60,539 nucleotides of DNA, from assembly GCA_964593375.1 (NCBI GenBank), contig CAZQIF010000004.1, forward strand, positions 1 to 60,539. The letters are read 5' to 3'. The notes under the pieces were generated by a model. The model made no database searches and was not told the DNA's origin. It saw nothing but the letters and a program-made list of their open reading frames with translations. The stretch is from an uncultured Candidatus Saccharibacteria bacterium (lineage in GTDB: Bacteria > Patescibacteriota > Minisyncoccia > Phycocordibacterales > UBA918). Shown in pieces: positions 1-60,539 of the stretch (the first letter of the stretch is position 1; every line of letters begins with the position of its first letter). Position numbers and translations under genes: made by a program.

Positions 1-1876
1 CCGACTTCACGCTGTGTGCATTCGTCATGTCGGTAATGAGTGAGTAGTTGAGTTTCTGTGACGGACGAGAGACATCGACGGTTGTTGTCGCTCCCTTGAG
101 GGTAATAAACGACATACCCTCACCAGTGTTCACGTGACCTTGGAAACCAGTACCACCTGCGGTAATGGTGTCAGCATTGAATGCCATGTTGAGGTTAACG
201 GGTGAGGTCACATCTGAGGAGATAATCATGTTCTCAACGTACGCGGAACGAAGTGTCTTTGGGTATGCTTCGGGGAATGAGAGTTCAAGCACATGCGTAC
301 GCTGAAGGTCGACGTTCGTCGCCGCGGTACCACCGAGTCTTGAGTTTGGCTCAAAGTATTCAACCGTCTTTGTCTGTGCACCACCCTGGTCTCCCGACCA
401 TGTAAACGTTACAAAGAGTTCGAGAGAGACGGGATTTCCTGTGGCACCCGCCCACCGTGATTCAACGCGGAGTGGTCCGCCCGAGACAAACGATGCCGCG
501 TCCTCTGAAAGGTCGCGAATGATACGGTTCGTACCAATCTGTTCGGTACCGGTGAATGAGAGCGTGTATGAGTTGGTACGTGCAGCAACTCCTCCCGTGT
601 CATCAATATCAGTACGGAGGTGGAGTGTCGTCGCAGCAGTGTTTGCACCGTGTGCGCGCAGGTAGATATTTTTCACTGAGAGACCGGTGTTTGAGATGGT
701 GGGATTTATGACGTACGTCGAAGACGCGGTAGAGCCAGAGGTAACACTTTGACCCACCATAAAACGCACCGTCTCGGTTTGTACCGGTGCATCCGTTGAG
801 TAGCGGTAGGTAACGACGAGCTCGCCACCGGCGACCTGAATAGCGTTTGTGGCTGGGGTAATGAATATTTTCTGTGCTACATTCGGTTGGAAATTGGTGG
901 AGTCTATCGGCGGACGATAAATTGAAAAGAGGTCGAGCGTATCTCCTGCAACCTGCGGTTGGGTGATGTATGTGGGTGATGTGGAGCCGGTACCAATGCG
1001 TGCAGTGAGTGTACCACGAGCTGCTGCAGATGATTGCCCGAGAAGTTCGAAGTGGACATCCATAATATCGGCATCTGAAGGAAGATCAGGTATGTCTGCG
1101 TTGTACAAGAATGCTTGTGCGGTTCCCGCGGCAAGTGAGGCACTCTTCGAGCCTCTATCCCCCGTTGTCGTTGCTTGGAGTGGAAAACGGACGGTCTTAA
1201 TGGCGTAGTGAGCACTGGGGTCGTAATCAGATTCGTAGGTAATATAGAGCTTTGCAGTATGGTTCGTGAGCGTGGGACCGACGGCACTCATCCTGAGAAT
1301 AGTCTCAACTCCCGAAGCCCACTCTGAATCCGAGATACCATCAAATGCTCCAGAGGCATCGGCCTTCATGTATGCGATATTGTTTTCACCTGACTGGACG
1401 AAGTAGAAGATGGTGGATGGTATCCCGAAGAGCTGAATATCACGATACGTAGGAGCACTCGCACACGATGAGACCGAGCCAGGGCACGTTGAGAGACCCA
1501 TAGAGACATCAGAAAGACTGCTCGCTGTCGAGCTTGAGACTGCGCGGAATTCTATCCATGCTGTTTTTACACGTATGTTTGTACCTTCAAGTTTTATGGT
1601 GAAGCCCTGTGAGGCAGTCGTGGGTGCTACGGTTGACCACCCCGTTTGGGTACCTTGGCCAACGTCAGTGGTGTATACATTCGTCGCTGAAGCAATGGTA
1701 GTGGTGCCAGAGTTACCGAGGGAGTATTCGACAGTCTCTATTTGACGAGGAGTTGCTGGCTCGGCTAGAAATGCGGAATACAGATAGGAAGCAATTAGGA
1801 TGAGACCAAATGCACACAAAAACAAGCGCGCGTACACTTTGCGTTCATTGATTGGTACACCGAAAAAAACTCTCAT
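1..1876 (-). CDS. Large membrane-anchored extracellular protein; 3' end runs off the left window edge (partial)
   Basis: Absent from the supplied ORF track because there is no stop inside the window. Hand translation of the reverse frame from ATG 1876..1874 gives MRVFFGVPINERKVYARLFLCAFGLILIASYLYSAFLAEPATPRQIETVEY... This is one N-terminal hydrophobic anchor followed by >580 aa of T/S/G/A-rich sequence, ending ...QKLNYSLITDMTNAHSVKS at nt 2. I met no TTA/CTA/TCA in that frame. No family recognised. Confidence 0.55.
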   Translation of the reverse strand, partial: MRVFFGVPINERKVYARLFLCAFGLILIASYLYSAFLAEPATPRQIETVEYSLGNSGTTTIASATNVYTTDVGQGTQTGWSTVAPTTASQGFTIKLEGTNIRVKTAWIEFRAVSSSTASSLSDVSMGLSTCPGSVSSCASAPTYRDIQLFGIPSTIFYFVQSGENNIAYMKADASGAFDGISDSEWASGVETILRMSAVGPTLTNHTAKLYITYESDYDPSAHYAIKTVRFPLQATTTGDRGSKSASLAAGTAQAFLYNADIPDLPSDADIMDVHFELLGQSSAAARGTLTARIGTGSTSPTYITQPQVAGDTLDLFSIYRPPIDSTNFQPNVAQKIFITPATNAIQVAGGELVVTYRYSTDAPVQTETVRFMVGQSVTSGSTASSTYVINPTISNTGLSVKNIYLRAHGANTAATTLHLRTDIDDTGGVAARTNSYTLSFTGTEQIGTNRIIRDLSEDAASFVSGGPLRVESRWAGATGNPVSLELFVTFTWSGDQGGAQTKTVEYFEPNSRLGGTAATNVDLQRTHVLELSFPEAYPKTLRSAYVENMIISSDVTSPVNLNMAFNADTITAGGTGFQGHVNTGEGMSFITLKGATTTVDVSRPSQKLNYSLITDMTNAHSVKS

Positions 1877-1996
1877 ACAAAAAGAAATTAGCTCGAGAGC
1901 TATTTACTATTATAGATGGAGAGTGATGAAATACGTACCGTATTTGTGCACAGATTTTGTGCTCAGAACTGAACTGCAGGCATACTATGTAACTGT

Positions 1997-3901
1997 TTAT
2001 ATACTCTCTTCGGTAGGTTCAATAACGGATGGAACAAATGGTGTTACGATGATATCAAACTGGTCCAGTTCGCTAATTATTTCAGTGGTTATAGGTGTAG
2101 ATGTGCTCGTAGAAATGACCTCTTCTTCAATCAAACTTTCACTTGTTGTCGTTGATACTTCAGTATCTGATTCGTCAGCAAGTACTTCCGGAGTAGTTGA
2201 AGCTTCATATGGGGGAACAATGAGTACGTTCTCATCAACTACTGTGGAATCGGTGCTTGAGGCATTTGAATTTGGGTCATTGCTGTTGTCGGAAGATGCT
2301 TCGAGTTTATTTTTAACCTGAGGAGTCTGATTAACGAGTGCACGCTCCTCTCCGGTCTGCTCTGGTGCAGGGAGATCTTTAGGAAGTGGTGCAGGCATTG
2401 AATTAAGTGGAACATTGGTACGCTCTACCAAATCGTACCCACGTGTTTCAACATCCCCATTTTCGTGTTTTGCATCATATACGAGTACAAAGCGAGGATT
2501 TTGTGCTGATGTTCCATCAGAATCAGCCACGGTTTCTGTTTGCTTAGAAATTCGGTCATATACCTTGACCTTCCATATGCCGTCTTCAAATGCTTGCCAT
2601 ATAACATAATTATCATTAATCCGAGGAGCAACATCTTGAATTGAATTTTCTGTAATCATAGTGGTATCACCAGAATCCTCAAGAAAAATTTCCCAGTTTT
2701 CGCCTACCCACCCTTGCCAAACAATCGTATCTCCATACCTTGATGGGTACATACTGTTATAGTCCCCATTTGTAAGAACCCGCTCCTCACTTTCGTCCAT
2801 ACTATGCTCGACAATCTGGTAGCGTCCATCAATTGAACGGTGCCACACAATCGTGTTAGAGACAGCATCATAGTATGGCGCTTCGTCATCGTACACGTTA
2901 TCGGTTATTTGTACGTTAGTAGCATCATCAGTCACAATAAAAATTTCTTTATTGCCCTGACTAGACAGCATTGAGAGCACCCCAGTTACTTCACCATTCG
3001 TTGATTGTTGATTTTGTTTTGAACAGAAGAAAGTCTCTGAGCCCATTGGTACACATTCGTCTACAGTAAACGAAAATCGGTTGGTGTTATTAACAACTGA
3101 ACCATAAAATATTGTTTCGCTCGGTGGAGGAATTCCTTCCGGTACAGGATCAATCACTACTGCTTCACCTGTGGTCGCATTCGTTTCTTCAAGAGCAGGA
3201 GTAGGTATCTCAGCTTCAAGTGTTGATGAACTACTATCGATTTGTTCAACATCCTCAATTGTTTGGAGAGCCACTGTGTCATCAGCTGGTGGTATAGGTG
3301 TTTCATCAACAACTTCATCAGAAACAACTTCTTCAGATTCTGCCACTGATTCATCGGGCGTTATCGTTTCAGTTATAACTTGCGTTTCGTCGGTAGTTGT
3401 CGACGCTAACTCATCAGTAACTTCATTTGTAGTACTTGAAATATCAGGCTGGCTTTCATCTACACCACTCTGATTTGCGACGTCATCAACATTCTCTACT
3501 ACAGGTACACTTTCACCTACTAAAGTATCTGGTTCGTCCGCAACTTCTTCTACAACAGGAACTTCAGCTGGACTTTCAGCTAAAGGCTCAGTGTCTGATA
3601 CGGGTACGTGAGTTGAAGTACCGATCGAGTTTGTATCTTCCTCTGCGGGAGGCGGTGTATCAGTGAGCTCCATAGCAAATATTGGAGTCACTGGTTGACT
3701 CAGCAAAATAATAAGAAGCAGAGCTGCAGATAGTCGGGAAATATAAGAAAACCGATTTCGAATAACCGAACGTTTTATAAAAGATTTTTGCCGTGTTCTC
3801 ATATACTCTACGCACATGAATTGGCCCAATGTTGACCTAATACCATGTACTACAATAGTACCAACATATTCAGCGGTTCTCCACAGCTTTATCAACAGCA
3901 C
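1997..3901 (-). CDS. Anchored/secreted protein: acidic low-complexity stalk plus beta-propeller-like 'IVW' repeats
   Basis: 634-aa ORF. Hydrophobic segment SRLSAALLLIILLSQPVTPIFA; the more likely start is M34 at nt 3802. A long E/T/D/V-rich region follows. Repeats NTIVWHRS.., DTIVWQGW.., NYVIWQAF..KVKVYD resemble archaeal-type beta-propeller repeats. The C-terminal tail is acidic. Confidence 0.6.
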   Translation of the reverse strand: MLLIKLWRTAEYVGTIVVHGIRSTLGQFMCVEYMRTRQKSFIKRSVIRNRFSYISRLSAALLLIILLSQPVTPIFAMELTDTPPPAEEDTNSIGTSTHVPVSDTEPLAESPAEVPVVEEVADEPDTLVGESVPVVENVDDVANQSGVDESQPDISSTTNEVTDELASTTTDETQVITETITPDESVAESEEVVSDEVVDETPIPPADDTVALQTIEDVEQIDSSSSTLEAEIPTPALEETNATTGEAVVIDPVPEGIPPPSETIFYGSVVNNTNRFSFTVDECVPMGSETFFCSKQNQQSTNGEVTGVLSMLSSQGNKEIFIVTDDATNVQITDNVYDDEAPYYDAVSNTIVWHRSIDGRYQIVEHSMDESEERVLTNGDYNSMYPSRYGDTIVWQGWVGENWEIFLEDSGDTTMITENSIQDVAPRINDNYVIWQAFEDGIWKVKVYDRISKQTETVADSDGTSAQNPRFVLVYDAKHENGDVETRGYDLVERTNVPLNSMPAPLPKDLPAPEQTGEERALVNQTPQVKNKLEASSDNSNDPNSNASSTDSTVVDENVLIVPPYEASTTPEVLADESDTEVSTTTSESLIEEEVISTSTSTPITTEIISELDQFDIIVTPFVPSVIEPTEESI

Positions 3902-3909
3902 CTATGTTG

Positions 3910-4647
3910 CTAGTGTGTAAATGAATCAGCTAAAAGAATAGAAAAATCCTTAAAAGTCATTCGTCCATCCCCATCAAAATCAAAAGTTTTGCTTTTAGTA
4001 AACCATGCAGCCATAAATGCCGAGACATCACGCAAATCGACGCTCCCACTTCCATCGAGATCAGTGACAATCGTAACTTCAGCGGTTGCAACGATTGCAC
4101 CATCAACAGTGGTAATAGAAACCTTTGAGGTATCTGATTCAGCATCAGAAACATCAACTTCAGTTCCCTTTCCATCTCCTGCAACGAACGTTGCGTCACT
4201 TGTAGTGACATGTGCAATACCGGATGTGAGGGCCTTTGCGTGCACACGTGCAATGGTATGCTCGCCAATAAATCCCCGCTTAAAGGTGCCTCCGCGCAAA
4301 TAAATCTTTCCATCCTTTGCATAGGGCTCTTCTGTCCAAAGTGTAATAACCGAAGTTCCGATATCGATGTTATCAATACTTATCTTGTCTTCAGGGTATG
4401 AAAGGACGATATCTACTGCATTCACTGCGGTATGTGCTGTTGCCTTAACCTCAATATAGAATAAATCACCTTCTGCAACAGTTGATGGTGATGTTTCAAT
4501 CGTGATAAACGACGTGTCTTGCGTTATAACAGATGCAAGGCTTGCAAAAAATGTTGCAAGAACGACTAGCGGAAATGCATACCGAACAGTCTTGCCCTTT
4601 GTTGGCACATACGATGGAAATAATATTTTCCATAGTTTTTTGAACAT
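3910..4647 (-). CDS. Cohesin-domain protein with C-terminal dockerin module
   Basis: 245 aa. N-terminal anchor AFPLVVLATFFASLASVI. Cohesin-like block: VNAVDIVLSYPEDKISIDNIDIGTSVITLWTEEPYAKDGKIYLRGGTFKRGFIG. Duplicated EF-hand-like dockerin loops: TDLDGSGSVDLRDVSAFMAAW and FDFDGDGRMTFKDFSILL. Confidence 0.7.
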   Translation of the reverse strand: MFKKLWKILFPSYVPTKGKTVRYAFPLVVLATFFASLASVITQDTSFITIETSPSTVAEGDLFYIEVKATAHTAVNAVDIVLSYPEDKISIDNIDIGTSVITLWTEEPYAKDGKIYLRGGTFKRGFIGEHTIARVHAKALTSGIAHVTTSDATFVAGDGKGTEVDVSDAESDTSKVSITTVDGAIVATAEVTIVTDLDGSGSVDLRDVSAFMAAWFTKSKTFDFDGDGRMTFKDFSILLADSFTH

Positions 4648-4649
4648 AC

Positions 4650-5309
4650 CTATTGTGATAACGTTTGACGTAAGTCCTCAACCTGCGTGTACATAACATC
4701 GAGTAGCTGAGAGAGTTCTTGCGCGTCTTGAACTAATTTTTGAATGTCTTTACGTGAATCAGGTGTTGCACGTATAAGCGCACTGATAATATCTCGCTGA
4801 ATGCGTGTGAGTTCAGTAAGTCCATCGCTTCGTTTTCGTTCAAGTTCAATGAGGTTTTTCCATGATTCAAGTTGTGTCTTAGTGTCAGTCGTACCCGTAA
4901 GTTGATTTAACATCAAGACATCATCTCTGAGCACTTCATATTCACGCTCTAGTCGTGAGACCATAAGTGCCTTTCGCTCAGGAAAAAAGCTTCCACAACT
5001 TTCAAATAATTGTTGCATCGTAATGAGTTCTTTTGGAGAAAGTGTATCGAGGTTTCCAAGCATTTTGTCATAATCATCTCGGCGTGAACAATCAGCAATA
5101 ACTCGTGCAACAACTTCATCAGCACCGTTACGACCAGTAACCTCTGCAAGCTCTATCATGACCTTTGTTTGTTCTTCAATACTATCCTCTATGTAGTGAA
5201 CAACAACGAGCTTGTCATGATGCGAAACCCAGGCGCCAATTGATACAGCGAGTGCTACAACGAGCAGGTGGATACTGAGCATGATGTGTTTGGTAAGAAA
5301 AGTTTTCAT
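4650..5309 (-). CDS. N-terminally anchored helical protein, unknown function
   Basis: 219 aa. TM helix IMLSIHLLVVALAVSIGAWV, then charged helical sequence. Tightly packed between cohesin genes (2-4 nt gaps), which suggests the same operon. Confidence 0.5.
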   Translation of the reverse strand: MKTFLTKHIMLSIHLLVVALAVSIGAWVSHHDKLVVVHYIEDSIEEQTKVMIELAEVTGRNGADEVVARVIADCSRRDDYDKMLGNLDTLSPKELITMQQLFESCGSFFPERKALMVSRLEREYEVLRDDVLMLNQLTGTTDTKTQLESWKNLIELERKRSDGLTELTRIQRDIISALIRATPDSRKDIQKLVQDAQELSQLLDVMYTQVEDLRQTLSQ

Positions 5310-5313
5310 GACA

Positions 5314-7041
5314 TTATTGTGTTATGTGTTCAATATCTTCAATTTCTTTGCGCACTTTTGCTCGTGCATCATTAAGGTCGAGCTCAATTTGTTCAATGAG
5401 TGCAGTTTCTTGTCGGGTGAGTTTGCCTTTACGAGATTCTTTAAGTTCTGCAACTTTCACATTGAGATTGGTGATTACTTCATCAAGCTCTATTTTGAGC
5501 GTATCTTCGGCTTCAGTTGTTTCCTTCTCAAGCTTTCGCTTCCAGATAACAAGACGGTGCCAGAGATACCAGCATCCAAAAATCATGAGGAGAAGGAGTG
5601 ATAGAAGTGGTACCACAATAGAGAGAACACTAATCATGAATGACCCGATGCGCATATATCCTGGTTCCTCGACTGCAATACGAATTGATTCTGAAGGTTC
5701 ACTCATAGCTCCATATGCGTCAGTTGCTACGGCAATAATGTCATATACTCCGACTCCAAGTGGTGCATCTGGTATGAATGTAAAGAGTCCTGCTTCATCT
5801 GCAACTACGGTATATTCTTTTGCATCTGTACCAACTTGTTTCACTGTAATGGTTAGAGAAGCTTTTCCTCGAGTCGAACCTTTAAGGGCAGGGATGACAC
5901 CTGCAGAAAGTTTTGTGGGATATTCAGTGAAAACAGGTCGCTCGAATGAGGCTATGTCGAACGTATAGTTTGCAATTGCACTGTTTCCTGCACTATCAAA
6001 AGCCTCTACGACAACAGTGTGGTGTCCTGGAAGAAGCACCGGAAGTGTGTAGCGTTTGGTTTCTTTGTCATCCTTAAATTCAACTGGTTCTCCACCATCG
6101 ATTTGAACTTTGTATGTTGTTATCGGTGAAATGTCTTGAAGCTGAAATTCGAGTGTGCGTGCAGGATTTGTTTGGTCTTGGTCCTCTGCTTCAGAAATCA
6201 CAAAATCGGCTGGAATCTCGCTATCTACACCGAGACGGTAGTGCGTAATTTTCCCCCACCCTTCTGCATTTTTGAACTGAATATGAAAATACGATACTCC
6301 CTGTGGAAGTTCATCAAGTGTTCGAGAAGAAATCGGTTCGTCATAGACAATTGTTGGTATTGTACCCGCTGACTCATCAAGTAATGTACGTACTGCAGTC
6401 ACATCATTTGGAAGCACCCATTTGAGCTCAGCAGTCGTAGCTTTATACCAAGCCTTATCATCATTGTGTGTCGTGGATGTTACAACGGGAGCCTTTGGGG
6501 TGTTCGCTGGTGCAACATATTCAGGTTCTGGATTTTCTGTTTTAGCAGTAACAGTATATGACCCACCGTTCATTCCAGTGAGCACATTGGTACCAAGACC
6601 GTCAGCAGCGAGTACGGAACCGCTTTTAAAGGTCACCTTTGGGCTCCCTGCAGCAAGTGAGCGAAATGTTATTGAAAGTATCGTACCTGCGCTTCCGGTG
6701 TATCCTGTTGGAGACCCACCACCAAACGAAATGGTACCTGCGCTATTTGAGAAACTTGGCTCCTCCGTCCAGAGATTAAAAATTGAATTGGTTCGTGAGA
6801 CACTCACCACTGAAAGCTCTTTTGGATTAAAACCAAGTTGTCCATCTGCAGCGTTAACGGGTTTACTTTGGGTATTGATGACTACATTTGCGGTAAATAC
6901 ACCCCCAGCGGTATATACGCCTGTATCGGGGCTCACGCGTAGTGTCGCAGCTTCGACAGTATGGAAAAATGAAAACAAGAAAAGAGCAGAAAAGAGAAAC
7001 GCTGAGGTGAATGTACTTTTAGAGTGAAGTTTCATGATCAT
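5314..7041 (-). CDS. Type-I membrane cohesin protein (signal peptide, cohesin, Ig-like domains, TM helix, cytoplasmic coiled coil)
   Basis: 575 aa. Signal FLFSALFLFSFFHTVEA. Cohesin block: LRVSPDTGVYTAGGVFTANVVINTQSKPVNAADGQLGFNPKELSVVSVSRTNSIFNLWTEEPSFSNSAGTISFGGGSP..VLAADGLGTNVLT. TM: ISVLSIVVPLLSLLLLMIFGCWYLW. The ~85-aa tail is K/E-rich with heptad character. Paralogue of 38488..40014. Confidence 0.75.
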   Translation of the reverse strand: MIMKLHSKSTFTSAFLFSALFLFSFFHTVEAATLRVSPDTGVYTAGGVFTANVVINTQSKPVNAADGQLGFNPKELSVVSVSRTNSIFNLWTEEPSFSNSAGTISFGGGSPTGYTGSAGTILSITFRSLAAGSPKVTFKSGSVLAADGLGTNVLTGMNGGSYTVTAKTENPEPEYVAPANTPKAPVVTSTTHNDDKAWYKATTAELKWVLPNDVTAVRTLLDESAGTIPTIVYDEPISSRTLDELPQGVSYFHIQFKNAEGWGKITHYRLGVDSEIPADFVISEAEDQDQTNPARTLEFQLQDISPITTYKVQIDGGEPVEFKDDKETKRYTLPVLLPGHHTVVVEAFDSAGNSAIANYTFDIASFERPVFTEYPTKLSAGVIPALKGSTRGKASLTITVKQVGTDAKEYTVVADEAGLFTFIPDAPLGVGVYDIIAVATDAYGAMSEPSESIRIAVEEPGYMRIGSFMISVLSIVVPLLSLLLLMIFGCWYLWHRLVIWKRKLEKETTEAEDTLKIELDEVITNLNVKVAELKESRKGKLTRQETALIEQIELDLNDARAKVRKEIEDIEHITQ

Positions 7042-8050
7042 AGGTCAGAACGAGTTTTTGCTTTCGTCTCCAGATGAAAAATCCAACAATGGCGAGTAGT
7101 ATGAGTACAACGAGTCCAACAGATACCATGAGCATTATTCGTGCTTCAGAAGTGCTCCGCATTGCCTCTTCGGGGACATATACCGCAATAGTTTCATTTC
7201 CAGCCTTGTCAATTGCTTTTACACGAATGGTGCTATTGAGTGTTTGGTCGACAAGTACATACGGGCTCTCGGTTGTTTTCCATGGAGCATCAACTCTTCC
7301 CCATTTGAAAGCATAAAATTCTGCAAAGGGTTCCTCCATAACTTCATAGTGGTCGATACCCGATTGCTTATCTTGACTTGTGAATGTAATAAAATATTGA
7401 CCGTCAAAGGCAGTATCAAGATTTGCGAGTGTGATTGAAAAATCTGACGGAGGTGTATCGTCTTCTTGAACACGATTTTTCCACGAGTCGTCCACAGTAG
7501 CACCTGCTGAATCGAGAAGTGTGAGCGTAATACCCTCAGTTCTGAGCTGAGCTTTTGTACCAAGACCATCATGGAGCAATACCTCTGAAGATGCATCAAC
7601 CCACACTTGAGGATTCTTATCGTTTGCACCTATTGATAGTCCTGGGGAACGAAAAACTAGCTCAACAAGGATATTTGTAAGGCTTGGGTCTCCAGCAATT
7701 CGTCCGCAGTACCCACCCGGTAACCCGCCCACAAAGGTAATCGTGTGTGCCTCTTCATTGATAACAGGGTCTTCAAGCCAAACATTAAGAATAGAATCAC
7801 CTATTGACACATCGACTGCGCGAATATCAGGACTATACTTGATAACGCCATTAACTACGTTGATACACTCATTTTCATCGGTATCAATGCGCACACCAAG
7901 CGTGACTGTGTCACCTCGATACAGTGTAGCTGCGTCTGGATCTATGTAGAGAAGTGCGGCGTCAGCATTTGAAAATACGCAAAGAAACAAAAACACACTC
8001 AAAACAATGTGTCGCACAGAAAATATAGGAACCTCCCGAATTGCACGCAT
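7019..8050 (-). CDS. Cohesin-domain membrane protein (signal peptide, cohesin, Ig-like domain, C-terminal TM anchor)
   Basis: 343 aa. Signal VLSVFLFLCVFSNADA. Cohesin-like block: LYIDPDAATLYRGDTVTLGVRIDTD..VNGVIKYSPDIRAVDVSIGDSILNVWLEDPVINEEAHTITFVGGLPGGY. C-terminal TM MLMVSVGLVVLILLAIVGFFIW followed by RRK. Its 3' end overlaps the next gene's start by 23 nt. Confidence 0.7.
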   Translation of the reverse strand: MRAIREVPIFSVRHIVLSVFLFLCVFSNADAALLYIDPDAATLYRGDTVTLGVRIDTDENECINVVNGVIKYSPDIRAVDVSIGDSILNVWLEDPVINEEAHTITFVGGLPGGYCGRIAGDPSLTNILVELVFRSPGLSIGANDKNPQVWVDASSEVLLHDGLGTKAQLRTEGITLTLLDSAGATVDDSWKNRVQEDDTPPSDFSITLANLDTAFDGQYFITFTSQDKQSGIDHYEVMEEPFAEFYAFKWGRVDAPWKTTESPYVLVDQTLNSTIRVKAIDKAGNETIAVYVPEEAMRSTSEARIMLMVSVGLVVLILLAIVGFFIWRRKQKLVLTYDHETSL

Positions 8051-8244
8051 AAGTACCCCTAGTATAGCAACTCATTACCACAAAAACACGAGCATTACTC
8101 CACATGTTGAAAAATCGAAAGTATGAGTTTATTCCTAACGTCGCAAAATTCATTATGTAAAGAATTTCTGGCCACGGACTCGAAAAATACAATCATCCTA
8201 CATATCTCCGTTACTAAGCGTTTGACTAGGGCGTCGGCGCAAAG

Positions 8245-8605
8245 TTGAAACGTGACTCAATGTCACGTTTCAAAAGGTTGTCGATATTTTGAAAAAATAT
8301 CATACAACCTGAACAGTCCCTGTAAGGGATTGCATGAAGCAATGCTGGTCACTTTTTCTTCTTTGTTTGAAGAAAAAGTGACAGACTCAGAAATTATTGT
8401 CGCTTCGCTCTGTAATTTCTGGCCACGGACTCCAAAATTATATTCCTTACAGGAACTGTCCACTTGTTGGATTTTATTCGTAACCTCATAAAATCTCAAC
8501 AAGTCTTGCGAAGCTCCAAGTACCCCAGGGCACCCTCTCTTGTCTTCGACAATTCACCTTGTTTTCGCTTCTCACGCCGCGCTCGTTATTTTCTGGTCAC
8601 GGCTA
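8245..8605. repeat. Structured intergenic repeat, copy 1 (family also at 38091..38450; partial copy at 42745..42835)
   Basis: Collinear with 38091..38450. The 80-nt core 8443..8522 differs from 38330..38409 at one position. Hairpins: cgtgac-tcaat-gtcacg (8251..8267), and gtcactttttcttc-tttgtt-tgaagaaaaagtgac (~8348..8382). Sub-motif aatttctggccacggactc lies at 8163 and 8414, with a variant at 8588. Confidence 0.85.
8471..8499 (-). promoter_or_regulatory. Sigma70-like promoter inside the conserved repeat core, reading toward the 8050..1 cohesin operon
   Basis: The minus strand reads TTGAGA, a 17-nt spacer, then TAAAAT (-35 = 8499..8494, -10 = 8476..8471). The identical hexamers and spacing recur at 38358..38386. 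This implies a ~410-nt hairpin-rich leader. Confidence 0.45.
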
Positions 8606-8737
8606 AGATTTTTAACATTAAAAGAGGCTGGTTTCGGGATTTAAAAGCTCGGCGTCGCCACAAAGCATTGCTAAGAGCAATGTGGCGACGGCTAAGATTT
8701 TCTAATTTGCTTCGCAAATAACAAAATCTAAGCAAAA

Positions 8738-8775
8738 GAAAAACCCGTCTCGTGGTGGGAGATAGGTTTTTCTTA
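8738..8775 (-). terminator. Intrinsic-terminator-like hairpin after 8791..9927
   Basis: aaaaacccgtctc-gtggtgg-gagataggttttt: an imperfect 9-bp stem flanked by an A-run and a T-run, 16 nt beyond the stop codon. Confidence 0.5.
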
Positions 8776-8790
8776 ACTCTTGTACTGTTG

Positions 8791-9927
8791 CTAGAACACC
8801 GGCGTTGCAATGTAGCGAAGTGTCGTCGTATAGTCGTCACCCGCTTCCTGCAATGCTGAGATTTGAATCTGATAGCCAATTCGAGCATAGCCTGAGCCCT
8901 GCTCTGTACCATCAGAAGGTCCTGTATGACCCATAATCACTCGAGGCGATGTAGTTCCCGCAATCCACTCGTCTACACCAAATTCATCTGGTGCCAAGCG
9001 AGAAGTTGTAGCGTCATTTGAGGTAATGCCCCAATGACCATACGTTGCTGGGTTTGCAAGAAGTGCTCCGGGGGCTTGCCAGGCTGCTGGCGAAGCTGTG
9101 TCGGCTCCATCGATGAAACCATCGATAGTTGCACCTGTTGTAGACTGCAACGCTCCTGATTGCTCTACGGTCACGCTATAGCCATGAGTGGCGTTTGTCG
9201 TGATCGTAAGATCCTGCGCAAGTACTTTTGATACGTTGATACCAAGAGTTCCAAATGGGAGTGATAGATTTGTGGTTGTTCCCGAAGTCGTTGTTGGACT
9301 TCCGTTTACCGTAGAACTAGCTCCGACGCCAGTTATTGTAAATGATAGGGATGTATCAACACTTGCCGATACGGTAACCTCTTCTATAATCGCCACTCGA
9401 ACCTGCCCACTGTCGGGCATAGTACCACCTATATCAATCGCATACGATGTCGTTGCTGACGGATTCACAATTTGATTATTTCCACCTGCTGCATGGTTAC
9501 CAATTTTGATAACGAATGGTGTAGCAGATGCTTGTGGTACATCACTTGGTGAAGTTAATGTAAGAACATTACCTCCAAATGAAGCACCCCATGTCGCAGC
9601 ACCATTTGCTGCGGCAACAGTTTTATCTGTTCCTGAAGCAGAAATATCGATATCATCGAAATCTACTCCGGTAACGTTAAACTGTGCTGGAAATGTAATC
9701 TCAATTGTTTCTCCTGCCAGCATCCCATTTGGTGATGTAAACGCAATCGTATGATTGGACACAACACCTGGTGCTGAGACTGACAAAGTATCACTTGCGA
9801 AGGTGATTGATGCCGCTTCCGCAAAGCGGAAGAGGGTTGGAAGTCCGGTACTCCAGAGGAATACTGCTATTCCAACAATCATCGCAACAGCCTGAAGAAT
9901 TCGCACGGTGTTTGCCGTGGACTTCAT
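8791..9927 (-). CDS. Secreted beta-rich surface subunit, WxL/TasA-like (tentative); paralogue of 46340..47455
   Basis: 378 aa. N-terminal anchor/signal ILQAVAMIVGIAVFLWSTG..FAEA. Conserved module FASDTLSVSAPGVVSNHTIAFTSP..GETIEITFP. Internal LTITTNATHGYSVTVEQSG. C-terminus QISALQEAGDDYTTTLRYIATPVF. The paralogue has the same order of motifs. Confidence 0.75.
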   Translation of the reverse strand: MKSTANTVRILQAVAMIVGIAVFLWSTGLPTLFRFAEAASITFASDTLSVSAPGVVSNHTIAFTSPNGMLAGETIEITFPAQFNVTGVDFDDIDISASGTDKTVAAANGAATWGASFGGNVLTLTSPSDVPQASATPFVIKIGNHAAGGNNQIVNPSATTSYAIDIGGTMPDSGQVRVAIIEEVTVSASVDTSLSFTITGVGASSTVNGSPTTTSGTTTNLSLPFGTLGINVSKVLAQDLTITTNATHGYSVTVEQSGALQSTTGATIDGFIDGADTASPAAWQAPGALLANPATYGHWGITSNDATTSRLAPDEFGVDEWIAGTTSPRVIMGHTGPSDGTEQGSGYARIGYQIQISALQEAGDDYTTTLRYIATPVF

Positions 9928-10320
9928 AGGCTTTACGTTGTATTAATCAGTATGTCGACTCTAATAATGAGCGGTACATGTATGCTGTGCTCTTTCAGCA
10001 AGGAGTACCCCGTAACCCGAGAGTCTCCACCCCTCTAAAGTTTACATTCGAACATACTACAATCACCAAACAACGCTCGGCTGTAAGCATTGGTGGTAAA
10101 GATCGAAACCTCCATCACAGATATTCACTTCTCACATGTGTGAAGTGCATACCTTCAGTGACTGTACCAACATTGTAACGCGAAGAAATTTTTAAATGGT
10201 TGAGTTATGCACAAAGTATGAAATATAGAATAGAAAATATGGGATAGAAAATATTTAATGAGAAATTATGAATGAAAAAAGAAGAATTGAATTAAGAAGT
10301 AATAATGGTGGAACAGAACT

Positions 10321-10440
10321 AAAGCTTACAGAGTTGAGCTAATTTCGAGGCAAAACAAAGTTTTTGATTGAGCCATACATGACGTATGGTGAAGAAAAAA
10401 CTGCAGTTTAACGACGAAATTAGCCAACTATGCAAGCTTT
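10321..10440. repeat. 120-nt long imperfect hairpin element, copy A (family: 49645..49766; diverged copy ~42845..42920)
   Basis: Outer arms aaagcttaca/tgcaagcttt. Next arms gagctaatttcg/cgaaattagc. Central hairpin ccatac-atgac-gtatgg. Shares aattcg.ggcaaaacaaagttttga..gagccatac..gtatggtgaa with copy B. Its right end overlaps the stop codon of 10439..11611. Confidence 0.8.
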
Positions 10441-11611
10441 AGCCGGTCCAATTGAAGAGAAGGATAGAAAAGTCCTCAAGACCCACACGGGCATTTAGAT
10501 TAATGTCAGCGGGAGGATTTGAATTTCCACCTGGTGTTCCCCACCAAAAAATAAGAATAGAAAAGTCAATAAGATTAACTTTACCATCCCTATTTAAGTC
10601 TGAATTACTCGTTGGTTTACCCTCAACACCAACAAACAAGGAGAGTGCCGTACCGTACGTGCTTTCTGATTTAAGTGCCCCCGTTCCCTCTATAAAGCGC
10701 GCCTTAATAGTGTGCGTATCGGCAGTAACTTCCCTTGTGTTAAAAATGACACTCCAACTACCAAAAGAGTCCGCAGTAGTAGTGAGTGTCTTTTTGCCAT
10801 TATCAATCGATATTTCAACAGCAGCGTTGGGGATTGTTTGACCACTCAGTGTTATCACATCTCCAGGATTTGGATTTGCATTCGATGTTCGAATAGTTGG
10901 TGGAATAAGAATACCATTCACATTCGTAACTGCACCCTGTGTAATATCAAACGTTGTATTGAAAGTTGCAGAACGTAATCCGGTTGTATCATTGGCCCAA
11001 AAGCTGAGTGATGCAGTACCTGGTTCAGCACCCGTATTAAACAGAAATTCCCCTTTACTGTTAGTTCGAACCGTGCCGACATCTTCTCCATCAATAAGAA
11101 CGTGCACAGTCACATTTGGATATGCTTTACCTTGCACCGTGACTTGCGTATCACCCAAAATCGTATCACGCCCACCCGAAGATGAACTACCCCCTCCTCC
11201 GCTGGAGCCACCCCCAGCATCAGCTTTTTCCTCTGTACAATCTTCGTGACAGAAGTCATCACTGACATTGTTTCCATCATCGCACTCTTCATTATAAATG
11301 GTTTGTAAGATTGAATCACCGCAGTAAGGTGCCCACTGACACACATCAGTACACTGTCTTCCTAAAATGGTAGTACTGTACTCACCAGTATCAGTTGGAA
11401 TATCACAGGCCTCACCTGCATTTACGATAAGGTCACCACAGATGCTAATGACGAGTGTGGTAGTCGAAAGACGTGCCTGTGCGTGAGTCGATGACGGATA
11501 CGTCAAAAAAAACACTACAAAGAGACCTAAGGCAAAAAATTGTGCAAATTTCTGCAAAGACATACTAACGAGATGGTCGTTTTCGTACACGACTTGTGCG
11601 CAAGACAACAT
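10439..11611 (-). CDS. Secreted protein: Cys-rich repeats (Myxococcus-type CxxCGD..ECDDGN), G/S linker, Ig-like domains, C-terminal dockerin
   Basis: 390-aa ORF. The likely start is M17 at nt 11563 (MSLQKFAQFFALGLFVVFFLTYPSSTHAQA), directly after the upstream stop. Cys-rich motifs: ICGDLIVNAGEACD and YCGDSILQTIYNEECDDGNNVSDDFC. Linker: GGGSSGGGGSSSSGG. Dockerin: SDLNRDGKVNLIDFSILIFWW...ADINLNARVGLEDFSILLFNWTG. Confidence 0.75.
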   Translation of the reverse strand: MLSCAQVVYENDHLVSMSLQKFAQFFALGLFVVFFLTYPSSTHAQARLSTTTLVISICGDLIVNAGEACDIPTDTGEYSTTILGRQCTDVCQWAPYCGDSILQTIYNEECDDGNNVSDDFCHEDCTEEKADAGGGSSGGGGSSSSGGRDTILGDTQVTVQGKAYPNVTVHVLIDGEDVGTVRTNSKGEFLFNTGAEPGTASLSFWANDTTGLRSATFNTTFDITQGAVTNVNGILIPPTIRTSNANPNPGDVITLSGQTIPNAAVEISIDNGKKTLTTTADSFGSWSVIFNTREVTADTHTIKARFIEGTGALKSESTYGTALSLFVGVEGKPTSNSDLNRDGKVNLIDFSILIFWWGTPGGNSNPPADINLNARVGLEDFSILLFNWTG

Positions 11612-12503
11612 AGCCTAGTACTATGACAAAGAAGAGAACAGGTACTATGACTGAAAGTTTATGTGGTAATGAAAGTCCACTGAAACCAAAGCCAGCAGTT
11701 TGAAGTGTGCCATACGGCAATATGCTTACATTAACCTCGCCACTTTGCTTTATATCTTTATCATTTAAAATTTCAAAACGACCTATGTAGCTTCCCTGTG
11801 GCAAGCGTGTAGGAATCTCAGCGTATACAGTTTCTATTTTAAAAGGATCAACGGTATCGATTTTTCCCTTTTTATGAGTCTCCTCAAGGAGCACTCGACC
11901 TGAAGCATCGTAGATTCTGAAAACGACATCACTCGGAGCTACTGGGACATTACCGACGTTTTCGAGAAGCATTTCAAATCGAATTTTTCCTGGGAAGTAA
12001 AGCCACGCAACTTTATGTCCAGCATTCAAATCAGAAATACCAATTTTACGAATCTTAAAATCTTTAATTTCTTTATCAATAACAGATATATCTACATCAA
12101 TCTGTGCACCGAGCGAAATACTTACCGCACCACCTGTTACCTGATCGTCAGCTGGGCCTGTCTTGATGCGAATATTACCTTTATATTGTTTAAAATCAGC
12201 ATCATCGGGAACAAGTACTTTAACGGTCATTGGAACTTTCTGTTCACCTTGAGGAAGAAGAAACTCGTTTCCTTCAACGATAGTAAACCAATCACTAACA
12301 CCTGGCACATCAATACTTATGGTTGCTTTAAGTGCAGAGGTTGGGTCACTACGAACAAGATAAATTATCTGCTCATATTCGGAGTTGCGTGTAAGACTAG
12401 GATTTGTAACATAGGGTGGAGTAATTCCAAAGCCAGCTTGAGCCGTAGAATGCACAGAAAAAACAAGCAAACTTAACAAAAATAGAGTGCGACTAAATCT
12501 CAT
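11565..12503 (-). CDS. Signal-peptide protein with Ig-like ectodomains and C-terminal TM anchor, DUF916/DUF3324-like (tentative)
   Basis: 312 aa. Signal LFLLSLLVFSVHSTAQA. GFGITPPYVTNPSLTRNSEYEQIIYLVRSDP. C-terminal LSVIVPVLFFVIVLGYVVL plus RTSRVRKRP. Same architecture as 45030..46106. Confidence 0.65.
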   Translation of the reverse strand: MRFSRTLFLLSLLVFSVHSTAQAGFGITPPYVTNPSLTRNSEYEQIIYLVRSDPTSALKATISIDVPGVSDWFTIVEGNEFLLPQGEQKVPMTVKVLVPDDADFKQYKGNIRIKTGPADDQVTGGAVSISLGAQIDVDISVIDKEIKDFKIRKIGISDLNAGHKVAWLYFPGKIRFEMLLENVGNVPVAPSDVVFRIYDASGRVLLEETHKKGKIDTVDPFKIETVYAEIPTRLPQGSYIGRFEILNDKDIKQSGEVNVSILPYGTLQTAGFGFSGLSLPHKLSVIVPVLFFVIVLGYVVLRTSRVRKRPSR

Positions 12504-12567
12504 TATACAAATTGCAGACGCAAATTGCGGATGCTATATAATTATGGGTGAGTTAAGCCATAAACGC

Positions 12568-12597
12568 AAGAACCACCGTAGGATAACGGTGGTTCTT
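12568..12597 (-). terminator. Hairpin after 12623..14482
   Basis: aagaaccaccg-taggataa-cggtggttctt: an 11-bp perfect stem, with only a weak U-tract on the minus strand. Confidence 0.4.
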
Positions 12598-12622
12598 AAA
12601 TAAGAAACTTGAGTTTAACCAG

Positions 12623-14482
12623 CTACCATTGCGTCGAACTACTTACCCGAGCAGTGAACGTGTTCTGACCTGTGTATGAGCCAGCGTAGGTAATCGTATT
12701 TGGAACGTTGATACCCCAGTATGCGTCTTTAACTGCAGGTGATGAAGTTGAGGTTGATTTCTGTACGTTTAGATCAATGAGTTTTGGAGTTGTTGACGAA
12801 AGCTTGTTACCAGAGCTAGATGCTGTGTTGTAGGTTACACTACTTGTTGCAAAGACTTGATTGTACTCAGAAATAGTTGATGAAGCTGAATTGGGACACT
12901 TGGTTGAAGCAGTGTATGTTGTACACATTGACTCACCTTGTACGTCCTTATCGAGACCAACATTACCAGTTGCAGCAATGGTACTTGTTGCAGTGAGAAT
13001 CTCATTTTTCTGACCTGGTTCAAGAGATCCATAAGGAATTTCAAGAGTGTTAAGTGCGAAAGCAAGGAAGCTCGTAACTTCGATATCAGCAACATTACTT
13101 TGAGCAAGTGTTCCTGTTGCAGCCTCATCTGCACCTAATACTTGTGCACGCCAGTCGTTTGTCGAGAATTGAGTTGAGGTTGCGGTACCATCTGTTGGGT
13201 CTGCAACATACCACAGAGGGAAGGTACAATCGTACACTTTGTCACGGTCTGTTGCTCCTGTACAACTTGTTGTTGATGCAGTACATACTAGATTCCAAGA
13301 AGTTGTTGCAACAGTACTTGGATAACAATTGTTTGGATTAAGGATGCTTCCTGGTGTACATGTAGTTGAACCTACTCCAGAACCCTCACGATAAATAGTA
13401 AGTTGATAATTTGTTATCTCATCACCAAGCAGAGTCGTACTAGCGATTGAATCGCAACTATTGAAGTCAGAAACTGCAAACTGCAATGTAAAGCCAGTTG
13501 TTTGTCCTGCTTCTACAGACAGAATCATATCATTACCTCCATTAAGTGCTATTGTCGAACTCGAAACGTACGGGGCGACATTGCTTACACTTAAAATTGA
13601 ATCTGTACCTTGAGTAGTTGTAGCTTCAAAACCATGGCTATCAATAACGTAACCATATGCTCCATAGTTTTGGTCTTGAGTCGGAATAACAATTGTATAT
13701 GTCGCAGTTGCGTTGTTTGCCGCAAGAGCAGTTGTACTTGCAAGTGTTGTTACACTACAAGTATCGGTAACAGTGTTGAAGCTCTGTGTAGAGCAAACAA
13801 ATAGTCTAACTCTATCGGGAGTACCTGATGCATCGTTATCAGTAGATGTACTCGTAAATGTTACCATTTGACCAGGTTCTTTAGGTGAGTCGTCCCAAAT
13901 AAACTTGAAGTCAGGTCGGTGGTTGATAGAAAATGGAGATGAATTAGTTGCATTTGTACCTTGCGTGTACACAGTGTTACAGCGTGGTGTTAGGTTATTA
14001 TCATCACAAATCCATGCATACCATTCGTTTGTTTCATACCAAGAATCAAGAGATGTTGTTGCTGCGGTAGCCTGAGAGCCACTTGGAGTCTGTGGTGAAA
14101 CTGCCCATTGTGTAGATGTTGCAGCACAATTTGGCGCTCCAGAAGGTGTTGCTGTTGGTGCAGAATCGGTACTACATATAAGAAGATAATATGGTTCATT
14201 GTTTGAATCTGTTGCGACTGCAACCCAGCTTACAACATCGCCTGCATTTGTAGGTGTGGTTGTAGAGGATTCAATTAATTCCGTCGAAGAAGCTGTCCAC
14301 TGTGGAGGTGTGTTCAAGACTGTTACAGAAGTTGAAGCCAAATCACTTTGAGCAACAACCTGCTTAATATCTTGACTACCTAAGTTGAAAACGAAAACGA
14401 CAGCAAACACGAGCACTCCTATTAATGAAGTGTACACAGTGATTTTACCTGCCGTACGTAAATTATCTGTGTTATATGACAT
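12623..14482 (-). CDS. N-terminally anchored T/S-rich, Cys-containing extracellular protein, unknown family
   Basis: 619 aa. TM ITVYTSLIGVLVFAVVFVFNL. Repeated Ig/PKD-like stretches with paired Cys (LLICSTDSAP..NCAAT, WICDDNNLTPRCN, LFVCSTQSFNTVTDTC). Confidence 0.6.
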   Translation of the reverse strand: MSYNTDNLRTAGKITVYTSLIGVLVFAVVFVFNLGSQDIKQVVAQSDLASTSVTVLNTPPQWTASSTELIESSTTTPTNAGDVVSWVAVATDSNNEPYYLLICSTDSAPTATPSGAPNCAATSTQWAVSPQTPSGSQATAATTSLDSWYETNEWYAWICDDNNLTPRCNTVYTQGTNATNSSPFSINHRPDFKFIWDDSPKEPGQMVTFTSTSTDNDASGTPDRVRLFVCSTQSFNTVTDTCSVTTLASTTALAANNATATYTIVIPTQDQNYGAYGYVIDSHGFEATTTQGTDSILSVSNVAPYVSSSTIALNGGNDMILSVEAGQTTGFTLQFAVSDFNSCDSIASTTLLGDEITNYQLTIYREGSGVGSTTCTPGSILNPNNCYPSTVATTSWNLVCTASTTSCTGATDRDKVYDCTFPLWYVADPTDGTATSTQFSTNDWRAQVLGADEAATGTLAQSNVADIEVTSFLAFALNTLEIPYGSLEPGQKNEILTATSTIAATGNVGLDKDVQGESMCTTYTASTKCPNSASSTISEYNQVFATSSVTYNTASSSGNKLSSTTPKLIDLNVQKSTSTSSPAVKDAYWGINVPNTITYAGSYTGQNTFTARVSSSTQW

Positions 14483-14554
14483 ATGAACTATAAACTTGTT
14501 AGCTCAATTGTAACTAATTCGCGCAAAAAATGTTCGGAGTTATACACAGGGTGA

Positions 14555-15769
14555 TTATTCATAACGAATAGCATCAAGTGGATTAAGAAGTGACGCTCGT
14601 CGTGCAGGGAAAATTCCTGTTAAATAGCCCACTGCAGCCGAGAATATGGCGATGAAGACAAGAAATGTAATAGGGAAAGAAAAGAGACTTACCGACTGTC
14701 CACCAAACTGACTTGCTGCAATATTCAACAGGATATTCACAGCATATCCCAAGGTTACCCCCATCACTATCCCACTTACGCCTCCTAGAAACCCTACAAC
14801 AATAGACTCAGAGACGAAGAGACTCTTGATATCACTAGGCGAAGCGCCGATAGTGCGCATTATTCCAATCTCTTTTGTTCGCTCAAGGAGGGTCACGGTC
14901 ATGGTATTAAACATACCGATTGCAGAAACAAGGAGTGCGATACCACCAAAGGTTGCGAGGACAACCTGGACTCCTTGGAAAATCTTTGAAGCCTGTTCAA
15001 CCGTTTTTGAAAGTGCCGTAACACGATAGCCTGCTTTTATCAGTGATTCCTCTGTTACTGCGAGAAATTCATTTGAAATAACCTTGACCTGAGCGCGGTC
15101 ATACGCCTCAATACCGACATAATTACGAAGTTCCGGAAGCATGATGAGTGCGTTCAGTACCCCCTGCTCTTTTGTCACACCCTTAACTTTGAACTTTTTC
15201 TCTATAACAATCTCACTGATAGCATCAGTACCATCTGTTGCAGGAATAAGGAGTCGAAATGACACCTCTTGTCCAATAAATCCTTCGGTATCTTCATCTT
15301 TAATGCCGAATAGCTTAAGAATTGCAGGTGAAATCATTACTTCGCTCCCATTACCAATGTCTTCTTCAACGAAGACATTTCCTGCAGATGCTGTAATACC
15401 CGAATAGCGCAGATATGCAGGTTCTGCACCCTGTAAAAAGATATTTCCCGTAAGGCCCTTGTAGGTAATAAGTGCTGGATAGCGTGCAAGAGGAGCAGCA
15501 TCTTGAATATTTGGATCTTTTTCAAACTCCTTAATAACATCGTCGGTAATTGAGAGGTTTCGTGCCCCAGTTGCTGAAACACCGAGTGAGAGGAGACTGT
15601 CTCCGAACACAATCTGTTCCAAAATAATTTGTTGAAGTCCAAACCCAAGTCCCACGAGCACGACGACAGCACCAGTTCCCACTCCCATACCAAGAATGGT
15701 GAGCCACGTACGCAGTGGGTTCGTTTTAAATGCTCGAGTTGAAAGTCTTGCGAGATCAACGAGTTTCAT
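14555..15769 (-). CDS. ABC transporter permease, MacB/FtsX family
   Basis: 404 aa. N-terminal TM (NPLRTWLTILGMGVGTGAVVVLV), a large extracytoplasmic domain, and a C-terminal FtsX 3-TM bundle (TLLERTKEIGIMRTIGASPSDI...FPARRASLLNPLDAIRYE). Confidence 0.9.
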   Translation of the reverse strand: MKLVDLARLSTRAFKTNPLRTWLTILGMGVGTGAVVVLVGLGFGLQQIILEQIVFGDSLLSLGVSATGARNLSITDDVIKEFEKDPNIQDAAPLARYPALITYKGLTGNIFLQGAEPAYLRYSGITASAGNVFVEEDIGNGSEVMISPAILKLFGIKDEDTEGFIGQEVSFRLLIPATDGTDAISEIVIEKKFKVKGVTKEQGVLNALIMLPELRNYVGIEAYDRAQVKVISNEFLAVTEESLIKAGYRVTALSKTVEQASKIFQGVQVVLATFGGIALLVSAIGMFNTMTVTLLERTKEIGIMRTIGASPSDIKSLFVSESIVVGFLGGVSGIVMGVTLGYAVNILLNIAASQFGGQSVSLFSFPITFLVFIAIFSAAVGYLTGIFPARRASLLNPLDAIRYE

Positions 15770-15836
15770 ACAACTCTATAATAATTAAGATTCATGATTT
15801 TAAAAAGAAGTGCGTGCTAACAACTCCATGCAACGC

Positions 15837-17159
15837 TTACGCTTTGTAGCTCACATCAACGCCGAGAGCGATAAGTTTTTCCATATACCGAGCAAGATCG
15901 TCTGCGACCTTTTCTTTAAGGCCGAGTCCTCCTGTGCGTTCACTTTCCATGAGTCGGTCATGAAAAACGTCGTTTCCATTTATCCCTGAAAGTCTGTCTG
16001 CAATACATGTAGTGAGATTTTCACGCGAAGTCTTAGTGAGTGAAATACTGTGGTGCATGAGGAGATACTCGAGCACTCGTTCTGCAAACTTGTGTTGCTC
16101 AAAGAACGCAGCATCTGAGTCATTATCTGAGCGAAAACGTCGCACATCGTCTGCCTGCTTCACAATCGCCACCGAAATATCAGACATACGTCGTGCTGTA
16201 GGTCTGTCCATACCGAGACCTCCCTCTTCATATTTTCTCGTAAGGGTTTCTACGAATAACTTCTTGTGAATTTTTCCTTGAATGAGTAATCCGATTGCCT
16301 TTTCAAGTCGGACGATTTGATCGAATGTATAATCCTGTGTCAAAAAGTTGGTGAGACTTTTCACGCGAAGCATATCAACTGAATCATAGGGGAAAAGACG
16401 CGCGAGCTGTTCGAGTTCGGTCACAATGGTTTCCCCTTCTTTCACCGGTTTGATTTGTTTACGTTGTGGGTTAACCACTTCGCGAACAATGAATCCATCT
16501 TTGAGATAGTACACACGGTGTGCATACGAAAGGTGTGCAGCATTATGAGACACCATAATAATCGTGCGCTGGTCAAACGTATTAATTTCATCAATTTTGT
16601 CCATCACTTGCTGTGTTGAAACTGAGTCGAGGTTACCAGTCGGTTCGTCTGCAAGAAGAATCTGAGGGTCGTTAACCATTGAACGAGCTACAGAGACACG
16701 CTGTTGCTGACCTCCCGAGAGCATCGACGGGATTTTATGCGACACCATACCCACACCAAACCTATCGAGGAGGTGCTGTGCGCGCCGTTCGCGTACTGCC
16801 TTTCCGGCATCACAGAAAATCATCGGAAGTGCCACATTGTCGAGTACCGTGAGCGAACCAATAAGGTTGAAAGACTGGAAGATAATTCCCATCACATATC
16901 GTTGAAAATACACACGCTCCTGTGGTGGGTATGAGTAGATATCGTCGCCACGAATGAGTAGTGTCCCGTCGCCAGGTGGTAGAGAGCCTTGAATTGCATA
17001 CATGAGTGTTGATTTTCCTGAACCCGAAGCACCGAAGAGAATAATGTATTCACCCTCATAAATATCGGTGTTCACCGCCTGAAGCGCCTTGAACTCATTT
17101 GACTTCCCCTTGTTGTAGGTGATGTCAAGATTTCTGCAAACGATGAGTGGTTTAGCCAT
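15837..17159 (-). CDS. ABC transporter ATP-binding protein (MacB/LolD-like) with ~215-aa C-terminal extension
   Basis: Walker A GASGSGKST, Q-loop IFQSFNL, signature LSGGQQQRV, Walker B ILLADEPTGNLD, H-loop VSHN. About 215 further residues (nt 15840..16484) follow the NBD, with an internal repeat EEGGLGMDRPTARRM / ERTGGLGLKEKVADDL. Confidence 0.9.
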   Translation of the reverse strand: MAKPLIVCRNLDITYNKGKSNEFKALQAVNTDIYEGEYIILFGASGSGKSTLMYAIQGSLPPGDGTLLIRGDDIYSYPPQERVYFQRYVMGIIFQSFNLIGSLTVLDNVALPMIFCDAGKAVRERRAQHLLDRFGVGMVSHKIPSMLSGGQQQRVSVARSMVNDPQILLADEPTGNLDSVSTQQVMDKIDEINTFDQRTIIMVSHNAAHLSYAHRVYYLKDGFIVREVVNPQRKQIKPVKEGETIVTELEQLARLFPYDSVDMLRVKSLTNFLTQDYTFDQIVRLEKAIGLLIQGKIHKKLFVETLTRKYEEGGLGMDRPTARRMSDISVAIVKQADDVRRFRSDNDSDAAFFEQHKFAERVLEYLLMHHSISLTKTSRENLTTCIADRLSGINGNDVFHDRLMESERTGGLGLKEKVADDLARYMEKLIALGVDVSYKA

Positions 17160-17284
17160 GTTACAAATTAAAAAGGAAAAGTGAAAAACTAAAAAAAACG
17201 TAACAACGTAACAACATACCCATTTGTAGTGTTTCGTGTTGTTTGTTTAACTTTTTCATTTTTAAATTTTACTTTTTAGATTTA

Positions 17285-18811
17285 CTATCCGCCGATATTC
17301 TTAACCCATCCGAAGGTGCTCTGGAAGTTTTCAATAATGATGTCGATAATGTTTTTCTCTTGAATTGGTGTGAAGAGTACGTAGTTTTCAGAATCGGCCT
17401 TATTCCCTGCTTCATCTTTACAGCTGAGCCAGAATTGATAGACGGTTGCAGGTGCGAAATCAACAATAACCTCAACGTGTTCCTCGCTGTAACTCACATC
17501 CTTTGATTCAATGACCGTTGGATCAACACCACCAACAATACCCTCTCGGTATGACATGCTACAAAACGCAGGTTCATCCGTTGACCACTCAACAATCGTT
17601 TGAATGCGCGATTCACCTCCCGGGAAAAGGGTCGATTCATTGGTGACATTACTAATTATTGGAGGAGCAATATCCTTGACCGTAATGAAAGTAATAGGAT
17701 TAGATTTAACGCGGTCACCACCAGCATTTTCAACAATCACAAAGGCAACATAGCGAGTTCCTAAAGTAAGGTCAGCAATGCGCATCTGGTGCGTTGAAGC
17801 GAGTGTTGGGCGACCAATTGAGTTTTGTGAGCCGGTTGTGAGATCTTGGTACTCAATGAGAGCCTTTGCAGGAACGGTCGTGTCCCATGCAAGTGTTGCA
17901 GAGTTTTCCTCAACTTTCACAATGCGCAGATTGCGAATTTCAGGAAGAGAAGCTTTTGTTTTGAAGGTATAGTCACGGCTCTCCCCGCTTATGTTGTAAC
18001 TGTCTTTTGAGCGAACCTTAAAATGGTATTCAGTGTATGGTTCAAGCCCAATAAGTCGCACTTCGTGCTCTTTGGTGATTCCACCAGTGCTTGCTTGTGA
18101 AAAACTATACTGATCAGTAACAAATGAGTCGCTCGGTGAAAATATTACTTCTGAACTTGCTTCACGGTCGGTCGTCCACTTTACAATCGCGCTCGTCGTT
18201 TCAGCAATCACTGTTGGTGGACCAACAATGGTGAGGTCTTCAGTAATACCTTTAATAGCCTTTACCGTTTCATTTAAAATTTCCTGTAATTTTTCAGGCG
18301 AATCAATTTGCTGAATTTGCTGTACGACTTCTTGTGTCGTTGATTGTGACTGTGATTCGGTTTGTGACTGGGATTGACTCTGCACGGTCTGACTTGTTTC
18401 AGTCTGCGAGCTTTGACCCTGCCCATCTGCAGCACCCGTTTGCGGTGTTCCTTCGGTAACTACTTTGTAGTTAGCAGAAATTCCTTGGTTACCGGTTTCA
18501 TCAGAAGATACAACACGAAAATAGTACGTTCGCCCTGGTTCAAGTCCATCAAGCGTAATGGAGTGAGCTGTCTTATCGGCGACCGGTACGCGCACAATGC
18601 CATAATTTTCTTGGAGTCCATAGTTTACGAGCGAGTCAGCATCTTCATCGGTCTCCCACGTAATGGTTACACTGTCTTCCTTAACCGTAGTTATTTGCAC
18701 ATTGGTAATATCGGGAGGCGTCACATCAGCAGCACGCGCAATCGGAAGCACCTGCACATAGTACACAAGTACAAAAAGCGTGAGCGTTGCTGTGACAAGC
18801 GAACGTAACAT
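17285..18811 (-). CDS. Secreted protein with four FN3-type domains and a Q/S-rich linker
   Basis: 508 aa. Signal LFVLVYYVQVLPIARA. Repeated pattern ..ITWETDE.A.S.V.YG....Y.........H...L.GLEP.T.Y.F.V.S.D. Linker SQTVQSQSQSQTESQSQSTTQ. Confidence 0.8.
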   Translation of the reverse strand: MLRSLVTATLTLFVLVYYVQVLPIARAADVTPPDITNVQITTVKEDSVTITWETDEDADSLVNYGLQENYGIVRVPVADKTAHSITLDGLEPGRTYYFRVVSSDETGNQGISANYKVVTEGTPQTGAADGQGQSSQTETSQTVQSQSQSQTESQSQSTTQEVVQQIQQIDSPEKLQEILNETVKAIKGITEDLTIVGPPTVIAETTSAIVKWTTDREASSEVIFSPSDSFVTDQYSFSQASTGGITKEHEVRLIGLEPYTEYHFKVRSKDSYNISGESRDYTFKTKASLPEIRNLRIVKVEENSATLAWDTTVPAKALIEYQDLTTGSQNSIGRPTLASTHQMRIADLTLGTRYVAFVIVENAGGDRVKSNPITFITVKDIAPPIISNVTNESTLFPGGESRIQTIVEWSTDEPAFCSMSYREGIVGGVDPTVIESKDVSYSEEHVEVIVDFAPATVYQFWLSCKDEAGNKADSENYVLFTPIQEKNIIDIIIENFQSTFGWVKNIGG

Positions 18812-18876
18812 ATATACGTAAAGTGTACCACCTTACTCTTCGAGATTATGTATTTGTTATTAACAGACCACTGACG

Positions 18877-21800
18877 TTAGTCGAGAACTGCAGTAAACAT
18901 ATTAGTACCCCGATGCTCTCGACTTGAGGCAGGGTATGAGATTTGAATACCCCAGAAGAGCTCATCAACTATTGGTGTCGAAGTTGATGTTGGTTTTCCA
19001 AGATCTGCTTCTAAACTCACTGGCGTTGTTGATGAAAGTTGCTTACATGCGAGTCCGCAACCACCATACGTAAACGATGAGGTTGCAAATTTTTGGTTCG
19101 TTACCGGAATATATGATGAAATTCCATCAGTAAGGTCGGTTCCCTCGAGTGAGAGATCAAGTGCAATATTACCAATGTTTGTGATGGTGGTTGTCGGATT
19201 CGTTGATCCCGAGTTGCCGTACACTTCGAGTGGTGGGTAGCTAATACTGTTATCAACTGAAATAGCGCGCATTGTGGTGAGATCTATTGATGGCGCGCTC
19301 CCCGTCGCAATTGAGCCACCCATATCACTTATCGAGAGTGTAGCGCGCCATGTTTCGCCATCATATGGACTGAATGTATCAGTAGGATCAGCAAAGTAGT
19401 AAATGTCAGCAGAACAGCTAATGTCACATGAATTTGTGAACATATTACAGTTATTAAAGGAGCATTGTGTGGGCCCACTTGCAATATAACAATTGTTGTT
19501 ATCTCTCGAACATGCATCAGTAACTCCTGAACGATATATGGTTGTTGTTGCACGATTGATATCAAGGTCAGTATAGCCATTTAGGTCTGATACCGTACCG
19601 GTCGCATAGATTGTGGTGGTAACACCGGGCAAAAGAATAATATTGTTACCTCCATTGAGAGAGACTGACGTAATGTTTGGTACAAAGAGGAGTTCAAGTT
19701 CGGCAACACGCATGTATGAATCCAAACTTGTTGCATCATCATTCACTTTAAGGCAATAGTTTGAACTTGAAGCATTAATGGTTGCAGCAATTGCATACTC
19801 AACTTCAGTATATACATTACTTCCGAGTGTGAGGCTTTGCGTAACGTTTGAATTCTCTTCAATAGTTTGACCGTATGTGAATGTGCCTCTGCCACCAATG
19901 ATATCCGTCGTCGATGCCTGATTGGTTAGTGACGATGCTTGCATACAGATAGGTGACGTTCCGCACGAAGACTGAACGGGGACTGCTGCATACGAACCGG
20001 CACCTACTGATTCACAACTTGGCGATACTCCCTTCGGCGCATACATGAGTCGGTACTGATCATTTACTGAAAATCCGGTATTTTCAATAACAAAGCGTGG
20101 TCGCACAACCGTACCCGTTTGCACACCACTTGCCTTCACATTTTTTGCAGCCATCCATGAGGCTCCGCCTCGAACCTGTTCGAATCCTGTCGTGGTTGTA
20201 GGTTCAGTCGCAAGGAGTGGGCGTGCGGTGTAGAAATCCCAACCGCCACTCTGGAACCAGAAACCAAAACCAATTCGTCCTGATGTATAACTACTATCTG
20301 TCGCACTCGTTGTTGCAACAAGAACATCGTTCTTAAAGACTGAAACACCGATTGAGGTTGTCGCCCATCTAACTTCAACTTCATACCATCCCGTCGTATA
20401 CGAAATAGTTGTCGAAGACAGGACCGTCGTGAGTACATTGGTATCGTTATCAATCGCATCCTGTACGAGCGAAACGCGGTCAGTATCAAGAAGTTCAAGA
20501 CAAACACCATAGTTCTGATTACTTGAACCAGGGTTCTGAACACCAAAGAGCGTACAAATCTCATCGCCACTTCCTGCACCCGTATCAATATACTCAAAGT
20601 AGCGTATCGTTTGTCCTCGTGAGGTGGTTGCGCTTGGTCGGTATATGCCGCCAAATTCAGTTCTGTCGGTTGGACTCACTGCCTTCAGTCCATACGAACC
20701 TTGATACGCAAAACTTCCACTGGTCGTAAAGAGTGAGGTATACCCCGAGTAGTACGTTGCAATACTTGCATATTCAAAGTCATCGTACGCCGCGAATGTA
20801 CTCGTACCATTACCTGCATATGTTGCTCCACCATTGCCATAGTACATGTATATCTCGGTATCAGCTGAAGCAGCAAGTGACGGGACTTCTACCCATACCG
20901 TAGCACTTGTACTTGTTGCATACTTTTCACGTACGAAATCGATACTCGTTGTTCCGCCTTGTGTTGTAAAGCGTAAATCGTCAAAGTCGTTTTGCATATC
21001 GCTGTCCCAGGTGACTGGAATTTCGATAACTGCATTTGTGTACGTGGTTACATCACTATTTGTTATTTTCACACGCTTTCGCTTTGACCAATTTGTGTCA
21101 TACCATTCACTATCAGGAACACCTTCTCCACCATCATCGTTACGCCACCTGTATGCAGACTGTCGGGTAAGGAGACACGCGCTATCATCCCATTGAATTG
21201 AGCCACAAGCATCTCCACCATCGATGTCGAATGCTTCACCAGCGAGATTCCCTCGATGACTCGTGAGTGTCCACGCCGAACCTGTTGTTCCAGTGAGTTT
21301 TATGTTCGTCCCCGTAATTGCGGTAGTTGTTGCAAAGCGCATACCGCTAATAACCTGCGTCGCGTTATAGTTTAGGGTCGTTGAGCTAACCGTAATGAGC
21401 GAGCCACCTGAGACCGCGAGTTCATAATCACCATTTGAAATTGTCGTAATTGTCGTTGTTCCTGAAAGTGAAAGTCCGTTTGTGTCCATGTTACGCATTG
21501 CATAATTGAGTGCATAGAGTGTACCTCCGGTAACGTTCATGCTGTACGTACCAACTCCCTGATTCGTCATGGTAGTGGTGCCATTACTTGCACCTATCAT
21601 CTGAAGTAAGCCACCTGAGAAGGTTGTCGTCGCACCACTCGCCACACGTACATTTACCGCTCGCTCGATTCCTGTAAGACTTGTACCGTCAAAGTCGGTT
21701 GCATAGCTCCAGTAATCGGTTCCTGTAGTTCGTTCGTAGTTACCGTATATATTGAGTTCTCCATTCACACCACCATGATCTTGAGAGTACAGTGAACTCT

Positions 21801-24800
21801 GTGAATCACCCATCGTTGTGGTTGCACTACTATTCCACATACGGAGGTCAGTATTATTTGAGACAATGAGCAGATTATATGCATCACCACCCTGTGAGGC
21901 GCTATTTACGGTATATGGTACACCCGAGTTAATTTTGAGCGTGCTTCCGCTCCATGTGGTATTTCCTCCGCCGACAAGATTTGTGAACACACCCCCTACC
22001 GTGAGTGTTGTACTGCTTGCGAGCGTAAACGATGAGGCACTCGTGAGTGAGAAATTACCCGTTGTTGTTGCACTATTTGTAATTGTGTAACCACCAGTCG
22101 GTGCTGCAATAGAGACAATGTTAAAGAGTGAGCTACCCGGATTAATGGATTCACCGGTGTCCGTTGAGTTAAAGAGAATGGTACCACTCGCATGATTGAA
22201 TGCTCCACCTGTGTTGAGGAATGAACCCGCAATCGACATGGTACCTGTTGCAAGTGTGACGGTACCCTGTTGAATTGAAATAGCTCCGCGGAGCGCCACA
22301 TTGGTATCGGTAAAGACAAAGTTACTTAAGCCCGCAAATGTCGTTGAAGACAGATCTGAACCATTTGCACGAACGGTTGTCGATGAGGTTGTAGCAATAA
22401 ACCTGAGCGTTCCGCTATTGTGGGTGAATGTTCCCGCATTTACGAAATTCTTACTAAGTGTGAGCGTACCACTTGCCGAAGTAACACTACCCGAGAGGAT
22501 AGTGAAGTTGCCGGTCGATGTCGCATTGGTGTCGAGGTATGTCCAACTTCCCGAACCTGCAAAGGTTGTTGTTCCAAAATTTGAACCGCCCGTACGAATT
22601 GTTTCAGCTGCTGACGATGTGAAGCGCATGTGACCTCCGTTTTGCGCAAACGAACCTCCCGTGTTGCTGAGTGACCCTCCGATGGTGGTTGTTCCTGTAG
22701 GGAGTGTGAGTGCACCTTGTGTAATAGTCAAATCATTTGGAACATCGAGTGCACTATTTGTTACTGTCCAACTTCCTGAGCCATTCAAAGTCATGTTGTA
22801 GAGTGCATACTCATTGGTATCAATGGTGCGGGCTGCACCCGTCGTCGTAAATATGAATGTCGAAGTTTCGTCATCAATCGAAGCGCCCGTACCACTTATA
22901 AGGCTTCCACCAATGGTGTGCGTTTCAGAACCGGTTGCATCAAACACTGCATTAGCATAGAGCTCAACGGTGCCGTCGTATGCAGCACCAGCACCACCAC
23001 CTGAGACGGTCACATTTCCTCCAGGGCGGAACGTTTTATCTCCCCACACAATGAGCTTCGTGTTTAGAGGAAGAGTTAGCGTATCAGAACCTCCATCAAC
23101 TGCCGTAAATGGTATATCACCAGGGTCATCAGAAGAATCCCAGAGTGCCATGTCTGCAATCGATATTGGGTCAACACCTTCGTGTCGGACAATCACTCGA
23201 TTTTCATAAAGGTCAAAGTTACTAATTGTTGAAACCGAATCCTCTGAAACAGTTGAAGCCTTAACGGCCTTCCCATCGATGTATACAATAAATGAATCTC
23301 CGAGGTTAAACGAAACATTGGTAAAGGTATACACCGCAGTGCTTGCATTACAACTCGTTACATACTGGGTTACCCCACCAACTACAAGTTTAATATCATT
23401 TGAGCCATCGCACGCAGTTGAAGTTCCGGTGCCTTCCGCAGTAAATACACGTCCTGAGACAGAGAGCGACGTTGAGCTGTTGTCCCATACAATGTATCCT
23501 GGGTCACCAGCACTAGGACCTGGGTCAATATCGTAGCCCTCACCAGCCAGTCCACCACTATGATTTGTGAATTTCCAAGAGTTGAGTGTTGTCCCTGTTG
23601 CAGTCACATTGAATGCAGGAGTGGCACCAGAAGACGTCGCAAAATAGTTGTTCGTGAAATTACGCGTCTGAAGTGCGGTACCGCCCACAGTAATCGCCGT
23701 CCCACTTGCTTGTGACACTATGAAATCACCATACGAAAGTGATACAACCGTTGGTGTCCCCGAAAAGACAATTCCACTTACGTTTGTATTTCGAACCTCA
23801 TAATAATTCATGGTTGTTGAGGCCGTTCCGCCAATACGTAGTCCATATGCACCCACACCCTGATTTTGGAGTGTAGTTGATGCAGTTGGGTCACCAATAA
23901 CACTAAGTCCACCACCTGTATAGAGTGCGTTCGTACTTGAGGCGAATGACACGGTGACTTTTCGCTCATTTCCCGGTGTGAGAATTGTTCCGTCAAAGTC
24001 AGTTGCATAGTTCCAATAGTCAGTACCCGAGGTATTCGTGTATCCTCCATATATATAGAGTGCACCATTAGTTCCGGCATGATCTTGCGAATAGACGCTT
24101 CCCGTCGTAGTTGGAGATGTGGTTCCCGAAGAAGAGTTCCACATGCGCACATGCGTGTTTGCGCCAACACGAAGTGTGTCGTAGACATCTCCACCACTCG
24201 ACTTTACATTTATGGTCTGTGTTGTACCTGAATTAATGTAAAGTGTAGCTCCGGTCCACGTAGTATGTGAATCCAAAACTGCGTTATTGAATGTTCCCCG
24301 CACTTCAATCACAGAACCCGTCGTGTCTTCGCTACCGAGTGTGTAGAACGAAGCCGGTGCACTTTGGTTGTTATACTCTGTTTTAATCCAGTCCGATGAG
24401 CGAACCACGGTCGCCATACGTACTTCATCAACAGTTCCCGCAAGGTTTGTAGCCCAGAGATCATGACGTCCAATCTTTGCTCCTCCGAGTCCGGTGAGTG
24501 GCGAAGTTGCTGAGCCAGTAGAACCTGATGTTGTTGCAGCAAGCGCACCGTCAATATAAATCTTGAATTGTGAAGGATTCACTGCGGTCCCCGTTGCAGC
24601 ACTCCATGTACCAACAATGTAGTGCCAGTTGCCATCATGAACAGTCTGAACGGAAGAAATACCGATGTCGATAGTATTGCTATCCACTTCAAACCCAACC
24701 TGACCGGCAGTTCCGTGACCACCACCCGTTTGACCAATACCGAGTGTGAGACTCATACCTGCTCCCCCTCCTCGGTTTTGGACGATAGTTTTAGAGATTC

Positions 24801-27800
24801 CAGCATCAGTAGTCTTAAGCCACGCCCCGACGGTGTAGCTTGTCACGTTACTTTGCGTGTAGGTGGTATCAATATTTTGATTTGTTCCATTAAGTAAGAG
24901 GCTACCGTCAATCTGTCCCGCTGTTTGTGCTGGTGAGTTAACGTGCGTTCCATTATTCCCTGATGGTGAAGAATCGGCAGGATTTGTTCCCGTTGCTTCC
25001 TTCATGTGATAGATTCCCTTGAAATAGTTACTGCCTCCATCATTCCATGTACCGGTAATATTCCACTGGTCACTCGCACTTGAATTACCATAATAGAGGT
25101 ACAACTCCGTGTCGGTGGTTGTTGCGAGAACAGGTACTTGTACCCATGCCACTAATTCCCCCGTTGTTGAAGAGTACTTTTCAAGCTCATGTGACAACTT
25201 CGTGGTTCCGTCAGATGAGGTAAAGAGGAAATCTCCACCATTTGATTTACCGACATTGCCACCGCTTCCGGTGTACTTGAAGTTTGTATTTGTGGTATTC
25301 ACGAGTACGGGGAAATTGACGAGAGTTGACGTCGATGTACTCGCGACTTTCGTGTGATCAATCGTTATTTTCTTTCGGTATGACCAACCGATATCGTACC
25401 AATTTGCACCGCCACTCGACGTTGATGTGGCAACAACGAAGGATTGTGCATCGAGAATTGATAGATTTCTATCAGCACGCATACTTGGCCCAACCGTCCA
25501 TCCACCCGATGCACTGTTAAAGTCAACATCGTAGAATGACGAACCTCCTGGACTTACTACATTCCCGAGTGCGGTCGAATCAAAGATGACCTTACCATTT
25601 GAATGCACAAATGAACCGGTATTTGTCCAACTTCCCTCAACGGTAAAGAGACCACTGTTACTCCCCACAAGCACACCATTTGGTCTAATGTATACACTGC
25701 CAACCACATCAAGTGCGGTGTTATACGTATTGAAGTTAACCGTTGTAGGATTTGTACTACCTATCGTCAAATTATTTTGCACCACAATACCAAGACCAGT
25801 CGCGGTGTAGGTTGGTACTCCACCAAATGCATCGAAGTTTAAATTATAGTAACTCGTACCGAGCACGCTTGCATCGAGTGTGCCACTATATTGCACGGTG
25901 CTCGTCCCCTTGAGGAAGGTTCCATTCACTACAAAGACCGTACCCGAGCCACGGAGATTCCAACCGGAACCTCCCGCATTAAGATAGTGCGCACTCGAAA
26001 CAGTAAGTTTGCCAAGTACCGTTGTAGTTGCATTAGTGGCAGGTGTCGTAGTACCCACATTAACTGAATTTCCAAGAACCAAGTTACCAAAAGTCCACGC
26101 AGTCGTACCGCCAAGTGTGTTTGTTTGTTCAATCGTCGTTGTTCCGCTACCGAGGGAGACTGTACCATTTCCAGAGAATGAACCGTATGGGAGTGTGATA
26201 TTACCCGTACCGGTAACCGTACCTGTTGCCACATCAATATTCCCCTGTGCACGAATATTTCCGTTTATATTCCAACCACCATTTGCACCGGTAAACTGCA
26301 AATTATTGAATGAAATTTCTTGCCCAGTAGTTGTTGTGATAGTTTTTCCTGACGTCGTCGCATTCATAATCACTGTTGTTGAAGCTGAAGTGAATGTTGC
26401 ACCTACATCCATAGTGAAACTTCCACCGATTGTATAGGTAGACGTCGCCGACCCTGTAAAGGTTGCATTGTCATCGATATGGAGTGAGCCATCCTGACTC
26501 GTACCACTTGCGTTTCCGTTAATCGTTATATTGCCCCCTGGCGCAAATGTGGTACTCGACGCGATATGAAGCTCGGTATTGAATGGAAGCACGAGCGTGT
26601 TCGTCGTTCCCGTCGCTGCGGTAAATGAAATATCAGAATCATCACTATTATCGACTCTTGCCATGTCAGCAATGGTGAGTGGAAGCACATCTTGGTGCTT
26701 GGTGATGACGCGGTTCGCATAAATATTATGATTCGTGATATTTGCAGTTGGTGTCTTAGTGACTACCACACCCTTTTGCCCACCATTCGTATTGAGGTAC
26801 GTCGTTAAGGTCACATCCCCAACTACGGGAACATTAATACTATATGCACCGTTTAATGAAGCACACCACGTTGATGTTGCAGTACCAGGATTAATGATAA
26901 CGGTGACATTTGGTGTCACACCATTGCAGGTCGATGAACCCATAGTAGTGACACCATCGTCACTATAGACAGTACCCGAGAGGGTAATTAAGAGCGTACT
27001 ATCATCCCAACGTATATATCCTGGGTTTCCTCCGGGATCGACGTCATATGCTTCACCAGAGAGTGCCCCGGTATGCTCCCAGAACCTCCAATACGAAGTT
27101 GATGTTCCGACTGCGGTGACGTTCGTACCGCTACTCAGTGGAATCAGTTCTTCGGTACCCCATGACCCGTGTGCTGGTTCAGTTCCTTTGAATTTTCTCA
27201 CGAATACCCAATCGTAGTCTACGTAACTACCATAGTGGTTCTGAAGTGAGATTTGACCTGGAGAAGAATATGTTGCATCGCTACAACTCTTCATGAGTGT
27301 TCCGTTTCGATAGATTTTAAAATCAGAGGTTGAGGCAGTTACATCATAGATGTACCACACATCAGCAGTTGGTCGGTTAGTATCCACCGTACAACTCCCC
27401 AAGAAATTCCAACCACTATATGGTGGTCTGAGGAAGGACTGTCCCTGACCAGCACGCTGGTCAACACGGGCCTGATACCCTCTCTGAGGAACTGTTGTTG
27501 TTGCACTGCCACGGAATGCGACCGAACCGATACCGTCTGTCGCATTACGCGCTTTATACCCAATCGCGTTGTTGGTAAATCCGTTATAGGTCGGATTAGA
27601 ACCGAGTGAGGTGAATCCATAGTTACCACTCGTGATTCCACCACCGTTACGTACATAGGTTGGTGATGTTGTTGTTGAAATTTGTGGATATACACCGGTA
27701 ATGACTTCTCGCTGCCAACGTGAAAGGTCGACCGTAAAGTCATCAAAGAATAGGAAGGTTGCGTCACCATGCGCTCGCTCAGAAGCCAAGTACGGATATG

Positions 27801-30800
27801 ATGCTCCGGTATTTCCGTAGTACACGTAAATGCTTTGATTGGTCGTACTGAGGTCAGCGGGTATTTCTACCCACACTTCAGCAACGGTTGAACTTGTAGA
27901 CGACGCAACCCAATAGTCAATAGTTGTAGTGCCATTACTTGATGTAAACCGAACATCACCGAAATCAGTCTTTGCATTACTATTAAGATACACATGGGTA
28001 CCACTATCGGTACCAGCACCATAGTGAAGTGTTATCTTCATTTGGTAGTTTGTTCCAGCACCCGCAGCTGCGGTCAGTGTGTGAGATTTTCGGTAACTCC
28101 AACCTGCAAGCCAATCTGAAGGTGTTGAAGTTGACAGCGTGGTTGAGAAGTTCACTCGGTAAATTGGAAGAGCTGGGTTCTTATCAATCGTTGTTGAAGA
28201 AACCGTCATCGCGGTTCCGCTCGCTGCCGATACTTCAAAATCTCCATTTGCGAGTGACGCAATTGTTGTTGAACCGGTGAGGTTAAATCCAGTCGCATTC
28301 ATACCTTTGAACTGATAGTACTGTGCGTTCACCGTTGCAGAGGAAGCAGTAATGCCATAATACCCAGTTGATATCTTGTTTATCGATGTGGTTGCAGTCG
28401 ATGTACCAATAATTTGAAGTACCGTTCCGGTAGCAAAGGTCGCAGATGCGCCCGCATCAAAGCGAACATTAACTGGTCGTGAGGTTGATGCACCATCAAA
28501 GTCAGTTGCAGAACTCCAATACTCTGTTCCTGAGGTACGGACATAATTTCCAAAAATGTAGAGATACCCATCTGCACCGTTATGATCTTGTGAGTATAGT
28601 GAGCTCGTTGCTTGAATCGCGTATGTATCTGATGTTGAGTTCCACATCTGAATATTCGTGTTCGGCTTAATCTGAAGTACTCCATACGAATCACCACCCG
28701 TGTATTTCGAGTTGATGCTGTAGTTCCCTGCCTCAAGAGAAAGTATTGACGTTGTCGCCCATGTGGTCGATGCTCCACCGACTCTATTTTGGAATATGCC
28801 ACCCACAGAAAGTATGAGCCCGTCTCCGAGTGTAAATAGGGATGATGTCGCAAGGGTGAAATTGTTTGTCGTAGTGGCATTTCCGATAATCGTCCAACCT
28901 CCCGTGACACTATTAAATGTAACGTTATAGAGACTCGAGGCACCTGTACTGATTGTCTTACCACTCGATGTTGCATTGAAAAGCAAAGTACCACCATTCG
29001 GAGTAACCGTTGCCGTATTAGTAAAGGAACCTCCAATCGTCGTTGTTCCGCTCGGGAACGTGGTCGTTCCACTCGTGAGTGTGATATTACCAAGAGCGGT
29101 AATATTGGTATCAACAAAGGATTGTTCCCCGGTCCCTGCAAAATGCATTGAATAGAACGAGGAGTTGGTATCAATGACTTTGGTAGATGCTGACGTGAAT
29201 TTAACCGTACCCGTATTGTGATTAAAGCTACCTCCTGAATTGGTAAAGTTACCCACAACGGTAAGCGTATTACTTGGGAATGTGACTGTTCCCTGCGTAA
29301 TCGTCAAATCATTTGAGGTTGTGGCACTACTGTCATTAAACACCCAGCTTCCACTTCCACTGAAACGAAGGTTCCAAAATGCATTTTCAAATGGTGTACC
29401 ACTCGCCGTAATAGTTTCTGCACTTCCTGAATTAAAGAGTACGGTCGCTGCATTATTTGCAAATGTACCTCCAGCACTATTCCATGAACCAGTCACCGTA
29501 GTCGTTCCGGTCGGCATCGTCACGGTACCCGTTGCAATCGTAATATCATTACTAATGAGCAAATCTGCTTCACTAAAGAACCATGAGCCGACACCAGTGA
29601 AGTTCATGTTATAGAAATTATCTCCACCAGCAGTGATGGTATGGTTGGTGCTTGTTGCAGCAAAGTATACGGTACCCGCTCGTGCATCAAAGTTGTTTGG
29701 GCTCGCGTTAAGGTCGGTCCACTCACGCATCACCGTAATATTAAATGGGGTCGCCGAAACGTCGAAAATATCATCTGCACCAATAAGAAGCGACTGTGCG
29801 AGCACATGACCAGAGAGCAAAACTGTTTTTGAACCACCATCGATAACAACCCGACCAACGTTTTGAAGTGTTGGATTACCATCGGACCAATTCGATGTTC
29901 CCGTACCGTCGAATGTCGTGGTGCCGATACCTGTCCATATTCCGTTTGTGCTATTTACCAGATTTCCCGCAACCGTAATTGAAGTTGTACCTCGTGCAAA
30001 TGTTCCTCGTGTGACAGTAAGGTTTCCATTTACATCGAGTGTGGTAGCTGGTGTCCATGTTGCATTCCCCGTTGTTGTGCCAAAACTAAGATTGTAGAAC
30101 GAAGGAGCAAAAGCACCTGTTTCATCAATAGTTTCTGATGTTGATGTCGCAGTAAATACTACGTTCGAAGTTCCTGCGGTGGTCGTCGCATTATTATCCC
30201 AAGAACGACTGACATACATGGTATATGTGCCAAGATTGAGTGTTCCATTGTTTTCAATATTTGGAAGATTTACAGTGTCAGTGAGTGCAAAGGTTGAACT
30301 TGCCATAATATAGAGTTCCGCATTCGCACAACCAACATCAACACAGAGTGAAAGCGCCGTACCTGTTCCATTGAAGAAGAGGTCTTCATCTTGTGTGTAA
30401 TCGTAGTATCCAATATCCGCGTTCGTAAACGGTGTGGTCGTTGCATCATTTGAACCGAGCGTAACATGCTGTTCAAAAAGCTTAATGCCTTCCATGTTCC
30501 CCACACCATCGTAGCGTGCAATCGCAGCAGCTTCGTTTGTATCAGAAGCATTACTCATAAAGAACGTGAGAATATCTCCTGGAGAAGCGTTGACGTTTGA
30601 AATGGACCAAGTGCCCGCATTTACGCTACCAGTCTTGCCAACCTGGAGCACACCATTTACCGCTACTGCAACGGTTCCCGTAGAGACATTGGTTGACTGG
30701 TTAAACTGTTGAACGGTTCCTGATGCAGTAATACCCGCTGACCACGTCAGTGTCCAATCACTGAGAACTGGGCAAGAGGCGCCACAGGTCATGTTTGCTA

Positions 30801-31485
30801 CCGGGCGAAGGTATCTATACGTTGAAGCAGGGAGAACATTAGTGAGATTGATTGGACTCGTTGTCGTGCCCACATCGTTTCCAGGAATGAGTAGGTTTGG
30901 AACAAGTTCCCAAGAACTACCGTTGAAATATTCAACTTGATACAAAATCGATGAACCTCCTGATTCTGTATCGGTCCACGACATCTGTTGCCAATACGGT
31001 CCAGAACCTGCATAGAAATCAATCGCTGGGTCACCCACCACTGTAGCGGTGATTACCGGATTTTTAGGCGCTATCATAAGTGGCTCTTTGTATGGCGTTA
31101 CTCCTGATGCACCGTCTGTCTCAAGTGTTTGAAGTGTGCTCCACAGAGCAGTCGAACTATTCCAGTATGCGTAATCGTATCGGTCGGTCGTTGATGCATA
31201 TGATGCTACCTGAATCAAATTGTCGTTTGTTCTGCGCATCTGAATACGTGGTGAAGGGCCGAATGTCGAAACACGTGCAGCGGTAGACCATGCTGCTCCA
31301 GTCCACACTTGATACGCCATTGCTGTAGTCGTTGCGTACGTGACCATAATGTTTCCATCACGTGCACCACCCACCTCAAACGCACAGTCAACCGGTCGGT
31401 CATTGTAAATCGTTGCCACCGTGTTGTCCCATGTCGTATAGAGCTCAGCTTGACCAACCCATGCACCACCGTTCCAGCGCACCAC
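18877..31485 (-). CDS. Giant extracellular protein (4202 aa) with DUF2341-like and LamG-like modules and beta-helix-like pseudo-repeats; possibly the downstream part of one larger gene
   Basis: The ORF begins at GTG 31485, in the same frame as 31510..37965. Three W-[SK]-[YK]-R-K...Y-[VLM]-Y-Y-G-N modules lie at ~27780..28105, ~25085..25395 and ~20830..21100. A LamG-like block lies at ~24340..25030 (GQIDGSLLLNGTNQNIDT..WHYIVGTW..KIYIDGAL..GTVDEVRMA). There are three copies each of YSQDH.G..G.L.I[FY]G.Y..T.GT[ED]YW..ATDFDG and GE[AG][YF]D[IV]D...W-D-[DN]-S. Many ~60-aa GT-rich pseudo-repeats are present. Confidence 0.85.
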   Translation of the reverse strand: MVRWNGGAWVGQAELYTTWDNTVATIYNDRPVDCAFEVGGARDGNIMVTYATTTAMAYQVWTGAAWSTAARVSTFGPSPRIQMRRTNDNLIQVASYASTTDRYDYAYWNSSTALWSTLQTLETDGASGVTPYKEPLMIAPKNPVITATVVGDPAIDFYAGSGPYWQQMSWTDTESGGSSILYQVEYFNGSSWELVPNLLIPGNDVGTTTSPINLTNVLPASTYRYLRPVANMTCGASCPVLSDWTLTWSAGITASGTVQQFNQSTNVSTGTVAVAVNGVLQVGKTGSVNAGTWSISNVNASPGDILTFFMSNASDTNEAAAIARYDGVGNMEGIKLFEQHVTLGSNDATTTPFTNADIGYYDYTQDEDLFFNGTGTALSLCVDVGCANAELYIMASSTFALTDTVNLPNIENNGTLNLGTYTMYVSRSWDNNATTTAGTSNVVFTATSTSETIDETGAFAPSFYNLSFGTTTGNATWTPATTLDVNGNLTVTRGTFARGTTSITVAGNLVNSTNGIWTGIGTTTFDGTGTSNWSDGNPTLQNVGRVVIDGGSKTVLLSGHVLAQSLLIGADDIFDVSATPFNITVMREWTDLNASPNNFDARAGTVYFAATSTNHTITAGGDNFYNMNFTGVGSWFFSEADLLISNDITIATGTVTMPTGTTTVTGSWNSAGGTFANNAATVLFNSGSAETITASGTPFENAFWNLRFSGSGSWVFNDSSATTSNDLTITQGTVTFPSNTLTVVGNFTNSGGSFNHNTGTVKFTSASTKVIDTNSSFYSMHFAGTGEQSFVDTNITALGNITLTSGTTTFPSGTTTIGGSFTNTATVTPNGGTLLFNATSSGKTISTGASSLYNVTFNSVTGGWTIIGNATTTNNFTLATSSLFTLGDGLILSVGGIFQNRVGGASTTWATTSILSLEAGNYSINSKYTGGDSYGVLQIKPNTNIQMWNSTSDTYAIQATSSLYSQDHNGADGYLYIFGNYVRTSGTEYWSSATDFDGASTSRPVNVRFDAGASATFATGTVLQIIGTSTATTSINKISTGYYGITASSATVNAQYYQFKGMNATGFNLTGSTTIASLANGDFEVSAASGTAMTVSSTTIDKNPALPIYRVNFSTTLSTSTPSDWLAGWSYRKSHTLTAAAGAGTNYQMKITLHYGAGTDSGTHVYLNSNAKTDFGDVRFTSSNGTTTIDYWVASSTSSTVAEVWVEIPADLSTTNQSIYVYYGNTGASYPYLASERAHGDATFLFFDDFTVDLSRWQREVITGVYPQISTTTSPTYVRNGGGITSGNYGFTSLGSNPTYNGFTNNAIGYKARNATDGIGSVAFRGSATTTVPQRGYQARVDQRAGQGQSFLRPPYSGWNFLGSCTVDTNRPTADVWYIYDVTASTSDFKIYRNGTLMKSCSDATYSSPGQISLQNHYGSYVDYDWVFVRKFKGTEPAHGSWGTEELIPLSSGTNVTAVGTSTSYWRFWEHTGALSGEAYDVDPGGNPGYIRWDDSTLLITLSGTVYSDDGVTTMGSSTCNGVTPNVTVIINPGTATSTWCASLNGAYSINVPVVGDVTLTTYLNTNGGQKGVVVTKTPTANITNHNIYANRVITKHQDVLPLTIADMARVDNSDDSDISFTAATGTTNTLVLPFNTELHIASSTTFAPGGNITINGNASGTSQDGSLHIDDNATFTGSATSTYTIGGSFTMDVGATFTSASTTVIMNATTSGKTITTTTGQEISFNNLQFTGANGGWNINGNIRAQGNIDVATGTVTGTGNITLPYGSFSGNGTVSLGSGTTTIEQTNTLGGTTAWTFGNLVLGNSVNVGTTTPATNATTTVLGKLTVSSAHYLNAGGSGWNLRGSGTVFVVNGTFLKGTSTVQYSGTLDASVLGTSYYNLNFDAFGGVPTYTATGLGIVVQNNLTIGSTNPTTVNFNTYNTALDVVGSVYIRPNGVLVGSNSGLFTVEGSWTNTGSFVHSNGKVIFDSTALGNVVSPGGSSFYDVDFNSASGGWTVGPSMRADRNLSILDAQSFVVATSTSSGGANWYDIGWSYRKKITIDHTKVASTSTSTLVNFPVLVNTTNTNFKYTGSGGNVGKSNGGDFLFTSSDGTTKLSHELEKYSSTTGELVAWVQVPVLATTTDTELYLYYGNSSASDQWNITGTWNDGGSNYFKGIYHMKEATGTNPADSSPSGNNGTHVNSPAQTAGQIDGSLLLNGTNQNIDTTYTQSNVTSYTVGAWLKTTDAGISKTIVQNRGGGAGMSLTLGIGQTGGGHGTAGQVGFEVDSNTIDIGISSVQTVHDGNWHYIVGTWSAATGTAVNPSQFKIYIDGALAATTSGSTGSATSPLTGLGGAKIGRHDLWATNLAGTVDEVRMATVVRSSDWIKTEYNNQSAPASFYTLGSEDTTGSVIEVRGTFNNAVLDSHTTWTGATLYINSGTTQTINVKSSGGDVYDTLRVGANTHVRMWNSSSGTTSPTTTGSVYSQDHAGTNGALYIYGGYTNTSGTDYWNYATDFDGTILTPGNERKVTVSFASSTNALYTGGGLSVIGDPTASTTLQNQGVGAYGLRIGGTASTTMNYYEVRNTNVSGIVFSGTPTVVSLSYGDFIVSQASGTAITVGGTALQTRNFTNNYFATSSGATPAFNVTATGTTLNSWKFTNHSGGLAGEGYDIDPGPSAGDPGYIVWDNSSTSLSVSGRVFTAEGTGTSTACDGSNDIKLVVGGVTQYVTSCNASTAVYTFTNVSFNLGDSFIVYIDGKAVKASTVSEDSVSTISNFDLYENRVIVRHEGVDPISIADMALWDSSDDPGDIPFTAVDGGSDTLTLPLNTKLIVWGDKTFRPGGNVTVSGGGAGAAYDGTVELYANAVFDATGSETHTIGGSLISGTGASIDDETSTFIFTTTGAARTIDTNEYALYNMTLNGSGSWTVTNSALDVPNDLTITQGALTLPTGTTTIGGSLSNTGGSFAQNGGHMRFTSSAAETIRTGGSNFGTTTFAGSGSWTYLDTNATSTGNFTILSGSVTSASGTLTLSKNFVNAGTFTHNSGTLRFIATTSSTTVRANGSDLSSTTFAGLSNFVFTDTNVALRGAISIQQGTVTLATGTMSIAGSFLNTGGAFNHASGTILFNSTDTGESINPGSSLFNIVSIAAPTGGYTITNSATTTGNFSLTSASSFTLASSTTLTVGGVFTNLVGGGNTTWSGSTLKINSGVPYTVNSASQGGDAYNLLIVSNNTDLRMWNSSATTTMGDSQSSLYSQDHGGVNGELNIYGNYERTTGTDYWSYATDFDGTSLTGIERAVNVRVASGATTTFSGGLLQMIGASNGTTTMTNQGVGTYSMNVTGGTLYALNYAMRNMDTNGLSLSGTTTITTISNGDYELAVSGGSLITVSSTTLNYNATQVISGMRFATTTAITGTNIKLTGTTGSAWTLTSHRGNLAGEAFDIDGGDACGSIQWDDSACLLTRQSAYRWRNDDGGEGVPDSEWYDTNWSKRKRVKITNSDVTTYTNAVIEIPVTWDSDMQNDFDDLRFTTQGGTTSIDFVREKYATSTSATVWVEVPSLAASADTEIYMYYGNGGATYAGNGTSTFAAYDDFEYASIATYYSGYTSLFTTSGSFAYQGSYGLKAVSPTDRTEFGGIYRPSATTSRGQTIRYFEYIDTGAGSGDEICTLFGVQNPGSSNQNYGVCLELLDTDRVSLVQDAIDNDTNVLTTVLSSTTISYTTGWYEVEVRWATTSIGVSVFKNDVLVATTSATDSSYTSGRIGFGFWFQSGGWDFYTARPLLATEPTTTTGFEQVRGGASWMAAKNVKASGVQTGTVVRPRFVIENTGFSVNDQYRLMYAPKGVSPSCESVGAGSYAAVPVQSSCGTSPICMQASSLTNQASTTDIIGGRGTFTYGQTIEENSNVTQSLTLGSNVYTEVEYAIAATINASSSNYCLKVNDDATSLDSYMRVAELELLFVPNITSVSLNGGNNIILLPGVTTTIYATGTVSDLNGYTDLDINRATTTIYRSGVTDACSRDNNNCYIASGPTQCSFNNCNMFTNSCDISCSADIYYFADPTDTFSPYDGETWRATLSISDMGGSIATGSAPSIDLTTMRAISVDNSISYPPLEVYGNSGSTNPTTTITNIGNIALDLSLEGTDLTDGISSYIPVTNQKFATSSFTYGGCGLACKQLSSTTPVSLEADLGKPTSTSTPIVDELFWGIQISYPASSREHRGTNMFTAVLD

Positions 31486-31509
31486 GCCAATATCTCTATC
31501 TTGGTCGAT

Positions 31510-34500
31510 TTAACAGAGAATCAATTTGTCGGTTCCCACATCGCGCGCAATATACCCTGCTTCAAAATCATCACCAATTGCTACCGTAGCAGCTGCTGTC
31601 CATGTTGCACCACCCCATGAACGCCAAGAATAGTTGTTTGTCGTTGCACCGTTAGATACTGCCACAATTGCCTGCCCCCCACTGTACTCATACTCAGCTG
31701 CAATACCTTCGTGGTTTGTTTCGGTATTTTGCATAGAACCCCATACTGCTGAGTTACCCCAAGCAGAACCATTCCATACGCGCGCTTCATAGGCAATACC
31801 GCCCGTGTCTCTCGTTACTGCAATAATCTCATCTGAGCCCGATGCAGGATCCGAAATGAGCTTAACCCAACCACAGGTATTTCCTCCCGTAAGACCGATA
31901 CCTCCGCCGTTCGTCCATGTGGTACCATCCCAGATATAGTAAATTGGATCCGCATTACCATCGCATGAGACTATCATTGCATCACCCGATGTCTGTTCAT
32001 AGGCAACATCAAAACCACGCATAGCCGTATTTGGGATTGAGGTGACAATTTCTTTACGACTACTGCTACTATTCTCCCACTCACCGTTTCGATACACCTG
32101 CACATTCACATCAGCATCAGTTCCCATCGTTGCAAGAATATACTCACCTTCTCGTGGAGCTGCTCTTGTTACTATCCATGTGATCGGAGCATACACGTCG
32201 AGTGCGTTTGCTTCAGCACTCCATGCAGTACCGTCCCATACTCGGTATCGAGGTGTCGTAATATTTCCTTCTGCATATGCTATAAGACTTTCGAGTGACG
32301 TTGATGCGACCGTAATCGAAGTGGTGGATACTGCCAAAGTTCCAGAAAGTGCATCGGTATTAAACTGATCAACAGTTGTTTGGAACCATGTTGAGACGGT
32401 CACAGTGGTATCAACCGTGATACTTTCAGCATCGGTATAGAAGGAGTATTGCTGACTTCCATTTGGATCAATTGCGCGTACGCGCCACCAATATGTACGC
32501 AAGTTAACGAGTGCATCCGCTGGTTGAATTTTATACTGAATCGTGTGACCAGAAGTAAATGGGGTGGTGTCGCCTCCATTCGTGATATTCACGAACCCTG
32601 CGCTCGTTGATGAAACGCGTGTGGTCGAAGCAGTAAACGCAGATGTGGTTGACCACTGAAATTCATATACTAAATCATCATTTTGCGGGTCGGTGGTAGT
32701 AAATTCAAAGGTTGGCGTTGTGGTCCCAACTTTTTCATTCGGGAATGGCATATTCGTTGTTGGCGTAGGGATGCGGTAGCCCCACGTTACCGTCCAGTCG
32801 GAAAGCTTTGGATTACTTGCGCCTCCGGCAAAAATACCGAGAATGCGAATGATGCGGTACGTAGTAACATCAACTGAAAGCAGACTTATTGAAGAAGTTC
32901 CAAATCCTGCACTATTTCCTGAGAGACTCGTGTCAGGGATGAATACCCAACTTGAAAGCTCATCATCATAGTATTGGAGACGATATCTAAGCGTGTTCGT
33001 TGCTGTTTCGGTATCACTCCATGCAAGTGACCCCCACGCATTACCCACCGTTCCCCACGTGAAGTCTATTGCAGATGAGGTGGTTGTACCGGTTGTAGAA
33101 CCCGATGCGAGTTGTACCACGTCAGTCGTAAGTGCGTCAGTGTTGAGGTGAGTTCCTGTATCGAACTGTTCCTCCATTGTTTGGAACCAGGTTGATAGGA
33201 CGGTAGTTGTTCCTATCGTAAAGCTTCGCACTTCAGACCAAATGCCAAATGTATTCGAACCACCATTCGTGACCGCAGTTGGGTCAATTGCCTGCACGCG
33301 CCAGTAGTACGTTAGACCATCAGTGAGTACCGTCGTCGGTGAAAAACGAATAGTATCACCCGGAGCATACGGGTTTTTACCTGACGAATTGGTAACATCT
33401 GAAAATAGTGCTTTATCAGAGGTCGAAGCAGAATTCTTCTCGATATTTATAGAACCAAAATTACGGTCATCGTCGATTTGAATGTGGTAGCTCAAATTAT
33501 TTCCCTCAGCATCACTCCCCGTAAATTCAAATTTTGGTGTTGTGGTCCCAACCTTTTCGTTATCAAAAAGTTTCATGAGTGTTGGTGCATCAGGAGCTTG
33601 ATTTGTCACGAGAAGTGGATACTCAGTGTAGGTAAAGAGTGGTGTGTCATCAGATTCAACCATACGGAAGCAGTAGTTGGCCCCCGGTTCTGCATTATTT
33701 TGTTTAATGACAAAATCCCATTCGCCATCTTGTGCGATACCAACGGCGTTCGGCATCGTGACCGACGGATTAAATTCCTCGTAAGAACCGAAAATATCAG
33801 AGCCGGTAAGCGTCGTACTTGAGAGTGTAGCTCCATCAGCGACACTCCCATTATCATGCCCAATCCATGCCGTCGACGAAGCAGCTCCGCCCACATCAGT
33901 CCACGAGGTCACCGTGGTGCAGACTGCTGACGTGGTGCCAAACTGCAACTTAAAACTCTCACCTGTGGATGTTGAGTTTGAGTTGTTGAGCTGTATGCGG
34001 AGTCGCACGACCTCACCACTTTTTATCGGAGTGAGCGATGGGTCAATTGGAGTATTTTCATCGATGTTCTCCTCAACACCAGCTGGCCACGGATCAGTTG
34101 GAGTAAGCAAATCTTCGTTTGCATAAAAACGGTAGGCAAACTGATTGTAGACAGGAACGAGACCATAATATTTTGCAAAGATAACGGTCACCGATGGAGG
34201 GGTATTTGATGCAGTCGAGAAATTACTGAAGTCAACAATGTGCTTATGTGTACTTGGAACACCTACACGCGTTGCATTCCATCGTCCATTCGTACTTGCG
34301 CTCGAGCTACTCGTTGTCGCACTCATGATGTCGTGCGTGTGGGTTTCGCTCCCTCCGGTTGTGCCATACGTTGCACTTCCCTTTATATAGCGGTCATAGA
34401 ATGGGTCTCCTGCTTGTGCAGAACGGTTGAGCCAACCCGCCGGAGGAGTGTCGCTCCACATGGCGATTGCATTGATTGGCGTTGCGGTAGCAACAGAAGA

Positions 34501-37500
34501 TGAAGCAAAAATAACTTCAATGTATGGTGGTTCAGAACTTGCAGGAATTGTTGAAGAACTAATGGTATGAGTGTGTGCTTCTATCGCCGGAAGTGGTGAT
34601 GCGAGTGGGTTACCACCTCCTGCAGTTCTGTTACGTACCGGAGTTCCTGCTGCTGCACTCGTCGTACCAATGAGACTGTGTATGTGCGTATTCGTACTAC
34701 TGCTCACAATAGCGTTTTGACCCATTGGATAGCGTGCATCAAGAGGAGTGTACCGCGCCCATCCACTCGGAAGGGTCGTATCAAACATGAAAATTGCGCC
34801 TGCGGGTGTGGTCGACGGAATACCTGAGTTGATGTGTTGAATAACGCGGAGTGAACGATACGCTGGAAGCGTTGTGGTACTTCCGATTGCGAGTGTAACT
34901 GAATCGTGTGAGTGAGAAACTCGGTCAGCCCCCGTTACACCTCCCGATTCTGATACTGCTGGGTAAATATTTGTATCAACAGCATTAACTGTTGTACTCG
35001 CGGTGTGCGTGGTCGTTGCCACACCTCCCGTTGTTCCGTATGTAGCACCACCCTTTGGGAATCGGTTGTAGAAAGTACTTGTCGAAACACACGAGATACA
35101 GAACCAGCTACCTGGGATACTTGCGCCATCAGCCCAAAATACAATCATGCTTCCCGCTGCGTCTGATGCAATTTGCCATCTTCGGTGTTCAGTAAATGCT
35201 TTTGGTGTTGTCGGTGTCCCTGCGGTCTCAATAACAGGTGCTGGAACAACTTCATTCACTGGAGTGTCTGTGGTAGTAGTTTCAGTTGTCGACGAACCTT
35301 CACCGAGGGGTGTGGTGTCTGTCGTTTCAACTGTCTCAACATCCAGAATTACTTCTTCAACTGGTGCTGATGTCTCTACAACAGGCTCTTCAACCGTACT
35401 CGTTTCTTCTGTAGAAACTACGGGTGTTTCTGGCGTAACAACCTCTGCAGTATCTGCTTCTGGAACAACTTCCGGAGCTTGAATAGAAGTCTCAGGTGTC
35501 GGTTCTGTAACTGTTTCGTCGGTAACTGTTTCAATTGGTGTCGTAATGCTTTCCTGAAGCATCACCTCAGGTGTCGCTGGCAAAACTTCATTAATTATGA
35601 TTCCTGCTTCACCACTTGTAATTTCTGCTGGGCCGAGATTGTAGAGGAACGGCGAAATATCGGGAGCATCAAACGAGTAAGAGAACGTTTGTGATGAGCC
35701 TGGAGCGAGTTCAAAATTCCAAGTGAGTTCAAATTCATCGCCCGCTCGCGTAATGATTGCATTAGTTTCATTCACCGTGAAATCAGCAGGAACACGCTCC
35801 ACAAGTTTGCCAGCAAAAGCAGTCTTACTCGTCACGGTAAGTTGCATTGGGTACATTGAAGGTGGATAAATACGTGTCGGTCCACTTCGACTTATGAAGA
35901 TATTGTGAGTATCCTTTACCACAAAGGTGTCACTCGTGTGCGCAAGAACAATTCCATTTTGGTCGAGCCTTTCAACATACATTTCGTATGTACCCGTCGC
36001 TTCTGGCGTAAATTGTGCAAGATAGTCAGGGCGGTCAACCACGTTATTTCCGTTACAGAGTCCTGATGGCGAAACGGGAACTCGGGAAATAAATTCAAGT
36101 GGGTCGATGATGTAGAGATTGAGGTTTGCATCACAGAGTGTATTACCGTTTTGTGAAAGTGCGCCAAATGCAATGGTTGCAGTATCACCAATTTCATATT
36201 CAGTTTGATTTGGGTTGATGGCGAGCATTCCCCATTGGAAGTCAAACGTATCAGAAAATGTTTTTCCTCCCTCAGTAATCGTGAGCTCCACGATGTACGT
36301 CCCTGGTTGCAGTTTTTCGCGATCGGCATCCGAAAGTTGAATGGTCCACAACCCATCTGCAGTCATATCAATTTGCGGTGTCACATCGATGATTCCCTCA
36401 TCCTTTCGAATAAACTCCACGGAAGCTATCGTTGCGAGATTTGATGAGAAGATACTGCGGAAGAATTGTACAAAGCCATTGCGCTGAGATTCATAGCGAA
36501 GCACAAACATTGGATCTTCGGTTCGGGTGAAGTCGAGTTCTGTACTGATAAGCTCATGAATGCTCGGAAGTGTAAGGAATGGAAGTTGCTCGGGAAGCAG
36601 TCGCTCTTCGAGAAGCGTACGGTCATAGGTTTCGGTTGCGAGTTCAAGCCATACCGAATCGAGATATAACCCAGTGAGATTTTCAGTATCGCCCTGATAT
36701 GAAATTCGTACCTGCAATTTTTCAAGTGAAGCCACATCAGGAAGCAGTGGGAGCGCAAAAAGGAAATATCCACCATTGAGTGCGTTTGATACTTCGCTCT
36801 CCATTACCACAGAACCTGCATTCATCCATTCACCATCGGTTTTATATTCAATTTCAAGTGATGGCAGTGGCGCACCTTCTTGAACTTCATACTGTGCTCC
36901 GAGTGACATGCGCAACTGCGCATTGGTAATAAACTGCCCTGATTCAAGTTTTGGAAGCGCAAAATCAGAGAGTGTGATTGGATAAGAAATAACGGTTACT
37001 TCATCTGCTTGTGGTGCTACTTCAGAATCAACAACAGGTACTAATACCTCCTCCTCTTCTTCTTGAATTATTTCTGTAGTAGGTTCTTCAACAACACTCG
37101 CTTCTTCAGTTGGAGAAAATTCAGGAGAAGATGTAACTGGTTCTGTAGCAGTATCTGATAATTCAGCTTCAATGACTGGTTCGACAACAGTCTCGTTTAC
37201 AAATGGCAACAATGTTACTGCGCGTTCAAAAAATGCAAATATTCCACTACTGTTTTCATTCTGACTTACTGTTTCAATTTCTGCAGGAGGAGTAATTGGT
37301 TCTTCAACACTCTCCACCTCAACATCCTGAGACTGAGTCTCTGCAGAACTTGCATTATTATCTTCTTCTTGAATGACTGCATCTATATTTTCAAGGGGTG
37401 TGGTCTCAGCTTCAGACGAAGGTGAATCATTTCCTGTGCCTTCTGTATTAGTTACATCCTCATTTGATTCAGATTGTGATTCTACAGAATCAGTACTTGG

Positions 37501-37965
37501 AGTTTCAGTATTCTGATTTAAAGAAGTATCGAGATACGCAGAATTCGATTTATTGAATGATTGATAAATGCCATCTTCATCAATATTTTGTTCAGAAATA
37601 GCATCCGTATTCTTCCAATTTTCGTTCTGAACATTTCCAGGGAATACATGAAGTGTGTCAAGTTTTCTTGTGAGTTCAAGATTAGATTCAGCGCTCGAAG
37701 AGAACAGGAATACAGAAACAAACATTAGTCCATATAGCAAAACAAATGCTTTTCTTTTTGCTGGAGTGAGTCGTGTAAATCTGCTTCTTACAGGTAATCT
37801 GTTTATGGATTCACTAAGAAGACTACATACACTATCAAATCGCCATGAAACAAATTCTAGCGCTTTAAATATGGATATTCTATTTTTCTTCTTAGTTTTT
37901 TGAGAGAAAAATCTCATCAACTCTACACACAGGCACACCACTCTATTAGAGTGGGGGCCAATCAT
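31510..37965 (-). CDS. Giant membrane-anchored extracellular protein (2151 aa): acidic stalks, tail-collar-like units, FN3-like units, C-terminal W-x-G-x-x-W repeats
   Basis: Probable start is M17 at nt 37917 (MRFFSQKTKKKN). TM KAFVLLYGLMFVSVFLFSSSA. E/T/V/S-rich segments. Units with P.GW...[RD]..[FY]..G.ATYGTTGG..THT lie at ~34150..35140. EKVGTTTP[KT]FEFT...Y[YW]WRV[QR]AIDP occurs twice. The C-terminus carries repeats RVWDGTAW / YIWDGTTW / RVWNGSAW / RSWGGATW. The ORF ends at TAA 31512..31510. Confidence 0.85.
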   Translation of the reverse strand: MIGPHSNRVVCLCVELMRFFSQKTKKKNRISIFKALEFVSWRFDSVCSLLSESINRLPVRSRFTRLTPAKRKAFVLLYGLMFVSVFLFSSSAESNLELTRKLDTLHVFPGNVQNENWKNTDAISEQNIDEDGIYQSFNKSNSAYLDTSLNQNTETPSTDSVESQSESNEDVTNTEGTGNDSPSSEAETTPLENIDAVIQEEDNNASSAETQSQDVEVESVEEPITPPAEIETVSQNENSSGIFAFFERAVTLLPFVNETVVEPVIEAELSDTATEPVTSSPEFSPTEEASVVEEPTTEIIQEEEEEVLVPVVDSEVAPQADEVTVISYPITLSDFALPKLESGQFITNAQLRMSLGAQYEVQEGAPLPSLEIEYKTDGEWMNAGSVVMESEVSNALNGGYFLFALPLLPDVASLEKLQVRISYQGDTENLTGLYLDSVWLELATETYDRTLLEERLLPEQLPFLTLPSIHELISTELDFTRTEDPMFVLRYESQRNGFVQFFRSIFSSNLATIASVEFIRKDEGIIDVTPQIDMTADGLWTIQLSDADREKLQPGTYIVELTITEGGKTFSDTFDFQWGMLAINPNQTEYEIGDTATIAFGALSQNGNTLCDANLNLYIIDPLEFISRVPVSPSGLCNGNNVVDRPDYLAQFTPEATGTYEMYVERLDQNGIVLAHTSDTFVVKDTHNIFISRSGPTRIYPPSMYPMQLTVTSKTAFAGKLVERVPADFTVNETNAIITRAGDEFELTWNFELAPGSSQTFSYSFDAPDISPFLYNLGPAEITSGEAGIIINEVLPATPEVMLQESITTPIETVTDETVTEPTPETSIQAPEVVPEADTAEVVTPETPVVSTEETSTVEEPVVETSAPVEEVILDVETVETTDTTPLGEGSSTTETTTTDTPVNEVVPAPVIETAGTPTTPKAFTEHRRWQIASDAAGSMIVFWADGASIPGSWFCISCVSTSTFYNRFPKGGATYGTTGGVATTTHTASTTVNAVDTNIYPAVSESGGVTGADRVSHSHDSVTLAIGSTTTLPAYRSLRVIQHINSGIPSTTPAGAIFMFDTTLPSGWARYTPLDARYPMGQNAIVSSSTNTHIHSLIGTTSAAAGTPVRNRTAGGGNPLASPLPAIEAHTHTISSSTIPASSEPPYIEVIFASSSVATATPINAIAMWSDTPPAGWLNRSAQAGDPFYDRYIKGSATYGTTGGSETHTHDIMSATTSSSSASTNGRWNATRVGVPSTHKHIVDFSNFSTASNTPPSVTVIFAKYYGLVPVYNQFAYRFYANEDLLTPTDPWPAGVEENIDENTPIDPSLTPIKSGEVVRLRIQLNNSNSTSTGESFKLQFGTTSAVCTTVTSWTDVGGAASSTAWIGHDNGSVADGATLSSTTLTGSDIFGSYEEFNPSVTMPNAVGIAQDGEWDFVIKQNNAEPGANYCFRMVESDDTPLFTYTEYPLLVTNQAPDAPTLMKLFDNEKVGTTTPKFEFTGSDAEGNNLSYHIQIDDDRNFGSINIEKNSASTSDKALFSDVTNSSGKNPYAPGDTIRFSPTTVLTDGLTYYWRVQAIDPTAVTNGGSNTFGIWSEVRSFTIGTTTVLSTWFQTMEEQFDTGTHLNTDALTTDVVQLASGSTTGTTTSSAIDFTWGTVGNAWGSLAWSDTETATNTLRYRLQYYDDELSSWVFIPDTSLSGNSAGFGTSSISLLSVDVTTYRIIRILGIFAGGASNPKLSDWTVTWGYRIPTPTTNMPFPNEKVGTTTPTFEFTTTDPQNDDLVYEFQWSTTSAFTASTTRVSSTSAGFVNITNGGDTTPFTSGHTIQYKIQPADALVNLRTYWWRVRAIDPNGSQQYSFYTDAESITVDTTVTVSTWFQTTVDQFNTDALSGTLAVSTTSITVASTSLESLIAYAEGNITTPRYRVWDGTAWSAEANALDVYAPITWIVTRAAPREGEYILATMGTDADVNVQVYRNGEWENSSSSRKEIVTSIPNTAMRGFDVAYEQTSGDAMIVSCDGNADPIYYIWDGTTWTNGGGIGLTGGNTCGWVKLISDPASGSDEIIAVTRDTGGIAYEARVWNGSAWGNSAVWGSMQNTETNHEGIAAEYEYSGGQAIVAVSNGATTNNYSWRSWGGATWTAAATVAIGDDFEAGYIARDVGTDKLILC

Positions 37966-38090
37966 AATTATAGCGCGCTAAACGTTAATTTAGCGCGCTA
38001 TACTGTGGAATACCTAAAGATAAATAATGGTGCTTCTTCGGTTCTTCGTAAAATTTTTCAATAATTTTGAGTTATGCTTTCGCAATGAGG

Positions 38091-38450
38091 TTGAAAGGTG
38101 ACACAATGTCACATTTCAAGAGATTCTAAATAGATTGAGCTTACGAAAACTATCATAGAACCTGAACTGTCCATGTAAGGAATTTTGAATAGTATTGTTT
38201 GGTCACTTTTTCTTTTTTGTTTGAAGAAAAAGTGACTTTGGCCTACTTTTTCATAGTGAAAGAAAAAGTAGGCAGACCAGAAGTTATTGTCGCTTCGCTC
38301 TGTAACTTCTAGGCCACTCAGAAATTATTTTCCTTACAGGAACTGTCCACTTGTTGGATTTTATTCGTCACCTCATAAAATCTCAACAAGTCTTGCGAAG
38401 CTCCAAGTATTCGCTTCTCACGCTACGCTCTGTAATTTCTGGCCACGGAC
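38091..38450. repeat. Structured intergenic repeat, copy 2 (same family and orientation as 8245..8605)
   Basis: Collinear with copy 1. The 80-nt core 38330..38409 is 79/80 identical to 8443..8522. It carries one extra hairpin, gcctactttttc-atagtgaaag-aaaaagtaggc. Confidence 0.85.
38358..38386 (-). promoter_or_regulatory. Sigma70-like promoter in repeat core, reading toward the giant genes
   Basis: The minus strand reads TTGAGA, 17 nt, TAAAAT. Hexamers and spacing are identical to 8471..8499; the single core mismatch falls in the spacer. Confidence 0.45.
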
Positions 38451-38487
38451 TCCAAAAATATAGTCACTTGCGTTCCTTATTTTTGGG

Positions 38488-40014
38488 TCACTTGAGAATC
38501 TTATTGACGTCACTAATCTCTTTTTCAATGAGTGTTTCAGAGACCTCGAGTGCCTGGTTGAGGCCTTCAACGGCTTCCCTTTCTTTCTTCGAAAGTCTTT
38601 GCTTCTTGGTAATCATATTAATTTGGTCGTAGATTTCATCACGGAGTGCTGAGAATATCTTTTCCATTTGGTCCTGAATTTCTTTTGTCTCTTTTCGAAG
38701 TTTGTGCTCTCGCTGTTCGTGCTGTTTCTTCATGTAGAACATGTACATGAACTGTCCGATGAGTCCAAGAAGCAAGAGAATGATGAAGAGGTTCTTTCCT
38801 TTGAAGATATCCCAGAATGAACTTTGGTCAACAACTGCTGCCGCTGGGTGCCAACCTGACGTAATAAGTACAGGCACCGTTGCTTCTGTTTTATTACCGG
38901 CAAAGTCAACCGCAACAACCTTTACGGTGTAGGTACCATCTTCAAGATTTTTGAGCATGTACCCAAGCTTTGCCTCATCGGGTGTTACCTCAAACATTTC
39001 ACCGTCTGCAATAGTCATCTCATACTTCTCTATACCTGATGTATCATCGTTCGCTTCAAAGGTAAGGAGCGGGAAGGCGGTTGGTGTGTTACCTGCACGG
39101 ACATTAATCGTGAATGGGCGTGGTGATTCGGTGTCAATCTTAATCATGCGGTGAAGCACACCTCCCCATCCAACCTGATTCTTGAATTGAAGTGTAAGAT
39201 ACTGAACACCCTCTAGGAGGACTCCTTCATTTGTTGAAAAGTCTTCTATCGGTGGGTCATACTTTGTCACCGGTGTTGCGTCAGCTGATGTTGCGATATC
39301 AAGTGCCACCTCAGTCACATCAAACGGGAGTGTCCACGTAAATACACCTATTTTTGTTGCATACCAAAGCTCAGGGTCAAGGAATGTGGTGGAGCCCGCT
39401 TCAGGCGCTCGAGGTGGGTCACCAAATGTAATTGCAGCATCGGTCGGCTTCTCTTCTTCTGGTTTAGGTGTTTCCTCTTCTACAGGTTCTGTTGGCTTCG
39501 TTTCAGGAATTGAAGCAGCACCAATGGTATATGAAGCAGGGGTGGTATTCGTATATACGTCAGTCCCAAGACCATCTGCAGCAAGCACAGAAGCAGAAGC
39601 AACAGAGACGTTACCAGTACCTTCTGCAAGTGCCTTTAAGGTCACCGTAATAAGTGTTGAACGTGAAGTGAATGGTGTTGGACTTCCTCCACCAAAATCA
39701 ATAGTGCCAGCTGCGTTAGAAAATGTTGGTTCTGTTGTCCAAAGTGAAAATACTGAGCCCGTTTTAGAAACGCTTATGACTGAAAGCTTTGTATTATCAA
39801 AAGAAAGTTTTGCCTCAACCGCATTAACACTTTTGGCTTGAGGATCTACTTGCACCGTTACCGTAAACGACTGTCCATTCGAATACGTACCCGTTGAAGG
39901 TGAAAAGTTGAGTTGTGCAGCATGTGAAATTCCATAGACACCAAAAAACCAAACACTAAGTGTGGTAAGGATTAGAATTTTTAGGATGTGCTTTAAATGA
40001 ACTGAAAGAACCAT
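38488..40014 (-). CDS. Type-I membrane cohesin protein (signal peptide, cohesin, Ig-like domains, TM helix, cytoplasmic coiled coil); paralogue of 5314..7041
   Basis: 508 aa. Cohesin block: LNFSPSTGTYSNGQSFTVTVQVDPQAKSVNAVEAKLSFDNTKLSVISVSKTGSVFSLWTTEPTFSNAAGTIDFGGGSP..VLAADGLGTDVYT. TM: LFIILLLLGLIGQFMYMFY. K/E-rich C-terminal tail. Confidence 0.8.
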   Translation of the reverse strand: MVLSVHLKHILKILILTTLSVWFFGVYGISHAAQLNFSPSTGTYSNGQSFTVTVQVDPQAKSVNAVEAKLSFDNTKLSVISVSKTGSVFSLWTTEPTFSNAAGTIDFGGGSPTPFTSRSTLITVTLKALAEGTGNVSVASASVLAADGLGTDVYTNTTPASYTIGAASIPETKPTEPVEEETPKPEEEKPTDAAITFGDPPRAPEAGSTTFLDPELWYATKIGVFTWTLPFDVTEVALDIATSADATPVTKYDPPIEDFSTNEGVLLEGVQYLTLQFKNQVGWGGVLHRMIKIDTESPRPFTINVRAGNTPTAFPLLTFEANDDTSGIEKYEMTIADGEMFEVTPDEAKLGYMLKNLEDGTYTVKVVAVDFAGNKTEATVPVLITSGWHPAAAVVDQSSFWDIFKGKNLFIILLLLGLIGQFMYMFYMKKQHEQREHKLRKETKEIQDQMEKIFSALRDEIYDQINMITKKQRLSKKEREAVEGLNQALEVSETLIEKEISDVNKILK

Positions 40015-40030
40015 ACGTAGTATTACTGCA

Positions 40031-40492
40031 TCACCGCTCCTTCGTGCGTGCCCGACTTATCTTGAGTCGCACCTTTTCCTTTTCTTCAGGTTTGAGAAGG
40101 GGCAACACTAAAACAAGAACTCCGTTCTTTATCTTTGCTTCCGCAGAAGTAATATCAACACTTTCTGGCAAAATAATGCGACGATAGAAATCACCCCAGA
40201 CACATTCTTCGGTAAAATATGCACCATCTGGCTTCTTTTTTGGAAAAGCCAAGTGCTCAGGACGTAATCGTTTTCCTTCAATAAGGACGACGTCAGCGTC
40301 GCCTTCAATGGAGACATGAATATCAGTAAGCTCCGCACCCGCTGCTTGTGCATACACAATAATGAGATCAGTGGTTTGAAACACATCGACATCAAGTTGC
40401 ACTATTTTGTCGAGAGCTGTTTCTTCCTCACTTGATTGCAAGCGTTGTTCGGTACGGATACCCCTCCCTTTGAGTCTTTGCAAAAAGGACAT
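40031..40492 (-). CDS. Small heat-shock protein, Hsp20/alpha-crystallin family
   Basis: 153 aa. Alpha-crystallin core: VDVFQTTDLIIVYAQAAGAELTDIHVSIEGDADVVLIEGKR...GDFYRRIILPESVDITSAEAKIKNGVLVLVLP. Confidence 0.85.
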   Translation of the reverse strand: MSFLQRLKGRGIRTEQRLQSSEEETALDKIVQLDVDVFQTTDLIIVYAQAAGAELTDIHVSIEGDADVVLIEGKRLRPEHLAFPKKKPDGAYFTEECVWGDFYRRIILPESVDITSAEAKIKNGVLVLVLPLLKPEEKEKVRLKISRARTKER

Positions 40493-40557
40493 ACTGAAAC
40501 ATTATACGTTATCGCGCAAAGTTTTTTTTGAGAGTTATACACAAACGTAAGTTTGTT

Positions 40558-40593
40558 CATAACAAAATTTTTTATGTATAAAATTTTGTTATG
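40558..40593. promoter_or_regulatory. Perfect 14-bp inverted repeat upstream of hsp20 (candidate operator)
   Basis: cataacaaaatttt-ttatgtat-aaaattttgttatg, 66-101 nt upstream of the hsp20 start. It does not match the CIRCE or HAIR consensus. Confidence 0.35.
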
Positions 40594-40790
40594 GCTAAGG
40601 TTCTCTAAATTCCCTGCGGGAATAACAGAACCTAAGCACACAAACAGAAATAATGTAAAACTAAAATTGAAAAAATAAAAACCCTGTCACGTCACATCGA
40701 GTACAAAACTGTTAATCGGGTGATTTAACAATACTGATTTTCAAAGCACATTTGCTCGAACTTTTCCTTTTTAATTTTTACTTTTTATAT

Positions 40791-42656
40791 TTAGCCCGTC
40801 CAATTGAATATCATGATAGAGAAGTCCGTCAGTGACACCTTGCCGTCTTGGTTGATGTCAGCTGGTGGGTTTGAGTTCCCTCCTGCGGTATTCCACCAGA
40901 AAAGCATAATAGAAAAGTCTATAAGGTTAACCTTAGTATCACGGTTGAGGTCTGAAGTCTGAGGACCTTTTGCCTGTTCACCAACACCATAATAGGTGAA
41001 ATCTGAGAAGTTTGTGGTGACACCAAGCTCTTGCTTCGCCTTTGCTCTCACTTTGTATGTTCCAGTCTTAAATCCTTCGGTACTTACGTCAATAGTCCAC
41101 GCCCCGTTTCCATCAGAAGTCGTAGTAAAGGTCTTTAGTGTCGCGCTTGATTTATCGTTTTGGTTTTCAATCGTGATTGTTGCGTCAGGAACTGCATATC
41201 CAGAGAATGTAACCGTCGTGTTTGGGTCAACCGGATTTGGCGTGACTTTAATTGATGGCATGACATTTACGTTTGAGAGTGTCGACCCTCTCGCTCCCGT
41301 GACTGAGAATGTGGTTGAGTAGGTACTCGATTTGATATTGTTTCGGTCAATTGCATATACTCCAAAGGTATACACACCACGGGCGATTGCATCAATCGTC
41401 ACTGAAAAGCTACCGTCGGCAGCAGCGTTGCTGTTTTCAGCAAGCTGACCATCAACGAGAATATAGACCGTACTTCGAGGAAACGCATAACCATTTATGA
41501 TGACACGACCATCGCCACTTTGATATGGCTGTACTGTTCCTTCAAATCCACCGCTATCTGTTCCACTATCTCCAGAAGTTCCACCACCTCCACCACCACC
41601 TCCACCACCACCTCCACCACCACCAGAAGTTGAACCACCTGAATTACCTCCAGATGAACCATCTCCCGAACCACTACCACCGGTTCCTGTCCCTCCACCC
41701 TGTCCCTCTCCCTCATTTGAACCATCATCTCCGGGGATTCCTGTTGGGTATTCTGGGACTGTGAATGATATAGCATAGTCGTCTTGGTTTATGTTGCCTT
41801 CATCGTCAGTACAACGTACGTACACGGTATACGTAGTGTTTGTAGCAACATCAATTTCATCTGGGTGAATCGTTTTATATCCGTTGGTAAATTGAATTCC
41901 CATGGAAGCATATGGTGTTCCGGAAGCATAGCTGTATCGACACTTTGCAAACTCATCGGTTTCAAGCGATATCTGAACACGAAGTGTTGTTCCTGAAATA
42001 GTGCCCGAAGGTGCCCCATTAAAACGAAATGGGGGATCTGTTTCTCGCGTGTCAATGTTCGGGACTTCAACTGATTCAATAATCGCAACATGACCCTTAA
42101 CCCGTTCACTCGTCGCACCCCCTCCCGTCTCAATAAAAAAATCATGTGTGCCTGTTGCTACTGGATTAAGAATGCCACTATCGGTAACCGTTGCATTACT
42201 CGTGTGCTTGCCCGCAAGAAGTCGCACATATGCATTCGCGGGAATACCGATAGTTGAATTTAAAATTACTTCAATGTTTCCTGATGTTCCTGTTGTGATA
42301 TTAATTCCATCGTCGGTTGCATCAGCGGTGGTTGTAGCTGAACGTACCTGAAACCCTGATGATGTTGAAACGAATAATTGCACATTGTCGATATCGAAAT
42401 CAAGAGCGGGAATTGTAAAATCATTTGGTGCCGGAACGAATCGAACATACCCACCAGGTGGTATCGGCACCGTCGTCTTAAATTCAATTGTATGGTTAGA
42501 GGAATCACCTGGGCCAGAATCTGAAAGCGTATCTTTATACTCACGAACCGTTGCAGCGTATGCATTCGCAGACATTAAAAGTAATACACAAACAAAAAAC
42601 AGCTTGAGTACACTCCGTACTGTTTTTATACGTAAAAACTGACCCAATACATGCAT
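40791..42656 (-). CDS. Secreted protein: conserved DTLSDS..SNH.IEF N-module, poly-Gly/Ser linker, Ig-like domains, C-terminal dockerin
   Basis: 621 aa. Signal LKLFFVCVLLLMSANAYA. N-module YKDTLSDSGPGDSSNHTIEFKTT. G-rich linker including a run of ~15 Gly. Dockerin: SDLNRDTKVNLIDFSIMLFWW...ADINQDGKVSLTDFSIMIFNWTG. Confidence 0.8.
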   Translation of the reverse strand: MHVLGQFLRIKTVRSVLKLFFVCVLLLMSANAYAATVREYKDTLSDSGPGDSSNHTIEFKTTVPIPPGGYVRFVPAPNDFTIPALDFDIDNVQLFVSTSSGFQVRSATTTADATDDGINITTGTSGNIEVILNSTIGIPANAYVRLLAGKHTSNATVTDSGILNPVATGTHDFFIETGGGATSERVKGHVAIIESVEVPNIDTRETDPPFRFNGAPSGTISGTTLRVQISLETDEFAKCRYSYASGTPYASMGIQFTNGYKTIHPDEIDVATNTTYTVYVRCTDDEGNINQDDYAISFTVPEYPTGIPGDDGSNEGEGQGGGTGTGGSGSGDGSSGGNSGGSTSGGGGGGGGGGGGGGGTSGDSGTDSGGFEGTVQPYQSGDGRVIINGYAFPRSTVYILVDGQLAENSNAAADGSFSVTIDAIARGVYTFGVYAIDRNNIKSSTYSTTFSVTGARGSTLSNVNVMPSIKVTPNPVDPNTTVTFSGYAVPDATITIENQNDKSSATLKTFTTTSDGNGAWTIDVSTEGFKTGTYKVRAKAKQELGVTTNFSDFTYYGVGEQAKGPQTSDLNRDTKVNLIDFSIMLFWWNTAGGNSNPPADINQDGKVSLTDFSIMIFNWTG

Positions 42657-42744
42657 GGTACTTATTTATTGTACCGTATTACGCAAGAATAGTGGGAGCG
42701 GGGTGCGTATAATTGGCGGGGGAATATTTGCAAAGGGACTATAT

Positions 42745-42920
42745 GGTCGCATTTTCTTCTTTGTTTGAAGAAAATGCGGCAGGCTCAGAAATTATTGTCG
42801 CTTGCGCTCGTTATTTTTGGGTCACTTCATAAAAGCTGTTTTGTTGAGCAAAATTCGCGGCAAAACAAAGTTTTTGAAAACATTGAGTCGAATAATGTCC
42901 TTTTGACGTTTAACTACGGG
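42745..42920. repeat. Composite intergenic repeats: partial copy of the 8245-type repeat plus a diverged long-hairpin element
   Basis: 42745..42835 (ggtcgcattttcttctttgtttgaagaaaatgcg..cagaaattattgtcgcttgcgctcgttatttttgggtcac) parallels 8347..8420. 42845..42920 shares aaaattcgcggcaaaacaaagtttttga and gtttaac with 10340..10420. Confidence 0.7.
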
Positions 42921-42992
42921 GTGCGTCTAGCACTTTCATCATGTACGATGAAAGTGAGACGGAAATTCAGCATTGTCGCTACGCTCTGTGCT

Positions 42993-43799
42993 TCATTTCA
43001 CGCAGCGGAAACCAATACCAATACCCGATGAAGAAGGTGGAGTATCAGCGTGAGCAGTGTATATACCGGCATCCTTTCCGCTGTCATAATACCCACCGCG
43101 AATAATTCCGTACGCACCTGAATGTGCTACCCAGAAGTAATCATTTCCAAAGAGTGGTTGCGGTTCTTTGCTCGACATCGTTGCCATTCCACCGCCATCA
43201 ACTTGCGCAACATATCCTTCCTCGGGAAGTTTGCGCTCTTCATATGTTCCATCAATAATATCGTCACTCACCCACTCCCAAACATTTCCAACTAAGTCAA
43301 AGGCACCATGTGGTGAGACACAGTTTGGCAAAGCTCCTGTTGCTAAAACGGCACGCGAACTCACATTACAAGAATCCTCAACTGACGCCATACCAAGGCT
43401 AAGCAAATACCATTCATTACTCGTTGGAAGTCGCTTCCCTGCGCGCGCACACATTTGCATTGCTTGGTCTCTTGTGACAAAACGCCACGGGTACGCATCC
43501 GCCTTTGAGTCAGGGAGACATCCGGCTGTTTCAATATTTCTATTTGAGGAAAGGGGGTTGTCAGGGTCTTTCACGGGACAGTTTTTCCCGGTCGAAACCT
43601 CATATGTATCAACACACGTAATTGATTCAGTGTTCAGAACCACACTCATACCTGACGGACACTTGCCCTCTGCTTTCGAGCCTATTACTTGCGAGAGGAG
43701 TGTTCCATCAGAGCCGGTAAAGGTATCCGCAGCATCAATACCGAGTGCTGTGATTATGACCGCACCAAAAATAACCAGTGTTGTTTTCCACCACTTCAT
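42993..43799 (-). CDS. Membrane-anchored FGE/SUMF1-fold (formylglycine-generating-enzyme family) protein
   Basis: 268 aa. N-terminal TM TLVIFGAVIITALGI. Family motifs RLPTSNEWYLLS, GAFDLVGNVWEWVSD, IIRGGYYDSG, GIGFRCVK. Confidence 0.8.
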   Translation of the reverse strand: MKWWKTTLVIFGAVIITALGIDAADTFTGSDGTLLSQVIGSKAEGKCPSGMSVVLNTESITCVDTYEVSTGKNCPVKDPDNPLSSNRNIETAGCLPDSKADAYPWRFVTRDQAMQMCARAGKRLPTSNEWYLLSLGMASVEDSCNVSSRAVLATGALPNCVSPHGAFDLVGNVWEWVSDDIIDGTYEERKLPEEGYVAQVDGGGMATMSSKEPQPLFGNDYFWVAHSGAYGIIRGGYYDSGKDAGIYTAHADTPPSSSGIGIGFRCVK

Positions 43800-43825
43800 A
43801 AATACAGTATACCCCTACCTCTTCG

Positions 43826-44683
43826 CTAAATGACGTCTTCTACACACCTAAACCCAACACCTTGACTTCCGAATGATGTTCCCACCGATGCGTTTACCGT
43901 ATAGAGTCCCGCATCTGTGTCACTTCCATAAAATCCTCCACGAATCATGCCAAACACTCCTTCATTTTTTGACCAGACATAGTCCGCACCATACAGTTCA
44001 TCTGGATTTTCTGCAGATGTGATTGCAACACCCGAAGCATCAACTGATGAAACGTATCCTTCTTCAGGAAGTGCGCGTTCCTTAAACATATTTCCCTGTA
44101 CTGTTTCATCAACCCATTCCCACATATTTCCCACAACATCAAATGCTCCAACTGAAGAAACGCATCCCTCCGTACCAGTGTTTGTTCTACTTACCGCCTT
44201 TACTATGCACGAATTTGAATCTGTCCCAAGCGCAAAGCGATACCATTCGTCACTTTTCGGGAGTCGCTTCCCGGCGCCCGCGCACATGCGCTGTGCCTGT
44301 GGAAGCGAGATATAACTCCAGGGTTGAACTCCTTTGACTGATGCAGCATAACACTCACTCGCATTTGCATTTTTTTCGGTTTCAAGAAGATTCACTGGAT
44401 TATGATGTGGACACTTTTCTGAAGGGCTGGCTTCGTATATATCGACACAGAGAATACCAACGTCCTGCTTCATTGCCACCATACCAGCTCGACATGGACC
44501 ACTTTCGCCCCCACTTGTGAGGCCGAGCATGTTGTTATCAATTCCACGAAGTCCATCCGATGCAAAAATACCAAGGGTCGATACAAATATCGCACCAAGA
44601 ACCGTCAAACCACCCTTAAGCAGCTTGCTCTTCATAATATTGTTTACGTTCGCGCTTCCAGTCCATCGCGTAGTTAAAGACAA
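43826..44683 (-). CDS. Membrane-anchored FGE/SUMF1-fold protein, tandem paralogue
   Basis: 285-aa ORF; likely start is M17 at nt 44635 (MKSKLLKGGLTVLGAIFVSTLGIFA). Motifs RLPKSDEWYRFALG, GAFDVVGNMWEWVDE, MIRGGFYGS, GVGFRCVED. Confidence 0.8.
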   Translation of the reverse strand: MSLTTRWTGSANVNNIMKSKLLKGGLTVLGAIFVSTLGIFASDGLRGIDNNMLGLTSGGESGPCRAGMVAMKQDVGILCVDIYEASPSEKCPHHNPVNLLETEKNANASECYAASVKGVQPWSYISLPQAQRMCAGAGKRLPKSDEWYRFALGTDSNSCIVKAVSRTNTGTEGCVSSVGAFDVVGNMWEWVDETVQGNMFKERALPEEGYVSSVDASGVAITSAENPDELYGADYVWSKNEGVFGMIRGGFYGSDTDAGLYTVNASVGTSFGSQGVGFRCVEDVI

Positions 44684-45008
44684 TGAGCGTCGTTAGAATA
44701 AAGAGAATTGAGCTGAGTACATAGGTCGAATAATCTGTCTTTCCAGCACTCGCATAATCACGTGCAGCAATTTCTCGCTCACGTTCATCAAGGGCTCTGT
44801 CTCGCTCCTCAAGTTGCGCTGAAAGTGAGTTAAGCTCATTCTCTGGTATTGAGGCAAACATACCTACACTACTGCTCGCAAGAAATTGTAGGGCATTATC
44901 AGAGAGTTGTTTAGTGAGCGGAATCACAAATCCACCATCAAAAACAAGCATCAGTGTCACAACAATCGCAGCCACTCGCAATGTTTTATGGTACACACTC
45001 ACAAGCAT
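44616..45008 (-). CDS. Small two-TM membrane protein with central coiled coil, unknown function
   Basis: 130 aa. TM VAAIVVTLMLVFDGGFVI, charged helix LSAQLEERDRALDEREREIAARD, then TM VLSSILFILTTLIVF. Confidence 0.5.
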   Translation of the reverse strand: MLVSVYHKTLRVAAIVVTLMLVFDGGFVIPLTKQLSDNALQFLASSSVGMFASIPENELNSLSAQLEERDRALDEREREIAARDYASAGKTDYSTYVLSSILFILTTLIVFNYAMDWKRERKQYYEEQAA

Positions 45009-45029
45009 GTCTCTATAATATCACAGCAC

Positions 45030-46106
45030 TTACGCAAAGAAGATGAGGAGCATAATCAGGAAGAGGACAAGTACCGCCATGAGCGAGACGAAGACAAAAG
45101 CAAATCGAGAAATACCAACTTGCTTTCGGTAGCGTTGTGTTGGAATCCTTCGGCCACCCGCAGCACGCATAATTGCTTGGTTGATGTAGTATCTCGTGAG
45201 GAGATACCCTCCAATTGAGATTATAAGAAAGCCAACAATAACTGGGATGAGTACCTTTGTTGGAAACACCCAAAACACAAGACTCGCATCAATAGTTTTT
45301 TGACCACCATCACCATCATATCCAAGCGCAAGAACTGCTTCATATCGTCCAAAACCGATTCCCTCATCCTCCCAACTAAATTCAAAATCGCGTACCGTTG
45401 CAGGAAAAACACCCGCCTGGTTATCATTCACTAAAATGACTGTTGGCTGACCGCCAAACATACTCGTAATCGTAAGTGGACCTCGAGGACGAATGAGAAT
45501 GTTCCCTTGGTTCTCAATCTTTGCCAAGAAATTAACATTTTTTGAACTATAAAATAATTTGTCAGTTGAAAAAGAGCGTACTCGAGCAGAGTCGGTGATT
45601 TCGCCACTAATACGAATACTAATGATTGATGCAACTTCGTACCCGACTCCAGCTCCCATTTCACGAAGCTTTGGAGGTTCGAGTGAGACGAAGACTCCAC
45701 CAAAGTGACTTCCAGGTGTTGCGTTGTCGGGTATGGTAATGATGAGCGGTAAGGTTACTTCACCTTTTGGAGGAATCGTGACTGGTTCAGTTTGAAGCGA
45801 AATCCATTCGGTAACCTCATATCCTGTCTTCTCTTCACCTTCATCAGCAAAAACTGGCACACCCCCCTCCTCAACACCCTTAATGTTACGCTTATAGAGG
45901 AAGTACTGTTTTTCCTCGTCGCTTTGATTTGTGACCGTCAGTGTCTCATTCAGTACAGTTCCTGGATCTGCTGCTTTTTCTATAGTGGCGGGGATAAGTT
46001 TTATGCCCGCGCCTTGTGCGTATACCTCGCTACTCTGCACAAAAAAAAGTCCAATGACGAGGACAAAAAAGTACAAACAAAATCTCTTCATACGTAATTT
46101 GTACAT
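45030..46106 (-). CDS. Signal-peptide protein with Ig-like ectodomains and C-terminal TM anchor, DUF916/DUF3324-like (tentative)
   Basis: 358 aa. Signal FCLYFFVLVIGLFFVQSSEVYA. AGIKLIPATIEKAADPGTVLNETLTVTNQSDEEKQYFLYKRNI. ...GRYEAVLALGYDGDGGQKTIDASLVFWVFP, then TM LIPVIVGFLIISIGGYLL, and a second hydrophobic tail. Confidence 0.7.
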   Translation of the reverse strand: MYKLRMKRFCLYFFVLVIGLFFVQSSEVYAQGAGIKLIPATIEKAADPGTVLNETLTVTNQSDEEKQYFLYKRNIKGVEEGGVPVFADEGEEKTGYEVTEWISLQTEPVTIPPKGEVTLPLIITIPDNATPGSHFGGVFVSLEPPKLREMGAGVGYEVASIISIRISGEITDSARVRSFSTDKLFYSSKNVNFLAKIENQGNILIRPRGPLTITSMFGGQPTVILVNDNQAGVFPATVRDFEFSWEDEGIGFGRYEAVLALGYDGDGGQKTIDASLVFWVFPTKVLIPVIVGFLIISIGGYLLTRYYINQAIMRAAGGRRIPTQRYRKQVGISRFAFVFVSLMAVLVLFLIMLLIFFA

Positions 46107-46296
46107 CGTATCACTATGTCGTGAGTTGCTCTAGTAATGTGCTGTATATAAGCACGAGAAAATTGAATAGAAAGTATTTGGTCATTTAGAGTCATTACAA
46201 AGCAATTCAGACTTTTCTGATATAAATTATATTAGTAACGGACAAACAGAGTATTCGTAATCTTAGAATCCTATTCGAGTGCTCGTATAAATAAAC

Positions 46297-46321
46297 AAAA
46301 CTCCCATAAAATGGGAGTTTT
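46297..46321 (-). terminator. Intrinsic terminator after 46340..47584
   Basis: aaaactccca-taaaa-tgggagtttt: a 7-bp GC-containing stem flanked by A and T runs, 19 nt beyond the stop. Confidence 0.65.
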
Positions 46322-46339
46322 ATTTTACTAATAGTGACT

Positions 46340-47584
46340 CTAGAAAGTAGGTGTTGCTATATAGGTAAGCGTAGTGTTGTAGTCATCACCCGCTTCCTGG
46401 AGTGCTGTGATCTCGATTCGATATCCAATGCTTGCTCTACCAATTCCAGCAGTTGTTCCATCAGCAGGCCCTGTGTGACCCATGATGACTGCAGGCGAGG
46501 TACTCGCAGCAACCCATTGATTGCTTCCGAACTCAAGAGTACGTGGTGTGTCATTGTCGGATGATGTAAGACCCCAGTGTCCCCACGTGTTCTCATTGAG
46601 CACGTTGTTCGTTGGTGACTGCCACCCAGCTGGTGTTACAGTCCAGTTTCCATCTATGAATCCGTCAATATCAGCACCTGTTGTCGAGAGCAGGTTTTGA
46701 TCCTGTTCAACGGTGACTACATAACCGTGAATAGCGTTTGTCGCAACGGTTAGGTCTTGACAAAGGGTCTTGGCGTTTGCTGGACCCGCCGCAACTGTTC
46801 CGAATGGAAGTGTTGTGTTGGTTGATACAGCAGAGGTTGAACTTGCTCCGTTACATGTTACTGCGGTTGTGGTTCCAAGAACTGCAAACGCAAATGTGGT
46901 ATCTACGTTAGCGGTGACAAGGACATTCTCGATAATTGCTACACGAAATTGTCCTGAATCAGCTGCTCCTGCGGTAACCGTGAATTCATACGAGGTGGTG
47001 GCTGTATGATTTGTAACACGATTTACTCCACCGTTTGCATTTGTACCAATTTTAATGGTAGCTGTCGCAAGTGCTGGGAGTGATTCAGAAGCTCCTGCTT
47101 CAAGCGTCAAAGTTTGACTCGTAATGTCTACACCCCATTCTGTAGCTGCTGGTGTAAGACCGTTCACAAGTGTTTGATCAACTCCACTGATTTCAAGATC
47201 AATGTCGCCGAACGCAACTGAACTTGTACTGATGTTGAATCCGTTTGGGAACACCACCGTAATGGTTTGGCCTGCTGCCACACCAGTCGGTGATAGGAAC
47301 TCAATCTCATGGTTTGAGAGAGATCCAGGGTTCGAGTCTGAGAGGGTGTCTTTAATGTAAGTGAGGTTACCTGCCTCAGCTACATTAAACATGTTGGCAC
47401 CAACTGCCCAGAGTACAAGCGCTATTGCAAGTAGGGTCGCGATCCCGCGTTGCATAGTAGCCTGTCGTCTAAAAACGTACATGTACTTTTGTATTAAATT
47501 TATAAATAACTTATACGTGTGCCCATCACATCGTATTTCGATTGAGGAAAGTCTGTGGAGAGATAGTACCTTAAGTCGTACCAA
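46340..47584 (-). CDS. Secreted beta-rich surface subunit, WxL/TasA-like (tentative); paralogue of 8791..9927
   Basis: 414-aa ORF; likely start is M44 at nt 47455 (MQRGIATLLAIALVLWAVGANMFNVAEA). N-module YIKDTLSDSNPGSLSNHEIEFLSP..GQTITVVFP. Internal LTVATNAIHGYVVTVEQDQ and WGHWGLTSSD. C-terminus EITALQEAGDDYNTTLTYIATPTF. Confidence 0.8.
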   Translation of the reverse strand: MVRLKVLSLHRLSSIEIRCDGHTYKLFINLIQKYMYVFRRQATMQRGIATLLAIALVLWAVGANMFNVAEAGNLTYIKDTLSDSNPGSLSNHEIEFLSPTGVAAGQTITVVFPNGFNISTSSVAFGDIDLEISGVDQTLVNGLTPAATEWGVDITSQTLTLEAGASESLPALATATIKIGTNANGGVNRVTNHTATTSYEFTVTAGAADSGQFRVAIIENVLVTANVDTTFAFAVLGTTTAVTCNGASSTSAVSTNTTLPFGTVAAGPANAKTLCQDLTVATNAIHGYVVTVEQDQNLLSTTGADIDGFIDGNWTVTPAGWQSPTNNVLNENTWGHWGLTSSDNDTPRTLEFGSNQWVAASTSPAVIMGHTGPADGTTAGIGRASIGYRIEITALQEAGDDYNTTLTYIATPTF

Positions 47585-47776
47585 AAATATGATACAGCCG
47601 TTTTACTTAAGGTCATATCGGTGACTTTTTGTTCCTCGATCGACCTTATATAGTATACGACCTTTTACCACACGTGTCTTACATGAAATGTTGATAACTC
47701 TATATATTTCGTTCTTTTTTTGCATGTGGATATGCACATTTTCAAAGACAGTAACGGTCACATAATGGACAGGCTT

Positions 47777-49024
47777 TTATATGGCTTTAACACGAGCTAT
47801 TTCACACCACTGTGTCGTATACTCCGGTGATTTTAGTTTTCTGCTTTCCTGCCATTTTTCTGGGTTAAGGACCACTCCAGGACGCACCGTTCCACTCCCA
47901 AATCGGAGATTGAGCTCATCAAAAATTTCATACAGTTTCGATTGATTTTTTGTTTCTGCTTCAAAGAGTGATGTTGGTACAAATGCACTAGGAACAATTT
48001 GCGAAAATATCACACCAGCTTTTTTATATGGAATATTCAGGTCGTATACTGTTTTAAAAAGAGTAAGGGCTTCTCTTAGAAGCACACTCGTATCATTTGT
48101 TGGTAACGAAAGAGTAACTGACGCGGTGTGTTTTTGATATGCAAAATCACCGAATCTACTCGGCGCAACAAGAATCGTAAGTTGTTGTGCAGTCCATCCT
48201 TTCATGCGCAGTTTTTCAGCAAGGTGTGCGGTGTGATACCCAAGTGCACTTTCCAAAATCTCACGGTTATGAACCTCCTCATGGAATGAACGACTACTCG
48301 TGAGACTTTGATGCTCTACTGTATGCACATCACCTACCTGATACGCTGGTTTTTCTCTGAGTTCCAGATACAGTCGCTCACCCACAACACCAAAATTATT
48401 TCTAAAAAATGATATATCGTGGACCAAAAGTTCACTCACATTTGAAATTCCAAGTTTTGTGAGTGCTTGTGAGGTCTTTCTGCCAATTCCCCATATTTTA
48501 CCGCATGGAATTTCAGGTTGTACTTGCTTCCACGTATCGCTACCCATAAAGTAAGTGCCATTTCCACGTTTTGCGTACGTACTCGCGATTTTTGCAATAG
48601 TTTTTGTGGCACCCACACCAAAAGACACTGGGATTCCAGTCTTTTGCATGATTTTTCTACGTATTTCTGCGATATGTTCTTCATAAATGTCATTCTCAAC
48701 CTCAAAAAAGGCCTCATCAACTGAGTACACTTCACAGAGTCCAAATTCTGCCTTAAGTGCAGACATAACACGGCTTGAAACATCACGGTAGAGTGGAAAA
48801 TTTGAAGAAAAGAGTGTGATATCGTGCTTTTTGCACATATCCTTAACCTGAAAGTATGGTACACCCATAGAAATACCTAAATCCTTCACTTCTTGGCTTC
48901 GTGCCACAATACAGCCGTCGTTCGAAGAAAGTACCGCTACCGGCTTCTTTGTGAGGTCAGGACGAAAAAGTCGCTCACAGGAAACGAAAAAATTATTGCA
49001 ATCCATGAGTCCAATGCGCTTCAT
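47777..49024 (-). CDS. umuC: Y-family translesion DNA polymerase, UmuC type
   Basis: 415 aa. N-terminus LMDCNNFFVSCERLFRPDLTKKPVAVLSSNDGCIVARSQEVKDLGISMG parallels E. coli UmuC (DVNAFYASCETVFRPDL..VVVLSNNDGCVIAR). SVDEAF and WGIGRK motifs are present. C-terminus WQESRKLKSPEYTTQWCEIARVK parallels WQMKRAMLSPRYTT..LLRVK. Confidence 0.9.
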   Translation of the reverse strand: MKRIGLMDCNNFFVSCERLFRPDLTKKPVAVLSSNDGCIVARSQEVKDLGISMGVPYFQVKDMCKKHDITLFSSNFPLYRDVSSRVMSALKAEFGLCEVYSVDEAFFEVENDIYEEHIAEIRRKIMQKTGIPVSFGVGATKTIAKIASTYAKRGNGTYFMGSDTWKQVQPEIPCGKIWGIGRKTSQALTKLGISNVSELLVHDISFFRNNFGVVGERLYLELREKPAYQVGDVHTVEHQSLTSSRSFHEEVHNREILESALGYHTAHLAEKLRMKGWTAQQLTILVAPSRFGDFAYQKHTASVTLSLPTNDTSVLLREALTLFKTVYDLNIPYKKAGVIFSQIVPSAFVPTSLFEAETKNQSKLYEIFDELNLRFGSGTVRPGVVLNPEKWQESRKLKSPEYTTQWCEIARVKAI

Positions 49025-49059
49025 ACATAAAGTATACCTGAATAAACATCTAAAATTTT

Positions 49060-49150
49060 AAAAGTAAAAAGTAAAAAGTAAAATGGAAGTACACATTCGT
49101 TGCAAAATAAGCGAGGTTTCACCTCGCTTACTTTTTACTTTTTACTTTTT
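49060..49150. repeat. A/T-armed palindrome enclosing a GC hairpin (terminator-like) between the cupin gene and umuC
   Basis: Arms aaaagtaaaaagtaaaaagtaaaa (49060..49083) and ttactttttactttttacttttt (49128..49150). Inner hairpin aagcgagg-tttc-acctcgctt. Related T/A-rich 'ttttactttt' arms occur at 17165..17284 and 40750..40790. Confidence 0.7.
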
Positions 49151-49157
49151 AAATCTT

Positions 49158-49544
49158 CTATTCAGTTGTTACCCCATCAAAGTGCTCTTCATATGCATCA
49201 GCCTTTGTGTGCTCGACCACACCGTCTTTATGTTCAGGAGGCGCATAAATGGTGTAGAGCTTAAGCGGTGTGTTCCCTGTATTTCTCACATTATGCTTGG
49301 TTCCTGCGGGGATTACAACCGCAAACTCAGCTTGTACTCCAGTTGTTACTCCATCGAGCACCACTTCCCCTTCACCCGATTCAAAACGAAAGAATTGATC
49401 AAGGTGGTGTGTTTCTTCACCAATTTCTTCACCCGGCTCTATACTCATGAGCACAAGCTGGCAATTTTTTGCCGTATAGACCACTCTTCGATAATCAGTG
49501 TTACTAAGCGTCTCTTCTCCTATATTCGCAATATATCCTTTCAT
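49158..49544 (-). CDS. Cupin-domain protein
   Basis: 128 aa. Cupin motifs GEEIGEETHHLDQFFRFESGEGEVVLDG and VIPAGTKHNVRNTGNTPLKLYTIYAPPEH. Confidence 0.8.
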   Translation of the reverse strand: MKGYIANIGEETLSNTDYRRVVYTAKNCQLVLMSIEPGEEIGEETHHLDQFFRFESGEGEVVLDGVTTGVQAEFAVVIPAGTKHNVRNTGNTPLKLYTIYAPPEHKDGVVEHTKADAYEEHFDGVTTE

Positions 49545-49644
49545 ACTAATTGTATATTAAAACTCATACCTATAATTTAGAGCCGTGAACTGCTTGATAT
49601 TATTTCATATCCAGCCCTTATACAAAAACTTTCAATTCGGAGTT

Positions 49645-49766
49645 AGAATCGCTTGAATTGAGAAAAATTCGCGGAAAAGCAAAGTTTGCGAATGAGCCAT
49701 ACTTGTTCGTATGGTGAAAAGCAAACTGCTGCTTTAACAAAGAAGTTTTCCAATTCAAGCGATTCT
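49645..49766. repeat. ~122-nt long imperfect hairpin element, copy B
   Basis: Perfect 16-bp outer stem agaatcgcttgaattg / caattcaagcgattct. Central hairpin ccatac-ttgttc-gtatgg. Sequence-related to 10321..10440. Its right end overlaps the umuD stop codon. Confidence 0.8.
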
Positions 49767-50328
49767 AGGCGAATTGACGAACGCTTCCAACCACCACACC
49801 CCACAAAAAACAATCATCATTACCACTCACCTGTATTGGCTCATACTTTTCGTTTTCCGAAGCAAGAACATGAATATCTCCCTTCGCAACAAGTCGTTTT
49901 ACCACGAGTTCCCCGTACACCGCAGCGACCACAATCGATTTGTCCTTTGGATTTAGTGATCTATCAACAACGAGCACATCCCCAGAAAAAATTCCTGCAC
50001 CCTCCATTGAGTCCCCTTCTACACGCACAAAAAAGGTTGATGCGGGGTGTTTAACCACCAAATCGTTGATATCGAGGACCTTCTCAATCAAATCATCACC
50101 TGGAGCAGGGAAGCCTGCTTGTGGGCGAGAACTGTAGAGTGGGACCTGCACATCACTTCCCTTTACCGCGCCAAGCAACGTGCCAACCGCTTCGTTTGAG
50201 TTTGCTTTTTGTGTACTCATATAATACTTACTCCGCTCGAGAGCATGGTATGGACATGGAAGAGGAACGCCATAATGACAAGGAGTCCTCCTGCATACGC
50301 TATTTGAACAGGATTTTGACGACGCCAT
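49765..50328 (-). CDS. umuD: UmuD-type S24 self-cleaving peptidase (polymerase V accessory subunit)
   Basis: 187-aa ORF; likely start is M37 at nt 50220, forming an ATGA overlap with the upstream stop. Cleavage-site-like QAGFPAPGDD. Catalytic GDSM and VVKRL. HPASTFFVRVEGDSMEGAGIFSGDVLVVDRS parallels E. coli UmuD [30 protein letters not shown]. Confidence 0.9.
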   Translation of the reverse strand: MASSKSCSNSVCRRTPCHYGVPLPCPYHALERSKYYMSTQKANSNEAVGTLLGAVKGSDVQVPLYSSRPQAGFPAPGDDLIEKVLDINDLVVKHPASTFFVRVEGDSMEGAGIFSGDVLVVDRSLNPKDKSIVVAAVYGELVVKRLVAKGDIHVLASENEKYEPIQVSGNDDCFLWGVVVGSVRQFA

Positions 50329-51347
50329 TCAATAACAATCGAAAGAATAAGTGCTACAAGCACCAAAGATGCCAAAGCTACATAGACAATTTGGAGCACA
50401 AGACTTGATTCAGTTCCTATACGACCAAATACGTTTGCTTTACTTGTATCTTCAGTTGTTGTATTTCCTGTTGTCATTACCGGGACGCCCGCGCGCGAGC
50501 TCGTTGCCAAATCAGAGTACAGTACTACTGGTTCAGTTTCAGAGTTTTCCATGACAGAGGTTGTTGCGACAATTGGTTCTTCCTCTTCTGGTATTGTTGT
50601 TGTGAGTACTTCATCTTCAATGACCGTTTCGGTAGCTGTATCAATCGTCGCTGGAGCAACTGATTCAACGGAGCTTGAAGATGTATTTTCTTCAAATGCA
50701 ATTTTTTCAACAGAAATAGTGTCTGTTTGTGCAGGAGTAACTTCTGAAGCAACTCCTGCTACTTCTGCCTCCACCAATTTTGCTTGTGCTGGTGTACCAA
50801 AAAGTTGTACGACAAAAATCGTTGGGAAACCCTTGTATTCACCTTTTGCAGTACCAACACCGATTTCGGTATAGTTCCCATTCATAATGTTGGCTTTATG
50901 TGATGGTGAATTCATCCATGCTTTCACTACTTCATCCGAATCGGTGAAGTGAACGGCGAGATTTTCACCGGCATGTATGTAGTTGTATCCAGTCTCATCA
51001 AACCAATGCCACGGCGAAACACCTGTTGGACTATAGTGTGCAAAATAGGAATACTTTGCCATATCATTCGCCTTAAGCTGTGCGGCTGCATCAAGTACAT
51101 CACTTCTCGTGAGTGTTCCCAATTGACCATCTCCACGCTCATCATTCGTACGCTCAACAATAACTGCAGGCAAAATGGTTGACACCATCCAATCTGAACT
51201 AATCCAGAGAAGTGCTTGCAAATTTGCAACCGCAAACGAAAGGAGCACCAAAACGAGCATGATGCCCACCGACATTCGTTCAAGAAAATCGGGTTTATAT
51301 CCGTTTTCCTCGCACGGAATAAAAAGGTCTTTGAGCTTTTGTAGCAT
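50217..51347 (-). CDS. Membrane-anchored CAP/SCP (PR-1/YkwD-like) domain protein with T/E-rich stalk and C-terminal TM
   Basis: 376 aa. TM VGIMLVLVLLSFAVANL. CAP block AAAQLKANDMAKYSYFAHYSPTGVSPWHWF..GENLAV..VVKAWMNSPSHKANIMNGNYTEIGVG. C-terminal TMs. Confidence 0.75.
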   Translation of the reverse strand: MLQKLKDLFIPCEENGYKPDFLERMSVGIMLVLVLLSFAVANLQALLWISSDWMVSTILPAVIVERTNDERGDGQLGTLTRSDVLDAAAQLKANDMAKYSYFAHYSPTGVSPWHWFDETGYNYIHAGENLAVHFTDSDEVVKAWMNSPSHKANIMNGNYTEIGVGTAKGEYKGFPTIFVVQLFGTPAQAKLVEAEVAGVASEVTPAQTDTISVEKIAFEENTSSSSVESVAPATIDTATETVIEDEVLTTTIPEEEEPIVATTSVMENSETEPVVLYSDLATSSRAGVPVMTTGNTTTEDTSKANVFGRIGTESSLVLQIVYVALASLVLVALILSIVIEWRRQNPVQIAYAGGLLVIMAFLFHVHTMLSSGVSII

Positions 51348-51542
51348 TGACTCTATTGTACTGAATTACCCTTGTTACTCCAAGGCATGGGAGGGAAAAA
51401 CCAAATTTTACTGATATTACCCACAGTGAACATTTTTCATGTAACATTTTACTCTGTGTATCCTATATACTACATGAAAGCGAACCTTTTATGGGTGAGT
51501 TATTTTATTATTCATTATTAATTACTAACGTAATATTCAATT

Positions 51543-52631
51543 ATGAAATTATTTAAAAATGGTGCTCTCGCGCTCCTATTTGCGCTCGCGGTACTTGTGC
51601 CCGCAGCAAGCACACATGCAGCAACATCTGTTGATGACATGCTCACACAGATTAAGGCACTCATGGCACAAGTCGAGGAGCTCCAGAAGCAACTCGCAAC
51701 CATCAAGGGTGAAGTGCAGGACGTGCTCAAGGAAGGTCTCTCTGAAGGAATGACCGACGAGGATATTGCAAAGATTCAGGAATTACTCGCAACAGACCCA
51801 ACGCTCTATCCTGAGGGAAAGAAGACTGGGTACTTCGGACCACTCACCAAGGAGGCAGTGAAGCGCTTCCAAGCTCGACATGAGCTCGAAGTAACCGGAA
51901 CCATTGACTCAGAGACTCGTGACCTTCTTGAAGAGTATCTTCATGAAGGATTTGGAGACAAGATTCCACCAGGACTTCTTAAGGCTCCTGGTATCATGAA
52001 GAAAGTGGAGGACCGCTATAAGCTTGGATGTGATAAGGGTGGCCACGGCATGGGTCCACTCTGCAAGAAATTAAAGGGAATGCATGACGACGATTCAGAT
52101 GACGATGACGATTCTGACGATGACTCTGATGATAGTGATTCTGACGATGACAGCGATGACTCAAGTGATGATAATTTCGATGTCGAGGTCGTAATCGACA
52201 ATGGTTCAACCACCATTTCTTTCACATATGAAAGTGACGACTACGAAGTGAAAGTCACCTCAACGAAGCAAGCTGATGTACTTTCTGCTGTTGCAACTGC
52301 GCTTGACACCACGGTGTTAAAGCTTGATTACAAGCTTAAGTCAGAAATCAAGAAGGAGCTTGCTGATGCACTCGACGCACTCGACGATACTGCAAAGGAA
52401 GACGCTGACCAAGCAATCGATGATGCACAAGATGCAATTGATGATGCTGAGAATGCCATCGATGATGCAACAGGAGACACTGACGCAGCAGAGGCACTCC
52501 TAGAGGATGCACAAGATGCAATTGATGATGCTGAGAATGCGTTTGACGACAAAGACTATACGGAAGCTGAGGACCTCGCAAACGATGCTGAAGATCTTGC
52601 AAAAGATGCTCTCAACAAAGTTACAATCTAA
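51543..52631 (+). CDS. Secreted protein with peptidoglycan-binding (PG_binding_1-like) domain, poly-Asp/Ser tract and acidic helical repeats
   Basis: 362 aa. Signal ALALLFALAVLVPAASTHA. GYFGPLTKEAVKRFQARHELEVTGTIDSETRDLL. DDDSDDDDDSDDDSDDSDSDDDSDDSSDD. Repeats DDAQDAIDDAENAIDDA. Confidence 0.75.
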   Translation: MKLFKNGALALLFALAVLVPAASTHAATSVDDMLTQIKALMAQVEELQKQLATIKGEVQDVLKEGLSEGMTDEDIAKIQELLATDPTLYPEGKKTGYFGPLTKEAVKRFQARHELEVTGTIDSETRDLLEEYLHEGFGDKIPPGLLKAPGIMKKVEDRYKLGCDKGGHGMGPLCKKLKGMHDDDSDDDDDSDDDSDDSDSDDDSDDSSDDNFDVEVVIDNGSTTISFTYESDDYEVKVTSTKQADVLSAVATALDTTVLKLDYKLKSEIKKELADALDALDDTAKEDADQAIDDAQDAIDDAENAIDDATGDTDAAEALLEDAQDAIDDAENAFDDKDYTEAEDLANDAEDLAKDALNKVTI

Positions 52632-52650
52632 ATCAAGCACAAGCACAAGC

Positions 52651-52680
52651 AAAAAACCGGCATATGCCGGTTTTTTGTTT
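52651..52680 (+). terminator. Rho-independent terminator
   Basis: aaaaaaccggcatatgccggttttttgttt: palindromic GC stem ccggcat/atgccgg followed by a T-run, 20 nt after the stop. Confidence 0.8.
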
Positions 52681-52720
52681 GTACCTCATTGTAGTATGAT
52701 ACGTACATAATCCATACACT

Positions 52721-53257
52721 ATGAAAACATATTCTCTCTTTGCTGTTTTATTTGTTGCCCTTACCCTTCTTATTCCTCATGCTACACACGCGTATTTCAA
52801 AACCGGCGAATCTTCTTTTACGACTGACAGTAAAACCGCAATATACGCACTCGAATTCACCTTTGGACACAAAGATCATGAAATACTCATGCCAGTGATT
52901 GCAAAGAACACAACTGAAAAATCAAATACTGAACTTGCCTATGAAATTCGTGATGATAAGGGAGAATTAGCAAAGGGAACAACGCTTGGAATTATTCTCA
53001 GTGACGCAAAAATTAAAGACGGCATGTATGTGATTCCAAAGGGAAAAAGTATGAAGTTTACGTTGCTCACCTTCTACACAAAGGGTGCTGACGAAACAGA
53101 TACTGCATTTCGCACACAGGTAACGAGTCTCCCCTTCAACTTCGATGGAAAACAGCAACTACAGTTAAACCCTTCGGAACTCAAATACTACACGACAAAG
53201 TTAATTGGTCTTGGTACCGGCATTGGAGTGACCGCGGTGAATGTCACTACAAAATAG
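52721..53257 (+). CDS. Small secreted protein, unknown function
   Basis: 178 aa. Signal LFAVLFVALTLLIPHATHA, then a beta-rich body. No family recognised. Confidence 0.55.
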   Translation: MKTYSLFAVLFVALTLLIPHATHAYFKTGESSFTTDSKTAIYALEFTFGHKDHEILMPVIAKNTTEKSNTELAYEIRDDKGELAKGTTLGIILSDAKIKDGMYVIPKGKSMKFTLLTFYTKGADETDTAFRTQVTSLPFNFDGKQQLQLNPSELKYYTTKLIGLGTGIGVTAVNVTTK

Positions 53258-53271
53258 TCCATGATCAAACG

Positions 53272-54537
53272 TTAAACGTTGTCACCAGCTACATAACCCG
53301 TGGTCCAGCAGAGTTGAAGTGAAAAACCGCCCGATGGTCGGCTAATATGGAGTACATCACCAGTAAAGTAGAGATTTGGATGGATTTTTGATGCCATTGT
53401 TTTCGTATCAACCTCACGAAGCTCAATACCGCCATCAGAAACCACCGCCCATTCGTATCCCATTGTTCCCGTAATCGTGAGAGCGAGTGCTTTCATTATA
53501 TCTACGAGTGTGTGTCGCTCTTCTTTTGAAATACTATGCACTTTTGTTTCGGAAAGTTTTGCATTGAGTTGTGCAAGCACCGCTTCACTCATACCGGGCG
53601 GAACAATATCTTTCAAAATATTTTTAAGAGTTTTATTTTTGTGCAGTTCAAAATGCGCGAGGACAATTTTTCTAAGTTCCCCTGTGTCGATTTTAGGAAA
53701 CACATCAATATGCGCAATGACTTCCCCATTTTCTAAAAGTTTTTTCACTTCATGTGCAACATTGAGTACGAGAGGTCCTGAAATACCAAAGTGCGTAAAC
53801 AGAATCCCACCCACGCGAGAAATACGATTTTTTCCCTCTCCAAACGTGATTTTCATGTTGGTAAGCGATTTTCCACTCAGTTCTTTTACCCATTCTTCAC
53901 GCACAGAAAGTGGCACCACATCAGGATTTGATTCGTGGACACGATGACCTAGTTTTGCTACCCATCCCAAACCTTCGCCCGTTGAACCAGTGTGCGCATG
54001 AGAGCGTCCGCCAGTCGCAAGCACGTATGACTTCGCGCTAAACGCTCCTTTATTTGTTTGAACTGCAACAACTTTGCCATTCTGAATATTTAAACCCTCT
54101 ACGGTGACACCAGTCATTACCGTCACATGATTCGCCTTTACATATTTCTCCAAAGTTCGCGTGACGTCTGGTGCCGACTCAGATTTTGGAAATGCGCGCT
54201 TTCGGTCTTCGACCATAAGTTGAAGTCCTCGTGACTCAAAAAAATCAAACGTGTCTTGTACGCCAAACTGTGAAAATGGTGAAAAAAGAAAATCTTGAGC
54301 ATCGCCATAATTTTTGAGCAGTGAGCGCGTATCAAACTCTGCGTTTGTGATATTACAGCGACCGCCACCAGTGATTGAAAGCTTTTTTCCGAGTACATCA
54401 TTCTTCTCAAGTAAAAGCACACGCTTACCGCGCTCACCGGCTCTGCCTGCTACCATCATGCCTGATGCGCCACCACCAATCACAATGACATCATATGTTT
54501 CCTTGGACGTTGACATAATGTGAAAACTATAGCACAA
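53272..54537 (-). CDS. NAD(P)/FAD-dependent oxidoreductase, HI0933/BaiN family
   Basis: Likely start is M8 at nt 54516. YDVIVIGGGASGMMVAGRAGERGKRVLLLEKNDVLGKKLSITGGGRCNITN. C-terminal LYFTGDVLHISRPSGGFSLQLCWTTGYVAG. Confidence 0.9.
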   Translation of the reverse strand: MCYSFHIMSTSKETYDVIVIGGGASGMMVAGRAGERGKRVLLLEKNDVLGKKLSITGGGRCNITNAEFDTRSLLKNYGDAQDFLFSPFSQFGVQDTFDFFESRGLQLMVEDRKRAFPKSESAPDVTRTLEKYVKANHVTVMTGVTVEGLNIQNGKVVAVQTNKGAFSAKSYVLATGGRSHAHTGSTGEGLGWVAKLGHRVHESNPDVVPLSVREEWVKELSGKSLTNMKITFGEGKNRISRVGGILFTHFGISGPLVLNVAHEVKKLLENGEVIAHIDVFPKIDTGELRKIVLAHFELHKNKTLKNILKDIVPPGMSEAVLAQLNAKLSETKVHSISKEERHTLVDIMKALALTITGTMGYEWAVVSDGGIELREVDTKTMASKIHPNLYFTGDVLHISRPSGGFSLQLCWTTGYVAGDNV

Positions 54538-54556
54538 TCAATGACTAATTCAAACT

Positions 54557-55273
54557 ATGAGCGAGTACCCAATGCGACTAAACAAATATCTAGCCCACGC
54601 GGGCTACGCAACACGCCGAAGCGCGGACGTGCTTATTGAAGCTGGCAAGGTGCTTGTAAATGGAAAGAAAGCCTACCTCGGACAAAAAGTTGATGAGGGC
54701 GACAAGGTAGAACTCAAAACAACCGATGCACCAAAGTTCCGATACATTCTCTACTACAAGCCAAAAGGCGTTATTACTCACTCCCCTGAGGAAGATGAAG
54801 TTGATATTGCATCGCGGATTATGAAGGACCACAACATCAGTGGTGTCTTCCCTGTTGGTCGTCTCGACAAAGGTTCAGAAGGACTCATTGTGCTCACCAA
54901 CGACGGCCGAATCACCGAGCGACTTCTTAGTCCCGAACTCAAACACGAAAAAGAATATGAAGTATCAGTCGACAAGAAAGTTTCAAATTGGTTTGTGCGC
55001 CACGTAGAAGACGGTGTTGATATTGAGGGATATATGACAAAGCCCGCAAAGGCTGTGGTACATCCGAAGAATGACCGCCTCGTAACCATTACCCTCACTG
55101 AAGGAAAGAAACACCAAATTCGTCGCATGTGTGCAGCACTCGGTTACCAAGTAACCTCACTCAAGCGTACACGCATCATGGATTTCACCCTTCGCAAACT
55201 GAAACCCGGACAATTCCACGAACTTGGAAAGTATGAGGTAGAAGATTTATATGAAAAGTTAGGACTTCGCTAA
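54557..55273 (+). CDS. rRNA pseudouridine synthase, RsuA/RluB/RluF family (S4 domain plus catalytic domain)
   Basis: MRLNKYLAHAGYATRRSADVLIEAGKVLVNGK (S4). Catalytic GRLDKGSEGLIVLTNDG. KHQIRRMCAALGY. Confidence 0.9.
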   Translation: MSEYPMRLNKYLAHAGYATRRSADVLIEAGKVLVNGKKAYLGQKVDEGDKVELKTTDAPKFRYILYYKPKGVITHSPEEDEVDIASRIMKDHNISGVFPVGRLDKGSEGLIVLTNDGRITERLLSPELKHEKEYEVSVDKKVSNWFVRHVEDGVDIEGYMTKPAKAVVHPKNDRLVTITLTEGKKHQIRRMCAALGYQVTSLKRTRIMDFTLRKLKPGQFHELGKYEVEDLYEKLGLR

Positions 55274-55280
55274 TCAAAAG

Positions 55281-55315
55281 AAAAACCCCACTGCAAGCAG
55301 TGGGGTTTTTCTTTT
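55281..55315. terminator. Bidirectional rho-independent terminator between convergent genes
   Basis: aaaaaccccactgc-aag-cagtggggtttttctttt: a 9-bp stem with an A-run on one side and a T-run on the other. Confidence 0.85.
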
Positions 55316-55322
55316 GGATGGC

Positions 55323-55526
55323 TTATGCGAGCTTAACGTTCACAGCAGCAAGTCCCTTGTCTCCCTCCTCAACATCGTAAGATACTGAGTCTCCTTCCTT
55401 GAGTGAGTCATATTGAAGACCCTCTACGAGTGAACGAGCGTGGAAGAAAAGATCCTTGTCGCCTCCTGCATCAGGAGTAATGAAGCCAAATCCTCGGTCA
55501 GTAAGACGCGCGATTTTTCCTGTCAT
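55323..55526 (-). CDS. Cold-shock protein (CspA family)
   Basis: 67 aa. GKIARLTDRGFGFITPDAGGDKDLFFHARSL carries the RNP1/RNP2-type motifs. A ~125-nt upstream untranslated region is typical of csp genes. Confidence 0.9.
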   Translation of the reverse strand: MTGKIARLTDRGFGFITPDAGGDKDLFFHARSLVEGLQYDSLKEGDSVSYDVEEGDKGLAAVNVKLA

Positions 55527-55652
55527 TTAAGTTTCTCTACTTCTTATTAAATAAACAAAACCGTTGTGCTACTGATCCGACTAGTCAGGCCCTTGTTTTG
55601 TGCGTGTATCTTACCACACACCTAGTATTTGTCTAGCAATACCGTGTATATT

Positions 55653-56567
55653 TTAGAGTGAATTCCTCATTTGAGCCCGTATTTCCTTGAGTTTTGGGTA
55701 ACTGTAGAAGAAGTTAATTTTGCTGTCTTTTTCATTTCTTCCTACACTTAGACCCCCAAGTACAAAGTATGTAAATGACTCAACAATATCCTCAAGTGGA
55801 CTCGTCGCCGCGTATTCACTCACAAAATCTGATTGGTGCGCATAATAATAATTTTGAATAACGCTGTTTCGAGAATTTCCGTATGACAGTGCCTCGACGG
55901 CATCTGCATGTGCGAGGTCGCGCACATTCCAAAAAGTCTGAACATAAGTATCAAACATATCCGGATACTCGTCGACAACCATGTGGCCGACTTCGTGAAT
56001 AAAAAGTTGGTCCATTTCTTGCCATGCGTTCCTCTCTGATAAATCAAGTTTGTATACATTCACTGCAAGTATCCACTTCCCTCGCTCAGTATCACGTTCA
56101 CTGAATGCGTCATACTCAGCATCGGCATCTGAGTAAATGCGAAACTCTTGGAGATAGGTTGAAACAAATGAAGAACCGACGAGAGTTACAAAGCGATTCC
56201 AGAGTTGTCGGTCAAGCGCACGATACTTAGTGCCATCAAGTGGAATGAGGCTTGTGCCGTTTGTTGCATAGAGTGCAAGGTAGTTGCCATCATAAAACTG
56301 TGACGGCATAAGTTCGTCAATCGAAGTTGAAGCTCCGAGGACTGAGCTTTTGCTCTCTGTAGCAGTTTGTGAAGCAAGCTGTGCTTGAAGCTGGTTCAGT
56401 TGCTTAGTGAGGAGCGAAATAAGTTCAATGAGTGAGTTTCGGTAAGCTTCTGCAGGTGAAACAGCCCGCGATTCTAGCGGAATGAGAAGCAATATAAAAC
56501 AGAGTAATAAAGCAACGGTCTTTTTCATTACTGTAGTATGCAACAGTTGCCTACAAATGGGTAGCAT
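55653..56567 (-). CDS. Secreted protein with HExxH zincin motif (putative metallopeptidase)
   Basis: Likely start is M14 at nt 56528 (MKKTVALLLCFILLLIPLESRA). Single motif LFIHEVGHMVVDEY. No further family assignment possible. Confidence 0.5.
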   Translation of the reverse strand: MLPICRQLLHTTVMKKTVALLLCFILLLIPLESRAVSPAEAYRNSLIELISLLTKQLNQLQAQLASQTATESKSSVLGASTSIDELMPSQFYDGNYLALYATNGTSLIPLDGTKYRALDRQLWNRFVTLVGSSFVSTYLQEFRIYSDADAEYDAFSERDTERGKWILAVNVYKLDLSERNAWQEMDQLFIHEVGHMVVDEYPDMFDTYVQTFWNVRDLAHADAVEALSYGNSRNSVIQNYYYAHQSDFVSEYAATSPLEDIVESFTYFVLGGLSVGRNEKDSKINFFYSYPKLKEIRAQMRNSL

Positions 56568-56598
56568 CTAGCAATTAGCATTCACAAAAACGTTGTCG

Positions 56599-57052
56599 TT
56601 CCGGCCCACGAGCCGGAATCCAGCAAAACGGAGGCCGGACCTCCGGAAGAATTTTCCGGAGGTCCGGCCTCCGTAAACTAAAAGCTAAGAGCTAATCGCT
56701 AAAGGCTAACAAAAGTGTACAACAGTACCTTTTGTGACGTTTTGTACCGTACAATAAACCCATACCCGAGTGCTCTCGGAGTTTTTATGAAATGGAGTCT
56801 TATAGATGAAACGCAGATAGATGCGGATAGCACGCGGAATGACGCGGAAGATTTGTCGTCATCACGAGCGAAGCGTGGTGATCCAGAAATTTCGTCTGTC
56901 ATCCCGGGCTTGACCCGGGATCCAGGAGTAACAACCACTGATGCTGGATTCCGGCTCGGGGGCCGGAATGACAACGAACCATCCGTCTTTGCGAACGAAG
57001 TGAAGCAATCCAGTGAAAATGCAGACAACGACTTAGGGGTCGGACCCCTAAG
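56599..57052. repeat. Array of GC-rich short-stem hairpins (REP-like) in a divergent intergenic region, running into the 5' end of the annotated ORF
   Basis: ttccggcc-cacg-agccggaa (56599..56618). A ~20-bp perfect palindrome cggaggccggacctccggaa..ttccggaggtccggcctccg (56629..56673). atcccggg-cttga-cccgggat (56901..56921). attccggc-tcgggg-gccggaat (56948..56969). cttagggg-tcgga-cccctaag (57032..57052). Confidence 0.85.
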
Positions 57053-59591
57053 TAAAGAACCTGCGCGAATCTCACTCCTTTCACATTTCACCTTCACGTT
57101 TTTGATTATTGCGATTGTTGCCGGCGCCCTAGCGGGCGCCGGCTGGTACTTCCGCGATGAGGTCAAGGCCGGCTTCGCGCGATACAACATGTCAGTCACT
57201 GAGCTTCAGAAGTACACCATTCGGACGTTGGATGATCCGGCGAATGGTGTCGGTCTGTACACTTCCATGGCCATCGGAAGCGACGGTTATCCGGTAATCG
57301 CTTATCTAGACAACACTGCCAAATCCCTCAAAATATACAAATGTTATGGTGCTACATGCTCGACAGGTACAGCCACAACACTCGATGACCCAGTAAACAA
57401 TGTGGGGTACTACACCTCCCTTGCCATCGGTAGCGACGGCTATCCAGTCATCAGCTACTACGACGCTACCGCTCAGTCACTCAAACTGTACAAATGCAAC
57501 GATGCTGCCTGTTCATCTGGTACTGCTTCAACTCTTGACGATCCCGTGAATGACGTCGGTGCTGATACCTCCCTTGCCATCGGTCGGGACGGTTATCCAG
57601 TCATCAGTTATCTAAACAACTTTGCCGGTACCCTCAAGTTCTACAAATGTAATAATGTTGCGTGCTCATCCGGCACTGCCTCAACACTTGATGACCCTGC
57701 TAACATCGTCGGCTTCGATACCTCTATCGCCATAGGTACAGACGGTTATCCGGTCATCAGCTACTCCGACGCTACTGCCCAGTCACTCAAACTGTACAAA
57801 TGTAATGACGTTGCGTGCTCATCAGGTACTGCATCCACACTCGATGACCCTGCTAACATTGTCGGCCGGGACACCTCGATTGACATCGGACATGATGGTT
57901 ATCCCGTCATCAGCCACTACGACAACACTGCCAAATCACTCAAGTTGTACAACTGCAATGACATTGCGTGCTCATCCGGCACAGCCTCAACACTTGATGA
58001 CCCGCCAAACCAAGTTGGTCAATACACCTCTCTCGCAATTGGCCGTGATGGCAACCCTGTCATCAGCTATACAGACGCTACTGCCCAGTCACTCAAACTG
58101 TACAAATGTAATGACGTTGCGTGTACTAGTGGTACCGCACTCACTATCGACGACCTTGTGAATAGCCTAGGCTATTACACCTCTCTCGCTATCGGTCGCG
58201 ACGGCTACCCCGTCATCTCGTACTACGACGCCACTGCACAATCCCTCAAATTCGCCTACGTCGGCAATCGAGTCACCATGAACACCTCACCAAAAACGAT
58301 TGAAACCGACGGGCTGGTGGGGTATTGGACGTTTGACGGACAAGACATCACCGGCACCTCAACCGTCCTCGACCGTTCTTCGTCCCACGCCACCGGCACC
58401 ATGGTCAACATGGCGACGTCTTCGCGGGTGATGGGAAAGTTTGGGCAGGGATTACAGTTTGATGGTGTGGATGATTACATCAACATGGGAACAAATATAG
58501 GCACACTAACTAAAAAAACAGTAACTGCTTGGGTTAAAGCGCGCGGTTGGGGAAGTGCCAGCAATGGGAACATCGTATGGCGTGGTGGGAGTGGTAATGT
58601 CTGGGCGTTTGATGAAATGAATGGGGCCCTGCGACTCTATCAGCAATTTTCCAATGTTCCACTTTGGGGAACAACCGCCACTCTGTCATTGGGCAAATGG
58701 TACTTTGTATCAGTCACATATGATAATTCTTCTACTAGTAATGTCCCCGTATTTTATATTAATGGCTCAACAACAACTTCTTCACTGTGGAGTTCTGCTC
58801 CATCAGGTTCTGCTACTAATGACAGTGGGTGGCAAACGAATATAGGGAGATTTAATCCAGCCGGTGGTCATTTCGACGGCACCATCGACGACGTCCGCAT
58901 TTACAACCGCGTACTCTCCGCAGATGAAATCAAAAACTTATACAACGCGGGAGCTGGGGTGAAGCAAGGGATTTGTGGAGAAGGTGGCGTGCGCGATGCA
59001 GACGGCAACGTCTACGGCATTGTGCAAATTGGCACCCAATGTTGGCTCGATAGGAATATGAACGTGGGGACACGTGTGAGTGGTTTTACAACACAGACCA
59101 ACAACGCAACAATTGAAAAATACTGCTACTCAGACACCGCATCAAACTGCACCGACAATCATCCGAAACGCCCCGACGGTGGTCTCTATCAATGGGATGA
59201 AGCAATGCAGTATGTAACAACGGAAGGTGCTCGCGGAATTTGCCCTGCTGGGTGGCATGTCCCGACTGATACTGAGTGGTATACGCTTGAAAATTATCTG
59301 AAGGCTTCCTCAACCGCATCATGTAGTGCAGCGCGCTCTGGAGGAAGTTGTTCGCCTGCAGGTACCAAACTTAAATCTGGTGGTGATACAAGTTTCGAAG
59401 GAAATTTGACTGGATACAGTGACGGGGCTGTTTTCAGCTCACGCGATTCAAGTGCTAGTTATAGATCGTCAAGTGAAAATGGTGGTAGCCCTTTACAAAG
59501 AACGCTGAGTTCAAGTAATGCAACAATTAGTCGTACGGGCGGCAACTCAGCCTTTGGTCTTCCTGTCCGATGCGTCAAGGACTCGAATTAG
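56715..59591 (+). CDS. Anchored extracellular protein: seven 51-aa Cys-pair repeats (propeller-like), a LamG/concanavalin-like domain, and a Fibrobacter succinogenes major paralogous (FISUMP) domain
   Basis: 958-aa ORF. The first ~95 codons overlie the hairpin array and translate to typical REP-derived text (VIPGLTRDPG, GFRLGGRNDN), so the true start is probably downstream. A candidate start is the in-frame GTG at 57000, ahead of TM FTFTFLIIAIVAGALAGAGWYF. Repeats: LDDP.N.VG.YTS[LI]AIG.DGYPVISY.D.TAQSLKLYKCND.ACSSGTAST. LamG: LQFDGVDDYINMG..WYFVSVTYD..FDGTIDDVRIYNRVLSADEI. FISUMP: DGNVYGIVQIGTQCWLDRNMNVG..GGLYQWDEA..CPAGWHVPTDTEW..FGLPVRCVKD. Confidence 0.8.
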   Translation: MYNSTFCDVLYRTINPYPSALGVFMKWSLIDETQIDADSTRNDAEDLSSSRAKRGDPEISSVIPGLTRDPGVTTTDAGFRLGGRNDNEPSVFANEVKQSSENADNDLGVGPLSKEPARISLLSHFTFTFLIIAIVAGALAGAGWYFRDEVKAGFARYNMSVTELQKYTIRTLDDPANGVGLYTSMAIGSDGYPVIAYLDNTAKSLKIYKCYGATCSTGTATTLDDPVNNVGYYTSLAIGSDGYPVISYYDATAQSLKLYKCNDAACSSGTASTLDDPVNDVGADTSLAIGRDGYPVISYLNNFAGTLKFYKCNNVACSSGTASTLDDPANIVGFDTSIAIGTDGYPVISYSDATAQSLKLYKCNDVACSSGTASTLDDPANIVGRDTSIDIGHDGYPVISHYDNTAKSLKLYNCNDIACSSGTASTLDDPPNQVGQYTSLAIGRDGNPVISYTDATAQSLKLYKCNDVACTSGTALTIDDLVNSLGYYTSLAIGRDGYPVISYYDATAQSLKFAYVGNRVTMNTSPKTIETDGLVGYWTFDGQDITGTSTVLDRSSSHATGTMVNMATSSRVMGKFGQGLQFDGVDDYINMGTNIGTLTKKTVTAWVKARGWGSASNGNIVWRGGSGNVWAFDEMNGALRLYQQFSNVPLWGTTATLSLGKWYFVSVTYDNSSTSNVPVFYINGSTTTSSLWSSAPSGSATNDSGWQTNIGRFNPAGGHFDGTIDDVRIYNRVLSADEIKNLYNAGAGVKQGICGEGGVRDADGNVYGIVQIGTQCWLDRNMNVGTRVSGFTTQTNNATIEKYCYSDTASNCTDNHPKRPDGGLYQWDEAMQYVTTEGARGICPAGWHVPTDTEWYTLENYLKASSTASCSAARSGGSCSPAGTKLKSGGDTSFEGNLTGYSDGAVFSSRDSSASYRSSSENGGSPLQRTLSSSNATISRTGGNSAFGLPVRCVKDSN

Positions 59592-59682
59592 TTAATTAGC
59601 TTTTAGCAATCAGCTCCTAGCATTTAGAAAAGACCCTGCATGCCGACTTACGATGTCGGGAGATATCCCAAATTTTTAAAGG

Positions 59683-59710
59683 TTGACAATTTATAAAAGA
59701 AGCGTATAAT
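59683..59710 (+). promoter_or_regulatory. Near-consensus sigma70 promoter upstream of 59809..60198
   Basis: TTGACA (59683..59688), a 16-nt spacer, then TATAAT (59705..59710). Confidence 0.6.
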
Positions 59711-59808
59711 CATTTTTAATCAAGTTCACCGCTTTAGAGCGGTTTTTTAAAACCTAATGACTCCGGCGCCTTTTCACGAAGTGAAAAGGCGCCGGTTTCA
59801 ATGAAACT

Positions 59809-60198
59809 ATGTATAAATCATTATTTATAGCGCTATCTCTCTATACCCTGTTTATTGGGAATCTTGCTATTTCTACCGTTTTTGCTGATGAAACCTATCT
59901 CGTTGGTCAGGTCACCTCATATTCTGAGGTTCGCTTCAACAATGAAAACTGGTACACACTTCCCCATCCAAAAGTAGCTGAATTCACCGTACGTGATGAC
60001 GGCAGTGCGTATGGTCTCACTGAAACCGGTGTCGAATTTGTACAATACAATGTTCCAAATGATATCGGCATTCGTGTCCAACGCTTTGAAATTCAAGATC
60101 ACTATCACTACATCGTCGAAGGAAATATTGTCGACACCTTTGAACAGTTTTCTGCCTTTCTCGCACAGGCATACACCGCGCGCATGAGTGCAGTGTAA
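59809..60198 (+). CDS. Small secreted protein, unknown function
   Basis: 129 aa. Signal LFIALSLYTLFIGNLAISTVFA. No recognisable family. Confidence 0.55.
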   Translation: MYKSLFIALSLYTLFIGNLAISTVFADETYLVGQVTSYSEVRFNNENWYTLPHPKVAEFTVRDDGSAYGLTETGVEFVQYNVPNDIGIRVQRFEIQDHYHYIVEGNIVDTFEQFSAFLAQAYTARMSAV

Positions 60199-60238
60199 TT
60201 ACCAGGTCTTGCCTGGTATACCAGGCAAGACCTGGTAA
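60199..60238 (+). terminator. 18-bp perfect palindrome immediately after the stop codon
   Basis: ttaccaggtcttgcctgg-tata-ccaggcaagacctggtaa starts 1 nt after the TAA at 60196..60198. The U-tract is weak. Confidence 0.55.
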
Positions 60239-60255
60239 TTGGTGACCTAACCTTC

Positions 60256-60297
60256 AAAACCCCCGTACCGCAATTAATCGCAGTACGGGGGTTTTGA
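60256..60297. terminator. Bidirectional rho-independent terminator
   Basis: aaaacccccgtac...gtacgggggtttt: a 9-bp GC-rich stem flanked by an A-run and a T-run, between convergent genes. A further hairpin ttagggg-ttta-acccctaa lies at 60313..60331. Confidence 0.7.
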
Positions 60298-60336
60298 TGT
60301 TTAGAATTTTACTTAGGGGTTTAACCCCTAAATAAA

Positions 60337-60539
60337 TTACCTACTCTTGAGGTATGCAAGCATCGTCTCTGCATCACTGACCTCAAATGGATCATCAGGG
60401 CAATTGTCCATGAATCCTTCTTCAGCAAATACTTTCTTAATTTCACCGTCCTCAACGTACATACTGTAGCGCCATGAGCGTTCACCGAATCCGAGATTGT
60501 CTTTCTTCACGAGCATCCCCATACCCTTGGTGAATTCTC
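60337..60539 (-). CDS. Peroxiredoxin, Prx5 subfamily; 5' end beyond the right window edge (partial)
   Basis: The reading frame is open to the window edge (..[66 protein letters not shown]). This is the typical C-terminal half of glutaredoxin-independent Prx5-type peroxiredoxins. Confidence 0.8.

Follow-up and report, generated by a model that had tools for sequence, protein, structure and literature searches.

A giant predicted surface-protein gene of an uncultured Patescibacteria lineage carries one in-frame TAA at a codon that is open in all 84 homologous loci examined

Introduction

On the reverse strand of the window, the whole 60,539-nucleotide stretch of DNA analyzed here, two long ORFs of 2,151 aa (31510..37965) and 4,202 aa (18877..31485, starting at a GTG) lie one behind the other in a common frame. 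An earlier note on this DNA, made from the letters alone, proposed that they are one giant surface-protein gene cut by a single in-frame TAA. As possible causes it named a sequencing or assembly error, a very recent nonsense mutation or population variant, phase-variable truncation, and programmed read-through. Here we ask whether the locus holds one gene or two, and how the stop is best explained.

Results

Translation bore out the arrangement described earlier, in which one stop and eight sense codons separate two ORFs of the same reverse frame. The TAA (31512..31510) is the sole internal stop of a 6,362-codon frame (37965..18877), in which it occupies codon 2152; it is preceded by the residues DKLILC and followed by IDQDRDIG and then by the V of GTG 31485. 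All features described below lie on the reverse strand. The upstream part (31513..37965) comprises 2,151 codons from ATG 37965 and is colinear with its orthologues from residue 9-16 on. The downstream remainder (18877..31509) consists of the eight sense codons and the 4,202-codon ORF, and contains no further stop or frameshift. The stub length of 2,151 aa given in the earlier note holds for the frame counted from ATG 37965; to judge from the orthologues, the conserved start is probably M17 (ATG 37917, MRFFSQK), which would give a stub of 2,135 aa. No second single-stop junction between two long ORFs of a real gene was found in the window. One further single-stop junction between long ORFs is present, and it lies antisense to a gene.

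The stop position was open in all 84 homologous loci that were fetched. Of the distinct loci, 42 could be aligned over practically all of the 553-residue junction query; in these, codon 2152 encodes Tyr in 36 (TAT or TAC) and Phe, Leu or Gly in two each, and it is a stop in none. The codon in this column is TAT in L001-L004 and L041, which are the five nearest distinct orthologues, as well as in the partial locus L011; TAC appears in the next closest. Read against this column, the change in the window is a single-base replacement of a conserved sense codon, TAT to TAA, so that the stop (31510..31512) stands in place of a Tyr codon.

The orthologues are single uninterrupted genes. The complete orthologue L003 is one ORF of 5,628 aa, with whose C-terminus the C-terminus of the downstream part aligns, and in L001, L002 and L004 the open frame runs 3,888 to 5,777 codons to the edge of the retrieved sequence, which in L001 is the edge of the contig. 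Single BLASTP alignments ran over codon 2152, one with L003 over window residues 9-3276 and one with L004 over 16-3276. In L085 the giant gene is called as one product of 7,240 aa; it is longer, and its junction lies past the fetched DNA. The gene order at that locus (dockerin, HSP20, cohesin, giant gene) is identical to that of the window, and the upstream ORFs of ~640 aa and ~515 aa were also found in relatives. Two metagenome-assembled orthologues, L013 and L015, carry frame breaks at other positions, some of which may be assembly errors. The earlier note had allowed that orthologues might consistently carry two genes at this point; none is split at the site. By this comparison the locus is one gene for a predicted N-terminally anchored surface protein of ~6,350 residues, conserved in Paceibacteria/Kaiserbacteria-type Patescibacteria.

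The stop falls inside a propeller-like domain of about 390 residues (~31120..32289), recognized from alignment, the AlphaFold model of a homologue and the positions of its motifs. Eight W-x-G-x-x-W motifs lie at residues 1910, 1958, 2012, 2064, 2117, 2164, 2221 and 2268, with spacings of 47-57 residues; the TAA sits 12 residues ahead of the sixth motif, and the spacing over the stop is 47. The repeat thus continues through the stop with its spacing kept, as had been noticed earlier, and the region first given for it (31090..32270) was close to the measured bounds (about 32289..31120). We found 54 shorter homologues, and many of their alignments pass uninterrupted over the stop position. In the AlphaFold model of a homologue, P0004, which here represents the domain of the window protein, pLDDT exceeds 90 across most of the domain, the stop region included. 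Aligned onto this model, the stop corresponds to P0004 residue 404, in the middle of strand 400-406 of the sixth unit, and so lies within a folded domain and not at a domain boundary. A propeller complete before the stop, the contrary case considered in the earlier note, is not what the model shows; the severed unit is the sixth of eight.

The only long hydrophobic segment of the 6,362-codon frame, located by a hydrophobic-segment scan and an alignment of orthologue N-termini, spans residues 73-92 (AFVLLYGLMFVSVFLFSSSA; 37690..37749) and is presumed to be an N-terminal signal or membrane anchor. All matches to DUF2341 and Laminin_G_3 fall downstream of the stop. DUF2341 (PF10102) was found at 27712..27966 (E 1.5e-23), which outscores the other of two matching stretches in that portion of the protein, and at 20758..20988 (whole-protein E 4e-44, three stretches), and Laminin_G_3, a concanavalin A-like lectin domain (PF13385), at 24385..24891 (E 1.5e-13). 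Both families scored over their curated cut-offs (DUF2341 149 bits, cut-off 23.4; Laminin_G_3 51.6, cut-off 27.6). The giant protein is probably an adhesin that mediates attachment.

The 4,210 codons past the stop contain no second lesion, whereas 4.76 stops are expected per 1% of neutral divergence; this sets a 95% upper bound of ~0.6% on the divergence since the event, and indicates that the change is either very recent or an artefact. A relative-rate test revealed no step-up in amino-acid change past the stop in the window lineage; because the distances are large, this test rules out only an old pseudogene. Inspection of the 60.5-kb contig for other split genes found none. The 19-kb gene is free of frameshifts, and the neighboring overlapping ORF pairs each have their own signal peptide and anchor. 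The clean state of the rest of the contig counts against an error-rich assembly.

We searched for another allele from the same population. GTDB genomes, scanned for the exact pattern with the stop codon left as NNN, gave no match, nor did exact-product look-ups of the 2,151-aa ORF and of a neighboring 508-aa protein; a metagenome scan returned only a 66%-identical relative. The sole member of the neighbor protein's 90% cluster lies on a 1.9-kb Logan contig, which at 82.8% DNA identity belongs to a different species.

Taken together, we consider it probable that the TAA is a real and very recent nonsense allele, fixed or a majority variant in the sampled population. It is possible that the TAA is instead a sequencing, polishing or consensus error, the organism having TAT (Tyr) and making the full-length protein. 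Several observations are in keeping with such an error: a single base is the only flaw of a 19-kb frame, all orthologues have sense codons at the position, an artefact would equally leave the 12.6-kb downstream frame perfectly intact, and the search turned up no further assembly from this population, the neighbor gene's nearest relative being 82.8% identical in DNA. The frame breaks elsewhere in L013 and L015, if some are assembly errors, would be further instances. Against it, the change is a substitution, whereas error-prone long-read assemblies typically suffer from homopolymer indels, and no other gene of the contig appears broken. Substitution errors in a well-covered consensus would, moreover, be expected to be much rarer than real pseudogenizing mutations in a 19-kb target.

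A true two-gene arrangement, in which coupling or re-initiation at GTG 31485 would let the 4,202-aa ORF be translated on its own and its product would work with the stub, is unlikely. The GTG lies 24 nt past the stop, and the earlier note correctly saw no Shine-Dalgarno motif ahead of it. That absence carries no weight, because nearly no gene in the window has one (the motif precedes 1 of 29 ORFs); since this genome does not require it, its absence is compatible with initiation. Such a split would, however, sever a beta-strand inside a propeller unit, it has no counterpart in any orthologue, and its downstream product would contain neither a signal peptide nor a hydrophobic segment. Neither did the DNA offer a transcriptional start: no TAnnnT box was found ahead of the GTG, and the single promoter-like match in 31200..32000 is at the level of chance (1.1 expected) and lies downstream of the GTG. 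A literature search on giant genes or Shine-Dalgarno-free translation in Patescibacteria turned up nothing directly relevant.

We regard as quite improbable a tolerated or programmed read-through by a near-cognate tRNA such as tRNA-Tyr, which would yield mostly stub and some full-length protein. The fully intact downstream frame agrees with it, and Tyr is one residue that can be inserted by near-cognate decoding of UAA; as the ancestral residue is Tyr, a leak with Tyr would restore the wild-type protein. A stop absent from all the homologous loci speaks against it, as does ordinary termination at TAA, the stop codon of 14 of the other 29 ORFs in the window, the giant gene's own conserved C-terminus included. 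No signal for recoding was detected: for the 131 nt that surround and follow the stop, folding is no more stable than for shuffled sequence (z = +1.12), the stop site has no credible Rfam match, and no tRNA gene was found in the window. An alternative genetic code was rejected, TAA, TAG and TGA all being in use as normal terminators here. The stronger version, in which a real TAA is kept because it is leaky, tRNA-Tyr restoring the residue and a single codon controlling the dosage of a costly adhesin, is very doubtful. If it were true, the epibiont would mostly display the short anchored stub, with the 6,350-residue protein present at a low level that could be tuned.

Phase-variable truncation, a reversible on/off switch of the adhesin's distal part, is the least credible reading: giant surface proteins are often targets of phase variation in other bacteria, yet no tandem repeat was found in this gene, and a TAT-to-TAA substitution is reversible by back-mutation only. 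The +/-160 nt flanking the stop contain neither a simple-sequence tract nor an invertible repeat, and only a 9-nt palindrome lies there, 28 nt away.

Discussion

Of the four causes first proposed, two withstand this analysis, namely that the stop arose by recent nonsense mutation or is a variant within the population, and that it is a sequencing error; phase variation fails for want of a switching element at the site, and programmed read-through because the stop is not conserved, lacks an RNA signal and is a normal terminator here. Since all examined relatives keep the gene whole, the locus calls for an ordinary recent knockout or a base-call error and not for a new mechanism.

Under the favored reading, a recent nonsense allele, a third-position transversion would have converted the conserved Tyr codon TAT to TAA. 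Translation would then halt after residue 2151, within the sixth of the eight propeller units, in its second strand, and the product would be an anchored stub whose propeller cannot close. The distal ~4,200 residues, with the DUF2341 and LamG-type domains, would be lost. Any re-initiation at GTG 31485 would make a protein that, as the sole hydrophobic segment is N-terminal, lacks an export signal and would be unable to reach the surface.

The annotation should show one gene with an internal stop in place of two proteins, and protein catalogues should not list the 4,202-aa "protein" as a family member in its own right. Should the allele prove real, this population would be missing the distal two-thirds of a giant surface protein that is otherwise conserved, a small data point on the dispensability of such proteins in Patescibacteria. 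Beyond annotation, the stop has little significance. The eight-unit propeller domain, which is unannotated, is found in pilin-like proteins and methanogen genomes as well, and its general interest may exceed that of the stop itself.

The domain can be compared with the seven-bladed Photorhabdus lectins PLL/PHL (PDB 6rgr, 5c9o and 5mxe). These beta-propeller lectins are the top PDB matches of the P0004 model (Foldseek E ~1e-10, target TM-score 0.62-0.70), and both they and the window domain are built of Trp-rich repeats of ~50 residues. Identity is only 9-12%, however, and the window domain has eight units of two alternating types in place of seven. PLL and PHL are free lectins, whereas the window domain forms one module within a giant protein. 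Because the resemblance is one of fold, with eight units and such low identity, we did not file the domain as a member of PLL/PHL.

Systems of programmed read-through or recoding resemble this locus in that a long open frame continues past an in-frame stop. They differ in that the stop here is not conserved, is followed by no RNA element and is a normal terminator of the window; UAA is, besides, generally the least leaky stop codon.

The nearest relatives of the gene itself are the Paceibacteria/Kaiserbacteria-type orthologues (JAYSUD010000001, 5,628 aa; CAZCWH010000001, 7,240 aa), which are colinear with it at 52-57% identity over ~3,260 residues. They share the N-terminal start motif MRFFSKK and the same upstream neighbors (dockerin and cohesin, with HSP20 in L085, the only relative whose upstream genes were identified), and L003 also shares the C-terminus. 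They differ in being uninterrupted, and internal modules gained or lost make their lengths vary from 5,628 to 7,240 aa.

As an event, the change is an ordinary nonsense allele or base-call error. It is closest to the internal-stop pseudogenes and nonsense alleles of very large bacterial adhesin genes, in which one substitution likewise creates a premature stop in a domain of a gene that is intact in relatives, the downstream coding sequence is still perfect (and the change so recent), and the product is an anchored N-terminal stub. Between those cases and the allele proposed here there is no mechanistic difference; what sets this one apart is its host, an uncultured Patescibacteria lineage, and its uncharacterized gene family.

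An internal stop splits one giant reading frame

The minus-strand frame 37965..18877 translates into 6,362 codons, and its sole internal stop is codon 2152. Direct reading of the minus strand gave GGA ACC GAC AAA TTG ATT CTC TGT, followed by the TAA (31512..31510), by ATC GAC CAA GAT AGA GAT ATT GGC, and then by GTG GTG CGC TGG AAC GGT. The stop separates an upstream ORF of 2,151 aa (31510..37965, minus strand) from a GTG-initiated downstream ORF of 4,202 aa (18877..31485, minus strand) in the same frame, as the earlier note had accurately described. Nowhere else in the 60.5-kb window does a lone stop divide a real gene into long ORFs.

The gene is open in its relatives

We searched for homologs with a 553-residue query spanning the stop. 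Orthologous loci were present in both genome and metagenome collections, and the aligned stop position was open in 84 of 84 loci (3 of them re-fetches of earlier loci). Many alignments among 54 shorter homologous proteins also crossed this position without a break. The locus L003 (JAYSUD010000001) bears a complete single ORF of 5,628 aa; L001, L002, and L004 stay open for 3,888, 5,777, and 4,371 codons, respectively, each as far as the retrieved DNA extends (in L001, up to where the contig stops); and in L085, whose gene order matches that of the window (dockerin protein, HSP20, cohesin protein, giant gene), a single product of 7,240 residues is annotated for the giant gene. Single BLASTP alignments ran through codon 2152 against both L003 (window residues 9-3276, 52% identity) and L004 (residues 16-3276, 57% identity). 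In the 42 distinct loci whose alignment covers nearly the full query, the stop column holds Tyr in 36 and Phe, Leu, or Gly in 2 each. The window's TGT TAA ATC GA corresponds to TGT TAT AT[CT] GA in the closest relatives, which amounts to one T>A change at the third codon position. The giant locus is one gene in every relative, and the main interpretation offered earlier, one giant gene interrupted by an internal stop, was right.

In L013 (L013:1..7798; MHQO01000004, a Sungbacteria MAG) and L015 (L015:8600..8650; JBLIMJ010000001), the giant ortholog shifts frame elsewhere, yet is colinear with the window protein. The Acidimicrobiales label of L015 looks like a binning error. Either this gene family was disrupted independently in these two loci or the assemblies are at fault; thus, database records not infrequently show sporadic disruption of the giant gene, be it genuine or assembly-derived.

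The stop lies inside a propeller-like domain

The domain at the stop (31120..32289, minus strand) has eight W-x-G-x-x-W motifs, at residues 1910, 1958, 2012, 2064, 2117, 2164, 2221, and 2268. Their spacings range from 47 to 57, and the spacing across the stop is 47, bearing out the observation that the repeat runs through the stop with its spacing kept. Pfam models gave no match to this domain. The structure model was that of a shorter homolog, P0004, not of the window protein, and the two window halves were aligned with 26 homologs. The all-beta domain of P0004 was modeled with pLDDT >90 for most of residues 150-530, and its strands fall into eight units, with two types alternating. The best PDB matches were beta-propeller lectins, the Photorhabdus PLL/PHL family first (E ~1e-10, target TM-score 0.62-0.70), followed by AAL-type lectins and sialidases. 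In P0004, the position equivalent to the window stop is residue 404, which falls midway along strand 400-406; this strand is the second one in unit six. On this model the propeller is not closed before the stop: of the eight units, a product ending there would retain five and a half and could not close its ring.

The eight-unit domain was also found in proteins of ~500-700 aa with hydrophobic N-terminal segments (P0004-P0039; loci L045-L069, L080, and L084), several of which resemble pilins (G-F-S-x-x-E); Methanosarcinales archaea, e.g. Methanolobus and Methanomethylovorans, carry it at 30-35% identity.

Origin of the stop

Of the possible single-base changes in the downstream ORF, 3.77% create a stop, corresponding to 4.76 stops expected per 1% neutral divergence. 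No further stop or frameshift was found in the 4,210 codons downstream of the TAA, which would place the event at less than about 0.6% divergence (95% bound, substitutions alone), and younger still counting indels. A relative-rate comparison of the window with L004 (outgroup L003, 400-residue bins) did not reveal a step at the stop; every bin from 801 to 3200 gave a ratio of 1.4-1.9. With neither a second lesion nor a rate step, the disruption is very recent or not real.

We favor, with some reserve, a real recent nonsense allele. That the TAA is instead a consensus error in the deposited contig is rather unlikely: the change is a substitution, not an indel; the giant gene, at 19 kb a large mutational target, has no frameshift; and the other contig genes appear unbroken, both members of the overlapping ORF pairs bearing a signal peptide and anchor of their own. 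Genome and metagenome searches yielded no sequence from the same population.

Functional readings of the TAA share the small probability that remains. Regarding re-initiation, the lack of a Shine-Dalgarno motif before GTG 31485, pointed out in the earlier note, is true but uninformative, since only 1 of 29 window ORFs has one within 20 nt upstream of its start (background 12%). In 13 of 29 ORFs, versus a background of 14%, the start is preceded at 3-12 nt by a TAnnnT box; GTG 31485 has neither element. Across 31200..32000 there is a single promoter-like match, no more than chance would produce, and its position is downstream of this GTG. Programmed read-through was not borne out: a stop is conserved at the site in none of the 84 loci, RNA folding over 131 nt around and after the stop was no better than for shuffled sequence (z = +1.12), an RNA family search up to 1 kb on each side gave no credible match, and TAA is an ordinary terminator, closing 14 of 29 other window ORFs (TAG 11, TGA 4), with the giant gene's own conserved end among the 14. 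As all three codons are used as ORF ends, the genetic code is standard. Phase-variable truncation lacks a substrate, as there is no tandem repeat in the giant gene and no simple-sequence tract or invertible repeat at the site.

The TAnnnT box is -10-like (example upstream regions, 40493..40512, 43800..43819, and 49025..49044). These start-site counts suggest that Shine-Dalgarno motifs are scarce in this genome and that leaderless transcripts may be common.

The giant protein and its neighbors

The longest ORF starts at ATG 37965 (minus strand), and orthologs align from 'MRFFS[KQ]K', corresponding to window M17 (MRFFSQK, ATG 37917), which is probably the true start. A TATAAT box directly precedes 37965. 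The 6,362-codon frame encodes a single long hydrophobic segment, at residues 73-92, indicating that the giant protein is anchored or exported via its N-terminus; the part after the stop has no export signal of its own. DUF2341 (three stretches) and a LamG-type lectin domain lie in this distal part, whose C-terminus aligns to that of L003, the complete ortholog. Size, anchoring, lectin-like modules, and the epibiotic lifestyle of Patescibacteria lead us to infer that the protein is an attachment factor.

Large internal modules are repeated in the window protein (residues 2759-3276, 3610-4150, and 4550-5600). Their number differs between orthologs (L002, L003, L004, and L085), with totals of 5,628, ~6,350, and 7,240 aa, and a 'TVSTWFQTT' module boundary recurs ~265 residues apart in L001 and L002.

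All neighboring genes described here are on the minus strand. Two cohesin-domain and two dockerin-domain proteins are encoded at 38488..40014, 40791..42656, 5314..7041, and 10439..11611. The giant gene is immediately preceded by one cohesin/dockerin pair, and relatives conserve this order (as in L085), which hints at a cohesin-dockerin surface assembly in Patescibacteria. A Y-family (UmuC-like, IMS) DNA polymerase gene (47777..49024) lies near an S24 peptidase (UmuD/LexA-like) gene (49765..50328); in this small genome the two may form an error-prone repair pair. Two tandem paralogs (42993..43799 and 43826..44683) each encode a membrane segment at the N-terminus, together with the C-terminal portion of an FGE-sulfatase-like domain; they are separate genes rather than one split gene.

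Taken together, the finding represents a giant gene with an ordinary internal stop rather than a novel type of system.
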